Program-made: the position numbers and the translations under genes
DNA from: Anaerolineales bacterium
GTDB lineage: Bacteria > Chloroflexota > Anaerolineae > Anaerolineales > UBA4823
Direction of reading: 5' to 3'
DNA: 50,705 nt
NCBI GenBank assembly: GCA_041556275.1
Contig: JBFFIU010000001.1
Span: 1-50,705 of the forward strand
Part shown: piece after piece, positions 1 through 50,705 of the stretch
Layout of the letters: each line of letters opens with the position of its first letter
Numbering within the stretch: the stretch's first letter is position 1
The notes under the pieces: model-generated
The model's database searches: none
Told to the model about the DNA's origin: nothing
Seen by the model: only the letters and a program-made list of their open reading frames with translations

Positions 1-975
1 ATCGAGCAAAGGATGGCGAGCATTAAATAACCGGATAACGCTCCCCGGGTGTTGGCGTCCACCAGTGATCGACCGGTTTTTTCGGGGAATCTCAACCAGG
101 CTGGGTTCAATCGCCCCGAGCTCTTCCGCATACTTCGCTTTCGCCAGAGCCAGGTCGAGCTGCGCAATAATTTCAATCAGTTGATTTATCTCAGGGGCAA
201 AAGCGCCAACCCTCCCCGAAAGGTCTGCCAGGATGCGCCTTTCTTCATCCCGTTCAGAGAGCTGCAGCTCTCTGTACTGATTGTTCATCTCGACCACTGA
301 CAATGGTTCAACGAACAAGGTTGCCCCAGAGGCGGATTGGTCATGCACGACCGCTCGGATACGACCTTTGAATTCAGCCCTCAGCGGTAGGACGTACCGC
401 CCATCGCGCTGGGTGACGAGAGACTCTTGAAGGTATTGGGTGATTTTCGAATCGCTGACCATTCGCTGCATTTTTGTCAACAGACGGTCATGCACCACCC
501 GCAAATCCCTGCGGATGACAGCCAGTTTAGGAGAGGCAGAGTCGAGGATTTCTCCCCGATCGGAAATGGCGCGCGAGATGCCATCGATCAAACCAACCGG
601 GAGAGGCATTTGAGCTGCAATCTCAGCCAGCCTCGGATATTGGCCTTCCAGGCGCTCGAATGTTCGCATTAGATTACGCCCGGCGATCAAAGTTGATTTG
701 ATATCCAGGAGATCGAATGGCGTTAGCAATCCGGCATGGCTGGCCAGATCGATCTGCTGCCGGACATCGCGGGCACCACCAATCGTCAGGTCTGGGTGAG
801 AGATTAGCAGCTCCACGGCTTCGGTAGTCTCGGCCAAGAGACGCCTGGCCTCACTTAGATCAGAGGTGGGACGCAGTAGTTTAGCTTTTTCTGCTGTTGG
901 AGCGAATGCCGCGTAACCAGCGATACGCTCCAGGATCTTCGGATATTCGAGGGTCTGTAAAGTTTTTTCATCCAT
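1..975 (-). CDS. mutS2: Endonuclease MutS2, N-terminal 325 codons (3' end runs off the window start)
   Basis: Absent from the ORF track because there is no stop inside the window. My minus-strand translation from the ATG at 975-973 reads MDEKTLQTLEYPKILERIAGYAAFA... and ends ...GRQHPGSVIRLFNARHPLLD at position 1. It is open throughout, with a typical MutS2 N-terminus and ARHPLL motif. Confidence 0.8.
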   Translation of the reverse strand, partial: MDEKTLQTLEYPKILERIAGYAAFAPTAEKAKLLRPTSDLSEARRLLAETTEAVELLISHPDLTIGGARDVRQQIDLASHAGLLTPFDLLDIKSTLIAGRNLMRTFERLEGQYPRLAEIAAQMPLPVGLIDGISRAISDRGEILDSASPKLAVIRRDLRVVHDRLLTKMQRMVSDSKITQYLQESLVTQRDGRYVLPLRAEFKGRIRAVVHDQSASGATLFVEPLSVVEMNNQYRELQLSERDEERRILADLSGRVGAFAPEINQLIEIIAQLDLALAKAKYAEELGAIEPSLVEIPRKNRSITGGRQHPGSVIRLFNARHPLLD

Positions 976-1297
976 GATCGCCAAATATTATAATGCTCAT
1001 CTCACACATCTGTATACGGTCACAAATCCAAATCAGCAAACCGAACTCCCCAGAGAGTAAAAATCGGTCATAATCTCTTGGGCAAGTATTTAAAGAAACT
1101 ACTATCCAACGAGTAGTGGTCTGCAAGTCAACGCGAAGCCTCTCTAATCAAAAATACTCGTCTGCTGAAAGATCTAAGTCGCTTTGACATCCGTTTCGAT
1201 ATATAATTTTGGATGACGATATTGATCTAAAGACCTTAGCCGAATAAATCGAAATACCTTGATATCTTATGATCACCTCAAAACATAGGAGGCAGCA

Positions 1298-2170
1298 ATG
1301 CGAGACTTGACCGAACCGATCCTTGAACTGGTCCGATTAGCGGCGACAGACCTGCCAGCGGATGTCGAAGCTGGATTGAGCGCTGCAGTCGAGCGGGAGG
1401 AACCCGGCTCCGCTGCTCACGGGGCATTGGAAACCATCTTGAAGAATGTGGAGCTGGCTCGCCAGAATTCCACCCCGATCTGCCAGGATACAGGCACACC
1501 GATCTTTTACGTTCATTACCCGGAAGGCTGGAGCACGCTCCGATTACGGGAACAAATCCAGAATGCTGTGGCTGAGGCTACCAGACGGGCATATTTACGT
1601 CCCAATGCAGTCGATACCTTGAGCGGGGTGAACAGCGGCGACAATTTAGGGGACGAGCATTTTCCCACTATTCACTTCACTGAAGTCGAAGGCGAAACCT
1701 TGACATTCGACCTGATGTTAAAAGGGGGCGGGTGCGAGAATGTTGGCGCCCAATATTCGCTTCCCAATAATGACCTCGGTGCGGGAAGAGACCTGGCGGG
1801 TGTACGCAAAGTTGCACTGGACGCAGTTTATAAAGCCCAGGGAAAGGGCTGCGCTCCGGGCATCCTGGGCATCGCCGTCGGCGGTGACCGGGGATCATCG
1901 TACTCTGCCTCCAAAGAGGTGCTCTTGCGCCAGCTAGATGACTCAAACACGAACCCCGAATTGGACGAATTAGAAGACCGCCTTACCGAAGAAGCAAACC
2001 AGTTAGGCATCGGACCGATGGGATTTGGCGGGAAAACAACCGTACTGGGGACTAAAATCACCGGAATGCACCGCCTGCCAGCCAGTTATTTTGTCACTGT
2101 GACCTACATGTGCTGGGCATACCGCAGAAGGCAAATGAAGGTAAGCGGGGAAGAAATAACTTACCAATAA
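1298..2170 (+). CDS. Fe-S type hydro-lyase alpha subunit (class I fumarate hydratase / L(+)-tartrate dehydratase alpha)
   Basis: 290 aa with the ICQDTGTPIFYV motif and GGGCEN. A GGAGG RBS precedes the ATG, and the beta subunit gene follows. Confidence 0.85.
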   Translation: MRDLTEPILELVRLAATDLPADVEAGLSAAVEREEPGSAAHGALETILKNVELARQNSTPICQDTGTPIFYVHYPEGWSTLRLREQIQNAVAEATRRAYLRPNAVDTLSGVNSGDNLGDEHFPTIHFTEVEGETLTFDLMLKGGGCENVGAQYSLPNNDLGAGRDLAGVRKVALDAVYKAQGKGCAPGILGIAVGGDRGSSYSASKEVLLRQLDDSNTNPELDELEDRLTEEANQLGIGPMGFGGKTTVLGTKITGMHRLPASYFVTVTYMCWAYRRRQMKVSGEEITYQ

Positions 2171-2196
2171 AAAACAGGAGTCAATTGGAGGGCATT

Positions 2197-2820
2197 ATGC
2201 AAGAAATATCAATTCCGATCAGTGATGAGACCATCCGCTCTCTCAAAGTGGGAGATCCTGTTGCGCTTTCCGGAGTGATGGTCACCGGCAGGGATGCAGC
2301 TCACAAGTGGATGGTAGAAACATTTATCAAGCGTTCACGCCAGCCAAACGACGATGATTTGCGAGTCTACGATGCCATAAAACCATTATTGGCAGGTGGA
2401 GTGATCTACCACTGTGGTCCTGTCGTTGCCGGTCTTGAGACAAAGGAGTATCAATTCGTTGCTGCCGGTCCCACAACCAGTACACGCGAAGAACCATATC
2501 AGAGTGATGTCATGCACCACTTTGATATCAAAGGTGTGATCGGCAAAGGTGGCATGGGACCAAAAACCCTGGCTGCGTGCCAGGATGTCCCTGGAGTTTA
2601 TTTCCATGCTGTGGGAGGTGCGGCCTCATTGATCGCTCAATCTGTCGAAAAGGTATTGGGGGTGTACAAATACGAATTCGGTGTACCTGAAGCGATGTGG
2701 GTCATCCAGGTCAAGGATTTCCCCGCTGTGGTGACTATGGATTCCCATGATAGAAGTCTGCACGCCAAGATCGATGGCAGCTCTAGAGCGGAATTGGAAA
2801 AAATGCTGGCAGACACTTGA
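2197..2820 (+). CDS. Fe-S type hydro-lyase beta subunit (class I fumarate hydratase / tartrate dehydratase beta)
   Basis: MQEISIPISDETIRSLKVGDPVALSGVMVTGRDAAHKW..., GKGGMG. I chose the ATG at 2197 (GGAG upstream, after the alpha stop) over the track start at 2110, which overlaps the alpha subunit. Confidence 0.8.
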   Translation: MQEISIPISDETIRSLKVGDPVALSGVMVTGRDAAHKWMVETFIKRSRQPNDDDLRVYDAIKPLLAGGVIYHCGPVVAGLETKEYQFVAAGPTTSTREEPYQSDVMHHFDIKGVIGKGGMGPKTLAACQDVPGVYFHAVGGAASLIAQSVEKVLGVYKYEFGVPEAMWVIQVKDFPAVVTMDSHDRSLHAKIDGSSRAELEKMLADT

Positions 2821-2890
2821 CTCCCCCGGCGGCTACTGAGTAGATCCGCTAATTAAGAAAAAACACAGCCAAAGCTCAAAAGAATATGCA

Positions 2891-4162
2891 ATGACAGACA
2901 AGCGGCCACTGCTGACACCGCTCATGCGTTGGTTCATGTTTGCCATGGTGCTGGCAAACATCGCCGGATCCATGTATGGGATTTTACTCCCCATCTATCT
3001 TACGGAACTCGGCGCGAGCGTGGTCCAGGTTGGCTTGGTTTTCACCCTAACCTCCGTGGTGATCTTAATTTTACAGATCTTCGGTGGGTGGATATCCGAC
3101 TCAATCGGCCGCTTGCGGGCCATAGCCATCGGCAGTGTCGGCGGGGTGATCGGATTCGCCTTCATGCTGCTGGCCAATTCCTGGGAGACGATGTTGATCG
3201 CTATCTCCATCAGCCAGATTCCTTACGCCATGGTCGGACCCAGTTTTGGGGCATTTATCGCTGAGAACTCGTCAGTAGGTAACCGGGGCAGGGTGTATGG
3301 GATCACCGATACTATCTACCAGATCACTGGAGTGATCGGACCCCCATTGGGTGGGTATATTGCCAGTTTTTATGGATTTAAACCGATGCTCTTCGTGGCA
3401 GCTATTTTTTATACCCTTGCAGCAGGTCTGCGTATCTGGATGGCGACCACCATGCGATCACCGGAAGAACCTTCTCCGAAAAAACTAACTGTGGCCTCAT
3501 TTAAATCCAATATTGTTTTCATGATCGGTATGGTGCTCAGCGGCGGCATAGTCACCTGGATCTTCATCACTGACGGAGTGAGCGACATCGCTTTCCGCCT
3601 CTCCGAACAACTACAGCCGATATATCTCGAACAATTGGCTGGTATACCCATTATTCAAATTGGTTTCCTGGGCTCCATATTCTCTCTTTCAATGATGGTC
3701 ACACCCATCATTTCGGGACGCATATCCGATAAGTACGGGGAGCGTGTACCGATATCTCTAGGCTTCTTGATGATATTCTTCGCTTACATGGTTTTTATAC
3801 AGGTCAGCGATTTCATCGGCTTTGCCATCACCTGGGCGATTCTTGGGGTCAGTGTGGGATTATTGAGTCCTGCATACCAGTCGCTGGTCTCCAAAGTCGT
3901 TCCTCAAGAGAAGCTGGGCATTTTCACCGGCATGTTTCGCAGCAGTTTGGGGTTGATCTCTCTGCCGGCACCCTGGCTGGGTGCCCAGTTGTGGGAGCGG
4001 ATCAATCCACGGGTACCGTTTATCATCACTGCTATACTGGCTCTTATCAGTGTGATCCCGACCTGGTTCAAATTTAAACTCCCCAAGGATCAGGATCTTG
4101 TGGACGAAGAGACAAGCGATGATGTCCACTCCGCCCCTGAAGCCAGCAGTACAACCGATTGA
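2891..4162 (+). CDS. MFS transporter
   Basis: 423 aa, about 12 hydrophobic helices, MFS-like GxxSDxxGR loop (GGWISDSIGRLR). Confidence 0.75.
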   Translation: MTDKRPLLTPLMRWFMFAMVLANIAGSMYGILLPIYLTELGASVVQVGLVFTLTSVVILILQIFGGWISDSIGRLRAIAIGSVGGVIGFAFMLLANSWETMLIAISISQIPYAMVGPSFGAFIAENSSVGNRGRVYGITDTIYQITGVIGPPLGGYIASFYGFKPMLFVAAIFYTLAAGLRIWMATTMRSPEEPSPKKLTVASFKSNIVFMIGMVLSGGIVTWIFITDGVSDIAFRLSEQLQPIYLEQLAGIPIIQIGFLGSIFSLSMMVTPIISGRISDKYGERVPISLGFLMIFFAYMVFIQVSDFIGFAITWAILGVSVGLLSPAYQSLVSKVVPQEKLGIFTGMFRSSLGLISLPAPWLGAQLWERINPRVPFIITAILALISVIPTWFKFKLPKDQDLVDEETSDDVHSAPEASSTTD

Positions 4163-4353
4163 CTTCCCTAATTCACGTTGGCCTAACCAGGAATTCTAAG
4201 GATCACTTAATCCTGCAGCTTGCCAACTGGGATATATGAATGATATAAATGGCAAATTAATGCCTTACAATATGACATATTGTTAATTAAGGTCAATCCC
4301 CTTTAATAGTAATCAGATCCAGCTAAATATTAAGTGAAGAGAGGTTAATTAAA

Positions 4354-4896
4354 ATGAAGTTGATCTATAAAAGGAGTAACGGAGATATGGTGAGTGAGAT
4401 GCCTGTCGGGCAAAATCCGCTGACGGAAGCCACATCCCCTCTGCAAGCGAACACTCCAGCTCCCGAATTCTCACTAGAAAGTTCTACTGGAAGAACGATC
4501 ACGCTCAAGGAATACCGGGGACAACCGGTAATTCTGGCGTTTTACCCCGCTGATGGAACTCCTGTTTGCAGCGATCAACTTACGCTCTATAATGAAGTAT
4601 TGCCGCTGTTTGAAGATCATAATGCCCAATTATTAGGTATATCCGTGGATAGTGTGGCGTCTCACCAGGCTTTCAGCGCAGAGCGTAATTTAAGCTTCCC
4701 CCTCTTAGCCGACTTCGAGCCCAGGGGTGCGGTATCGAGCGCTTACGGAGTGTATGATTCAAAGTATGAAACCAGCAAACGGGCCTTGTTTGTCATAGAT
4801 TCATCTGGGGTGATCAGCTGGAGCTTTGTGTCACCATCCAATGTGAATCCTGGAGCGAACGGTATCTTGGAGGCCCTCGAAGCGCTGGATGAATGA
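4354..4896 (+). CDS. Peroxiredoxin (AhpC/TSA, Bcp/AhpE-like)
   Basis: PAPEFSLESSTGRTITLKEYRGQPVILAFYPADGTPVCSDQL carries the peroxidatic Cys context. The start could be an internal Met. Confidence 0.8.
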   Translation: MKLIYKRSNGDMVSEMPVGQNPLTEATSPLQANTPAPEFSLESSTGRTITLKEYRGQPVILAFYPADGTPVCSDQLTLYNEVLPLFEDHNAQLLGISVDSVASHQAFSAERNLSFPLLADFEPRGAVSSAYGVYDSKYETSKRALFVIDSSGVISWSFVSPSNVNPGANGILEALEALDE

Positions 4897-4910
4897 AAGG
4901 AGATTGATCT

Positions 4911-6770
4911 GTGGCAACTGGAAGTGAAGCAAAGTTGACTGTGCCGGTTGGAGAGCGCGATCATGTCTTGGGACCCGAAGATGCCCCAGTGACCCTGGTT
5001 GAGTATGGCGATCTCGAGTGTCCATATTGCCGCCAGGTCAACCCGGTCATCAAAGCGCTGCGCCGGCGATTAGGAGGGCGAGTACGCTATGTATTCCGCC
5101 ACTTCCCCATCCGTACCGCTCATACACATGCTGAACATGCCGCTGAGGCGACCGAAGCGGCAGGAGCCCAGGGTAAATTCTGGGAGATGCAGGAGTATCT
5201 GCTTGAGCACCAGGGGAAGCTTGAAGATTCAGATTTACTCCAATATGCTCGCGATCTAGATCTGGACATCGAACAATTTGAGAACGACTTGACAGAACAC
5301 ACCTACGCTGACCGGGTGCGGGAGGATTTTCTCAGTGGTGTTCGCAGCGGCGTCAATGGCACACCCACTTTCTTTATCAACGGGACCCGTTATGACGGCC
5401 CTTGGGATCTCGAATCGCTGATCGAAGCCGTTGAAAAACCGTTAGGCGCTCAAGTGCGCCTGCTTGCTCAGGAATTTGCCCGCATAGAAGCTTCCGGTGG
5501 TCTGGTGTTGCTGGCCTGTGCCATCGTAGCCCTCATATTGGCGAATTCTTCCTGGGCGGAATCCTACTTTCACTTTTGGGAAACCGATCTAAGTTTTGCA
5601 ATAGGCAACACCCATTTTTCATTGCCTCTGATAGAGTGGGTTAACGATGGCTTGATGGTGATCTTCTTCTTCGTGGTGGGTCTGGAGATCAAGCGACAGC
5701 TCACCACGGGAGAGCTGGCGACGCCGCGGCGAGCAGCTCTGCCGCTGGCCGCAGCACTTGGAGGTATGATAGCTCCAGCTGGACTTTACCTCGCCTTGAA
5801 TGCTGGCGGACCTGGTGAGCCAGGTTGGGGCATCCCAATGGCGACCGACATCGCTTTTACCCTGGGCATCCTGGCGCTGCTAGGTAGCCGAGCTCCGTTA
5901 TCATTGAAGGTGTTCTTCACCGCCTTGGCTATTGCTGATGACCTGGGGGCGGTATTGGTGATCGCCCTGTTCTATACCTCTGACGTGGCCTGGCTTTGGT
6001 TGCTCATTGCCGCGGTCACTTTTGCTGCCCTGATCGGGCTCAACCGGGCCAGGGTTTATGAGCCGTGGCCATATGCGGTTTTAGGTGTCGTTCTCTGGTT
6101 TGCCTTCCTCGAATCGGGTATCCACCCCACCATCGCTGGTGTATTATTGGCTACAACAATACCCACTCGCAACCCACCCAATACTGGTTCCTTGCTTGCG
6201 CAATGCGTCTCTGTGCTGGATGAATTCGAAGACCCAGCTTCCCGCCGAGCTACTCACAGCGATCGATATCAGGCTGCAGCCCAAACCCTGGAAGTCGTCG
6301 CAGATCGAATGCAATCACCCGCTCAACGTTTGGAACACTCACTCCTCCCTTGGTCCACATATCTGATCTTGCCAATATTCGCTCTGGCGAATGCAGGTGT
6401 GCAACTGCGATTCGACATGAGTCTCTTCGGACCGATCAGCATCGGCATCATGCTTGGCCTGGTGATCGGCAAACCGCTGGGTATCACCTTGCTCTCATGG
6501 CTGGCCATCAGGTTGGGGTTGGCTGAGCTGCCTCGCAATGTCGGCTGGCGCGAGTTGTTCAGCGCCAGCTGGCTGGCTGGAATCGGTTTCACCATGTCCC
6601 TGTTCATCGCCAATGCTGCTTTTTCGGATCCTGAACTACTGGATCAGGCCAAAATAGGCATCATTTTCGCCTCATTGGTGGCTGGCATCATTGGCTTTAT
6701 CCTGATGGCGACCGGCAGCTCGACTCATGAAGAAACCACGCACATGGAGTCGGCGCCGGCAATGGATTGA
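4911..6770 (+). CDS. nhaA: DsbA-like thioredoxin-fold domain fused to Na+/H+ antiporter NhaA
   Basis: GTG start 9 nt after AAGGAG. The N-terminal part has VTLVEYGDLECPYCRQ (CPYC) and GTPTFFINGTRY, typical of the DsbA family. The C-terminal roughly 400 aa is NhaA-like (VIFFFVVGLEIKRQL, PMATDIAFTLG). Confidence 0.85.
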   Translation: MATGSEAKLTVPVGERDHVLGPEDAPVTLVEYGDLECPYCRQVNPVIKALRRRLGGRVRYVFRHFPIRTAHTHAEHAAEATEAAGAQGKFWEMQEYLLEHQGKLEDSDLLQYARDLDLDIEQFENDLTEHTYADRVREDFLSGVRSGVNGTPTFFINGTRYDGPWDLESLIEAVEKPLGAQVRLLAQEFARIEASGGLVLLACAIVALILANSSWAESYFHFWETDLSFAIGNTHFSLPLIEWVNDGLMVIFFFVVGLEIKRQLTTGELATPRRAALPLAAALGGMIAPAGLYLALNAGGPGEPGWGIPMATDIAFTLGILALLGSRAPLSLKVFFTALAIADDLGAVLVIALFYTSDVAWLWLLIAAVTFAALIGLNRARVYEPWPYAVLGVVLWFAFLESGIHPTIAGVLLATTIPTRNPPNTGSLLAQCVSVLDEFEDPASRRATHSDRYQAAAQTLEVVADRMQSPAQRLEHSLLPWSTYLILPIFALANAGVQLRFDMSLFGPISIGIMLGLVIGKPLGITLLSWLAIRLGLAELPRNVGWRELFSASWLAGIGFTMSLFIANAAFSDPELLDQAKIGIIFASLVAGIIGFILMATGSSTHEETTHMESAPAMD

Positions 6771-6810
6771 AGACAGGTTCGTTGTCTTGGTACGCTTTGT
6801 GACCAAAATC

Positions 6811-6852
6811 AAAAAACAAGTTCTCTTTATGTTGAGAACTTGTTTTCTTTAT
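6811..6852. terminator. Bidirectional hairpin between convergent genes
   Basis: 11-bp stem AACAAGTTCTC (6815-6825) / GAGAACTTGTT (6834-6844), with an A-run on the left and a T-rich run on the right. Confidence 0.5.
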
Positions 6853-6911
6853 CCACAGATTGAATTGGAGATCACAATACCCCAGTAGAGATGCAAATTT
6901 CTATTGGACGG

Positions 6912-8276
6912 TTAATTAGATTCTCCTTCAGCAGTTTGTTCATGTGCTATTGGCAGCTCAATGATGAATTTAGCTCCCACACCAACTTTACTCTCTACAC
7001 GTATTCGTCCTCCCTGGCTTTCGACGAGTGACCTTGCGATAGCCAGACCCAACCCTGAACCCCCTTCCTCTCTTTGGCGAGATTTATCACCACGATAGAA
7101 GCGGTCAAACAGGAAGGGCAGATCCTGCTCAGGAATACCGGGACCGGTATCTTCGACGGCTATCCTCACTCCTTCAGGAATCTGTGTTCCAGATAAGGTG
7201 ATCCTGCCACCTTCAAGGGTGTAGCGCAGGGCATTATCCAGCAAGTTGACCAACACTTGAGTCATGCGATCCGCGTCGACCTTCACTTCAGGTAAACCCG
7301 GTGAGGTCTCGATCAGCAATGAGACACCTTTCGTATTTGCCTCTGATTTTCGCGCCGCCGCACTACGCTCTAACAACTCTAGAGGGGAGATTCTGCTTCG
7401 ATTGAGACGTAATTCACCGGCATCAGATAGTGAAAGGGTACGTAAATCGTCTACTAATCTGTTGAGCCGCTTGGTCTCGTCATAAATGATGTCAAACGTC
7501 TCTGGATCAGGCGGCAGCTGACCTTCGCTGAGCGCTTCTGAATGTCCCAGCACAACCGTCAGCGGTGTACGCAGCTCATGGGCGATATCGGCGGTCATTT
7601 GGCGGCGCAACTCCTGGGATTGCGCAAGGTCAGAACTCATTTGATTAAAGGAGGCCGCTAATTCTCCCAACTCATCCTGTGAACGAATGGGCACTTGCTG
7701 TTTCAAATCTCCCTTGGCGATGGCACGGCTGGCATCTGTTAATTCCCGCAGCGTGCGGGTCAAGGTGCGGGCCAAAACCACCCCCAGAATCAATGAGGCC
7801 AATACTGCCCCCACGGATGCAATGATCAGAGAATTGTACAAACGCGTAAACTGAGCCGAGAAAGGGGGGGCGCCCTGAAACCGATTTGGACCACGGAAAA
7901 TTATCCCGACCACCTGGTTATCAATCGTGATCGGGGTTCCATCTTCTCTCCACCGGTCCATGCCTTGAATCCTGGGGGCGGGGAAAACATCAGGATCAGG
8001 TACAATGATCTCCCCCTGCGCGTTGAAGATTACAAAGCCTCTGCCATATCTCTGGGAGAATGCCTGTCTGTTGGTTAATCTTCCAATTCCTTTCCAACTC
8101 CCATCTCTGCTGTAGTACTCAGATAATTCACTGATTAAAGCGTCATTATCTTGTGCTTCGAGCAGCTCTCTGAATTGATCCCCAGTGAATCGTGCTGCCA
8201 TGATCGCCACCAGCGCGATACCTACCAGACTGACCAGGGTAAAGGCGAGCACTAACTTGAGGGCCAGAGAGCGCAT
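6912..8276 (-). CDS. Sensor histidine kinase (HAMP-HisKA-HATPase)
   Basis: Two TM segments, H-box AHELRTPLT, G-boxes DTGPGI and GGSGLGLAIA. Its start overlaps the stop of the upstream response regulator by 1 nt. Confidence 0.85.
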   Translation of the reverse strand: MRSLALKLVLAFTLVSLVGIALVAIMAARFTGDQFRELLEAQDNDALISELSEYYSRDGSWKGIGRLTNRQAFSQRYGRGFVIFNAQGEIIVPDPDVFPAPRIQGMDRWREDGTPITIDNQVVGIIFRGPNRFQGAPPFSAQFTRLYNSLIIASVGAVLASLILGVVLARTLTRTLRELTDASRAIAKGDLKQQVPIRSQDELGELAASFNQMSSDLAQSQELRRQMTADIAHELRTPLTVVLGHSEALSEGQLPPDPETFDIIYDETKRLNRLVDDLRTLSLSDAGELRLNRSRISPLELLERSAAARKSEANTKGVSLLIETSPGLPEVKVDADRMTQVLVNLLDNALRYTLEGGRITLSGTQIPEGVRIAVEDTGPGIPEQDLPFLFDRFYRGDKSRQREEGGSGLGLAIARSLVESQGGRIRVESKVGVGAKFIIELPIAHEQTAEGESN

Positions 8277-8965
8277 TACTCTACCTTGGCCGTAAAACGA
8301 TAACCCACACCATAGACGGTCTCGATGTAGTGCGGATTATGGGGATCATCTTCGATCTTGGCGCGCAGATTCTTGATATGCACATCGATCGTGCGTTTAT
8401 ATCCAGCAAAGGCTGTGTCCTGAATCAGATCAAGCAATTCCAAACGGGTGAATGTGCGCCCGGGGGCAGAAATCAATGCCGCTAATAAATCGAATTCTGA
8501 AGGTGTCAAATCAATCACTGAATCATTGAGTGTGACCAGATGGCTATCGCGATCCAGGGTAATCCCATTAGCGCGCAGGATATCCATTTGCGGGGGGCCC
8601 TGCCCAGTGCGACGAAGCACAGCCCGGATGCGTGAGGTCAATTCACGCGGGCTGAACGGTTTGGTGACGTAGTCATCTGCCCCAAGTTCCAATCCGAGCA
8701 CCTTGTCATCCTCTTCCAGCTTGGCCGTCAACAAGATGATCGGCGTTTCGCGCTCTTTTCTATGCTGGCGCATGAATTCATAACCGTCCATCTCCGGCAT
8801 CATGATGTCCAGGACGATCAGGTCGGGCTTTTCGTGGCGGGCGACGTAGATCGCTTCGCGACCGTTCTGAGCGGTCGCCACGCGAAATCCCTGCTGCTCA
8901 AGGTAAGCCCTGAGCAAAGAGACGATCCTCTTTTCGTCGTCAACAACCATGATAGTTTTCGTCAT
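8276..8965 (-). CDS. OmpR-family response regulator
   Basis: MTKTIMVVDDE..., DLIVLDIMMPEMDG, and a winged-helix C-terminus (GVGYRF). I preferred the ATG at 8965 (GAGGTG RBS) to the GTG at 8971. Confidence 0.9.
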   Translation of the reverse strand: MTKTIMVVDDEKRIVSLLRAYLEQQGFRVATAQNGREAIYVARHEKPDLIVLDIMMPEMDGYEFMRQHRKERETPIILLTAKLEEDDKVLGLELGADDYVTKPFSPRELTSRIRAVLRRTGQGPPQMDILRANGITLDRDSHLVTLNDSVIDLTPSEFDLLAALISAPGRTFTRLELLDLIQDTAFAGYKRTIDVHIKNLRAKIEDDPHNPHYIETVYGVGYRFTAKVE

Positions 8966-9383
8966 GATCACCTCATGCAGATTTAAGAGACAAACTTGGA
9001 TATAAATCGCGAAGGAATTGTACCCTCAAATATTCACCTGATCTTGATTCCAGCAGTTCGATCAGCGGATCGATGAAGAAAACTGCAAACTTGTTTGCTA
9101 ACTTTTCCAAGTACTCTCTCAGTGATTTGTTTTCATCCAATTCACACTAAATATTTGTGCCATGATCACCTGTCGCACATCGGTAAAGAGATAGATAAGT
9201 GCTTTACAGATAAAGTATAGAAAATCAATATAAAGGTGCTGTTATTAAGTTGTGTAGAAATTGTGAAGATAAAAGGGGAGCTAATTCTCCCATGTATGTC
9301 GAAGCGGAGACAGGCTCATAGCCCATCCGACCATGCGGTAGTCCCGCGATTGTTGTGGGGGACGAGAATTCTCGATAATCAAC

Positions 9384-9806
9384 ATGAAAAAAATATATGA
9401 AATATTTACTATAATCATGGCATCAGCCCAAAACAAGAGTGTGGAGACAACTATGGAAAATCACCCAGTCATCAGCATACACGAATACGAGCTCAAACCC
9501 AGTGCGGAGGGTGCTCAATTCGAACGCGCTTTCAAAGAGGCTGAAGCGCGCGGGTTATTTGAGCTACCTGGTCTGCTTCAGTATCACTTCGTCAAGGGCA
9601 TTCGCGGGGCGCGCAAGTATAAATATGCTGTGATTTGGATCTACGAAAATAAAAAAGCCTGGGAGCAATTATGGGGACCGGTTGATCAACCAATCCCTAA
9701 GAGCAAGTATCCGGATAAGTGGCTGACCTGGGAAAACGAAGTCCTGGCCCCTTTTCTGAGGCAGGACCCGGATGCAATCAGCTTCACATCTTATCTTGTT
9801 CTTTGA
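9384..9806 (+). CDS. Hypothetical small protein, possibly an alpha+beta barrel (Dabb/ABM-like) fold
   Basis: ORF only. No motif I can name, and the start is uncertain (internal Mets at MASAQ and MENHP). Confidence 0.4.
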   Translation: MKKIYEIFTIIMASAQNKSVETTMENHPVISIHEYELKPSAEGAQFERAFKEAEARGLFELPGLLQYHFVKGIRGARKYKYAVIWIYENKKAWEQLWGPVDQPIPKSKYPDKWLTWENEVLAPFLRQDPDAISFTSYLVL

Positions 9807-9812
9807 CAATAG

Positions 9813-9850
9813 AAAACGCCTGCCAACATAAGGTTTAGCAGGCGCTTTAG
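9813..9850. terminator. Hairpin between convergent genes
   Basis: Stem CGCCTGC (9817-9823) / GCAGGCG (9838-9844), A-run before and CTTT after. Confidence 0.45.
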
Positions 9851-9883
9851 GTATGAAATCAGGCAATGGTAATAAACAACTGG

Positions 9884-10096
9884 TCAATCACTGGTAGTAT
9901 CGTCGATCCAATCAGCCAGGCACGAAGACTTGGGATCCCGAACGAAATCCGCTTGACATTCAGGAGTGCAGAAGAATACCCACTTTCCTTCAAATTCGGC
10001 ACGCGGTAAACCGGAGAAATATTTTTCCTCGGCTCCACAAGCCGTCCTCACGTCGCTGCCAAAAACCGGTAAAGGGATAGGTTCGCTCATGCTCAT
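9884..10096 (-). CDS. TRASH/YHS-like Cys-motif small protein, last gene of the ccm operon
   Basis: 70 aa with C-x22-C-x3-C (ACGAEEKYF...WVFFCTPECQADFVRDP), resembling the TRASH/YHS metal-binding pattern. ATGA overlap with the ccmD-like ORF. Confidence 0.45.
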   Translation of the reverse strand: MSMSEPIPLPVFGSDVRTACGAEEKYFSGLPRAEFEGKWVFFCTPECQADFVRDPKSSCLADWIDDTTSD

Positions 10097-10272
10097 TCTT
10101 CCTCGCTCTGGATTTCCTCAAGGACCTCCATATCCTTTTGAAGATTGCGCTGCCGGACCAACAGACTGAATAGATAGATCAACATCACTCCGAAAATGAT
10201 GATGTAGCCGGCGATCATGAAGTTGGTCGTATCGGCTGGACCTTCTTGAAAGTACTGTAAGAAATGCATCAT
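10093..10272 (-). CDS. ccmD: CcmD-like heme exporter small subunit (59 aa, below the ORF-track cutoff)
   Basis: My translation is MMHFLQYFQEGPADTTNFMIAGYIIIFGVMLIYLFSLLVRQRNLQKDMEVLEEIQSEEE. It has a single TM followed by a charged tail, an AGGAGAA RBS, and lies immediately after ccmC. Confidence 0.55.
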   Translation of the reverse strand: MMHFLQYFQEGPADTTNFMIAGYIIIFGVMLIYLFSLLVRQRNLQKDMEVLEEIQSEEE

Positions 10273-10282
10273 GTTCTCCTTT

Positions 10283-10993
10283 TTACTGGATCGTCTTCAA
10301 GCGTAATTGTTCAACTTCGTCCGCTTGCCGACCAAGCCGGATGCGATGCCAGAGCAGATCGATAAACACAAATGTGAAAGTTAGCAGACTGAACATGAAA
10401 GTCTGCAGCATCAAGGGGGTCATATCGAAAGCCCCCGTGACACTTGGATCTCCACCAGCAATTACGATCGGGTGAATGGTGCGGAACAGCCTGGCTGAGA
10501 AATAGGTCAACGGCACGCTCAAAGAGCCAATGATGGCGTAGACAGCCCCGAAGCGCGCTCTGCGATCTGGATCCTCGATCCCCTGGCGCAGCAGCAGATA
10601 TGCAATATAAATCAGCAGCATGACCGTGGCCGTGGTCAAGCGAGGATCCCAGGTCCACCAGGTATTCCAGATTGGACGGGCCCAGATTGCACCGGTGACA
10701 ATGTTGATGAAAATAAACACGATGCCGATCTCAACAGCTGCCAGACCAATAATATCCCATTTACGATCCTTTCTGATCAGGTAGATGATGCCAGCCACGG
10801 CAGCACCGATAAAACCGAGCATCCCCACCCAACCAGCAGCGACGTGGAAGTAAAAGACCCGCTGGACATCCCCCATCACGGCTTCTTGCGGCGCATAGAA
10901 GAAGACCATGTACGTCGCCACGAGCAGTAAGATCACCGTGACGACATCTAGAACGGTAAGTAAACGAGGTTTCGATTCCATGTTTAACTCCAT
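10283..10993 (-). CDS. ccmC: Heme exporter protein CcmC
   Basis: Trp-rich WWD motif (WARPIWNTWWTWDPRLTT) and 6 TM segments. Confidence 0.9.
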   Translation of the reverse strand: MELNMESKPRLLTVLDVVTVILLLVATYMVFFYAPQEAVMGDVQRVFYFHVAAGWVGMLGFIGAAVAGIIYLIRKDRKWDIIGLAAVEIGIVFIFINIVTGAIWARPIWNTWWTWDPRLTTATVMLLIYIAYLLLRQGIEDPDRRARFGAVYAIIGSLSVPLTYFSARLFRTIHPIVIAGGDPSVTGAFDMTPLMLQTFMFSLLTFTFVFIDLLWHRIRLGRQADEVEQLRLKTIQ

Positions 10994-11094
10994 TTTAGTC
11001 TGTCATTGTCTATCCCGCGCTCTTTGCGGGGCTGAGGCGAAGTAAAACGAAGCCAAAGCATCCCTGAGACCACAGCCAAGCAAATAGCTATAGG

Positions 11095-11127
11095 GATTCT
11101 TCACTCGCTTCACTCGTTCAGAATGAC
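11095..11127. repeat. Short intergenic repeat motif (...CTTCACTCGTTCAGAATGACA)
   Basis: Lies in the 185-bp ccmB-ccmC gap. A related copy, GCTTCGCTTTGTTCAGCATGACA, is at 41664-41686. Confidence 0.3.
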
Positions 11128-11178
11128 AATTTCTGATTGATTTCACCAATAAAATGAATAATTCACACATCGGATAAA

Positions 11179-11916
11179 CTACTCTTCAACCACATAATCA
11201 AAAACCATAAAAGCGACTGCGGAGAAAATTATATCGTAAGCGATGAGCAGGTTCAGCCAGGGACGGATCTCGTCTATCGGGATCCCATCCAGAAATCCCG
11301 TGCTGGCTTTGACCGCAGCCAGGATGACCGGCAGGACAACTGGGAAAAGCAGTATCGGTAGGAGGATGTCACGAGTGCGCGCCTGGACCGCCATTGCCGC
11401 CAGCAGGGTCCCCACAGCTACATAACCGATCGAGCCCAACAAGATCACCACCAGCAGCCCCGGGTTGAAAAGGTTGACATTGTACAACAGGCTGTAAATC
11501 GGCAAGACAATGATTTCTACCATCATCATGAAGATCAGGTTGCCCAACGCTTTGCCAAAGTAGATGGCACTCCGGTCGACGGGCGCCAGCAGCAATCCAT
11601 CCATGCACCCCCGGTCTTTCTCGACGGCCATCGAGCGGTTGAGGCCCAACGTGCCTGCGAAAACAAAGATCACCCACAGCACGCCAGCGGTGATTGTGCT
11701 CTCCCGACGAGTGGCGGGGTCCAGGTCGAGAGCGAAATTAAAAATCAAGATCACCAGTAGGGCAAACACCAGCATCGCCGAGATCAGCTCCCGACTGCGC
11801 AATTCTGCCGAGAGGTCCTTCCATACCACAGCCCCCATGGCGCGCAGGAAGCCAGCTGCCTTACCCCTGGTGGAACTCTCTTCTCTCAAAGTCACGTAAG
11901 ACGATTCTTGTGCCAT
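11179..11916 (-). CDS. ccmB: Heme exporter permease CcmB
   Basis: 245 aa polytopic membrane protein placed directly after the ABC ATPase in the ccm operon. CcmB-like N-terminus (VVWKDLSAELRSRE). Confidence 0.85.
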   Translation of the reverse strand: MAQESSYVTLREESSTRGKAAGFLRAMGAVVWKDLSAELRSRELISAMLVFALLVILIFNFALDLDPATRRESTITAGVLWVIFVFAGTLGLNRSMAVEKDRGCMDGLLLAPVDRSAIYFGKALGNLIFMMMVEIIVLPIYSLLYNVNLFNPGLLVVILLGSIGYVAVGTLLAAMAVQARTRDILLPILLFPVVLPVILAAVKASTGFLDGIPIDEIRPWLNLLIAYDIIFSAVAFMVFDYVVEE

Positions 11917-11918
11917 GC

Positions 11919-12620
11919 TTAGGCTTCTTGAATCCCTTGTTTGTAGAACGCTAACAGATCATTTGGATCGATATCCTCGCGCCGGACTGAGGCAGCTATC
12001 ACCCCTTTTGAGAGGATATCAAATCGGGAAGCCAGATCCCCTGCTCGAGACAGGTCATGAGAGGTCATGACCACCGTCCTGCCGAGTGCCGCCACTTCCT
12101 TAAGAACCGCGTCCAGCATCGCACTGGCATCCTGATCTAACCCAGTGTGGGGCTCATCAAACAGCATGACATCTGGATCGTGCAAAACGGCTCGGCCGAT
12201 CGCCAGACGCTGTCCCATGCCGCGCGAGAAGGTACGCACCAGGTCGCGCCGGCGAGGGGTCAGCCCAACCAGATCCAAGACCTCGGCCACCCTGTTTTTT
12301 AAATCGAGGACGCCATACATCCGCCCATAAAAACGCAAATTCTCTTCTGCGGTCAGGTCGCCATATAATAATGGCAGGTGAGAGACAACACCCAACCGTC
12401 TGCGTACTGCAGCAGCCTGGTCAGGAAGACGGTAACCAGCAATGCTCACTTCTCCCAGCGAGGGTCGCGAGAGAGAGGCCAGGATGCGCAGAAAAGTAGT
12501 CTTGCCGGCTCCATTCGGGCCAAGTAGGGCGACGAAATCCCCCTGCTCAACGTGGAAATCTAACCCACGCAGAACTGTCTTCAGACCGAAACGTTTTACC
12601 AGCTTGCGAACATCAATCAT
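11919..12620 (-). CDS. ccmA: Heme exporter ATP-binding protein CcmA
   Basis: Walker A GPNGAGKTT, signature FSRGMGQRLAIGRA, Walker B MLFDEP. The call also rests on its position upstream of ccmB. Confidence 0.8.
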   Translation of the reverse strand: MIDVRKLVKRFGLKTVLRGLDFHVEQGDFVALLGPNGAGKTTFLRILASLSRPSLGEVSIAGYRLPDQAAAVRRRLGVVSHLPLLYGDLTAEENLRFYGRMYGVLDLKNRVAEVLDLVGLTPRRRDLVRTFSRGMGQRLAIGRAVLHDPDVMLFDEPHTGLDQDASAMLDAVLKEVAALGRTVVMTSHDLSRAGDLASRFDILSKGVIAASVRREDIDPNDLLAFYKQGIQEA

Positions 12621-12641
12621 TGCTTTTAAGCGAGGGTGCTT

Positions 12642-12662
12642 GGGAGCTGGGGCGCTGGGGAG
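12642..12662. repeat. Left arm of the imperfect inverted repeat flanking the four-helix-bundle gene
   Basis: GGGAGCTGGGGCGCTGGGGAG matches the reverse complement of 13143-13163 (GGAAGCTGGGGAGTAGGGGAG) at 17 of 21 positions. Confidence 0.4.
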
Positions 12663-12710
12663 AAATAAGAACAGGTCATGAACATCAATAAATCCTATAA
12701 TTATCTATTA

Positions 12711-13100
12711 TTAATTTTCTCTGCCAGGTAAGATCCAAGGTGTGGGTTTGGTAATCATATTGACCAGTTTGCCTATAACATGATCGTAAGTTGTTTTCAG
12801 TTCATCCATAATCTCCCTTGGGAGATATTCACATTCATAAGCAAAATCGAGCCAGGTTTGGGTTTCAGCAGCTTCTGCCTCCGCATCAGATAATCTATTG
12901 ATGATGACGGACTCATATCTTCTCTTTCGCCATCCTTCCGCGAAGTTGGCACATACAGAACGAGATGAACGGCGGATCTGATCTGTGAGTGAATAAGTCT
13001 TTTCTTTCGGGAATCGCTTCGAAATCTCGAATATGCGCATTGCAGATTCAAACGCCATCTTATATACATCCAATTCATCGTGGCTTTGAATTCTACTCAT
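12711..13100 (-). CDS. Four-helix-bundle protein (23S rRNA intervening-sequence protein / Avd-like family)
   Basis: LDVYKMAFESAMRIFEISKRFPKEKTYSLTDQIRRSSRSVCANFAEGWRKR is the characteristic family signature. Confidence 0.85.
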   Translation of the reverse strand: MSRIQSHDELDVYKMAFESAMRIFEISKRFPKEKTYSLTDQIRRSSRSVCANFAEGWRKRRYESVIINRLSDAEAEAAETQTWLDFAYECEYLPREIMDELKTTYDHVIGKLVNMITKPTPWILPGREN

Positions 13101-13142
13101 GCTTTTTACTCCATTTATTACACTCTATACCGATCACCCTCG

Positions 13143-13163
13143 CTCCCCTACTCCCCAGCTTCC
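13143..13163. repeat. Right arm of the inverted repeat flanking the four-helix-bundle gene
   Basis: See 12642-12662. It overlaps the last codons and the stop of the 670-aa upstream gene. Confidence 0.4.
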
Positions 13164-15160
13164 TGGCTCCCCTGCTCCCTGTCTCTCTGACCCCCTGGCT
13201 CCTCAGTTGCCTCGCTACCCATCAACTCCTTGATTCTGGCTTTAAGCTCGGAGCGACGTTTTTGGTATGCCTCCTGCGGTAACTTACCGGCCTTATACTG
13301 ATCATCCAGGGCAAGGATGGCATCAAAGAGCATATCCAAATCATCGCCATTCTCTCCAGCGGGATATTCACCATCAGCGTCGTATTCACGCTCTTCCGGT
13401 CTTTCTTTGCGTGAACGGGTATAGAGCCAGACACCAGCCACGATGAGGACGACGCCAAATGCCACCAGGCCAACCACGAGGCTCGAATTTGAACCAATGG
13501 CCAACCCTAATCCCCCTCGTGGGCGCCCAGAAATATCAATTGCCAGATCGGTTCCCGCCTCGAGTCGTCCGCTGGAATACAAATGGTAGGGGATTCCCTG
13601 CACATCGCGAGTGCCCATATCACGCAGCTGGTCACCACTGACTCTAAGCCCATCTTCCGGAAGCAAAACAACCACCGCATCAACTGGGACATCAAGAGGC
13701 CGGATGAAATCCAGCTTGCTTTTGTAGGGCACATCATAGGAATATACAACCTGGTGTTGACCCATTCCAGGTCGAATCACTGCCACATCTCCAAATCCAT
13801 TTTGGGTTTGAATGTATCGCTCTCCGACGACACCATCCTCGAATTGCAAGTTGGTGGCGCCCTGCGGTAAATTAAAGGACAACACGGGTTTTCCGTTTTC
13901 GGGAGCCACCACGATCTCATTTCCAGGATTAGAAATGATGTACATCTCGACCACTCTCAATATATCGGGCTCGAGATAACTAAATAAAAGGTGCAGGCGA
14001 TCGACGGATAATATGGAGGTGTCGGTGGTCGTTTCAAAGTAAGGGATCACCAGGGCCAGATTGGATGTGTTTTCATCAACCACGGAGATATCGGAGCTAT
14101 AGCCCATTTCTTGATAGTTTACAGTGGCGAGAAAAGTACGTCCCGGAGGCATCTCCACGTTTTCGAATATGAATTCTCCTTCGGGGCCTGCGTCAATCTC
14201 TGCGAAGAAAGTTTGCTGCATCTGATCGAATCCATGCAGTGACACTGTGAGGTTCGACGGGATATCACCTCCAGAGGCGCTGACCACTTGCCCCTCAACC
14301 ACTCCCATACCAGAGGCTTCTTCTGTCGCCAGAGGAGTACTAGGCGTTTGGGTATTTGATGACCCTGTTGGCGGCTCAGGAGTACCCTGGCTAGAGATAC
14401 CCGCAACTGGTGAAAGGAATGTTTGAGAACGCAAATAAGCAGTTAAAGCCCAACGCTCCTCTGGGGACAATTGCTCACCAAAGGCAGGCATCGTCGGTTC
14501 ATCTCCATCACTGATCACCTGAAAGAGCTGTTCATCTGTGATGTTAGCCATATATTCCTGATCGATGAGGTTTGATGGATTAGCGGAAAGATCCGCTGCT
14601 TCAGGTCCGTCCCCTATGCCACCCTCCCCATGACAAGGGGCACAGTTGATTTGATAAACCTCTTCACCCAGGGTTACTGTCTCAGGGTTATTGCTCAGGC
14701 TGAAAAGGTAAGCGGTCACATCCCAACGCTGCCGGTCAGTGAGACTATTAAATGGGGGCATCCGTCGTTCTATATTGCCATTAGTGATAATTGCATACCA
14801 ATCGGCTGGTGATGAAGAGCGAGCCAAATCTACAGTTCCTATTGCCGGCGGAGGAAAAGGCAATTCATCGGCCATTTCTCCATTTCCCAATCCATCGACA
14901 CCATGGCAGGGAGCGCATTTCTCGGCATAAATTTGCGCTCCAGCAGATGGGTCAGGATGAACCATCGGGTAAAGGGGCCCCTCAGGAAGGGGTTGTGAAG
15001 GTTCTATAACCGGCACTTCAGCACCAGGTGGAGGAGTGATATCCTCAGCTAAAGAAAATGAACATGCCGATAAGAACAAGAGGCCAGAAAAGGTGAGGAT
15101 CAGGGTATATACAGCAGAATTCCGAAAACAGATTTTGAGCAGAGCTCGGTTGTCATTCAT
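13148..15160 (-). CDS. Diheme cytochrome c lipoprotein with a large beta-rich periplasmic domain, a C-terminal TM helix and a CcmI-like cytoplasmic tail
   Basis: Lipobox FLSAC. Two class I heme motifs (CAPCHGVDGLGNG, CAPCHGEGGIGDG). TM helix LVVGLVAFGVVLIVAGVWLY. The tail LALDDQYKAGKLPQEAYQKRRSELKARIKEL resembles the CcmI N-terminal-domain motif. Confidence 0.7.
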   Translation of the reverse strand: MNDNRALLKICFRNSAVYTLILTFSGLLFLSACSFSLAEDITPPPGAEVPVIEPSQPLPEGPLYPMVHPDPSAGAQIYAEKCAPCHGVDGLGNGEMADELPFPPPAIGTVDLARSSSPADWYAIITNGNIERRMPPFNSLTDRQRWDVTAYLFSLSNNPETVTLGEEVYQINCAPCHGEGGIGDGPEAADLSANPSNLIDQEYMANITDEQLFQVISDGDEPTMPAFGEQLSPEERWALTAYLRSQTFLSPVAGISSQGTPEPPTGSSNTQTPSTPLATEEASGMGVVEGQVVSASGGDIPSNLTVSLHGFDQMQQTFFAEIDAGPEGEFIFENVEMPPGRTFLATVNYQEMGYSSDISVVDENTSNLALVIPYFETTTDTSILSVDRLHLLFSYLEPDILRVVEMYIISNPGNEIVVAPENGKPVLSFNLPQGATNLQFEDGVVGERYIQTQNGFGDVAVIRPGMGQHQVVYSYDVPYKSKLDFIRPLDVPVDAVVVLLPEDGLRVSGDQLRDMGTRDVQGIPYHLYSSGRLEAGTDLAIDISGRPRGGLGLAIGSNSSLVVGLVAFGVVLIVAGVWLYTRSRKERPEEREYDADGEYPAGENGDDLDMLFDAILALDDQYKAGKLPQEAYQKRRSELKARIKELMGSEATEEPGGQRDREQGSQEAGE

Positions 15161-15201
15161 ATGCAGTACTTCACCGATAAGGAGATTTTCACGCTATCCC
15201 G

Positions 15202-15750
15202 CTAGACAAGGGGCTTACCACAACTGGGACAGAAACTATCCGAGGATTGGACCGGGCGACCACATTGGGGACAAAACCCAGCAGATTTATCCTGGCGAGA
15301 ACGCCGCCGGGCAGCCAGCTGGATTTCTACTTCGTCATCCGCCTGTATGGCTACCTGGGTTCCCCCAGCTGCACCAACACCAACAACTTGATTCGAAACT
15401 GCACGGCGTTCGGCAATTGCTGCCTCGACCCGTTCATCCAAATCGTTGTTTGGGGTGACCGCGCCATATTCATCCAATTGGCGCAAGACATCGGCTCCCC
15501 GTTGAAGCAGGAGACTTCGTTGAGCAGGATACTCATCCTCAGGGATCTTCCCCAAGGCATGATCAAAATCCAGCTCTTGTAGGGCGTTCAGCACGCGATC
15601 CTGTTCTGCCAGCAATGTGGACACCTCATGTTCCGTCTGGTCATCCTCATGAGCATTACCGGGAGCATCCCGATCAAAAAGTGGACGGGCGATGAATAAC
15701 CCAATCAAAATTAATAAGGCCAGCAAAAAAAGAATTGAGCCAATATCCAT
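15202..15750 (-). CDS. Membrane-anchored CcmI-N-terminal-like protein with a C-terminal zinc ribbon
   Basis: N-terminal TM helix, then LLAEQDRVLNALQELDFDHALGKIPEDEYPAQRSLLLQRGADVLRQL (CcmI-type L-x-EL-x-D-x3-G-x-I pattern). The C-terminus is FCPQCGRPVQSSDSFCPSCG. Confidence 0.5.
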   Translation of the reverse strand: MDIGSILFLLALLILIGLFIARPLFDRDAPGNAHEDDQTEHEVSTLLAEQDRVLNALQELDFDHALGKIPEDEYPAQRSLLLQRGADVLRQLDEYGAVTPNNDLDERVEAAIAERRAVSNQVVGVGAAGGTQVAIQADDEVEIQLAARRRSRQDKSAGFCPQCGRPVQSSDSFCPSCGKPLV

Positions 15751-15792
15751 GACGGTTTAATGCGCTTTCACTTTCATTTTGAAAATCCCGGG

Positions 15793-16401
15793 TTATGAAT
15801 CAAGCAGGGGATCGATCATTCCCTGGATCTCATTCAGGGAGACAAAGGGCGAGATTTTAAATGCGGCCAGTTTTCCATCTTTGCCGATGATATACGTCTC
15901 AGGTACACCGCGAATGCGATAAGCCTGAGAGATTTGCGTACGCAGATCGGGGCCATTGGGGTAGGTTATATCGAACTTCTCCAGATATGCCATCGCTTCC
16001 GTTTCAGTATCGACGTAATCCACACCCAGGAAGACGACGTCACCACGCGGCTCGTACATACGCCAGGCTGTTTCCAGTTCAGCAGCCTCCTCTTCGCATG
16101 GTTTACACCATGAAGCCCAAAAATTTACCACCACTACCTTGCCATCGAGATCCTTTAAGCTGATCTGATCACCATCAAAGGTAGTAAGGGTGAAATTCGG
16201 AGCGGTTTGACCGACTGATACAGGACCTTCCTGTGTTCTCAGCAAGCCAACAGCCAATAGCGTCAAAAGGCCGAATACAGCGATCCAGGCGACCAAGGCT
16301 CCAATGGAGAGATTCAATCCAAATGCGTTGACTCGCCCTGTTTTCTTGGTCGATTCAGGGGCGGATTCCGTATTTAAGGGGGTGGGATGAGTTTCAGTCA
16401 T
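15793..16401 (-). CDS. ccmG: Thiol:disulfide oxidoreductase CcmG/DsbE (TlpA/ResA family)
   Basis: TM anchor plus VVVNFWASWCKPCEEE (CxxC thioredoxin fold). Confidence 0.85.
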   Translation of the reverse strand: MTETHPTPLNTESAPESTKKTGRVNAFGLNLSIGALVAWIAVFGLLTLLAVGLLRTQEGPVSVGQTAPNFTLTTFDGDQISLKDLDGKVVVVNFWASWCKPCEEEAAELETAWRMYEPRGDVVFLGVDYVDTETEAMAYLEKFDITYPNGPDLRTQISQAYRIRGVPETYIIGKDGKLAAFKISPFVSLNEIQGMIDPLLDS

Positions 16402-16436
16402 ACTCAGATTCTATGCTCCTAGGATGCGACCAAAAG

Positions 16437-16934
16437 CTAACGCCGGCGCAGTTCTTCCTCGATGCGAGCCACATATTCATCCTGGGTTTCACTCTCAGGA
16501 AGATCTTGTACCGGACTAGATGGAGAGGATTTCCTCCACGAGCGCATGGCTCGATATAGGACATAACCTCCAGCGATGAATACCAGCGGAGGGATCACAT
16601 ACACCAGCCAGTTTAAGCCGCGAGCCGGAGGCGAGGCTAAGACTCGGTCTCCATACTGGTTGACGAAATAAGTCTTGATCTCATCTTCCGTCCAACCTTG
16701 AGAGATTTTCTCTCCGATCAAAGCCCGCCATTGAGCGCAAGCTTGAGTTGGGCACACATCCAGGGGGATATTCTCGCAAACTGGGCAGTAGAGCTGTTTG
16801 GCGATCTCATTGATCTGGTCATCGGTTGGTTCGGAAGGAGCCGCCTCCTGGGCCTGCACTGCACCAAACGGCAGGAAAGAAAAAATCAATCCGAGGATCA
16901 AAAAAGCCAAGGCAAACGTCTTATTCTTGCCCAT
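16437..16934 (-). CDS. ccmH: Cytochrome c biogenesis protein CcmH (NrfF-like)
   Basis: Signal peptide, LYCPVCENIPLDVC (CxxC), YFVNQYGDRVLASPP, and a C-terminal TM helix. Confidence 0.85.
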   Translation of the reverse strand: MGKNKTFALAFLILGLIFSFLPFGAVQAQEAAPSEPTDDQINEIAKQLYCPVCENIPLDVCPTQACAQWRALIGEKISQGWTEDEIKTYFVNQYGDRVLASPPARGLNWLVYVIPPLVFIAGGYVLYRAMRSWRKSSPSSPVQDLPESETQDEYVARIEEELRRR

Positions 16935-19018
16935 TATGCCTTTGCCGCCACGTAGCCAGTTTGTTTTGCAGACATGCGGACCGACTCGGGATCGCGGTCA
17001 GGCCAGGCCGCAACCAGCGTCCCAATGATAAACACGAATCCACCCAACCAGAGCCAATTAACCAGGGGATTGTGGTAGATCTTAAAGGTAGCTCCAGCGG
17101 TTGATATCGGTTGCCAATCCACCAGCAGGACGTAAAAATCATCCTCCCATGTACTCCGCACGCCCGGAATGGTCATGGGTTGCTGTGATTCGTAATAATA
17201 ATCACGGCGTGGGTAAAGTTCTCCAACAAATTGCCCGTTTTTATCGACGGAGACCACCGCCCGTGCGACATTGCGACCATCATCCGTATCAAATGCAGCC
17301 AGCGAATTGAAGGTGAGCGTGTAATCACCCAGGGCGATCGTCTCGCCTTGCGGGATAGTCCCCTGGGTCTCTGACTGGAAGATCTCGATTCCGATAATCC
17401 CGATCGCCATCAGAACTACGCCCAGATGGATGATATAGCCACCGTATCTACGGCGATTGCGTCCTGCCAGACGCCATAATGCAACTGGAAAGCTTTCACC
17501 TGAGCGGCGATGCCGAGCCCGGGCACCACGCCAGAATTCGTAAAGTGTGACTGCAGCCACGAAACTGCACAGCCAGAATCCCAATAAGGCTGCCGGGTTG
17601 CGGGTGCCGCTGACAATAACAACTGCCACCACCACCAGAGAGGCGATGAAAGGTTTCCAGACCGCTCGTCCCAGTGTTTTAGCTGAAGAAAAGCGCCAGG
17701 CCGCCAAAGGCGCAACGCCCATTAGAAGCAGCAGGCCAGCGAATAAAGGGGCGGTCGCCCGTTCGTAGAACGGCGGACCAACGGTGACTTTTTGCCCGGT
17801 GAAGACCTCTGAGATCAGCGGGAAAATCACGCCCCAGAAACAGACGACAAGAATGCCCATGAACAACAGGTTGTTGAGCAGAAACAGTGCTTCTCGCGAT
17901 AAAAGCGAAGTCATTTGCGTTTCCGCCTTGAGATCGTTCCAGCGTTTGAGCAGCAGCGAGAGGGATACAACAAAAGTAAGACCCATGAAGGCGAAGAAAA
18001 CCGGCCCAATTGCACTCTGGGCGAATGCATGCACGGAGGAAAGCACACCAGAACGAGTGAGGAAGGTGCCGAAGATCACCAGCTCATAGGTCAGGATGAT
18101 CAGGATCATATTCCAATGTTTCAACATGCCCCGTTTCTCCTGGATCATGACCGAATGCAGCAAAGCTGTTCCAGTTAACCAGGGCATAAAAGCAGCGATC
18201 TCCACCGGATCCCAGCCCCAATAACCACCCCAACCGAGGACATCATAGGCCCACCGACCCCCAAGTATCAGACCAAGCGAGAGGAACAACCAAGCAACCA
18301 GCGTCCAGCGGCGGGTGATGCGGATCCAGCGGTCATCAGTCCGGCCAGTGACCAGCGCGGCGATGGCAAAAGCATAAGGGATCACAAAAGAAACAAATCC
18401 CAGGTAAAGCATAGGCGGATGGATGATCATCCCTGGATGGCGCAGGAGCGGATTCAATCCGCTTCCATCAGCAGGTTTGAACAATACCGAGCCAGCTGGC
18501 TGCAGCATGGAAGTCGTAATTTCCCCAGCAGGAGTCTGCCAGATACGGACGAAGGGATTTTCGATAAAAACACTCAACCCGAGGAAAAAAGCCAGCGTGA
18601 CGAGGGAAACGATGATCACCCAGGGTAAGAATTCCTGATCACGCTTCCACTTGCGCAGGGTTACCGCCGAAGCAAAAGCAGCCAGCAGCCAGGACCAAAA
18701 GACGAGCGATCCCGGTTGCCCTCCCCACAATGCGGTGACCTTCAGGTAAAAGGGCATGCTGTTGCTGGTGACCGTGGCTACATAATTAACTTCATAGGCA
18801 TTGGAAACCAGGAGATAAATAATGCATAAAGCCGATACTGTTACTAAGGGAAAAGTCAGCAGCATAGCATTGCGCGCGCTGGCAACCCAGGTATGCTCTC
18901 CTCTGCGAGCGCCGTAGTAGGCAGCACCAATGCCGTAAAGAGAGATCAAAAAAGTGATAACGAGTGCCCCATATCCAATATTAGCAACCATAAAAGGCTT
19001 CACCTCTGTTACATGCAA
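16934..19018 (-). CDS. ccmF: Cytochrome c heme lyase subunit CcmF
   Basis: 694 aa polytopic protein with the WWD motif WGGYWGWDPVE. Confidence 0.95.
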   Translation of the reverse strand: MHVTEVKPFMVANIGYGALVITFLISLYGIGAAYYGARRGEHTWVASARNAMLLTFPLVTVSALCIIYLLVSNAYEVNYVATVTSNSMPFYLKVTALWGGQPGSLVFWSWLLAAFASAVTLRKWKRDQEFLPWVIIVSLVTLAFFLGLSVFIENPFVRIWQTPAGEITTSMLQPAGSVLFKPADGSGLNPLLRHPGMIIHPPMLYLGFVSFVIPYAFAIAALVTGRTDDRWIRITRRWTLVAWLFLSLGLILGGRWAYDVLGWGGYWGWDPVEIAAFMPWLTGTALLHSVMIQEKRGMLKHWNMILIILTYELVIFGTFLTRSGVLSSVHAFAQSAIGPVFFAFMGLTFVVSLSLLLKRWNDLKAETQMTSLLSREALFLLNNLLFMGILVVCFWGVIFPLISEVFTGQKVTVGPPFYERATAPLFAGLLLLMGVAPLAAWRFSSAKTLGRAVWKPFIASLVVVAVVIVSGTRNPAALLGFWLCSFVAAVTLYEFWRGARARHRRSGESFPVALWRLAGRNRRRYGGYIIHLGVVLMAIGIIGIEIFQSETQGTIPQGETIALGDYTLTFNSLAAFDTDDGRNVARAVVSVDKNGQFVGELYPRRDYYYESQQPMTIPGVRSTWEDDFYVLLVDWQPISTAGATFKIYHNPLVNWLWLGGFVFIIGTLVAAWPDRDPESVRMSAKQTGYVAAKA

Positions 19019-19089
19019 TGCGTGAAACGCATTATCAATTGCATTTCACGCATCAGTAGATCAATCAAAAACGAAACCCTGACAATACA

Positions 19090-19602
19090 CTAACCCTCAG
19101 ACTGCCCTGGAACCGCTTCTTCATATTTCGTAGGACATTTAAGCAATAACTCATCGGCATAGAACACGCCATCATCACCGAGCTCGCCGGTCATAATGGC
19201 TTGCGCTTCGTGTCGTAAAAGATCGGGTTTAACCCCAACATAAACTACTTGCATTTTAGTCCTGTCCGGATCAAGGACCGCGGCATGCAGGACTTCTGCC
19301 AGACCACCCTGGGCTTCGATATCTTTATTATCCCCAGGCACATGGGCTACTGTGAACTTCAATGTCAACGTTTGGGGATCATACTCTACTGAGTCACCGA
19401 TAACAGCTCCTGAAACACGCACATCCCGCCCAATGTCACCAGCTTCCCGGGAAGCCAATTCGTCAACGGTGAGGAAATACTGCGCGCTGGCTTGCGTCGA
19501 AGTCACGATGAGGTATACAATCGCTGCGACGATCAACAGTCCACCCACAATGAATTTGGCGCGGCCGCCAGTTTTTACTTGAGATGAAACGGGTTGTTCC
19601 AT
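19090..19602 (-). CDS. ccmE: Heme chaperone CcmE, Cys-type (CxxxY) variant
   Basis: TM anchor, OB-fold-like body (YFLTVDEL..., VRVSGAV), and a C-terminal LLLKCPTKYEE where canonical CcmE has LAKHDENY. I preferred the ATG at 19602 (GGAGGAG RBS) to the TTG at 19623. Confidence 0.85.
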   Translation of the reverse strand: MEQPVSSQVKTGGRAKFIVGGLLIVAAIVYLIVTSTQASAQYFLTVDELASREAGDIGRDVRVSGAVIGDSVEYDPQTLTLKFTVAHVPGDNKDIEAQGGLAEVLHAAVLDPDRTKMQVVYVGVKPDLLRHEAQAIMTGELGDDGVFYADELLLKCPTKYEEAVPGQSEG

Positions 19603-19720
19603 ATATTGCTCCTCCGTCACCAACTTTTATCGTATTGTCCTGTTACAACTCTTAATTCTGTCACACCTAGATTAAAGCAACCTGAGAGAATACCAAATTA
19701 AGCATGAGAGTGCGATTAAT

Positions 19721-20410
19721 TTAATCCAAATCGATCAAGCCGGTCCGAATGGCGAACTTGACCAATTCGGTTGATGAGTGCAGATTCAGCTTGTGCATGA
19801 TCCGTTCGCGATGCCTGGCAACTGTCTTGGGGCTGATTCCCAGCAGTTCGCCGATCTCAGCATTTGTATTTCCCTCAGCAACCGCCTCAAGCACCTGCAG
19901 CTCCCGTTGGCTGAGCACATCCAAACCTCTGCCTCTTTCCTCTGTTCCACCAATCTGGCGCCCTTCCAGCGGAGCCTGGATTAACAAGCGGCGGTAATCT
20001 TCCAACAACCAGCGTGCCAGTGCTGGTTGTAAATAAACATTTCCTGAGGCAACGCAGCGGATGGCAGTCACTAATTCCTCGGCGGCGACCTGTTTGGTAA
20101 CATACCCTGAGGCACCTGCGGAGAGCATTTCGAAGAGATACTGCTTATCCTCATGCACTGTAAGCGCCAAAATATAGCAGTCTGGATCGATCTCCTTTAA
20201 CCGCTTGGTTGCTTCCAAGCCATCCATCTCGGGCATGGTGATATCCATCACCACCAAGTCTGGGTTGGATTCTTGGGCGCGTTCGATCGCCTCACTGCCG
20301 CTGCTGGCTTCAGCCACCACCTGAATCCCCTCTTGGGTATCGAGGAATGATTTCAATCCAGTGCGTACAATATCGTGATCGTCAACTAACATTAACCGGA
20401 TGGTGCTCAT
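19721..20410 (-). CDS. NarL/LuxR-family response regulator
   Basis: MSTIRLMLVDDHDIVRTGL, DLVVMDITMPEMDG, and a LuxR HTH (LSQRELQVLEAVAEGNTNAEIGELLGISPKTV). The track start at 20584 is an in-frame extension running through the kinase gene. Confidence 0.9.
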   Translation of the reverse strand: MSTIRLMLVDDHDIVRTGLKSFLDTQEGIQVVAEASSGSEAIERAQESNPDLVVMDITMPEMDGLEATKRLKEIDPDCYILALTVHEDKQYLFEMLSAGASGYVTKQVAAEELVTAIRCVASGNVYLQPALARWLLEDYRRLLIQAPLEGRQIGGTEERGRGLDVLSQRELQVLEAVAEGNTNAEIGELLGISPKTVARHRERIMHKLNLHSSTELVKFAIRTGLIDLD

Positions 20411-21893
20411 CTGGCTTCTCCTCGACTGCGCTGATGCTGAATTCGTTAATCGGCACGATGACTTCCACGATCGTTCCGCCTCCTGCGGGGTTGGAGATAT
20501 GCAGCTGCCCCGAGACGGATTCGGCTCGTTCGCGCATGCCCTCCAGTCCCCAACCACGCTCGGGGGAAGCAGCCATCGTGGCATCCATGCCTACTCCCTT
20601 GTCACTTACTTCTAAAACTACATCTTCAACGTTAAACCATAATTTCACTTTCGCTTGATCGCACTGAGCATGGCGGGCGACGTTGGTGAGCGCCTCCTGG
20701 GCGACGCGGAAGATAACCGTTTCGATCAAAGGATCTAACCGCCTGCGCTGACCTTCAACCTGCAAAGCCACCTGCAGACCAGTACGCTTCTGCTCTTCTT
20801 CTCCCAGATACTGCAGGGCGGGGACCAATCCCAAATCATCTAATTGAGCTGGGCGCAGATCGTGCACCAAACGGTAGATACCTTGAGACATATCACGGGT
20901 CATGGTTTGCAGCTCGTCAAGCAGATCTTTTATGCGCGGCTGCATGGGGGCTAAATTTTTTAACGTTGCCAAATTCAAGCTGAGCGCGGTCAAGAATTGA
21001 GCTGTTTCATCATGCAGTTCACGTGCGATGCGCCCACGCTCCTCTTCCTGGGCGATGACCGTGTGGCGCAACAATTCTCGGCGCAAAGCTTCCCGCTCCT
21101 CCAGGTCGCGCTGCACCTGTTGGAGAGCTGCAAGCCGTTCCTGCTGGGCCGCTTGCAGCTGCTCCTCTCGCTCGCGATCGACGATCTGGATAGCCTGGAT
21201 CAGGTTCACAGTCACCAGTGCGGCCATGCTTGCCCGTACCAATTGAACAGGGAATCCAGCAATATTAAGGAACACTGTTGAATTGATGATATTCGCTGGG
21301 TACAAGTCGATCGGTCCCACAAAAACCTGTGTTAATCCATACAATGCGAAACCCACAGCAGCCCACCTGAAGCGACGGGCGAGTTTACCGCGTCCTTCGC
21401 GATCAACCTGCTGGGCACGCTTACGCAGACCTAGGCCAGCCAGGATCCCCCCAGGCACGGCCAGGGTATAACGGGCCAGGGTATCAGAGGGTTTGAGCAA
21501 CAAATCGGGCCGTTGATTGGTGACCACGATCAACAAAATCGCATAAACGATCATAATGCCGATCAAGATCGCCAATGGGACTCTTGCTCCCTTCTCTGGC
21601 CCGACAAGCATTAACAAACCAAAATAAACCAGGGGTACGAAAGAGATCACCAGCAATGCATAACGTATCCAGTCTAAGTATTCCGGAAAAGGAACACCCA
21701 GCCAGACTCCTTGCAGGAGCAGGATCTCGATCCATTCGTGCATACCATGCAGCAGACCAAACACCGCCAGCGGTTGCAGCACGCGCCGTTCTGCCAGTCT
21801 CGGAGCACGTGTCGTCTCCAGGAATAAGGCGATCCCCATTGAGAAGAAAGCCAATCCATAGATGAAGAATATTAAAACGATGTCCCACTGCAT
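20382..21893 (-). CDS. Membrane-embedded sensor histidine kinase (HisKA_3/NarX-type)
   Basis: About 6-7 N-terminal TM helices, a coiled coil, H-box RIARELHDETAQ, and an HATPase region (VSDKGVGM). Overlaps the response regulator start by 29 nt. Confidence 0.85.
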   Translation of the reverse strand: MQWDIVLIFFIYGLAFFSMGIALFLETTRAPRLAERRVLQPLAVFGLLHGMHEWIEILLLQGVWLGVPFPEYLDWIRYALLVISFVPLVYFGLLMLVGPEKGARVPLAILIGIMIVYAILLIVVTNQRPDLLLKPSDTLARYTLAVPGGILAGLGLRKRAQQVDREGRGKLARRFRWAAVGFALYGLTQVFVGPIDLYPANIINSTVFLNIAGFPVQLVRASMAALVTVNLIQAIQIVDREREEQLQAAQQERLAALQQVQRDLEEREALRRELLRHTVIAQEEERGRIARELHDETAQFLTALSLNLATLKNLAPMQPRIKDLLDELQTMTRDMSQGIYRLVHDLRPAQLDDLGLVPALQYLGEEEQKRTGLQVALQVEGQRRRLDPLIETVIFRVAQEALTNVARHAQCDQAKVKLWFNVEDVVLEVSDKGVGMDATMAASPERGWGLEGMRERAESVSGQLHISNPAGGGTIVEVIVPINEFSISAVEEKPDEHHPVNVS

Positions 21894-21974
21894 GAGGCGA
21901 TCCTTTCACCATCTGCTACAAGTTTTATTAACAGCTATTGTACAGCAAACGAATAAAACTATTGCTATCTTCAA

Positions 21975-21990
21975 TGTGACATTTGTCACA
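21975..21990. promoter_or_regulatory. Perfect CRP/FNR-family-type palindrome TGTGA-N6-TCACA
   Basis: TGTGACATTTGTCACA lies in the divergent intergenic region, about 185 nt upstream of the octaheme gene ATG and about 89 nt from the kinase ATG. Confidence 0.45.
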
Positions 21991-22167
21991 TAACCAGCGT
22001 TACTTATTCACTCATCTGGGATTTACAATTAGGGTAAAATAACTACGCAAAATTACACAACTCATATGTTAAATCTCCCTCTAAAATCGTCTGTAGATAC
22101 ACAAAATCAAATGACAGCACTCAGGTTCCTTCTGTTGGCTAACACCTACTAAATTTGAGATGAGACT

Positions 22168-23427
22168 ATGATGAAAACCTTGAAATTTGTTTTGATGATT
22201 GGCAGCTTGTTGATCATAATCGCTGCACTGGCAGCTTGCGGAGGGCAAGATGGTCCGCAAGGGCCTGCAGGTCCCGTTGGTCCACCTGGTCCAGATGGTC
22301 CGCATGGCCCTACCGGACCCGAAGGTCCGGTAGGGCCAGCTGGTGCTGAGGGGGAGACTGGCACTGGTGTGACAGGGGCTGAGTATGTAGGCAGCGCTAC
22401 ATGCGGCGGTTGCCACAAGGATACTTACGATACCTTTATTCAATCCGGTCACCCCTGGAAATTGAACCCTGTGATCGACGGACAGCCTCCAGATTACCCT
22501 TTTACAGGTTTACCTGAATTACCAGAGGGTTACACCTGGGATGATATTTCTTACGTGATTGGCGGATACAACTGGAAAGCCCGCTTCATTGACCAGGATG
22601 GCTACATCATCACAGACGAACCTGGCGCTTCAGGCAATGAAGAGTATCTCAACCAGTACAATTTCGCTAACCCGATCGTGGGCACCGAAGCCGGTTGGGT
22701 GACCTACCACTCAGGTGAATTAGAGAAGCCTTATGACTGCGGCGCATGCCATACGACCGGTTACAGCCCCAACGGCAACCAGGACGACCTGCCGGGCCTG
22801 GTCGGGACCTGGGCTGAACCTGGCATCATGTGCGAGGAATGCCACGGTCCGGGAGGCATGCACGTTAAAAACCCGCAGGGTGTTCAAATGACCATCGACC
22901 GAGATGCGGAGCAGTGCGGCAAATGCCATAGCCGCGAGGAGATCGAATCGGTCAATGCCAGCGGTGGCTTTATCCGTCACCACGAACAATATGAGGAGCT
23001 CTTCCAGGGTAAGCACATCGCCCTGGACTGCGTGATCTGCCACGATCCTCATCAAGGCGTCGTGCAGCTGCGCCAGGCAGGCATTCAGACCACGCGCACA
23101 CAGTGCGAGAACTGCCATCTTGATGAAGCGCAATTTCAGAACTCGCTAATCCATCCTGCTGCAACGGAGTGCATCGACTGCCACATGCCGCGCATCGTCC
23201 TGTCTGCGGTAGGTGACCCGGAGAAATTTACTGGCGACATCCGCACCCACCTGATGCGCATCAACCCCACCCAGATCGAGCAGTTTACCGAGGATGGCAG
23301 TGCCTCCCTTTCAGAGATCGGGCTGAATTTCGCCTGCCGGCACTGTCATGGCGTGACTGCCTCGGAAAAGAGTGACGAAGAATTGATCGAAAATGCAACT
23401 GATTACCACACGCCAACGGAGGAGTAA
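22168..23427 (+). CDS. Octaheme cytochrome c lipoprotein with an N-terminal collagen-like Gly-X-Y stalk
   Basis: Signal peptide and lipobox LAAC. 13 uninterrupted GXY triplets. 8 CXXCH motifs (CGGCH, CGACH, CEECH, CGKCH, CVICH, CENCH, CIDCH, CRHCH). Confidence 0.85.
22243..22359 (+). repeat. Collagen-like triplet repeat (13 x Gly-X-Y), coding
   Basis: [39 protein letters not shown]. Confidence 0.85.
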
Positions 23428-23460
23428 TCGCAACAAAAAGACTGCTTTCCAGTAATATCC

Positions 23461-23489
23461 AAACGGGCTGGGGCAGACCTGGCCCGTTT
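23461..23489 (+). terminator. Intercistronic hairpin (weak terminator or RNA-processing site)
   Basis: AAACGGGC (23461-23468) / GCCCGTTT (23482-23489). No clear U-run follows. Confidence 0.3.
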
Positions 23490-23536
23490 CACTCTAATTA
23501 ATAATTAATGGTGAAAATCGCAATTGGAGATAGTAA

Positions 23537-25246
23537 ATGAAAAGGTTCTGGCAAAGAATAAGGAATACTTTTAAGAATTTCTTCTTTCCTCCACCTGGTT
23601 CTCCTCGCTGGGCGCGAGTATTACCTTATGCTGTTCTGGGTATCTTAACTTTGATCGTGTTGACCGGGGCAGTTTTCGGCTGGGAATACACCAATTCCCC
23701 CCAATTCTGCGGCACAGCTTGCCACACCATGCCACCCGAATTCACAAGTTATCTGATCTCCCCCCATGCCCGCGTTGACTGCGTCGACTGCCATATCGGT
23801 AAGGGCTTTCTCGCCACGCGTGTCTCCCGCAAGGCTGGCGATCTCCGCCACATCGTCGCCACCACCTTCAACACCTACGAGTTTCCCATCCGGGCTCACC
23901 AGCTGCAGCCCGCCCGGGAGACCTGCGAGAAATGCCATTTCCCAGAGAAGTTCTCCGATGACAGTTTGCGTGAGATCAAGCAATTTAGTTCGGATAAAGA
24001 TAATACACCCCTGTCAACATTTTTAGTGCTCAAGACGGGCGGGGGCAGCAAACGCCAGGGGTTGGGGCGCGGCATCCACTGGCATATCGAGAATAAAATC
24101 GAGTACCTGCCCATCGATCCCGAAGAACAGGTGATCCCCTACGTGCTGGTGCATGAAGATGACGGCACGATCACGGAGTACGTGGACGTCGCATTTGATC
24201 TTGATCCCAACGATATCGATCCGGATGACCTGGTGGAGATGGACTGCATCACCTGCCACAACCGCATCACCCACCTGGTGAAGACACCAGAAGCGACGGT
24301 TGATGAGATGCTCAACCGCGGCATCATCGATCCGGAAATCCCCGATATCCGCCGCCAGGCGGTCGAAGCCTACAGCCAGATCTATGAAACCACTGAAATT
24401 GGCCTGGAAGGCATTGCCGGTATCGCCAGTTATTACCAGACATACTACCCTGAATATTACGCTGAAAACCAGGAAAAGGTCGCTGATGCCATCCTTGCCC
24501 TGCAGGATGCCTACGGCCAAAGCGTTTTCCCCGAGCAGAATTCCGACTGGACCACCCATCCCAATAACATTGGACATCAGGATTCTCCTGGATGCTTCCG
24601 CTGCCACGGCGGCACACATTTGAACGCCGAAGGGGAAGCTATTCGCCTGGAGTGCAACCTGTGCCACTCCATCCCGGTTGTCGCCGGTCCGGGTGATTTT
24701 GTATCCGAGATCGAGATCAGCCGCGGGCCGGAGCCCGACTCGCACAAGAATCCAAATTGGATCAGCATGCACCGGGATGTCTTTGACCCGACCTGCTCCA
24801 ACTGCCACACAATCGATAATCCTGGTGGGACGGACAATAGTTCCTTCTGCTCGAATACCGCCTGCCACGGCAGTGTCTATGAGTACGCCGGTTTCGATGC
24901 TCCAGGCCTGCGGGCGATATTGCGCGAACAACTTCCCCCTGAACCAACACCGATTCCACTGGCCGAGGGTGAAGCGATCACCTATCAAACCAGGATTGGT
25001 CCTATGTTCGAAAGCAAGTGCGGGGCATGTCACAGTGAGTCGAACAGCCTGGCAGGATTGGATCTGACAAACTATGAGGGCGCTTTGGAAGGCGGAGAGA
25101 GCGGCGCGGTGATACTCGCCGGTGACCCTGAAAACAGCCGATTGATCATCATTCAAAACAGTGACGAACCCCATTTCGCCCAACTCACAACTGAGGAATT
25201 GGACTTGGTCGTGGATTGGATCGCCAACGGAGCAGCGGAGAATTAA
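23537..25246 (+). CDS. Membrane-anchored NapC/NirT/NrfH-like multiheme cytochrome c (up to 9 hemes) with a C-terminal PSCyt1-like heme domain
   Basis: N-terminal TM helix (VLPYAVLGILTLIVLTGAVFGW). 7 CXXCH (CVDCH, CEKCH, CITCH, CFRCH, CNLCH, CSNCH, CGACH), plus CGTACH (CX3CH) and CSNTACH (CX4CH). Confidence 0.8.
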   Translation: MKRFWQRIRNTFKNFFFPPPGSPRWARVLPYAVLGILTLIVLTGAVFGWEYTNSPQFCGTACHTMPPEFTSYLISPHARVDCVDCHIGKGFLATRVSRKAGDLRHIVATTFNTYEFPIRAHQLQPARETCEKCHFPEKFSDDSLREIKQFSSDKDNTPLSTFLVLKTGGGSKRQGLGRGIHWHIENKIEYLPIDPEEQVIPYVLVHEDDGTITEYVDVAFDLDPNDIDPDDLVEMDCITCHNRITHLVKTPEATVDEMLNRGIIDPEIPDIRRQAVEAYSQIYETTEIGLEGIAGIASYYQTYYPEYYAENQEKVADAILALQDAYGQSVFPEQNSDWTTHPNNIGHQDSPGCFRCHGGTHLNAEGEAIRLECNLCHSIPVVAGPGDFVSEIEISRGPEPDSHKNPNWISMHRDVFDPTCSNCHTIDNPGGTDNSSFCSNTACHGSVYEYAGFDAPGLRAILREQLPPEPTPIPLAEGEAITYQTRIGPMFESKCGACHSESNSLAGLDLTNYEGALEGGESGAVILAGDPENSRLIIIQNSDEPHFAQLTTEELDLVVDWIANGAAEN

Positions 25247-25358
25247 CACGAAAATTTACCAAACTTAAAATTAAAACTATAAATTTGAATATCATTGGCA
25301 ACAAAATAGATTTTTAGCGGTAGTATCATAAGTTGGTAAGCACTAAAAGGAGGCAAGT

Positions 25359-25841
25359 ATGGAAGATAAAGAGCAGCTGAGCCGGCGGAATTTCTTAGCC
25401 ATCGCCACCGGAGCGATCGGGGGATTGATCGGCGTTGTCCTGGCGATTCCTGCAGTGGCTTACGTTGTCGGCCCCGCTTTACAGCGGACAAGAGCAGAGA
25501 ATTGGATCAGGCTCGGACCAACCTCGAAAGTCGAGCTCGGAACTCCCACTCTCTTCAAGGCCGTTGTTGAAAGCCAAACCGGGTGGATCCTGTCCGAGGA
25601 AGAACTCGCAGTTTATGTCCTCACAGAAGACGGGCGTGATTATATCGCTCTATCGAATATCTGCACTCACCTAGGCTGCCGGGTGCGTTGGATTACCGAT
25701 CAAGGTCAATACTTTTGCCCCTGCCACAACGCGGCCTTTGACAAAACTGGTCTGGTTGTATCTGGTCCTCCACCCGAACCTCTTGATCGCTATGAGACAA
25801 AGGTTGAGGATGATCAGTTGTATATCTTGTTGGGAGGTTGA
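25359..25841 (+). CDS. Rieske 2Fe-2S protein with a Tat signal
   Basis: RRNFLAIATGA, CTHLGCRV and CPCHNAAF boxes, AAGGAGG RBS. Confidence 0.9.
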   Translation: MEDKEQLSRRNFLAIATGAIGGLIGVVLAIPAVAYVVGPALQRTRAENWIRLGPTSKVELGTPTLFKAVVESQTGWILSEEELAVYVLTEDGRDYIALSNICTHLGCRVRWITDQGQYFCPCHNAAFDKTGLVVSGPPPEPLDRYETKVEDDQLYILLGG

Positions 25842-25842
25842 A

Positions 25843-26502
25843 ATGAGTGCGAGTTTGGGAAACTGGCTCGATGAACGCATCGGTTGGCGGAAGGTGTGGG
25901 ACGCCATATTCTTGCGTAAGATCCCCAAAGTAAATTGGTTCTATACCCTGGGCAGCGCCACGCTATTCATGGCCGCTTTACAGGGCATTACCGGGATCCT
26001 GCTGACGATCTACTATGTGCCCACACCAGATCACGCATACGACAGCGTGCAGTTTATCACCACCCAGGTGCCGGGCGGGTGGTTTGTGCGCGGCATCCAC
26101 CACTGGGGAGCCAGCGCGATGGTGCTGTTGACCGTCCTGCACATGGTACGTGTCATTATGTACGGTGCATACAAGTACCCCCGCGAGGTGACCTGGTTCA
26201 CCGGCGTGGGATTATTGCTCGTGGTGATGGGCTTTGGTTTCACCGGTTATCTCTTACCTTGGGACCAGAAAGCATATTGGGCAACTGTTGTCGGCACCCG
26301 CATCGCCGGAGTCGCGCCGCTGATCGGGGATCCGATCTTACGAATCATGCGCGGTGGTGAAGATTTATCAGCCGTCACCCTAGCGCGCTTCTTCGGCACC
26401 CATGTCTGGGTCCTGCCAACGATACTGCTGCTGCTGCTTGGGATCCACATGTACCTCGTCATCCGGCTTGGCATCAGCGCTGTTCCTCGCAGGGAGGATT
26501 AG
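25843..26502 (+). CDS. Cytochrome b, N-terminal (b6-like, 4-TM) subunit
   Basis: MSASLGNWLDERIGWRKVW..., WFYTLGSATLF, RGIHHWGASAMV..LH. The ATG at 25843 is 1 nt after the Rieske stop. The track start at 25738 overlaps the Rieske gene. Confidence 0.9.
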   Translation: MSASLGNWLDERIGWRKVWDAIFLRKIPKVNWFYTLGSATLFMAALQGITGILLTIYYVPTPDHAYDSVQFITTQVPGGWFVRGIHHWGASAMVLLTVLHMVRVIMYGAYKYPREVTWFTGVGLLLVVMGFGFTGYLLPWDQKAYWATVVGTRIAGVAPLIGDPILRIMRGGEDLSAVTLARFFGTHVWVLPTILLLLLGIHMYLVIRLGISAVPRRED

Positions 26503-26505
26503 GAT

Positions 26506-28623
26506 ATGGACGAAAAAGAGCGACAAGAATATCTGGAGCAGTATAAAAAAGAGAAGGAAAAGGGCGTTCCCTTTTTCCCGGACATCCTTTTCAAAGATGC
26601 GGTCATCTCCCTGGTGATCTTCATCATCCTGGTGGCTTTAGCCTATTTTATCGGCGCGCCGTTAGAACCACGGGCGGATCCAGCTGATACCACCTACACT
26701 CCCCGACCTGAATGGTACTTCTTGTTCCTATTCCAACTGCTGAAGTACTTCCCGGGAGCATTGGAAGTAGTTGGTGTTTTTATCATCCCGTCAGTAGCAG
26801 TCATCTTATTGATCGCCTTACCCCTGATCGACCGTTCTCCCAAGCGGCATTTCCTACGCAGGCCAGTGATCTTGGTAGCAACGATCCTGAGTGTTATTGG
26901 CGTTCTTTTTCTTACCATTCAATCGAATCGAGAGATACCCCCACCCCTGGAAATCGTCGGGGGCGACCAAACCGCCGTCTTGTATACAGAAAATTGTGCA
27001 CCCTGTCATGGCCCGTCGATGGCTGTCCCAGCAGGTGTCAATTTGCATGACATCATTGCTCAAGGCCAGCATGAGGACATGCCCGGCTGGAGCGGTGATC
27101 TCACTACGGATGAGATCGATGCCCTGGCAGGTTTTATTATCTCTCCAGCGGGAAGCCAGCTCTTCACCGACAATTGCAGCGAATGCCATGAGGTTACTGA
27201 GCTGGTTGCCAGCAACCCGCTCGTCTTGAGAGAATCCATCCAGCGCGGATTGGAATTTGAACCTCATGCGGAGCTGGAAATCCCCGATTGGAGCGAAACG
27301 ATCAGCCAGGAGAACCAGACCAAGCTGCTCAACTTCCTGGTGGCACCGGATGGTCAACGTCTCTTCGCCACCAACTGTGCCCCGTGTCATGGTCAGTCCG
27401 TTGCAGTAGCCGGGGGCGAGGAGCAGTTATTGGAGATCATCAGCCAGGGTGGATTGCACCTGGAAATGCCGCCCTGGAGGGACATGTTGAGCGATAGCGA
27501 TTTGGATCTCCTGGCCAGATATGTTACCGACCCCGCAAGTGTACCTGAAGGCGCGCAGACTTTTGAAAACAACTGTTCTGGCTGCCATGCGAATCGCATT
27601 CCCTCCGCTGGAGATGTTGAGACCGCCCGGCAGATCATCGCTGAAGGTGGCGGACACGAAACTATGCCCGTCTGGGGTGAGGTGCTCACTCCTGAGCAAC
27701 TGGACGCCTTAGTCACTTTCACTCTCGCTGCCGCAGAAGGCACCTCCGTGGAGATCGGTCAAGAAATCTACACGCAAAATTGTGTGCCTTGTCATGGCGA
27801 ATTCGGAGAAGGCGGCCCCAACCCCTCTCGCGCTGGAGATATCATCTTCCCTATCAGCACCGAGGAATACCTGAAAACAAGAGATGACTTCACCGTGCGC
27901 TCAATCATTGCTCAAGGTCAGCCGAATTTCGGCATGTCGCCTTTCGGCAGTAGCTTTGGTGGACCTTTGCAGGACGAAGAAATTGATGCCGTTGTAGCTT
28001 TCATCCGGTCCTGGGAAGCCAATCCGCCGGTGGAATTGCCTCCAGAAATCGTTGTTGCCGTGGAGGATACACTGGCACTGGACACGAAAGATATCTATGA
28101 CCAGCTGTGCTCACAATGCCATGGTTTAAATGGAGAAGGTGGTATTGGACCATCATTTATGGACTCCGAATTTCATGACAACATAACCGACAACCAACTT
28201 TTCGAAGCTATAAATGTTGGACATGAGGCAACCTCAATGATCGGTTGGGGTGATGTTCTAAGTGTTGATCAGATCCAGCAAATGGTCCTGCTTATTCGCC
28301 AATTTAGATCTTCACCGGTTGCAGGTCAACCAACAACTGCGGAAGTATCCTTTTCCGAAGATGTGATGCCTATCTTCGAGGCTGATTGTATTGCTTGCCA
28401 CGGAAATTTTGGGGGCTGGGATGCCAGCAGCTATACCAGTGTGTTAGGCACAGGTAACAACGCTCCAGTGGTCATACCCGGTGATCCAGAGAACAGTCTT
28501 CTCGCTCAAAAGATGACCGACACTCAATCTATTGGACAGATAATGCCTCCAGCCGGATTATTGCCTGATGATGAAGTACAAGTTGTCCTGGATTGGATCG
28601 CAGCAGGTGCACCTGATAATTAA
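26506..28623 (+). CDS. Cytochrome b subunit IV-like domain fused to seven c-type heme domains
   Basis: The N-terminus has PRPEWYFLFLFQLLKYFP (the subunit IV / cyt b C-terminal signature) and 3 TM helices. It is followed by CAPCH, CSECH, CAPCH, CSGCH, CVPCH, CSQCH and CIACH, each in a class-I-like context. Confidence 0.85.
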   Translation: MDEKERQEYLEQYKKEKEKGVPFFPDILFKDAVISLVIFIILVALAYFIGAPLEPRADPADTTYTPRPEWYFLFLFQLLKYFPGALEVVGVFIIPSVAVILLIALPLIDRSPKRHFLRRPVILVATILSVIGVLFLTIQSNREIPPPLEIVGGDQTAVLYTENCAPCHGPSMAVPAGVNLHDIIAQGQHEDMPGWSGDLTTDEIDALAGFIISPAGSQLFTDNCSECHEVTELVASNPLVLRESIQRGLEFEPHAELEIPDWSETISQENQTKLLNFLVAPDGQRLFATNCAPCHGQSVAVAGGEEQLLEIISQGGLHLEMPPWRDMLSDSDLDLLARYVTDPASVPEGAQTFENNCSGCHANRIPSAGDVETARQIIAEGGGHETMPVWGEVLTPEQLDALVTFTLAAAEGTSVEIGQEIYTQNCVPCHGEFGEGGPNPSRAGDIIFPISTEEYLKTRDDFTVRSIIAQGQPNFGMSPFGSSFGGPLQDEEIDAVVAFIRSWEANPPVELPPEIVVAVEDTLALDTKDIYDQLCSQCHGLNGEGGIGPSFMDSEFHDNITDNQLFEAINVGHEATSMIGWGDVLSVDQIQQMVLLIRQFRSSPVAGQPTTAEVSFSEDVMPIFEADCIACHGNFGGWDASSYTSVLGTGNNAPVVIPGDPENSLLAQKMTDTQSIGQIMPPAGLLPDDEVQVVLDWIAAGAPDN

Positions 28624-28707
28624 ATCTCATAAGAATCCATCGTCAACAGAGACGTGATTGATTATTGGTAATGAGGAAATTTCAAGCGATTTAACATACG
28701 AGTAGCT

Positions 28708-30213
28708 GTGGATTCAAAACGACGTTCTCGGTATTGGCCGATCAATGCCAATCTGCGCGCCAAGGTCACCCTTGGTGTGGTCGTGCCTTTGATCTTGATC
28801 CTTGGCATATTTACCGTAATCGAAGCCTCTCGTCACCGAGAGACCGAACTTTCCAACCTTTCTATACTTGCATCGCAATCCGGTATGGTGATCGAAAGTT
28901 CATTGCGAAACGCAATGTTGCAATCCGATTTCTCTGAAGTTCAAAGGATATTGGATGCGGTCGGTGATGCGGGGGAATTCCGTGTCGTATACTTAATGGA
29001 CAGCGATGGAAAAATAATCTTTGCACCGCATGGTGAGGGTGTTGGCGAGCGGTTAGACAACAAACACCCAACCTGCCAAGCGTGCCATAAGTTGCTGCCT
29101 GATGAGAGACCAAGCAGTGTCGTGGTGACAGATGATGATCAGCGCGTCTTTCGGAGCATGTATCCCATAAGAAATGCACCGGAATGCATGACCTGTCACG
29201 ATCCGGATAAACCGATTATCGGTTTGTTGCTCACCGATATCCCTATTACAAAGGTGGAATCAGCTTTAACAGCAGACTTACGCGAGAATCTGCTGTGGTG
29301 GGTCGGAACGATTTTAGCAACAGTTTTCGTTGTTAATGTTGCCATGAGCAACATTGTTATTAACCGCCTGCAAAAATTAGCCCAGGCTTTGGCGGGCTTT
29401 GGGCAAGACCAATTGAGTCTCCGGCTCCCCGCTGAAGAACCCGATGAAATCGGTCAGCTTTCAGAAGCCTTCAACAATATGAGCCAGCGCATTGAGGTTG
29501 AAGTGGCAGAAAACCGAGCCCTCTCCGATCACCTTTATCTGCAAAGCAAACAGCGTGGTGAACTGCTTAATCATTTGATCACAGCCCAGGAGGATGAGCG
29601 CAAACGTGTGGCTCGCGAACTCCACGATGATCTTGGCCAGGCGTTGGGGGCATTGGCCTTGCAAGCGGAAGCGACTGAAAAACTCATCACCTCCGATCCA
29701 GAACGTGCGATCTACCAATTGAACCTGATTCGAGAGCTGATCACCGAAACAACAGAACGGATGTATGAACTTATATTAGCATTGCGCCCCTCAACACTCG
29801 ACGATCTGGGCTTAGTCGTAGCTCTACAATCCCATGCTGATAGATTTCTATCCGGCAGCGGCATTGCCTTTGAATTAAATGCTGATGGCTTGTCCGATCG
29901 CCTCACGCCCGAATTGGAGACCGCCCTATACCGGATCTACCAGGAAGCCCTGAACAACGTCAGGCGACATTCCGGTGCGAACAGGGTATCCATCACCCTG
30001 ACAATGAACCACGGCTTTCTCGAAAGCGAGATACAGGATGATGGCCGCGGTTTTGATCCTCAGGTGTTAGACTCCAATGGAGACAGCCCGCATGGATTGG
30101 GATTATTGGGTATGAAGGAGCGCGTCAATCAGGCTTGCGGGAATATCGAGATCATCTCTCAACCAGGCATCGGCACACGCATCCATCTGCGTTTCCCAAT
30201 TAATGGAGGTTGA
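28708..30213 (+). CDS. Sensor histidine kinase (HAMP-HisKA_3-HATPase) with two CXXCH motifs in its periplasmic domain
   Basis: TM1 is at about residues 20-38 and TM2 at about 195-217. Between them are HPTCQACHK (nt 29074-29088) and APECMTCHD (nt 29185-29199). H-box RVARELHDDLGQ. GTG start. Confidence 0.8.
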   Translation: MDSKRRSRYWPINANLRAKVTLGVVVPLILILGIFTVIEASRHRETELSNLSILASQSGMVIESSLRNAMLQSDFSEVQRILDAVGDAGEFRVVYLMDSDGKIIFAPHGEGVGERLDNKHPTCQACHKLLPDERPSSVVVTDDDQRVFRSMYPIRNAPECMTCHDPDKPIIGLLLTDIPITKVESALTADLRENLLWWVGTILATVFVVNVAMSNIVINRLQKLAQALAGFGQDQLSLRLPAEEPDEIGQLSEAFNNMSQRIEVEVAENRALSDHLYLQSKQRGELLNHLITAQEDERKRVARELHDDLGQALGALALQAEATEKLITSDPERAIYQLNLIRELITETTERMYELILALRPSTLDDLGLVVALQSHADRFLSGSGIAFELNADGLSDRLTPELETALYRIYQEALNNVRRHSGANRVSITLTMNHGFLESEIQDDGRGFDPQVLDSNGDSPHGLGLLGMKERVNQACGNIEIISQPGIGTRIHLRFPINGG

Positions 30214-30866
30214 TCCTGGCTGATCCAATTCGCGTCCTCATCGCCGATGATCATACAATTGTTCGTTCAGGCGTTCGCCTGCTGCTGGAAGCCGAAGCTG
30301 ATATTGAGGTAGTTGGTGAGGCACTTGATGGTCGCGAGGCATTAAAACTGGCAAAATCACTCCAACCGGATGTAGTATTAATGGATATCACCATGCCAGT
30401 GATGGATGGGCTGGAGGCAACCAAACAGCTCAAAACGCGCTTCCCGCATATCAATGTCCTGGTTTTGACCATGCACCGATCAGACGAATATTTCTTCGAA
30501 ATGCTCAAAGCAGGAGCCTCCGGATACATCCTTAAAGGCGCCAAGACAAACGAACTTATCAATGCAGTCCGGGTTGTCCATCAAGGGGAGGTATTTCTTT
30601 ATCCCACGATGACTCAAAAACTGGTCCAAGGTTATCTTCAGTTAGCAGATTGGGAGAATGAGAGTGAACCTTCTCTGAGCCCGCGAGAAAAGGAGATCTT
30701 TCGATTGTTGGCAGAGGGTTACAGTAATAAAGAGATCGCCGAAAAGCTGGTCATTAGCCCCAGCACTGTTCACTCTCATCGTGGCAATTTAATGGACAAG
30801 CTTGGGCTGAGCAATCGCCGTGAATTAATTCAATACGCTAGGAAGCGTGGTTTGATCCAGAATTAG
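30210..30866 (+). CDS. NarL/LuxR-family response regulator
   Basis: IRVLIADDHTIVRSG, DVVLMDITMPVMDG, LuxR HTH (LSPREKEIFRLLAEGYSNKEIAEKLVISPSTV). The TTG start overlaps the kinase stop (TTGA). Confidence 0.9.
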   Translation: MILADPIRVLIADDHTIVRSGVRLLLEAEADIEVVGEALDGREALKLAKSLQPDVVLMDITMPVMDGLEATKQLKTRFPHINVLVLTMHRSDEYFFEMLKAGASGYILKGAKTNELINAVRVVHQGEVFLYPTMTQKLVQGYLQLADWENESEPSLSPREKEIFRLLAEGYSNKEIAEKLVISPSTVHSHRGNLMDKLGLSNRRELIQYARKRGLIQN

Positions 30867-30905
30867 CGTATACAATAACCTATCATTGCCAATTCCTTCA
30901 AAAAA

Positions 30906-30932
30906 ACGCCAAACAGATTGGCGTCTTTTTTA
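30906..30932 (+). terminator. Rho-independent terminator
   Basis: ACGCCAA (30906-30912) / TTGGCGT (30918-30924), followed by CTTTTTTATT. Confidence 0.6.
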
Positions 30933-31014
30933 TTAAATTTGGCAATTTCAGTGATGTACAAACGCGTAATTTTTCACTAATATTCCCTTAAGGATTTATT
31001 AGGTTCTTGGAGGC

Positions 31015-31353
31015 GTGTTGGCTACCCACCGGGTGTACGTGATTTGGACCAACCCCCTGTTTCACGACTCATTGCTTCAATTATTGGCTCACACTGATAT
31101 CAAATGGGTCGGTGCAGCCTCGGATTTCACCATTGCAGTTGAAGAGATATCTCGCCTTCACCCGGACACAATTCTTATCGAAGAACAGGATGGTGAGACG
31201 ACCACAACTACTTTTATGGAAATCGTGGATAAGTTTCAATGGAATTTGCGCGTGGTAGGGGTCAGTCTCAGTGACAATCAATTGAGTGTCTACCAACACG
31301 CGCAACAGACGGTGGGGCAACCAGAGGATCTGATTCGCTTGATTATTGAATGA
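31015..31353 (+). CDS. Hypothetical protein, possibly a degenerate (pseudo-)receiver domain
   Basis: 112 aa with a GTG start. The alternating beta/alpha pattern resembles CheY-like receivers, but the acidic pocket is missing (VYVIWTNPLF for xDDxx, TILIEEQDG for the phospho-Asp strand). Confidence 0.35.
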   Translation: MLATHRVYVIWTNPLFHDSLLQLLAHTDIKWVGAASDFTIAVEEISRLHPDTILIEEQDGETTTTTFMEIVDKFQWNLRVVGVSLSDNQLSVYQHAQQTVGQPEDLIRLIIE

Positions 31354-31489
31354 TAGACCTCAGAATGTTCCTCCGAATAATAATAGTTCAATGTCCAATT
31401 TAATTATGCCGAGGAGGTTCACTATGTAAACTAACAAATAAAATACGATGGATTGGGGTTACCGAATGATTGATTTGAGGAGGTGCAGC

Positions 31490-32824
31490 ATGCTTCGTAA
31501 ATTCACTTTTATAACAATGCTTATTTTTGCTACACTGCTGTTAGCGGCTTGTGCTGGTGATCAAGGTCCCGAGGGGCCTGAGGGACCACCAGGACCCGCA
31601 GGTCCAGCTGGAGCTCAAGGCCCAGAAGGTTCACCAGGAACCGAGTTGACTGAAGATCAACTTGCGGCACTGGAAACTGCAGGCAATTTGGCTGGCATTC
31701 AGTTTCCGACTTTAGATGAGGTGCGTAGAGGTTGTCCGGCCTGCCATGTACTGGTAGATGAGGAAACTGGACAATATACACTTCCATATGAGGCTCACGA
31801 AAGGGCTGAAGCTCGTGGAGAAGAACATCCGGAGACTGCTCCAGATGGAACCTCGCTCGCAGCAACAGAGGAAGTTAATGTCACAACTTGCTTGCAATGT
31901 CACGCAGCCGGCACCGGTGATCGGGCTGGAAAAGGGGTCATTGCCCCACTGGCATTGCGTGATATCGTCCATCCTGCACACATGTACAGCCAGTGGTTTA
32001 AACTTCACTACGGCGGTAACTGCTTCACTTGCCACAATGTAGATGGTGAAGGCAATTGGGAATTGCTTACCGAAAAAGTTGAAGTGAATGAGAAAGGCGT
32101 CCCTGACCCGGATGCAGTGCCGATCCCGGGCGCCATTGCGATTGGTGGAGCACCATCATTATCAGGTTCAGTGGCCGCTGGCGGGAGATTGTACGACAAA
32201 TGGTGGAAAGAAGTTGGAGTAGACGAACCCAGTACGGACCAACCCTTGTGGGCTTCTCAAACCACCAACACCCGCAGTGGTGGCGACACCTGGCGTTGCA
32301 AAGAATGTCACGGGTGGGATTACAAGGGTGCCGACGGCGCTTATGGTTCTGGTTCCCACTTCACTGGTTTCCCTGGTGTGTTTGATGTCCAATCAGAATC
32401 CTTTGACACGATCGTAGCTTTTATTGATGGAAGCGCTAATTCGGATCACGACTTTTCAGCAATGGGTGATGAGGCTATCAATGACCTGGCGGCTTTTCTT
32501 TCTACTGGTCTTGCCGACTACGCACCCCTAATAAATGCCGAGACGAAAGCAGCCAACGGTGGCGACACCGCAAATGGCGAGTCTCTCTATGCTGCTTGTT
32601 CTGCTTGCCATGGAGAAGATGGGCGCTTGATCAATTTCGGAGATGACGACGATCCAACATACGTTGGTACTGTCGCCTTAGATAACCCTTGGGAGTTTCT
32701 GCATAAGGTACGCGCTGGTCAGCCTGGTACTGCTATGCCAGCCTCCCTTGATGCGAACTGGAGTATGGATGACTTGCTAGACCTGTTAGCTTTCTCCCAG
32801 ACTCTACCAACCGAGGTACCTTAA
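31490..32824 (+). CDS. Pentaheme cytochrome c lipoprotein with an N-terminal collagen-like Gly-X-Y stalk
   Basis: The ATG at 31490 follows a GAGGAGG RBS. Lipobox LAAC, 10 GXY triplets, and CPACH, CLQCH, CFTCH, CKECH, CSACH. Confidence 0.8.
   Translation: MLRKFTFITMLIFATLLLAACAGDQGPEGPEGPPGPAGPAGAQGPEGSPGTELTEDQLAALETAGNLAGIQFPTLDEVRRGCPACHVLVDEETGQYTLPYEAHERAEARGEEHPETAPDGTSLAATEEVNVTTCLQCHAAGTGDRAGKGVIAPLALRDIVHPAHMYSQWFKLHYGGNCFTCHNVDGEGNWELLTEKVEVNEKGVPDPDAVPIPGAIAIGGAPSLSGSVAAGGRLYDKWWKEVGVDEPSTDQPLWASQTTNTRSGGDTWRCKECHGWDYKGADGAYGSGSHFTGFPGVFDVQSESFDTIVAFIDGSANSDHDFSAMGDEAINDLAAFLSTGLADYAPLINAETKAANGGDTANGESLYAACSACHGEDGRLINFGDDDDPTYVGTVALDNPWEFLHKVRAGQPGTAMPASLDANWSMDDLLDLLAFSQTLPTEVP
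31556..31645 (+). repeat. Collagen-like triplet repeat (10 x Gly-X-Y), coding
   Basis: GDQGPEGPEGPPGPAGPAGAQGPEGSPGTE. Confidence 0.8.
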
Positions 32825-32847
32825 CTATAGAACGAGAATACAGGCTG

Positions 32848-32877
32848 AAGGGCTGGAGGGAAAACCTTCCAGCCCTT
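32848..32877 (+). terminator. Hairpin between the pentaheme gene and actA (terminator or attenuator)
   Basis: AAGGGCTGGAGG / CCTTCCAGCCCTT with one bulge. There is no strong U-run. Confidence 0.35.
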
Positions 32878-32908
32878 ATGGAAAATCTTTCTTACCTTCA
32901 AAAGTAAA

Positions 32909-33424
32909 ATGAACCGTCTCTGGTTGATCGTAATTTTTATCTTGATCGTAACGGGTGTCATCGTTGGGGTGATTCTCACCCGAAATCAGGTTTATGCAGC
33001 TCCCGAACAACCGATTGCATACAGCCATGAAGTCCATGTCCAGGCAGGCATCCAATGCCTTTACTGCCATCCTAGCGCGCTACAGTCGCCCATAGCAGGT
33101 ATTCCATCCGTGCAGAAATGCATGGGCTGTCACAATGTAATTCAAACAGAAAGCCCAGAAATACAGCAGGTTAGCAGCTACTATGAGAGTGGGCAGCCAA
33201 TTCCTTGGGAGAGGATCAACAGACAACCGGATTTTATCTATTTTAGTCATCAACCTCATCTTGGTGCGGGACTTAATTGTGAAACCTGCCACGGTGATGT
33301 TGGTCAAATGGATGTAACTCAACAAACCGTGAAGATGGATATGGGTTGGTGTCTGGATTGCCATTTACAACAACCTGAAGAAAAAGTAGGTCGTCTCGCT
33401 GACTGCCTTACTTGCCACAAGTGA
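32909..33424 (+). CDS. actA: Alternative Complex III subunit ActA (pentaheme cytochrome c)
   Basis: N-terminal TM helix. CLYCH, CMGCH, CETCH, CLDCH, CLTCH. Lies directly upstream of the actB-like genes. Confidence 0.85.
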   Translation: MNRLWLIVIFILIVTGVIVGVILTRNQVYAAPEQPIAYSHEVHVQAGIQCLYCHPSALQSPIAGIPSVQKCMGCHNVIQTESPEIQQVSSYYESGQPIPWERINRQPDFIYFSHQPHLGAGLNCETCHGDVGQMDVTQQTVKMDMGWCLDCHLQQPEEKVGRLADCLTCHK

Positions 33425-33431
33425 TAATGAA

Positions 33432-35645
33432 ATGACAAAGAAGATTTCCCGACGTGATTTCTTGAAGATTAGCGGCGGAGCTGCAGTAGTTACCGGCGCC
33501 GCTCATGGCGCTCGAAACCTCATAATTGAGCCATACGTGAATCCTCCTGAAGAAGATTTGCCAGGTAAGGCTACCTGGTATGCCAGCACATGCCGCCAAT
33601 GTCCCGCAGGATGCGGAATCATTGTGCGGGTGATCAATGGAAGGGCCAAGAAAATTGAAGGTAATCCTCTGCACCCCCTCAATCAGGGAAAGCTGTGCGC
33701 CCGTGGGCAAGCTGGGCTCCAGGCACTTTATAACCCTGACCGGCTTAAAAATGCAGTCATTCAGACCGGAGGGCGCGGGTCTCTGATGTTCGAACCGTTA
33801 TATTGGTCGGAAGCATTGGATATCTTTACTGAAAAGCTCAACAGCCTGAGTGATCCAAGTCGAGTTGCATTTTTAGGCGGGTTGATGCCCTCGCATTTAT
33901 TTGCGTTGAGTACACGTTTGCTTAATGCATTGGGGGCGCAAGTCCCCATAATCTACGATCTGCACGCGGCACTTGAGGGTCGCAGATCTATGGTTCAACT
34001 CTCGGAAGATTTATTTGGCGCTCCTGAGTTACCCGTTTACGATCTAGCTAATGCCGAGGTTGTCTTCTCGTTTGGCGCAAATTTTCTAGAAACTTGGATG
34101 TCTCCCGTCTCCCAAACCTTTGCATTTGGAACTATGCGTCAAGGTCAATTCGGGGGTCGTGGATTTCTTGTCCAATTCGAACCGCGCCTATCAGCGACAG
34201 GCGCTTCTGCTGACGAATGGATTCCGCTAAAGCCGGGGGCCGAGGGTTACGTCGCTTTAGCGCTTGGCCGTATTATCGTCGAAGAGCGTTTAGGTAATAT
34301 CGGCAGTCATCGCCCTTATGCTGGAATGTATCAGAATATCGATGTGCGTGAGATGGCCAATGCCAGCCAAGTCCCGTTCGAAGATCTCAACCGATTAGCT
34401 CGCATTTTTGCCGATGCGGATCAGGCTATTGCTATTCCAGGTGGTGGGGTGGCCGGACAATACAATGGGCAGGCGAGTATGCTGGCAATTCAAGCTCTCA
34501 ATTTACTCGTCGCTCAAATCGGAAGGGTGGGAGGTGTCTTCTTATCGCAACCTGGTCCCACTGCTGCATTTCGCCAGAATCCAAAAACAGCCTCATTTGA
34601 ACAGGTTATGGACTTAGTGGAACGCATGAAATCCGGTGACATCGACCTTCTGTTGATCTATGGCACGAATCCAGTATTTGAAATGCCTGCCTCAGCAGGA
34701 TTCGCGGATGCTATCGCACGCGTACCATACGTCATCTCTTTCAGTCCATTTGTCGATGAGACTGCTGTCCGCTCTGACCTGATTTTGCCTGACCATTCTT
34801 ATCTGGAGTCTTGGGGCTACGAAGTACCAGCACCAGGAGCTGGGAAACCGATAGTATCCAGTCAACAACCAGTCGTACGACCAATTTACGACACGCGTTC
34901 GACCGGAGAGGTCTTCCTGGAGCTTGCTGACCGTTTGGGTGGCGAAGTGGCAGCTGCCCTGCCTTGGATAGATGAGATGGCTTTCATGCAAGAGCTAGCG
35001 GTGGAATTGCATGGCTCCAGCCTAGGAGCGTACGATGCCAAGACCCAAAGTAGTTTCTGGGCTCTCTGGCGACAATATGGTGGGTGGTGGACCGAAAAGG
35101 AAATCCCGCGCGAGCCTGAACTCACCACAATCGTCCAAGAGGCTTTACCGGTTTCTGAGCCTGTCTTTGATGGTGAAGAGGAGACATTCCCATATCACCT
35201 TCATCCATATCCATCAATTGTGCTCTCAGATGGACGGGGCGCAAACCAACCCTGGTTGCAGGGAGCGCCAGATCCAATGACCACTGCCAGTTGGGGAACT
35301 TGGGTGGAATTAAATCCTGAGACTGCCAGATCGTTAGGTGTACACGATAATGATATTGTGCGTGTGATCTCTCCAAATGGTGAATTGGAAGCTCCCGTTG
35401 TCATTTATCCTGGAATTCGACCTGATGTTATAGCTATCCCTGTTGGGCAAGGGCACAGTCAATGTGGTCGTTTTGCCCAACGAAGGGGAAGCAATCCAAT
35501 CGCTTTGTTATCTCCACTAACTGACCCAGACACTGGTTCGCTTGCATGGGGGGCTACTCGGGTGAAGATCGAGCCGACTGGGCATAAAAAAATCCTGCCA
35601 AGACATGAGAGTCTGGCTGGGGAAGGACGAGAATCTATTGGCTAA
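33432..35645 (+). CDS. actB: ACIII subunit ActB1 (molybdopterin-oxidoreductase-like domain, Tat signal)
   Basis: RRDFLKISGGAAVVTGA. N-terminal Cys cluster CRQCPAGCG...CARG. Size and context are as in the PsrA/ActB family. Confidence 0.85.
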   Translation: MTKKISRRDFLKISGGAAVVTGAAHGARNLIIEPYVNPPEEDLPGKATWYASTCRQCPAGCGIIVRVINGRAKKIEGNPLHPLNQGKLCARGQAGLQALYNPDRLKNAVIQTGGRGSLMFEPLYWSEALDIFTEKLNSLSDPSRVAFLGGLMPSHLFALSTRLLNALGAQVPIIYDLHAALEGRRSMVQLSEDLFGAPELPVYDLANAEVVFSFGANFLETWMSPVSQTFAFGTMRQGQFGGRGFLVQFEPRLSATGASADEWIPLKPGAEGYVALALGRIIVEERLGNIGSHRPYAGMYQNIDVREMANASQVPFEDLNRLARIFADADQAIAIPGGGVAGQYNGQASMLAIQALNLLVAQIGRVGGVFLSQPGPTAAFRQNPKTASFEQVMDLVERMKSGDIDLLLIYGTNPVFEMPASAGFADAIARVPYVISFSPFVDETAVRSDLILPDHSYLESWGYEVPAPGAGKPIVSSQQPVVRPIYDTRSTGEVFLELADRLGGEVAAALPWIDEMAFMQELAVELHGSSLGAYDAKTQSSFWALWRQYGGWWTEKEIPREPELTTIVQEALPVSEPVFDGEEETFPYHLHPYPSIVLSDGRGANQPWLQGAPDPMTTASWGTWVELNPETARSLGVHDNDIVRVISPNGELEAPVVIYPGIRPDVIAIPVGQGHSQCGRFAQRRGSNPIALLSPLTDPDTGSLAWGATRVKIEPTGHKKILPRHESLAGEGRESIG

Positions 35646-36342
35646 CACAGAACCCCGGTGGGCCATGATCGTGGATCTTGACCGCTGTACGGGATGCCAG
35701 GCATGTGTAATCGCCTGCCAGGCGGAAAACAACGTACCCACGGTTGGCGAGTCTGAAACAGAAAAAGGGCGCTGGTTACATTGGATCCATATTGAACGTT
35801 ATTGGGAAGGCGAATACCCAAATATTAAGGCACGCTTTATGCCGGTCATGTGCCAGCAATGCAGTGAGGCTCCTTGCGAACCAGTCTGCCCAGTGTTTGC
35901 TACCTATCATACGCCGGAAGGTTTAAACGCCCAAATCTACAACCGCTGCATTGGCACCCGCTTCTGCGGCAGTGCTTGCCCATACAAAGTGCGTACTTAC
36001 AATTGGTTTCGCCCCGAATTCCCGGAGCCATTGAACGAGCAGCTCAACCCAGATGTGACCATCCGCTCTCGAGGTCTGATAGAGAAGTGCACATTTTGTA
36101 TTCAGCGCATTCGAAGAATTGAAATCGAGGCTCATGCCCAGGGACGAGAACCGGCTGATGGCGAGATTCAACCCGCCTGCGTGCAAACCTGTCCACCTGG
36201 TGCGTTGGTTTTTGGTGACTTGAATGATCCAAACAGTCGGGTGAGCCAATTGGAGACGAGCCATCGATCCTTCAAACTCCTGGGAGAGCTGGGCACCAGC
36301 CCAGGGGTGATCTACCTAAAAGGAGGCGAAACGAATGTCTGA
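35605..36342 (+). CDS. actB: ACIII subunit ActB2 (4Fe-4S ferredoxin-type, PsrB/NrfC-like)
   Basis: RWAMIVDLDRCTGCQACVIACQAENN, CQQCSEAPCEPVCP, CIGTRFCGSACPYKV. The start is uncertain: ATG 35605 overlaps actB1 by 41 nt, and the alternative is ATG 35665. Confidence 0.8.
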   Translation: MRVWLGKDENLLANTEPRWAMIVDLDRCTGCQACVIACQAENNVPTVGESETEKGRWLHWIHIERYWEGEYPNIKARFMPVMCQQCSEAPCEPVCPVFATYHTPEGLNAQIYNRCIGTRFCGSACPYKVRTYNWFRPEFPEPLNEQLNPDVTIRSRGLIEKCTFCIQRIRRIEIEAHAQGREPADGEIQPACVQTCPPGALVFGDLNDPNSRVSQLETSHRSFKLLGELGTSPGVIYLKGGETNV

Positions 36343-37756
36343 ATCAGAGGTGCTGGCATACCCTGAGGAGAGCGGCGCTGCAGAATTCGAAGATCGCCTA
36401 CTCCTCTCCGAACGTACGAGTTCAGAAATTAATCAAGCCGTGCTTGAACCAATGTTTCGATCAAGCTGGCGATTTTGGTTGCTGGTAGCATTTCTAAGCG
36501 TATTAGTCTTATGGGGACTTTTTGCCTGGGGATACCTAATTTATTGGGGCATGGGGACGGCGGGCATCAATCGACCAGTCTACTGGGGGTTTTTCATCGC
36601 CACCTTCGTTTTTTGGGTCGGTATCAGCCATGCAGGGACGATGATCTCCGCGGTATTGCGCTTATTGAAAGCAGATTGGCGGCGACCAATTACGCGAGGT
36701 GCAGAAGCAATGACTGCATTTGCGCTGATGATGGCTGGATTATTTCCCTTTATCCATCTCGGGAGAGTATGGAAGTTTTATTGGATGATTCCTTATCCCA
36801 ACAACCGCTTTATGTGGCCAAATTTCCAATCGCCTCTAATGTGGGATATGGTTGCCATCTTTACCTATTTCATCGGTTCTACCCTTTATCTCTACCTGGC
36901 TCTGATCCCGGACCTTGCGATGGCGCGCGACCACACCAGCAGATGGCGCCAGAAATTGTATCGGATATTATCTCTTGGCTGGCGCGGCACGGAGGCAGAG
37001 TGGCATAAACTCCATCGTGCCTTAAGCATCTTTTCAATTGCCATCATCCCGATCTTCTTATCTGTGCACTCGATCGTCTCCTGGGATTTTGCAGTAACGA
37101 TTCAACCCCGCTGGCACAGCACGATATTCGCTCCCTATTTTGTGGTTGGCGCCATCTATTCCGGATTGGCAGCCTTAGCCTGTATCCTGGTTATTGTGCG
37201 CAAGGGAATGCAACTGCAGGAATTCCTGCGTGCAGAGCACTTCGACGCTTTGGGGAAATTAGTTTTGGTGGCAGGTATGGCCTGGACTTACTTCTGGTTC
37301 GCAGGGTTTATTGTTGAATGGTATGGCAATGAACCAGTGATTAGAGAATTAATCCATGAGGAGGTTTTCGGAGATCTGGCCCCACTTTTCTATCTACAAA
37401 TGTCTGCGAACTTGATCCCGATTGTGCTGCTTGTTTTCAAGAAGGTCCGTGTTACACCCTGGCTCTTGCTTCTCACAACGTTATTAGTGAATGTTGGTAT
37501 GTTTACTGAGCGTGTATTAATCGTTGTTGGTAGTTTGCAGCGCAACTTCATGCCTTTCAATTGGGGCGACTATAGCCCAACCTGGGTAGAAGTGAGCATT
37601 GTCGTGATGACTTTCGCTGGGTTTGCGCTTCTATATACAATATTTTCCCGTGTCTTCCCATACGTACCAGTATGGGAGATCAAGGAGGGGCGCCTGCGCT
37701 ATACGGTGCGCCGTATCGGTCGTTTGTTGGTGCCAACTGCCGCCGAGATCGAATAG
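36335..37756 (+). CDS. actC: ACIII subunit ActC (NrfD/PsrC-like quinol-interacting membrane subunit)
   Basis: 473 aa with about 10 TM helices, placed after the Fe-S subunit. Confidence 0.85.
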   Translation: MSESEVLAYPEESGAAEFEDRLLLSERTSSEINQAVLEPMFRSSWRFWLLVAFLSVLVLWGLFAWGYLIYWGMGTAGINRPVYWGFFIATFVFWVGISHAGTMISAVLRLLKADWRRPITRGAEAMTAFALMMAGLFPFIHLGRVWKFYWMIPYPNNRFMWPNFQSPLMWDMVAIFTYFIGSTLYLYLALIPDLAMARDHTSRWRQKLYRILSLGWRGTEAEWHKLHRALSIFSIAIIPIFLSVHSIVSWDFAVTIQPRWHSTIFAPYFVVGAIYSGLAALACILVIVRKGMQLQEFLRAEHFDALGKLVLVAGMAWTYFWFAGFIVEWYGNEPVIRELIHEEVFGDLAPLFYLQMSANLIPIVLLVFKKVRVTPWLLLLTTLLVNVGMFTERVLIVVGSLQRNFMPFNWGDYSPTWVEVSIVVMTFAGFALLYTIFSRVFPYVPVWEIKEGRLRYTVRRIGRLLVPTAAEIE

Positions 37757-37882
37757 CTCTGCTGGCAAAGCCTGATTGTTGGAAATGTAAATAAATACTT
37801 TATTTCTACATCACCATATTCGATGGGCTCAAAAGTCCAACAAGGGAAGTTGCTTTGCGGAAATTAAACGAATACAATTGAT

Positions 37883-38410
37883 ATGAACAATCAAATGATC
37901 ACTCTGATCGCTCTATTTGATGAGAGCATTGACACTGCCAAGGCTGTAGATGAACTTCACAGCATAGGTATTTCAGAAGAGAAGATGGTCGTCATGACGG
38001 ATGTACCCTACCCAGAACGGGCATTGGGAAGGACCCGGGAGTGGCTGACCTTACCCTATATCGTGGTCGCCGGAGCAGTTTTGGGACTGCTAATTGGCTT
38101 GTTTTTATCTGCCATCACTCCCCACCTCTATCGTCTGGATGTGGGCGGTCACCCTCCGGTTGGCTTTCCACCAGCAGCTGTGATCACATTCGTCTTTACG
38201 ATGATGGCGATCATTGTCTCTACTTTCCTCGGTGTTCTTTGGGAAATGGACTTCCCCCGCTTTGGTCCAGCCCCCTATCACAAAGCAGTCACCGATGGCA
38301 AACTCGGGGTGCTCTTAGAATTCCCTTCTGAATTGCAGGAAAAAGTTAATACCGTCCTTAAGGCCAATAAGGCTGACTACATCGGGGAACCGGAGATGAT
38401 TTCGCTATGA
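37883..38410 (+). CDS. actD: ACIII subunit ActD (DUF3341-like)
   Basis: 175 aa. A soluble N-terminal domain (LIALFDESIDTAKAVDEL) followed by 2 TM helices. Called mainly from its position in the cluster. Confidence 0.7.
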   Translation: MNNQMITLIALFDESIDTAKAVDELHSIGISEEKMVVMTDVPYPERALGRTREWLTLPYIVVAGAVLGLLIGLFLSAITPHLYRLDVGGHPPVGFPPAAVITFVFTMMAIIVSTFLGVLWEMDFPRFGPAPYHKAVTDGKLGVLLEFPSELQEKVNTVLKANKADYIGEPEMISL

Positions 38411-38913
38411 ACCCTCGTTTGCAGCGTGGATTACTCATCATTGCGATTATCCTCACGCCGTTCATCATTGGCCTCTTTTTCACCTTCGAAATTTTGAAAA
38501 TCCCGTATACCACAGACATGCAAAATCAGATTTCGATAAACTACCAAGAGAGTCCCCGCATATTGCCACCCGATGGAGCAGTGCCAGTACAAGGTCTGGC
38601 GGTAATCCCCGATGAATTTCCAGTTAATCCCATTTCAATGGATGAGGTCTCTTTGCAGCGGGGCAAAGTCCTTTTTGATCTACATTGTCTGGTTTGTCAT
38701 GGAGAAAATGGCCACGGAGACGGACCACTGGCGCATCACTTCACGCGCACGCCAGAAAACCTGACCAGCTCGCAAATAACCGCCGAATTTGATGGTGCCG
38801 TCTATTTGACCATCCGAAATGGTTTTGGTCAGATGCCAGCTTTATATGAAAACCTAACGCCCCACGAAACCTGGGATGTGGTGAATTACCTTCACACGCT
38901 ACCGGTGAGGTGA
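38407..38913 (+). CDS. actE: ACIII subunit ActE (monoheme cytochrome c)
   Basis: N-terminal TM helix, CLVCHGENGHGDG, ATGA overlap with actD. Confidence 0.7.
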   Translation: MNPRLQRGLLIIAIILTPFIIGLFFTFEILKIPYTTDMQNQISINYQESPRILPPDGAVPVQGLAVIPDEFPVNPISMDEVSLQRGKVLFDLHCLVCHGENGHGDGPLAHHFTRTPENLTSSQITAEFDGAVYLTIRNGFGQMPALYENLTPHETWDVVNYLHTLPVR

Positions 38914-38922
38914 TGAGAAAAT

Positions 38923-39969
38923 ATGATAAACAAATATTTAAAATTTACCCCCATCATTATTTTGATTTTGACCGCCTGTACTGCGCCGCAAAGTCTCCCT
39001 TCGGGTCCTACACCGATCCCAACTCTGGTACCCGCGACTGAACCCAGCAGCCCTCTGACTGAAACAGCAGTACCGTCATTCCCGATCCAGAGCTACCCTG
39101 CGCGGCTGCCTTCAGCCGAGTTGGGTCAGCCACTTTACCAGACTCACTGTGCCAGCTGCCATGGTGAGGATGGCAATGGAGTGGTTCCTGGCGCACGCAA
39201 TTTTGGCGACCTGGATTATATGCGAGGCGAAACCCCGGCTTCCTTCTATACTGCGGTCACTGAAGGTCGCGGTGAAATGCAAGGATTTCTCGACACATTG
39301 ACCTCGGACGAGCTCTGGGACGTGGTATTTTACGTCTGGCGATTTTCCACCGATGCTGAAAAACTTGCACTTGGACAGCATCTTTATGATGATAATTGCG
39401 TGGCTTGCCACGGGGAAGATGGTACTGGTGAAGTTCTGGGTGCTGCCGATTTCTCTGACCTGCGGGTTGTCGATGACCAGGCTCCTCGAGATTTCTACTT
39501 GGTCACCACACAAGGTAAAGGCTCAATGCCAGCCTGGCAGGGTCGGCTCTCACAGGATGAACGCTGGGCGGTGATCGACTATGTACGCACTTTCTCTTAT
39601 GACCCATCCCTACCAGGGGAGGCTGCTGCTCAAACTCCACCGACCGCCACTCCTCAGGAAATTGTTTGTGATCCAAAATATCTGACCCAAACCAATCCTT
39701 TTGATTGGGATGATTCAGCTGCTATTTCAGCTGGTGAGGTGATTTACAGTCAATCTTGTGCCATGTGTCATGGTGTTGATGGCTCTGGCGGGATTCCAGG
39801 CGCTCCTGATTACACAGATTCCGCAGTTGCAGATGATTTGCGTGCCAATAGTAGTGAAAAACTTTGTATTGTTGCAGATGGCAAAGAATCAATGCCTGGT
39901 TGGAAAGAGACACTCACCGATGAGCAAATGTGGGAGCTTTTAACTTATCTTTACTCATTCCGAAAATAA
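38923..39969 (+). CDS. Triheme (three class-I domains) cytochrome c lipoprotein
   Basis: Lipobox LTAC. CASCHGEDGNG, CVACHGEDGTG, CAMCHGVDGSG. Confidence 0.8.
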   Translation: MINKYLKFTPIIILILTACTAPQSLPSGPTPIPTLVPATEPSSPLTETAVPSFPIQSYPARLPSAELGQPLYQTHCASCHGEDGNGVVPGARNFGDLDYMRGETPASFYTAVTEGRGEMQGFLDTLTSDELWDVVFYVWRFSTDAEKLALGQHLYDDNCVACHGEDGTGEVLGAADFSDLRVVDDQAPRDFYLVTTQGKGSMPAWQGRLSQDERWAVIDYVRTFSYDPSLPGEAAAQTPPTATPQEIVCDPKYLTQTNPFDWDDSAAISAGEVIYSQSCAMCHGVDGSGGIPGAPDYTDSAVADDLRANSSEKLCIVADGKESMPGWKETLTDEQMWELLTYLYSFRK

Positions 39970-40094
39970 ATAAACAAAACCTGAGAGCCGACTCTATTGT
40001 AAAGAATCGTACTTGGTTTGACCGATCAGGTTTTTAATATATAATTCTATTCATATAAAAGTTAATAGAGAAATACTTTTGTCACCCATCCGAA

Positions 40095-40110
40095 GGTGAC
40101 ATTTGCCACT
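40095..40110. promoter_or_regulatory. Second copy of the CRP/FNR-like operator
   Basis: GGTGACATTTGCCACT matches the site at 21975-21990 at 13 of 16 positions, including the identical core GTGACATTTG. It is about 211 nt upstream of the hexaheme gene ATG. An additional TGTCAC half-site is at 40080-40085. Confidence 0.35.
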
Positions 40111-40313
40111 AATGTAGCGCTCATAATTGGGGTATAAATCCTATGGAAAACTACCCTAATTAAACTTGGCATGTAGAGAATTCTGCCAGGTGTTGTCTGG
40201 TATCATCAAGGGAAAGAAACCAGAAAGGAGGTTGCCTATCAGCAAATAGAAGAAAGATCGCCACACAAATATCATCGTCGTAAGTGTATCCGGATACACT
40301 CAAGGAGAATGTT

Positions 40314-41378
40314 ATGAAATATAAACACTTAATTATTGGGCTCCTCTTGCTGGTCACTGCCCTGGCTCTGGCAGCCTGTGCTAGTCAAGAAGGCCCTCCC
40401 GGACCTGAAGGTCCCCAAGGGCCCCCTGGTCCCGCTGGTCCTGAAGGCCCCCCTGGTCCCGAAGGACCCTCGGGCGAGGCCGGCGCGGCTGGGGCGGCCG
40501 CGGAGATGGGCGAGCTATCCTGCGCGGAGTGCCACACCGACGGCACGGAGCTCACCGGGCGGGCGACCGCCTGGGGTGATTCTGTGCATGGCATGGGTGA
40601 AGCCTATGTGCGTGGAACCAGTGCCAGCTGCGCTGGTTGCCACTCCGGTGGGGGCTTCAGCGCCAGGGTTGCCGCAGGTGTGGCCCCGGATGAGGTCGAG
40701 GAAGGGGATCCAAACCCAACTCGCCAGGACTGCCGGGCTTGCCATCAGATCCATGTCACCTACACAGGTGAAGATTGGGCCTTAGAGACCACCGACCCGG
40801 TGGATTTCTACGCTTTCGAAGGCGTGACCTACGATGGCGGCGAGGGCAACCTGTGCGCCAACTGCCACCAGCCTCGACGTGGGATCGCTGAACCAGACGC
40901 CGATGGCAATATTGAAGTCACCAGCACGCACTGGGGACCTCACCACGGTGGACAGGGTTCCATGTTGATGGGCGTAGCTGGCTCGCCTGACGTCGAAGGC
41001 AATCCCAGCTCACACGCCACTATGGTGGAAGGCACCTGCGTGACTTGCCACATGGGAGAGGAGTATAATCACTCCTTCGAACCCGCGGTGGAGCGCTGCC
41101 AGGAATGCCACTCTGGCATGGAAAGCTTCGATGATACCGGCTTGCAGACCGAGGTCCAGGAGAAGCTGGATCAACTGGAAGTGGAGCTGGTCGCCAGAGG
41201 TTGGCTCGATGAAGAGGGCCATCCAGCGGTAACGTTTGTCCCCGCTCCGGAAGCTTACGCCCTCTGGAACTGGATCTACATCGCTCATGAGGACGGCAGC
41301 CTGGGTGTTCACAACCCGGCCTACACCAGGGACTTGCTTGACGCCTCACTGGAAACATTAGGACTAGGTGGGGAGTAA
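40314..41378 (+). CDS. Hexaheme cytochrome c lipoprotein with an N-terminal collagen-like Gly-X-Y stalk
   Basis: The ATG at 40314 follows AAGGAGAA. Lipobox LAAC, 12 GXY triplets, and CAECH, CAGCH, CRACH, CANCH, CVTCH, CQECH. Confidence 0.8.
   Translation: MKYKHLIIGLLLLVTALALAACASQEGPPGPEGPQGPPGPAGPEGPPGPEGPSGEAGAAGAAAEMGELSCAECHTDGTELTGRATAWGDSVHGMGEAYVRGTSASCAGCHSGGGFSARVAAGVAPDEVEEGDPNPTRQDCRACHQIHVTYTGEDWALETTDPVDFYAFEGVTYDGGEGNLCANCHQPRRGIAEPDADGNIEVTSTHWGPHHGGQGSMLMGVAGSPDVEGNPSSHATMVEGTCVTCHMGEEYNHSFEPAVERCQECHSGMESFDDTGLQTEVQEKLDQLEVELVARGWLDEEGHPAVTFVPAPEAYALWNWIYIAHEDGSLGVHNPAYTRDLLDASLETLGLGGE
40392..40499 (+). repeat. Collagen-like triplet repeat (12 x Gly-X-Y), coding
   Basis: GPPGPEGPQGPPGPAGPEGPPGPEGPSGEAGAAGAA. 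Confidence 0.8.
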
Positions 41379-41530
41379 AAGAGGCAGGAGATACTGGTTG
41401 ATTTGCTAACCGGAAATCATGCAAAGCCTCTTTTGCGACAGCAAAGTTGATATCGGTGGTGATGTCTCCGGTATAACCAGACCGGCAGCAACACAGTAAC
41501 CAACATCACTATCATCACCCACTGTATCAA

Positions 41531-41569
41531 AAACCGGGCACTGTTACCAGTGCCCGGTTTTCATTCTTA
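41531..41569 (+). terminator. Rho-independent terminator
   Basis: AACCGGGCACTG (41532-41543) / CAGTGCCCGGTT (41548-41559), loop TTAC, followed by TTCATTCTT. Confidence 0.6.
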
Positions 41570-41772
41570 ACAAAGTCAATCAAACAAAAATCTAAAAGCC
41601 TTGATCAAAACCATTATTTTTTTTCTATCCAACTGAGCTGCGAAGATTTTCTAATGAGCAGAGGCTTCGCTTTGTTCAGCATGACAAATTATGCTTTTGG
41701 GATAAACTCTTAGGGGGATCGGGAAAATGACTAAATACCACCAGAATTTAAACATTAGGACACAAATATAAG

Positions 41773-42732
41773 TTACTCAGTCCTGAGACGGGAGCCGCAG
41801 GAACGACAGAATCGATCTCCTGCACCAGCTCGCTTGCCACATTGGTGGCAGTAGATCGCCTCTTGCGTGAATGCAGCAGCCGTCTCCTGGCGGGGAGCTC
41901 TTCGACGGCGGCGTGCTTTCGCAGGGGATTCCTGCTGGCCTGAACGCCAGTACCAGTACCCACCTCCGCCGATCAGGACCAGGCCCAGAAACACCAAAAG
42001 CCAGATCCACCACTGACCCAGGTTCAACATACCCACACTCCTAGGGGTGAGCGTCGCGCTGGGCTGTATTTGTAAACTTTGGATGCTCAAGGCATCCGAG
42101 TCTTTTTGATAGCTTAAATTAAGTTCAAAAGGTATGCCAGCCTGCAAAGCACCAACCTCGATCAGGTTATATGTAAAACCATCACTCCCTTGGATAATCC
42201 GCCCAACGGCCGGGGTCACGATCACATTTGAGGCCCCGATGGGATGCTGGATCTGCGCAATAAGAGAGTTCACTGCCAGATCGCCAGGCCACTCGTACAT
42301 AAATGTTCGCTGCGCACCTTCCTTCACCAATCTGGGATCGTAATACTCAAACTGGATAGAGGGGGTGGTGGCGATAAAAGAGACATCAATCCAATCCCCC
42401 ATCACCTGTATGTCATAGACCACATCAGCCACCGAGCTCGGATCAAGTCCAACTGCCACTGCCGAAGGCTTACCAGCTTCAACAGGGATGCGGAAGGTGA
42501 CCTCGGCCGGCAAAGTAATCTGGGGCGAAAGGACAGCTTTGTAAATAACCAGCACGCCTGGATCGTCATATTCCGGCCAAAGGTCTATTGTCAATGTATC
42601 CAGACTGGGAGATTCTTGAGCTTTAACCGCAGGAACCAACCACAATATGGATATGAACAGGAACAGGGTAATTCTCTTGAGCAATCGATGGTCTCCAACC
42701 TTGAATTGTTCTACGGTTGTAAATCTTACCAT
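41773..42732 (-). CDS. Membrane protein with a beta-rich exported domain, one TM helix and a cytoplasmic zinc ribbon
   Basis: Signal peptide (LFLFISILWLVPAVKAQ), TM helix WWIWLLVFLGLVLIGGGGYWYW, an Arg-rich stretch, then YCHQCGKRAGAGDRFCRSCG. Confidence 0.5.
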   Translation of the reverse strand: MVRFTTVEQFKVGDHRLLKRITLFLFISILWLVPAVKAQESPSLDTLTIDLWPEYDDPGVLVIYKAVLSPQITLPAEVTFRIPVEAGKPSAVAVGLDPSSVADVVYDIQVMGDWIDVSFIATTPSIQFEYYDPRLVKEGAQRTFMYEWPGDLAVNSLIAQIQHPIGASNVIVTPAVGRIIQGSDGFTYNLIEVGALQAGIPFELNLSYQKDSDALSIQSLQIQPSATLTPRSVGMLNLGQWWIWLLVFLGLVLIGGGGYWYWRSGQQESPAKARRRRRAPRQETAAAFTQEAIYCHQCGKRAGAGDRFCRSCGSRLRTE

Positions 42733-42816
42733 GCCTTAGGCCATCTTTTGCCAGTTCTGGCTTTTGATTGGAAAACTTTAATTGTCCTTTCAGGTTTACC
42801 CCCAAGATCATTTTCG

Positions 42817-43629
42817 TCAACCAATGGCAGACTTTAATTGCCGGGCGATGTCACCGAATTCAGCGCTATAGCGCATGCCTTCATCCCTGGGTCGCGGCAG
42901 CTCCACGGGTAGATCTAAACGGATCTGTCCTGGACGTGGGCTGAGCACCAACACCCGGTCTGACAGAAACACTGCTTCGGGTATGGCATGAGTCACCATG
43001 ATCACGGTCTTGCGATGAGTCTGCCAGATGCGCAAGAGTTCATCTCCCATCCGTTCGCGGGTGAGCGCATCCAGGGCGCCAAATGGTTCATCCAGCAGTA
43101 GAATGCGCGGGTCGTGAACCAGGGCGCGGGCGATCGCTACCCGCTGTTCCATCCCTCCGGACAAGTCTCTGGGCAGTGAACCCTCAAAACCTTCCAACCC
43201 AACCAAGCCCACCAGTTCCTGCGCCCGCTGGCGCGCCATGCTGGTTGGTATTTGCTGTAATTCCAATGGTAATGTAATATTCTCCAATACTGTCCTCCAG
43301 GGCATCAGATTCGCCTTCTGAAAGACAAAGCCAATCTCTCGCCGGGGGCCAAATAGTTTCTCCCCATCGTAAAAAACTTCTCCCCTTGTTGGAGACAACA
43401 AACCAGCCAACACCCGCAGCAGAGTGCTCTTACCGCTCCCAGAGGGACCCAAAATACAAACAAATTCTTCAGCCTGCACTGAAAAAGAGATCTGCTCCAA
43501 CACATCCAGGCCCACCTCCCCATCTGGAAATATCAGGCTCACATCTCGAACACTCAAGGTCGACCCTTCACCCAGAGGCTGTTGAAGGGGCTCGAATTTG
43601 GTCTTGATCCGATCACTCGACAAATTCAT
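42817..43629 (-). CDS. ABC transporter ATP-binding protein (NitT/TauT family)
   Basis: Walker A GPSGSGKST, signature LSGGMEQRVAIARAL, Walker B LLLDEPFGALD. Confidence 0.9.
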   Translation of the reverse strand: MNLSSDRIKTKFEPLQQPLGEGSTLSVRDVSLIFPDGEVGLDVLEQISFSVQAEEFVCILGPSGSGKSTLLRVLAGLLSPTRGEVFYDGEKLFGPRREIGFVFQKANLMPWRTVLENITLPLELQQIPTSMARQRAQELVGLVGLEGFEGSLPRDLSGGMEQRVAIARALVHDPRILLLDEPFGALDALTRERMGDELLRIWQTHRKTVIMVTHAIPEAVFLSDRVLVLSPRPGQIRLDLPVELPRPRDEGMRYSAEFGDIARQLKSAIG

Positions 43630-44629
43630 TTGTATATGCCTGGTCTATGTTTAGCGGCTGGGACAGCAATCCCATATCCAGCAGGATGGATTGCATGTTC
43701 TCCCAAGCAGCAGCATTTGAATACCCTAATCTATCTGTCTCCCAGAATCGAAGCGAGGCGGTTAAGACCTCTCTCTGGACAGACTGGTCAGCCTGGTCAA
43801 GATTCTCCACATATTTCTTGCTGATCTCAAAGGCCTCGTCCGGGTTGTCGAGCGTATCTGCCAGCCCGCGCAAACTGGCCTCCACCAATCGCCTCACCAG
43901 GTCTGGATTTTCGCTGATCGTCTTCTCGTTGGAGATGAGACCATTGGAGGCGAGCTGCACGTAATCCGCTACCTGGATCAGATCTATTTCATAGCCCAGT
44001 GCACCCAGCTGGATCGGCTCATTATTGGCGTATATCACCACAGCCTGATCCTGGTCTGTCGCCAGCGCCTCCACCTGGTTGAAACCGATCGAGTCGAGGA
44101 TGACATCATCCTCCCCTAGTCCAGCTTCGTTGAGCAGGGCGCGCAATCCAATGTAGTTGGCTCCGAACAACCCTGGCAGCCCAATGCGCTTGCCAGCCAG
44201 GTCCTGCGGGGTTTGCATACCTTGCTCTGATTTGGCGACTACACCTACTGGATACTCCTGCCACCAAGCCATGATATAAACGATTGGCAGATCTTGTGCC
44301 CGGGCTAACAGGACCTGTTCGCCGGAGACCAGGGCGAATTGCAAATCATCAGACCCGACCAGCGTCACGCCATCGGTTTCTAAACTGTAATCGAATTCAA
44401 CCTCAATACCATTCTCACGAAAATAGCCTTTATCAACCGCTACATAAAATGGCGCGTACTGCACATTGGGGATGAAACCCATCGATAAACGAATATTGTC
44501 TAATTCCTGTGTAGCAATGGGTTGTGTGCGGTCTTGTTCGATCTGAGCATCAGCACAAGCGGTGATAATCGCCGCTATCCCACAAATCAGGATGAGAATA
44601 CGCCAGTGAAACATGTTTGTATGCTCCAT
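43613..44629 (-). CDS. ABC substrate-binding lipoprotein (NMT1/THI5-like, SsuA/ThiY-type)
   Basis: Lipobox ITAC. LSMGFIPNVQYAPFYVAVDKGYFRENGIEVEF is typical of this SBP family. Confidence 0.8.
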   Translation of the reverse strand: MEHTNMFHWRILILICGIAAIITACADAQIEQDRTQPIATQELDNIRLSMGFIPNVQYAPFYVAVDKGYFRENGIEVEFDYSLETDGVTLVGSDDLQFALVSGEQVLLARAQDLPIVYIMAWWQEYPVGVVAKSEQGMQTPQDLAGKRIGLPGLFGANYIGLRALLNEAGLGEDDVILDSIGFNQVEALATDQDQAVVIYANNEPIQLGALGYEIDLIQVADYVQLASNGLISNEKTISENPDLVRRLVEASLRGLADTLDNPDEAFEISKKYVENLDQADQSVQREVLTASLRFWETDRLGYSNAAAWENMQSILLDMGLLSQPLNIDQAYTNEFVE

Positions 44630-44707
44630 TAATCCTTCACGAAGATTTCCTGGTGTTCAACTCTCACAGAAGGACCACATCAAGATGAGCGATTCATTGT
44701 CCAATTA

Positions 44708-45523
44708 TTAACCAGAACTGTCTGGGCGCTGCTGCCAGGATAGCAAGCGCAATTCAATCAGGACCACCAAGCCATACAGGGTCAAAGCCATACCAACCAG
44801 GGTGAAGATGGCCACAAACACCAGCGCTGTGTCGAACTGCCCACGACCGATGTTGATCAGAAAACCAAGGCCGCGGTCAGCTCCCACGAACTCGCCAACC
44901 ACAGCTCCAATGACAGCCAGCGTAGCCCCGATTCTCAACCCGCCCAGGAATACAGGTAAAGCGGCAGGGACCTCCAGGTATTTGAACGTCTGCCAGCGTG
45001 AGGCCTGCAGCGAGCGCATCAAGTTCCGCAGCTCGTCAGGCACAGAGCGTAAGCCAACAATAGTATTGATCAGCACCGGGAAGAAAACGATCAGGGCACA
45101 GATCATCACCTTGGAAAGCAAACCAGGACCAAACCAAATCACTAACAAAGGCGCAATTGCCACGATGGGAATGGATTGGCTGGCGACGATATAGGGCGCT
45201 AAAAAGCGTTCGAAGGTTTGCGATTTCGCCAGCAGATATCCCAGTGTAGTTGCCGCGCTGACTCCCAGAGCCAATCCTGCCAGAACCTCGCTTAAAGTAA
45301 CCCCGATATGATACAGCAAGCGTCCTTCCAGCAAAGCAATGAGGAAGCGTTTCCAAACTAAAGCAGGAGCAGGCAGCATGTAAGCCGGGTATCCCCCCAG
45401 CTGTGCAATAAGGTGCCAGATCAGCAGCGCTAGAGCGATTGAAAATGGCACCAGATAATATCCACGCCGCTGTAAGAGACGACTCGAACCAAGGGCAACT
45501 TTTCGCGTATCTATCAAATCCAT
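44708..45523 (-). CDS. ABC transporter permease (NitT/TauT family)
   Basis: 271 aa with 6 TM helices and an EAA-like loop (LMRSLQASRWQTFKYLEVPAALP). Confidence 0.85.
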   Translation of the reverse strand: MDLIDTRKVALGSSRLLQRRGYYLVPFSIALALLIWHLIAQLGGYPAYMLPAPALVWKRFLIALLEGRLLYHIGVTLSEVLAGLALGVSAATTLGYLLAKSQTFERFLAPYIVASQSIPIVAIAPLLVIWFGPGLLSKVMICALIVFFPVLINTIVGLRSVPDELRNLMRSLQASRWQTFKYLEVPAALPVFLGGLRIGATLAVIGAVVGEFVGADRGLGFLINIGRGQFDTALVFVAIFTLVGMALTLYGLVVLIELRLLSWQQRPDSSG

Positions 45524-45598
45524 GTCAGGTTTTCCTAGGCATAGAAATGCCCCGAATAAATCGGGGCAGGGGAAATGAAACAGGTCGGGGAGGTCGCC

Positions 45599-45634
45599 TC
45601 AAAATAAAACCCGAAAACTAAATCGTTTTCGGGG
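45599..45634 (-). terminator. Leader attenuator (intrinsic terminator inside the 5' UTR of the ABC operon)
   Basis: The minus-strand RNA reads CCCGAAAAC-GAUUUA-GUUUUCGGG followed by UUUUAUUUU. Confidence 0.55.
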
Positions 45635-45654
45635 CACGCAAGATAACAACCACG

Positions 45655-45845
45655 CCCAATCAGGCGAGTTTCATGAAACCTTCTTCCATCCGGACTTTAC
45701 CGTCGGCCCCGGAGTTTCACCGGATCATGCTTTAGCGCAGCTCTCACCAGTTTTCCTGAAGAGTTGCACCCAGCTCGTGGGCTTTACCACCGGTCGGGAA
45801 TTACGTGACAAATGGTTTTGTCAGTTCACCCTGCCCCGAAGGTCT
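45655..45845 (-). promoter_or_regulatory. Riboswitch-like structured leader. Best guess is a cobalamin-class aptamer, unverified.
   Basis: The minus-strand RNA contains ...GAUCCGGUGAAACUCCGGGGCCGACGGUAAAGUCCGGAUGGAAGAAGG.... The GGUGAAAxUCC ... ACGGU ... AAGUCCGGA (B12-box-like) order resembles my recollection of short cobalamin riboswitches. An attenuator and competing pairings lie downstream. Confidence 0.4.
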
Positions 45846-45862
45846 GATATTTTATTAGCATA

Positions 45863-45891
45863 ATTATATCTCGATGCATACAAAAAATCAA
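45863..45891 (-). promoter_or_regulatory. Sigma-70-type promoter for the ABC-operon leader
   Basis: On the minus strand, TTGATT (45891-45886), a 17-nt spacer, then TATAAT (45868-45863). Confidence 0.4.
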
Positions 45892-45961
45892 TCAAAGTAG
45901 AAGGTAGAGAAAAGGGAAACGCCGAATAAGCCAGTATTTTTACCTAAACAGCAAATCAAAT

Positions 45962-46255
45962 TCAGCCGAATAAGAGATAGATAATCAACAGTATCAGAGC
46001 AGGAATGCCGAGACCAATCGCTAAATTGAGCCAGTGATTGTCACTGCGGGTCAAGGCAGCCCCGGCACGCATGAAACCGCCGAGACTGGTCAACACCCCT
46101 CCAATGACCGCGCTCCACAGCACCACCGAGAACAGACTGAATCTCTCTTGCAAAGCTGGGAAAAGCATCACTAAAGCCCACCCTACTGCTGCGCCTCCAA
46201 ATATCCCAACCCACTGCCGCCCCCATTTTTTATTATCCTGGTTTGAAGATCCCAC
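45962..46255 (-). CDS. Small hypothetical membrane protein (3 predicted TM helices)
   Basis: 97 aa with a GTG start. Hydrophobic segments WVGIFGGAAVGWALVMLFPAL, LFSVVLWSAVIGGVLTSLGGF, WLNLAIGLGIPALILLIIYLLF. Confidence 0.45.
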   Translation of the reverse strand: MGSSNQDNKKWGRQWVGIFGGAAVGWALVMLFPALQERFSLFSVVLWSAVIGGVLTSLGGFMRAGAALTRSDNHWLNLAIGLGIPALILLIIYLLFG

Positions 46256-46469
46256 GATTACAAACCTTATTGATCGATTAATTCTGAATTAGACTGGAGA
46301 TATCCCATTGACATCCAAATCGATTCATGTGATACTTGCCATCACAATGGTGGAAGAACCACCCCTCCTTGCTATCCCACCGACAAGGAGGTGATGCCGA
46401 TGATTGATAGTACCAAACCTAGCGCTGCGGCATCCCTCCTCCTTCGTGGATAAGGAAGCCGCAGCGCGC

Positions 46470-46500
46470 CAGGAAGCCATCAAAATTTGATGGCTTCCTG
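46470..46500. terminator. 15-bp perfect inverted repeat just 3' of hbd
   Basis: CAGGAAGCCATCAAA / TTTGATGGCTTCCTG. A T-rich tail is present only on the plus strand (TGTGTTTAAT). Confidence 0.4.
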
Positions 46501-46505
46501 TGTGT

Positions 46506-47351
46506 TTAATAAACATAGAATCCTCGACCGGTCTTGCGACCCAAGTACCCGGCGTCTACCATTTTACGCAGCAGAGGCGCCGGGCGATACTTATCTTCCC
46601 CGAGATCGCGGTGTAGCACCTCCATCACGAAGAGAACGACATCCAGGCCAATCAGATCGCACAAGGTCAGCGGACCCATCGGATGGTTCATGCCCAATCT
46701 CATCACACTATCGATCGCTTCTGGTTCCCCAACGCCCTCTTGCAGTGCGAAAATGGCCTCATTGATCATGGGACATAAGATCCGGTTGGAGATAAATCCC
46801 GGAGAGTCTTTGGCTTCTACCGGTTCCTTACCCATTTGCCGGGCGAGCTCGATTGCAGTGGTTGTGGTTTCATCTGAAGTTCCCAATCCGCGGATGATCT
46901 CAACCAATCGCATAAGTGGCACCGGGTTGAAAAAGTGCATCCCGACCACTTTGTCAGGTCTGCTTGTCATCCCGCCGATCTTGGTCAAGCTGATCGAAGA
47001 GGTATTGGAAGCCAGGATCACCTCTGGGCGCGCCAGCTCATCCAGGTCGGAGAAGATCTTGTGCTTCAGTTCAGGGTTTTCTGTGGCAGCTTCAATAACG
47101 TAATCCGCTTGCGGGACGGAATCCAGGCTGCCAGTCATGGCGATCTGATTGGCAGCTGATTTTCTTTCCTCACTGATCAGGTCTTTACTGGCCAGTTTTT
47201 CGACAGACTTAGAAATCGTAGTCCGGGCACGTTCGAGTTGCTCGGGCAGGACATCCATCAAAGTGACCTGGAAGCCTGAAACCGCGGCTGTCTGCGCAAT
47301 GCCATTGCCCATCGTCCCTGCCCCGACCACGAATATGTGCTCTATCTCCAT
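46506..47351 (-). CDS. hbd: 3-hydroxybutyryl-CoA dehydrogenase
   Basis: [21 protein letters not shown]-binding fold, [21 protein letters not shown]. Confidence 0.9.
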
Positions 47352-47362
47352 AAAAGACCTCC

Positions 47363-48571
47363 CTAGCCCTCTATTTCAATCGCCATCGCCACAGCTTCAG
47401 CGCCGCCCAGACAAAGAGCAGCGATACCACGCTTTAATCCCCGATCGCGCAAGGCAAATATTAAAGTAACCAGAATACGTGCACCACTGGCCCCGATCGG
47501 ATGCCCTAAGGCGATTCCACCCCCATTAACATTGACTTTACTCCAATCCCAGCCCTGCTCTGAAAGAGCCGCGCCATTGGCGAGCACCTGGGCCGCAAAA
47601 GCTTCATTCAGTTCGATCAGATCAACTTCGGCTAATGACCAGCCAACTTTCTTCAGCAAACCAGGGATGGCATGTGAAGGTGCATCAAAAAGATATTTAG
47701 GTTGCACAGCGGCCTGATGATAACCAATGATCCGTGCCATGGGTTTTATCCCTGACCGGTTTGCTTTATCGTTACTGGCTACAACTACTGCGGCAGCCCC
47801 ATCATTCAATCCAGGTGCGTTGCCCGCGGTCACTTTACCATCCTTCTGGAAGACGGGCTTGAGATTCGCGAGTGCCTCGATTGAAGTATCTCTACGAGGT
47901 GTCTCATCGGTGTCAAATATGGACACTTTACCCTTGCGACCATCTACCTCCACCGGCACGATCTCGTCTTTAAACTTACCGGCGTCAATTGCGGCGATTG
48001 CTTTATGATGGCTGGCTAAAGCCAATTCATCCATCGCTTGGCGAGAGACTTCATACTCCTCGGCAATGAACTCAGCCGCATCACCCATACCCCAATCCTC
48101 AAATGGATCCCAGAGCCCATCGAGCAGAAGAGCATCGGTCAATTCTCCATGTCCATAACGCAGTTCTCCACTGCGATTGGCAATAAGGTAAGGCGCACGG
48201 CTCATATTCTCCATTCCGCCTGCCAGGTACAATTCACCATCGCCAGCTTTCACAGATTGAGCTGCCAACATTACCGTTTTTAATCCCGATCCACAAACTT
48301 TATTAATAGTGGTTGCGCCCACAGTTTCAGGTAAGCCACTGAAAATTGCAGCCTGGCGCGCTGGATTCTGGCCGAGGCCGGCTGAAACCACATTGCCCAT
48401 AAAGACTTCATCTATCTCAGCCGCATCCTTTATCCCTGCCCGCTCGACAGCAGCTTTAAGGACAGTCGCGCCCAGCCGGGGGGCGGGGATACCCTTCAGA
48501 GTCCCGAGAAAGCGACCTGTTGGCGTACGAGCAGCGCTGAGAATAACCGGTGTATGATCATTTGACGCCAT
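47363..48571 (-). CDS. Acetyl-CoA C-acetyltransferase (thiolase II)
   Basis: [12 protein letters not shown] (active-site Cys), [28 protein letters not shown]. Confidence 0.9.
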
Positions 48572-48635
48572 TCTTGAACCTCCTTGAAGGTCTAATTCGA
48601 TAAGTCTAACGCTGTTATAGAGAGGAAGGACATAC

Positions 48636-49130
48636 TCACTTGGGATATACCTTTTGCCAGGATTTCAGCAAGCGGAGATAGGTATCTTCGAGGGTTTCTG
48701 GGAGCACGCGTGTACTTCCAAGTGTAGACATGAAATTCGTATCACCTGTCCAACGCGGTACAACATGCAGATGCACATGTTCTATGATTCCAGCTCCCGC
48801 CGCCTCACCGACGTTTACACCTATATTGAAGCCTTGGGCGTTGTATTCCTTACTCAGCAGGGACATCAGCTGCGTGGCCAGCTCCATCATCTCCGACCGC
48901 TCGATCGGCTGCAACCCCTCCAGTGAGGCTTCGTGAGTGTAAGGCACCACCATTAAATGTCCGCTGGTGTAAGGGTAGCGATTAAGAATCACAAATGCCT
49001 GCTGGCCACGATGAAGGATCAAATTATCTGGACCATCAGGCATACCCTGGGCTTCGCAGAACACGCATCCTTCTTCTTCTTTTTGCCTTTGAATGTATGC
49101 CATGCGCCAGGGAGACCAAATATATTTCAT
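48636..49130 (-). CDS. HIT-family nucleotide hydrolase/transferase
   Basis: MKYIWSPWRMAYI..., histidine triad HVHLHVVPRW. I preferred the ATG at 49130 to the upstream track start at 49172. Confidence 0.8.
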   Translation of the reverse strand: MKYIWSPWRMAYIQRQKEEEGCVFCEAQGMPDGPDNLILHRGQQAFVILNRYPYTSGHLMVVPYTHEASLEGLQPIERSEMMELATQLMSLLSKEYNAQGFNIGVNVGEAAGAGIIEHVHLHVVPRWTGDTNFMSTLGSTRVLPETLEDTYLRLLKSWQKVYPK

Positions 49131-49303
49131 TGGTTGATGAGTTAATCTTCGCTGAGCGAGATCGGACCCCACAAGGGGATATGCAACTATTATTGTAGCA
49201 GAAAACCCACCCTCAAGGAATAGTTGACAACCCCCAAGCGAGCGGGTATCCTCCTAATTGAAATCCCGATCCTTATCACAATTGAAATGGATGATTATTC
49301 CAG

Positions 49304-50542
49304 ATGACGCAAATTCCGTTGTTTCAAATCCCAACCTGGTCAGTAACTGAACTGACGCGCTACCTGCGTGATCTTTTGGAGAGCGACGAGAATCTACAGG
49401 ATTTGTGGGTGGAAGGAGAAGTGTCCAACCTTTCGCAGCCTTCTTCGGGTCACTTGTACTTTACGATAAAGGATAGCAGTTCCGCTTTGCGCTGCGTGAT
49501 GTGGCGCAACGCAGTCACTCGACAGGCTTTTCTGCCCCGTGATGGCGATGCCATCGAAGTTCATGGGAACATCAGCCTGTACGAAGCCAGCGGGTATTAT
49601 CAACTTTACGCCGACTTGATCCGACCAGCAGGTGAAGGAGCTCTTTATCAGGAATTCCTGCGCTTAAAGGCTCAGCTGGAAAGCGAGGGGCTATTTGACC
49701 CACTGCGCAAGAAACCTATACCACCCTGGCCACGGATTATCGGGATCGTCACATCACCTACCGGAGCCGCATTGAGGGACATGCTCAGGACAATTAAGCG
49801 CCGTTACCCACCAGTCGAGATTATCCTTGCGCCAACGGCAGTTCAGGGTGAGGAAGCCCCTGCTGGCATCCTGACCGCAATTGAATCCTTGAACCGGTTG
49901 GTAAAGCCAGATGTGATCTTGCTCGCCCGCGGAGGCGGCTCGATCGAAGATTTACGCGCCTTCAATGACGAAAGCGTAGCGCGCGCCATCGTAGACTCAC
50001 AAGCCCCCGTGATCACGGGAGTCGGACACGAAACCGATTTCACCATCGCGGATTTCGCTGCTGACCTGCGTGCAGCCACACCGACCGCAGCCGCAGAACT
50101 CGCTACACCGGATCAGGCGGATTTACGCCAGGCCTTGTCCGCCTTGAGCGCGGATAATCTGCGGGCGATGCAGCTCCTTCTTCAAACCCGGCGCACAGAA
50201 CTGGAGAGGTCTCACAGCCTCCTTTTATCCCGCTCCCCCCTGGGGCGTGTGCGCAGGGATCGCCAGCGCCTGGATGAATTGAACCTTCGGGGGAGTATTG
50301 CATTGATGCACACATTGGAGATCGATCGCGCCAGACTCGCCGGTCTGGATCTGCGCCTTAGAGCTCTTAATCCCCAGGCTATCCTGGAACGAGGTTTCTC
50401 TATCGTTACTCATTTGGATGGGAGAATTGTGCGCTCCGTTCAGCAGGTTCAGCCTGAAGATGACCTGCAAGTGCGGGTCAGCGATGGCGAATTCGGTGCG
50501 CGGGTGCAGGACCCTGGAAGCGCTGAGAGGGACAAGCCATGA
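49304..50542 (+). CDS. xseA: Exodeoxyribonuclease VII large subunit
   Basis: WVEGEVSNLSQPSSGHLYFTIKDSSSALRCVMWR (OB-fold N-terminus), GIVTSPTGAALRD, ARGGGSIEDL. Confidence 0.9.
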   Translation: MTQIPLFQIPTWSVTELTRYLRDLLESDENLQDLWVEGEVSNLSQPSSGHLYFTIKDSSSALRCVMWRNAVTRQAFLPRDGDAIEVHGNISLYEASGYYQLYADLIRPAGEGALYQEFLRLKAQLESEGLFDPLRKKPIPPWPRIIGIVTSPTGAALRDMLRTIKRRYPPVEIILAPTAVQGEEAPAGILTAIESLNRLVKPDVILLARGGGSIEDLRAFNDESVARAIVDSQAPVITGVGHETDFTIADFAADLRAATPTAAAELATPDQADLRQALSALSADNLRAMQLLLQTRRTELERSHSLLLSRSPLGRVRRDRQRLDELNLRGSIALMHTLEIDRARLAGLDLRLRALNPQAILERGFSIVTHLDGRIVRSVQQVQPEDDLQVRVSDGEFGARVQDPGSAERDKP

Positions 50543-50705
50543 ACTACCCAAAGAATGAGCTGATCGAATGTGCATATTGTAGTGTGAAATCACCAACCAG
50601 CGAGATCGAATGTCCTGCCTGCGGTGCACCTTTGGAAGAAGGCCCCCTGACCAGTGAATTCAGAGAAAATTCACTTGAAGAATTGATCGAAAACTCCAAT
50701 CAAAC
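50539..50705 (+). CDS. Partial ORF, a zinc-ribbon protein in the position where xseB is expected (3' end off window)
   Basis: The ATG overlaps the xseA stop (ATGA). Translation MNYPKNELIECAYCSVKSPTSEIECPACGAPLEEGPLTSEFRENSLEELIENSNQ... is open to the window end. Confidence 0.35.
   Translation, partial: MNYPKNELIECAYCSVKSPTSEIECPACGAPLEEGPLTSEFRENSLEELIENSNQ

Follow-up and report, generated by a model that had tools for sequence, protein, structure and literature searches.

A predicted hexaheme lipoprotein cytochrome on a collagen-like stalk in an Anaerolineales bacterium

Respiratory electron transfer across or into the wall of bacteria that lack an outer membrane is poorly understood to date, and both solved examples, OcwA and the Carboxydothermus ferrireducens S-layer cytochrome, are from thermophilic Firmicutes. 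Multiheme cytochromes are plentiful in Anaerolineales, other Chloroflexota and Actinomycetota, lineages that abound in sediment, sludge and the subsurface. The whole stretch of Anaerolineales DNA considered here (50,705 nucleotides; hereinafter, the window) encodes a protein that combines a lipoprotein signal, a collagen-like segment and six heme-binding motifs (Table 1). What does a collagen-like segment do between an anchor and a multiheme head, what kind of cytochrome is the head, and where would its electrons come from and go?

Table 1. Features of the window that bear on the hexaheme gene
Feature	Position (nt)	Strand	Basis
Lipoprotein, 14 GXY triplets (22243-22368), octaheme head	22168-23427	+	
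Lipoprotein, 10 GXY triplets (31556-31645), pentaheme head and C-terminal class-I cytochrome c domain	31448-32824	+	
ACIII operon (ActA, ActB1, ActB2, ActC, ActD, ActE) and triheme class-I cytochrome c lipoprotein	32909-39969	+	family matches
Palindrome TGTCAC-N10-GTGACA, candidate operator	40080-40101	+	conserved in relatives
Perfect 18-bp palindrome AGTGTATCCGGATACACT	40283-40300	+	1 nt upstream of SD AAGGAGA
Collagen-stalked hexaheme lipoprotein CDS, 354 aa	40314-41378	+	ORF, translation
Lipoprotein signal peptide, lipobox LAAC	40314-40379	+	direct sequence reading
Collagen-like stalk, 12 uninterrupted Gly-X-Y triplets	40392-40499	+	sequence, PF01391
Hexaheme head, OcwA/NrfA superfamily	40500-41375	+	PDB profile search, AF2, Foldseek
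CXXCH motifs of the head	40521-40535, 40629-40643, 40731-40745, 40854-40868, 41037-41051, 41097-41111	+	
His210-His211 motif (WGPHHG)	40941-40946	+	alignment to OcwA 'VHHPHKEM'
C-terminal helical bundle, residues 274-348	41133-41357	+	profile, AF2
Intrinsic terminator, 14-bp GC-rich hairpin then UUUUCAUUCUU	41530-41572	+	folding

Reading frame and collagen-like stalk

The gene starts with the ATG at 40314, with the SD sequence AAGGAGA at 40302-40308, and its stop codon ends at 41378. The N-terminus of the product, MKYKHLIIGLLLLVTALALAAC, contains the signal peptide LLLLVTALALAAC with L-A-A-C at residues 19-22, which fits the lipobox pattern [LVI][ASTVI][GAS]C. Cys22 (codon 40377-40379), the predicted lipidated N-terminus, has a conservation of 90% or more in each of three alignments (A1, A2 and A4). 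The protein shows the signature of a bacterial lipoprotein, and its acylation is predicted.

Many database entries begin elsewhere. Among the 120 best database homologues, 39 are called from a start codon just past the stalk, including the one whose 100% identical head is found in 16 public contigs and is called from the internal Met65 (P0001; a JGI call of 290 aa). Were Met65 the true start, the collagen-like segment would be untranslated, a reading that is scarcely credible. Export is required for heme loading of a c-type cytochrome, and since the short JGI form carries no signal for it, that form is rejected as a real protein. In the long form, a correctly spaced SD sequence precedes an open frame with a canonical lipoprotein signal; signal peptide and stalk are in frame in hundreds of relatives that differ in codons and lengths; and the short calls open with ATG, GTG or TTG at non-homologous positions, as is typical of start miscalls. 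This amounts to a systematic annotation error: about one-third of the examined database entries begin past the stalk, leaving the signal peptide out, and this may partly explain why the architecture has so far gone unreported. No description of a lipid anchor, a collagen-like rod and a multiheme cytochrome in combination was found in the literature library searched, including the text of relevant papers. One relative carries the NCBI name 'collagen-like protein'.

Translation bears out the initial annotation, which had described ASQE and 12 GXY triplets ahead of six named heme motifs in a lipoprotein. Cys22 is followed by ASQE and then by GPP GPE GPQ GPP GPA GPE GPP GPE GPS GEA GAA GAA. Pro occupies the X position in 9 of the 12 triplets, with 12 Pro in the 36 residues overall; the acidic residues are all Glu (n=4; three at Y, one at X), and there is no Lys or Arg. 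The Pfam Collagen model PF01391 matches the stalk with E 7.4e-6 and 26.1 bits, just under the 27.2-bit cutoff, which relatives exceed. A single-sequence search against the PDB started with the hexaheme protein identifies collagen peptides only, and in the AF2 single-chain model residues 23-50 are extended (pLDDT 82-89).

At least four uninterrupted GXY triplets are present in 177 of the 218 N-terminally complete family members (range 4-23), so the run in the hexaheme protein is beyond chance. Across the 218 complete N-termini, the typical run begins one residue past the lipobox Cys, stops 1-9 residues before the heme-1 Cys and makes up a median 79% of the linker. The distance from the lipobox Cys to heme 1 is not uniform modulo 3 (91/45/11), and the composition of the X and Y positions depends on the clade (P/A/E/Q versus P/D/K/T), with the Gly period retained in both. 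These patterns indicate that the stalk is under selection and not incidental. From the sequence periodicity and the comparative patterns we infer a trimeric triple-helical stalk, for which the conserved period and the quantization of linker length modulo 3 provide indirect backing; a triple helix of 12 triplets would be about 10 nm long. Two points weigh against a trimer: at twelve triplets and without hydroxylation, the stalk is short for a free triple helix to be stable, and the closest relatives of solved structure form no trimers, OcwA being a mixture of monomers and dimers and NrfA a dimer.

The stalk resembles those of the bacterial collagen-like proteins Scl1/Scl2, BclA and Lcl (PF01391) in its uninterrupted GXY repeat, in which Pro favors the X position and for which no hydroxylation system is apparent, and in the arrangement whereby a rod separates an anchor from a globular head (the match to BclA, 1wck, has E 0.006). 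However, those proteins serve as adhesins or sit on the spore surface, and they have tens of triplets, as opposed to 4-23 here, an LPXTG or exosporium anchor instead of an N-terminal lipid, and non-redox heads where this family has a multiheme cytochrome. An adhesin function, in which the collagen-like region would attach to minerals, cells or a sheath and the hemes would be secondary, is very unlikely. The weak matches to Scl2 and Lcl models (E 2.5e-4 and 4e-3, far below cutoffs) and the NCBI name of the one relative would fit it, but these matches mirror GXY composition only, and the stalk is short, acidic and featureless, occupies the least exposed part of the protein, between membrane anchor and head, and is interchangeable with other anchors (see below).

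The hexaheme head

The six motifs are, in order, CAECH, CAGCH, CRACH, CANCH, CVTCH and CQECH, all invariant or at least 99% conserved in the family. Given these motifs, the export signal and the heme maturation genes in the same window (ccm, 10283-19623), the protein is predicted to be a c-type multiheme cytochrome.

A profile search against the PDB identifies OcwA (TherJR_2595 from Thermincola potens JR, 6I5B) as the best match, with E 1.6e-18 to 4e-18 over positions 68-340, followed by the undecaheme S-layer cytochrome of C. ferrireducens (6QVM; E 1e-15 to 1e-17, positions 118-339). NrfA, octaheme nitrite reductase, HAO and MccA align over their last hemes and C-terminal helices, with E 1e-12 to 1e-5 (NrfA and HAO themselves among the hits of the profile search). 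The AF2 model from the deep alignment A4 has a pLDDT of 92.8; an earlier one from close homologues only (A1) was poor in its N-terminal half (pLDDT 72.8) and gave no significant Foldseek match. Started with the A4 model, Foldseek detects OcwA (E 2.9e-5, probability 1.0, TMq 0.49, 302 columns) as the best and 6QVM, 'undecaheme cytochrome from S-layer' (E 1.7e-3, probability 1.0), as the second-best match, along with weak similarity to NrfA, octaheme nitrite reductase, HAO and MccA (E 0.04 to 0.5); MtrC is absent among the fold matches. Sequence, modeled fold and the collinearity of the last five heme motifs place the head in the OcwA/NrfA-type superfamily of multiheme cytochromes.

The alignment pairs head hemes 2-6 with OcwA hemes 5-9, such that CLKCH, CQVCH, CTQCH, CVDCHM and CSSCH of OcwA are collinear with the corresponding motifs of the head. 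Both C-terminal helical bundles contain a D-S-GVHN motif, which in this family takes the conserved form ED-S-GVHNP-Y, a hallmark common to OcwA, NrfA, HAO and MccA, and both proteins are extracytoplasmic and come from monoderm bacteria. The identity to OcwA is, however, only about 20%, and the nine-heme layout of OcwA with its c554-like N-terminal tetraheme module is not found in the hexaheme protein, which also has no counterpart of the β-sheet domain; heme 9 of OcwA is His/Met-ligated. Because the protein has only six CXXCH motifs and the alignment begins at OcwA residue 257, it is best regarded as a relative of OcwA and not as an orthologue. OcwA is described with a signal peptide only, and 'lipoprotein' and 'collagen' are absent from the text of the paper (PMC6703420), in contrast to the lipoprotein on a collagen-like stalk described here. 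The 6QVM cytochrome is a surface-located protein of a Gram-positive Fe(III) reducer that differs from the hexaheme protein in having eleven hemes, 681 aa, another mode of surface attachment and no collagen-like segment. Its length equals that reported for the OmhA gene product (681 aa; PMC7829351), from which the two appear to be the same protein.

The head does not fit either of two other classes. The active-site heme motif of NrfA is CXXCK, and the window protein has CXXCH, no PF02335 or NrfA NCBIfam match, no identifiable NrfA catalytic triad and no alignment over the first NrfA heme region; it is also much smaller than NrfA, HAO and MccA, known members of which are not lipid-anchored on a stalk. 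Similarity to the outer-membrane decaheme cytochromes MtrC and OmcA, known for a staggered-cross fold with two β-barrel domains, is limited to a partial PF22113 match (81 residues) and MtrC profile hits at about 1e-9 without a single passing stretch.

The head contains six conserved non-motif histidines (150 sequences). One of these, H210, is 100% conserved; at position 211, 77% of the sequences have His and 18% have Tyr. The pair aligns with the HH of OcwA that precedes PHKEM and forms a His-His pocket above the open distal face of heme 5 (PMC6703420). The five other histidines fit bis-His ligation of hemes 1 and 3-6, and the pair fits an OcwA-type open pocket over heme 2, an assignment that is drawn from the sequence alignment and the histidine count; the same count equally allows six bis-His hemes, with H210 as the sixth ligand.

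Alternatively, the head would mainly be an NrfA/OcwA-type reductase or oxidase that acts at the open heme 2 on a small molecule such as nitrite, hydroxylamine, NO or sulfite, not a terminal component of extracellular electron transfer (EET), and the stalk would only retain it in a cell without a periplasm. In addition to the alignment of hemes 2-6 with the NrfA-like core of OcwA and the conserved His-His pocket, such a role agrees with the reduction of nitrite and hydroxylamine by OcwA (PMC6703420), with the soluble periplasmic head found in Planctomycetota and with Cytochrom_C552 (NrfA) Pfam matches in several family members, albeit none in the window protein. We nevertheless consider it somewhat unlikely: heme 2 is bound by CXXCH instead of CXXCK, and neither a catalytic Arg/Tyr/His triad nor a Ca2+ site is identified; both best solved matches are cell-surface metal reductases; the histidines also allow six bis-His hemes; and the neighbors are electron-transfer modules, not genes of nitrogen or sulfur pathways. 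This alternative bears on the head alone and can coexist with the stalk as modeled here.

Genomic context, regulation and anchor variants

A six-frame scan of the whole window detects only three coding-frame collagen-like runs of at least five triplets (22243-22368, 31556-31645 and 40392-40499), each with a lipobox before it and CXXCH motifs after it. The earlier proposal that three cytochromes of this locus share one stalk architecture accordingly stands. The three heads do not appear to be paralogues, given that pairwise BLAST finds nothing beyond the heme motifs. Relatives of the octaheme protein are stalked in 61 of 71 N-terminally complete cases, the CP070764 orthologue of the pentaheme cytochrome is stalked as well, and a fourth stalked type, a decaheme, occurs in another locus (L039). 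The stalk thus seems to be a portable module that is attached to non-homologous heads and retained in their orthologues. For hexaheme and octaheme proteins encoded on one contig, stalk lengths are correlated (r 0.85, n=7, p 0.014); the length comparisons comprise 7-10 pairs in all.

The hexaheme gene lies 344 nt past the ACIII operon, which had been recognized in the initial annotation and is confirmed by family matches to ActD (PF11821, E 4.5e-20), NrfD-type ActC, QrcB-like ActB and pentaheme ActA. The order of the ACIII genes and the triheme lipoprotein gene is identical in CP070764. The hexaheme protein itself has no Act family match, and its gene has conserved upstream blocks and a terminator of its own, which argues against a subunit of ACIII. 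Homologues adjoin ACIII in CP070764 but not in the three other genomes examined, so the linkage is not general. The context of relatives is respiratory and includes ACIII or NrfD modules, a Rieske/cytochrome b complex, NarL-type two-component systems and ccm genes (CcmE/F/A/B families beside one homologue). The window itself encodes two NarL-type regulators.

The CRP-like site proposed upstream of the gene was right as to the presence of a conserved element and wrong as to its class. The palindrome at 40080-40101 is unique in the window, with none expected by chance, and recurs in five relatives (alignment A3) that keep the half-sites and vary the spacer; its half-sites and 10-bp spacer match neither the CRP consensus (TGTGA-N6-TCACA) nor that of FNR. 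Downstream of it, at 40120-40139, is the conserved block CTCATAATTGGGGTATAAAT, a possible -10 region; the near-consensus sigma-70 promoter seen at 40018-40045 is not shared by relatives. The 18-bp palindrome next to the SD sequence is also unique in the window and is invariant in all six aligned loci save for its last base, which is A in L006 and L007 and T in the other four, despite a coding identity of only 73-91% among these loci. It folds no better than shuffled sequence (z -0.8), so that an RNA structure is not supported, and the 5' region of the gene has no Rfam match at gathering thresholds.

The terminator had been placed at 41531-41569, and folding agrees: the 14-bp hairpin at 41530-41561 has a dG of -24.7 kcal/mol (z -7.2). 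A pattern scan missed it, since A/U pairs prolong the stem into the T stretch. The hexaheme gene appears to be monocistronic, which upholds one part of the view that the three stalked cytochromes form independent transcription units. The other two genes probably lead operons, since the scans revealed no terminator separating the 22168 gene from the NapC/NirT-type cytochrome gene at 23537 or the 31448 gene from actA at 32909; the 31448 gene is probably the first of the ACIII operon.

The head family is large and unnamed. A database search yields 2371 close homologues of the hexaheme protein, the family comprises 1185 clusters at 50% identity, and a search with the alignment of close homologues (A1) finds it in 503 of 185,579 species genomes; the design is apparently common to hundreds of uncultured and some cultured bacteria, with Maribellus sediminis and Mariniphaga anaerophila among the cultured carriers. 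Most members from Anaerolineales, other Chloroflexota and Actinomycetota have a lipobox and 6-18 triplets, and a few (L010, L059, L079) have a plain signal peptide. In Planctomycetota, all 11 loci encode a plain Sec signal and no stalk; the diderm Bacteroidota have stalked lipoprotein versions, too. In some members, an SLH domain (PF00395, E 1e-10 to 1e-14) takes the place of the stalk, and in others a TM anchor or an S/T/P/E-rich linker does so. Judging from these sequences, the type of anchor appears to depend on the type of envelope.

The S/T/P/E-rich linkers, which are clearly disordered in P0104, P0131 and P0127, raise the possibility that the Gly-Pro-rich segment is a monomeric, semi-flexible, polyproline-II-like leash, with no triple helix and no outward reach, on which the head sweeps the membrane surface and ferries electrons from ACIII or the bc complex to terminal enzymes. 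Spacer-linked cytochromes that are kept at the membrane where a soluble carrier would be lost include Rhodobacter cytochrome cy and the lipoprotein cytochromes c of Bacillus and Heliobacteria; the linkers of these monomeric, monoheme proteins are disordered and rich in Ala and Pro, as against the strict collagen periodicity and six-heme head observed here. A leash would solve electron delivery to the head and is compatible with a short stalk, with the non-trimeric state of OcwA and NrfA, and with the quinol-oxidizing complexes next to the gene. Nevertheless, it is rather unlikely. A leash would have to be long and flexible but would not require Gly at every third position without a break, and the period is maintained across clades of differing X/Y composition, with linker lengths quantized modulo 3 and the Collagen model above threshold in relatives; furthermore, the SLH-anchored variants put the same head in the wall layer.

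A proposed role in the cell-wall zone

Taken together, these observations are best compatible, with a probability only slightly better than even (roughly 0.55), with a lipid-anchored hexaheme cytochrome held about 10 nm out on a trimeric collagen rod, whose OcwA-like head reduces acceptors beyond the membrane. The protein would be an extracytoplasmic c-type cytochrome of a monoderm bacterium, exported by Sec, acylated at Cys22, supplied with hemes by the Ccm system whose genes the window also contains, and kept on the outer face of the cytoplasmic membrane. The 36 residues past the anchor would wind with two other chains into a collagen-type triple helix, an acidic rod that would hold three heads off the membrane, in the cell-wall zone. 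The head is homologous to OcwA and OmhA, which Gram-positive metal reducers use as terminal reductases on the cell surface, and it would be a trimmed-down version of these proteins that may share their role, with its hemes 2-6 equivalent to NrfA hemes 1-5 (OcwA hemes 5-9) and with one extra N-terminal heme.

Electrons would come from menaquinol via the neighboring ACIII, a Rieske/cytochrome b complex or NapC/NirT-type modules. The stalk would act as a spacer and oligomerizer, not as a conductor; because collagen is not conductive, a head about 10 nm from the membrane needs a separate electron route, which might run through the cytochrome c subunits of the quinol modules and the other stalked cytochromes. 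Possible acceptors are mineral Fe(III), flavins or other shuttles, and small oxyanions. The link to a monoderm envelope and extracellular acceptors is weakened by the stalked versions in Bacteroidota and the soluble periplasmic head in Planctomycetota.

A bolder extension, which is quite doubtful, makes the stalk a genome-specific molecular ruler. Matched lengths on penta-, hexa-, octa- and decaheme heads, possibly with heterotrimeric stalks, would place trimeric heads in a common redox-active layer within the wall or at its outer face, at a fixed distance of about 6-15 nm from the membrane, in which electrons could hop laterally and outward. If true, this would be protein-scaffolded electron transfer across a monoderm envelope, and the idea that stalk length sets the height of the cytochrome layer is testable.

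These findings point to a shortened relative of OcwA that is common in Anaerolineales, other Chloroflexota and Actinomycetota, and is present also in Bacteroidota. The natural swaps between stalk, SLH domain, TM anchor and no anchor appear to track the type of envelope, and short hydroxyproline-free collagen rods with a heme protein could attract protein engineers. The lipid and collagen-like rod seem to constitute a distinctive anchoring device common to at least four unrelated cytochrome families, which may provide a sequence signature for spotting extracytoplasmic redox proteins in uncultured monoderms.

Architecture and control regions of the hexaheme gene

The hexaheme gene carries a Shine-Dalgarno sequence (AAGGAGA) 5 nt upstream of its ATG. 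The N-terminus of the product, MKYKHLIIGLLLLVTALALAAC, is a typical lipoprotein signal with the lipobox L-A-A-C, and the protein is predicted to be lipidated. The lipobox is followed by ASQE, an uninterrupted run of Gly-X-Y triplets (the stalk) and a heme-bearing remainder (the head) with six CXXCH motifs. The ORF, lipoprotein signal, triplet count and heme motifs all match the initial annotation, as do the gene's own terminator and its location downstream of the operon for alternative complex III (ACIII), which encodes ActA, ActB1/B2, ActC, ActD (PF11821, E 4.5e-20) and ActE; a triheme lipoprotein is encoded next.

The 344-nt region upstream of the gene contains blocks conserved in five relatives (see the table). 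A conserved palindrome is indeed present where a CRP-like site had been proposed, but the conserved blocks match neither the CRP nor the FNR consensus, nor any Rfam family. The proposal that the three stalked cytochromes of the window form independent transcription units probably holds for the hexaheme gene with its terminator; it probably does not extend to the octaheme and pentaheme genes, for which no terminator was found before the respective downstream neighbor.

Features of the window and of related loci in other genomes
Locus	Feature	Position	Strand	Properties
Window	Membrane protein	15202-15750	-	C-terminal zinc-ribbon motif (CxxC...CxxC)
Window	Octaheme gene	22168-23427	+	14 triplets, 8 hemes
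Window	Rieske/split cytochrome b complex	25359-28623	+	
Window	NarL-type histidine kinase	28708-30213	+	HAMP, HisKA_3, HATPase
Window	Response regulator	30210-30866		
Window	Pentaheme gene	31448-32824	+	10 triplets, 5 hemes
Window	ACIII operon	32909-39969		
Window	TGTCAC-N10-GTGACA palindrome	40080-40101		Conserved in five relatives, variable spacer
Window	Possible -10 region	40120-40139		About 20 nt downstream of that palindrome
Window	AGAAAGGAGGTTGCC block	about 40215-40240		Conserved
Window	Perfect 18-bp palindrome	40283-40300		Abuts the Shine-Dalgarno sequence; invariant in relatives apart from the last base
Window	Hexaheme gene	40314-41378	+	354 aa, 12 triplets (nt 40392-40499), 6 hemes
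Window	Terminator hairpin	41530-41561		14 bp, dG -24.7 kcal/mol, z -7.2; U-rich tract next
Window	Membrane protein	41773-42732	-	C-terminal zinc-ribbon motif (CxxC...CxxC)
Window	ABC transporter ATPase	42817-43629		
Window	NMT1/THI5-like binding lipoprotein	43613-44629		
Window	ABC transporter permease	44708-45523		
Window	FMN riboswitch	45674-45847	-	RF00050, 95.5 bits, E 7e-21
L001	Tandem stalked hexaheme genes	10001-11062, 11548-12615		
L039	Stalked decaheme gene	about 3270	+	11 triplets, 10 CXXCH, 729-aa head
L086	Genes downstream of stalked hexaheme gene	9116-10324, 10317-11222		402 aa, no Pfam match; 301 aa, multiheme cytochrome

The head family and its anchors

A search with the head only retrieves 2371 homologs from a 90%-clustered collection; at 50% identity, the family comprises 1185 clusters (E <= 1e-3). 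Close relatives are encoded in 503 of the 185,579 species-representative genomes, mostly those of Anaerolineales or other Chloroflexota, but also of Acidimicrobiia, Thermoleophilia, Planctomycetota and others. Among the members of a more distant clade (35-45% identity) are Maribellus sediminis and Mariniphaga anaerophila, both cultured Bacteroidota. In L086, another member of this clade, the stalked hexaheme gene may form a conserved three-gene module with its two downstream neighbors. No family-specific Pfam or NCBIfam model was found for the hexaheme proteins, which appear in databases as “hypothetical”, “cytochrome c3 family” or “collagen-like protein”. The start is called past the stalk in 39 of the 120 best database entries, among them P0002, P0004 and the 100% identical P0001; most of these are JGI gene calls that place it at an internal Met, Val or Leu immediately beyond the stalk. 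This systematic miscall leaves the entries without a signal peptide or collagen-like segment, and may be one reason why the architecture has been overlooked.

Complete N-termini are available for 218 family members, of which 177 contain at least four uninterrupted Gly-X-Y triplets between the lipobox cysteine and heme 1 (7-23, median 9, in close relatives; 4-16, median 8, in cluster representatives). The run typically begins one residue past the lipobox cysteine, stops 1-9 residues short of the first heme cysteine and fills a median of 79% of the linker; the cysteine-to-heme distance modulo 3 is strongly non-uniform (91/45/11). In the Chloroflexota clade, X is Pro, and Y is Ala, Gln, Pro or Glu; the distant clade has GxDGxDG-type triplets in which X is Lys, Thr or Val. 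Thus, the composition drifts while the glycine period is held, as predicted under selection for a triple helix and not for a merely flexible linker.

The anchor differs by envelope type. All 11 Planctomycetota loci (11/11) combine the same head with a plain Sec signal, without a lipobox or stalk. In several Thermoleophilia and other members, an SLH domain (PF00395, E 1e-10 to 1e-14) takes the place of the stalk, and further members possess a TM helix with a Ser/Thr/Pro linker or a lipobox with a Thr/Glu/Pro linker. Most members from Anaerolineales, other Chloroflexota and Actinomycetota carry the stalk, although a plain signal peptide is encoded at three such loci (L010, L059, L079). Stalks are not limited to monoderms because Bacteroidota have stalked versions as well. 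Given these swaps, the stalk is one of several interchangeable ways to hold the head at or in the wall.

Relation of the head to OcwA and NrfA

A single-sequence search of the PDB with the hexaheme protein yields nothing but collagen peptides. Family profiles, by contrast, identify the Thermincola potens cytochrome OcwA (6i5b, E about 1e-18) and the undecaheme S-layer cytochrome of Carboxydothermus ferrireducens (6qvm, E 1e-15 to 1e-17), followed by NrfA, HAO and octaheme nitrite reductases. An AF2 model built from a deep alignment (pLDDT 92.8, pTM 0.80) produces the same order in a Foldseek search, namely OcwA (E 2.9e-5, probability 1.0, 302 columns), the C. ferrireducens protein and NrfA-type enzymes. 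The head therefore belongs to the OcwA/NrfA superfamily. It is not an OcwA ortholog, with six hemes versus nine; NrfA identity was rejected as well, given that a CXXCK motif is absent and none of the NrfA models matches the protein.

Profile positions 68-340 align contiguously with OcwA 257-498, so that family hemes 2-6 correspond to the OcwA motifs CLKCH, CQVCH, CTQCH, CVDCH and CSSCH, which are hemes 5-9 as counted among the nine motifs visible in the alignments and constitute the NrfA-like core (PMC6703420). The family WGPHHG motif aligns with OcwA “VHHPHKEM”; in OcwA, penta-coordinate heme 5 has an open distal face, above which lies the His-His motif HH380/381 (PMC6703420). Across 150 diverse members, H210 does not vary, position 211 is occupied by His (77%) or Tyr (18%), and exactly five more histidines outside the heme motifs reach a conservation of at least 91% (H92, H147, H234, H253, H333). 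This count fits equally well six bis-His hemes, with H210 as a ligand, and five such hemes next to an open heme 2 of the OcwA type; homology to OcwA favors the arrangement with the open heme as the more probable one.

The stalk as a module in a respiratory island

A six-frame scan of the 50.7-kb window detects only three collagen-like runs in coding frame, each preceded by a lipobox and followed by CXXCH motifs, which bears out the notion of a common stalk architecture. No likeness was found among the three heads beyond the heme motifs; the stalk is a portable module. Stalks of 6-19 triplets are present in 61 of the 71 complete octaheme orthologs, the remainder having plain signal peptides. 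The pentaheme ortholog from the relative's genome CP070764 is stalked as well. A fourth stalked type, a lipobox-containing decaheme protein in L039, has a head without homology to any of these three. Some relatives (L001, L013, L039) encode tandem paralogs of the stalked hexaheme gene, with stalks of identical length (13/13, 11/11 and 13/13 triplets). In small samples and with phylogeny ignored, hexaheme stalk length correlates with that of the octaheme protein on the same contig (r 0.85, n=7, p 0.014) and with that of any other stalked cytochrome (r 0.66, n=10), which suggests that stalk length is set per organism.

CP070764 (69% identity) retains the gene order of the window: response regulator, stalked pentaheme, ACIII, triheme, hexaheme. 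In other genomes, the neighbors include NarL-type two-component systems, Rieske/cytochrome b/multiheme c complexes, NrfD-type modules, ccm and heme synthesis genes, and more multiheme cytochromes; thus, the hexaheme gene is tied to a respiratory island and not to ACIII specifically. The unusual Rieske complex of the window contains a C-terminal (PetD-like) part of cytochrome b fused to a 7-CXXCH multidomain class-I cytochrome c (705 aa), an arrangement that recurs beside hexaheme homologs in L004 and L005. Two CXXCH motifs in the extracytoplasmic sensor part of the histidine kinase suggest a heme-c redox sensor that controls the adjacent response regulator and, perhaps, the cytochrome genes too. 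The zinc-ribbon membrane proteins flank the cytochrome and ccm regions. The ABC transporter operon downstream of the FMN riboswitch, which is separated from the cytochrome island by no more than about 4 kb, may be involved in uptake of flavin or a flavin precursor; OcwA is reported to bind FMN.

No paper linking collagen-like repeats to multiheme or c-type cytochromes was found in the library searched, and collagen is not mentioned in the OcwA, C. ferrireducens, Ardenticatena, Chloroflexi-supergroup or NrfA-evolution papers. Both the head superfamily and the collagen module are already known; what appears to be undescribed is their combination, together with the hexaheme subfamily and its distribution.

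The stalk is proposed to form a trimeric triple helix which, at about 0.29 nm per residue, would be about 10 nm long. Menaquinol would pass electrons to ACIII, to the bc complex or to NapC-type modules, from which they would reach the head by way of the other stalked cytochromes. Heme 2 of the head would be open, and the acceptor could be mineral Fe(III), a shuttle such as a flavin, or a small oxyanion. This mechanism is weakened chiefly by the fact that a collagen rod is non-conducting; either the rod would pivot on its lipid-anchored base, or neighboring heads of equal height would deliver the electrons.
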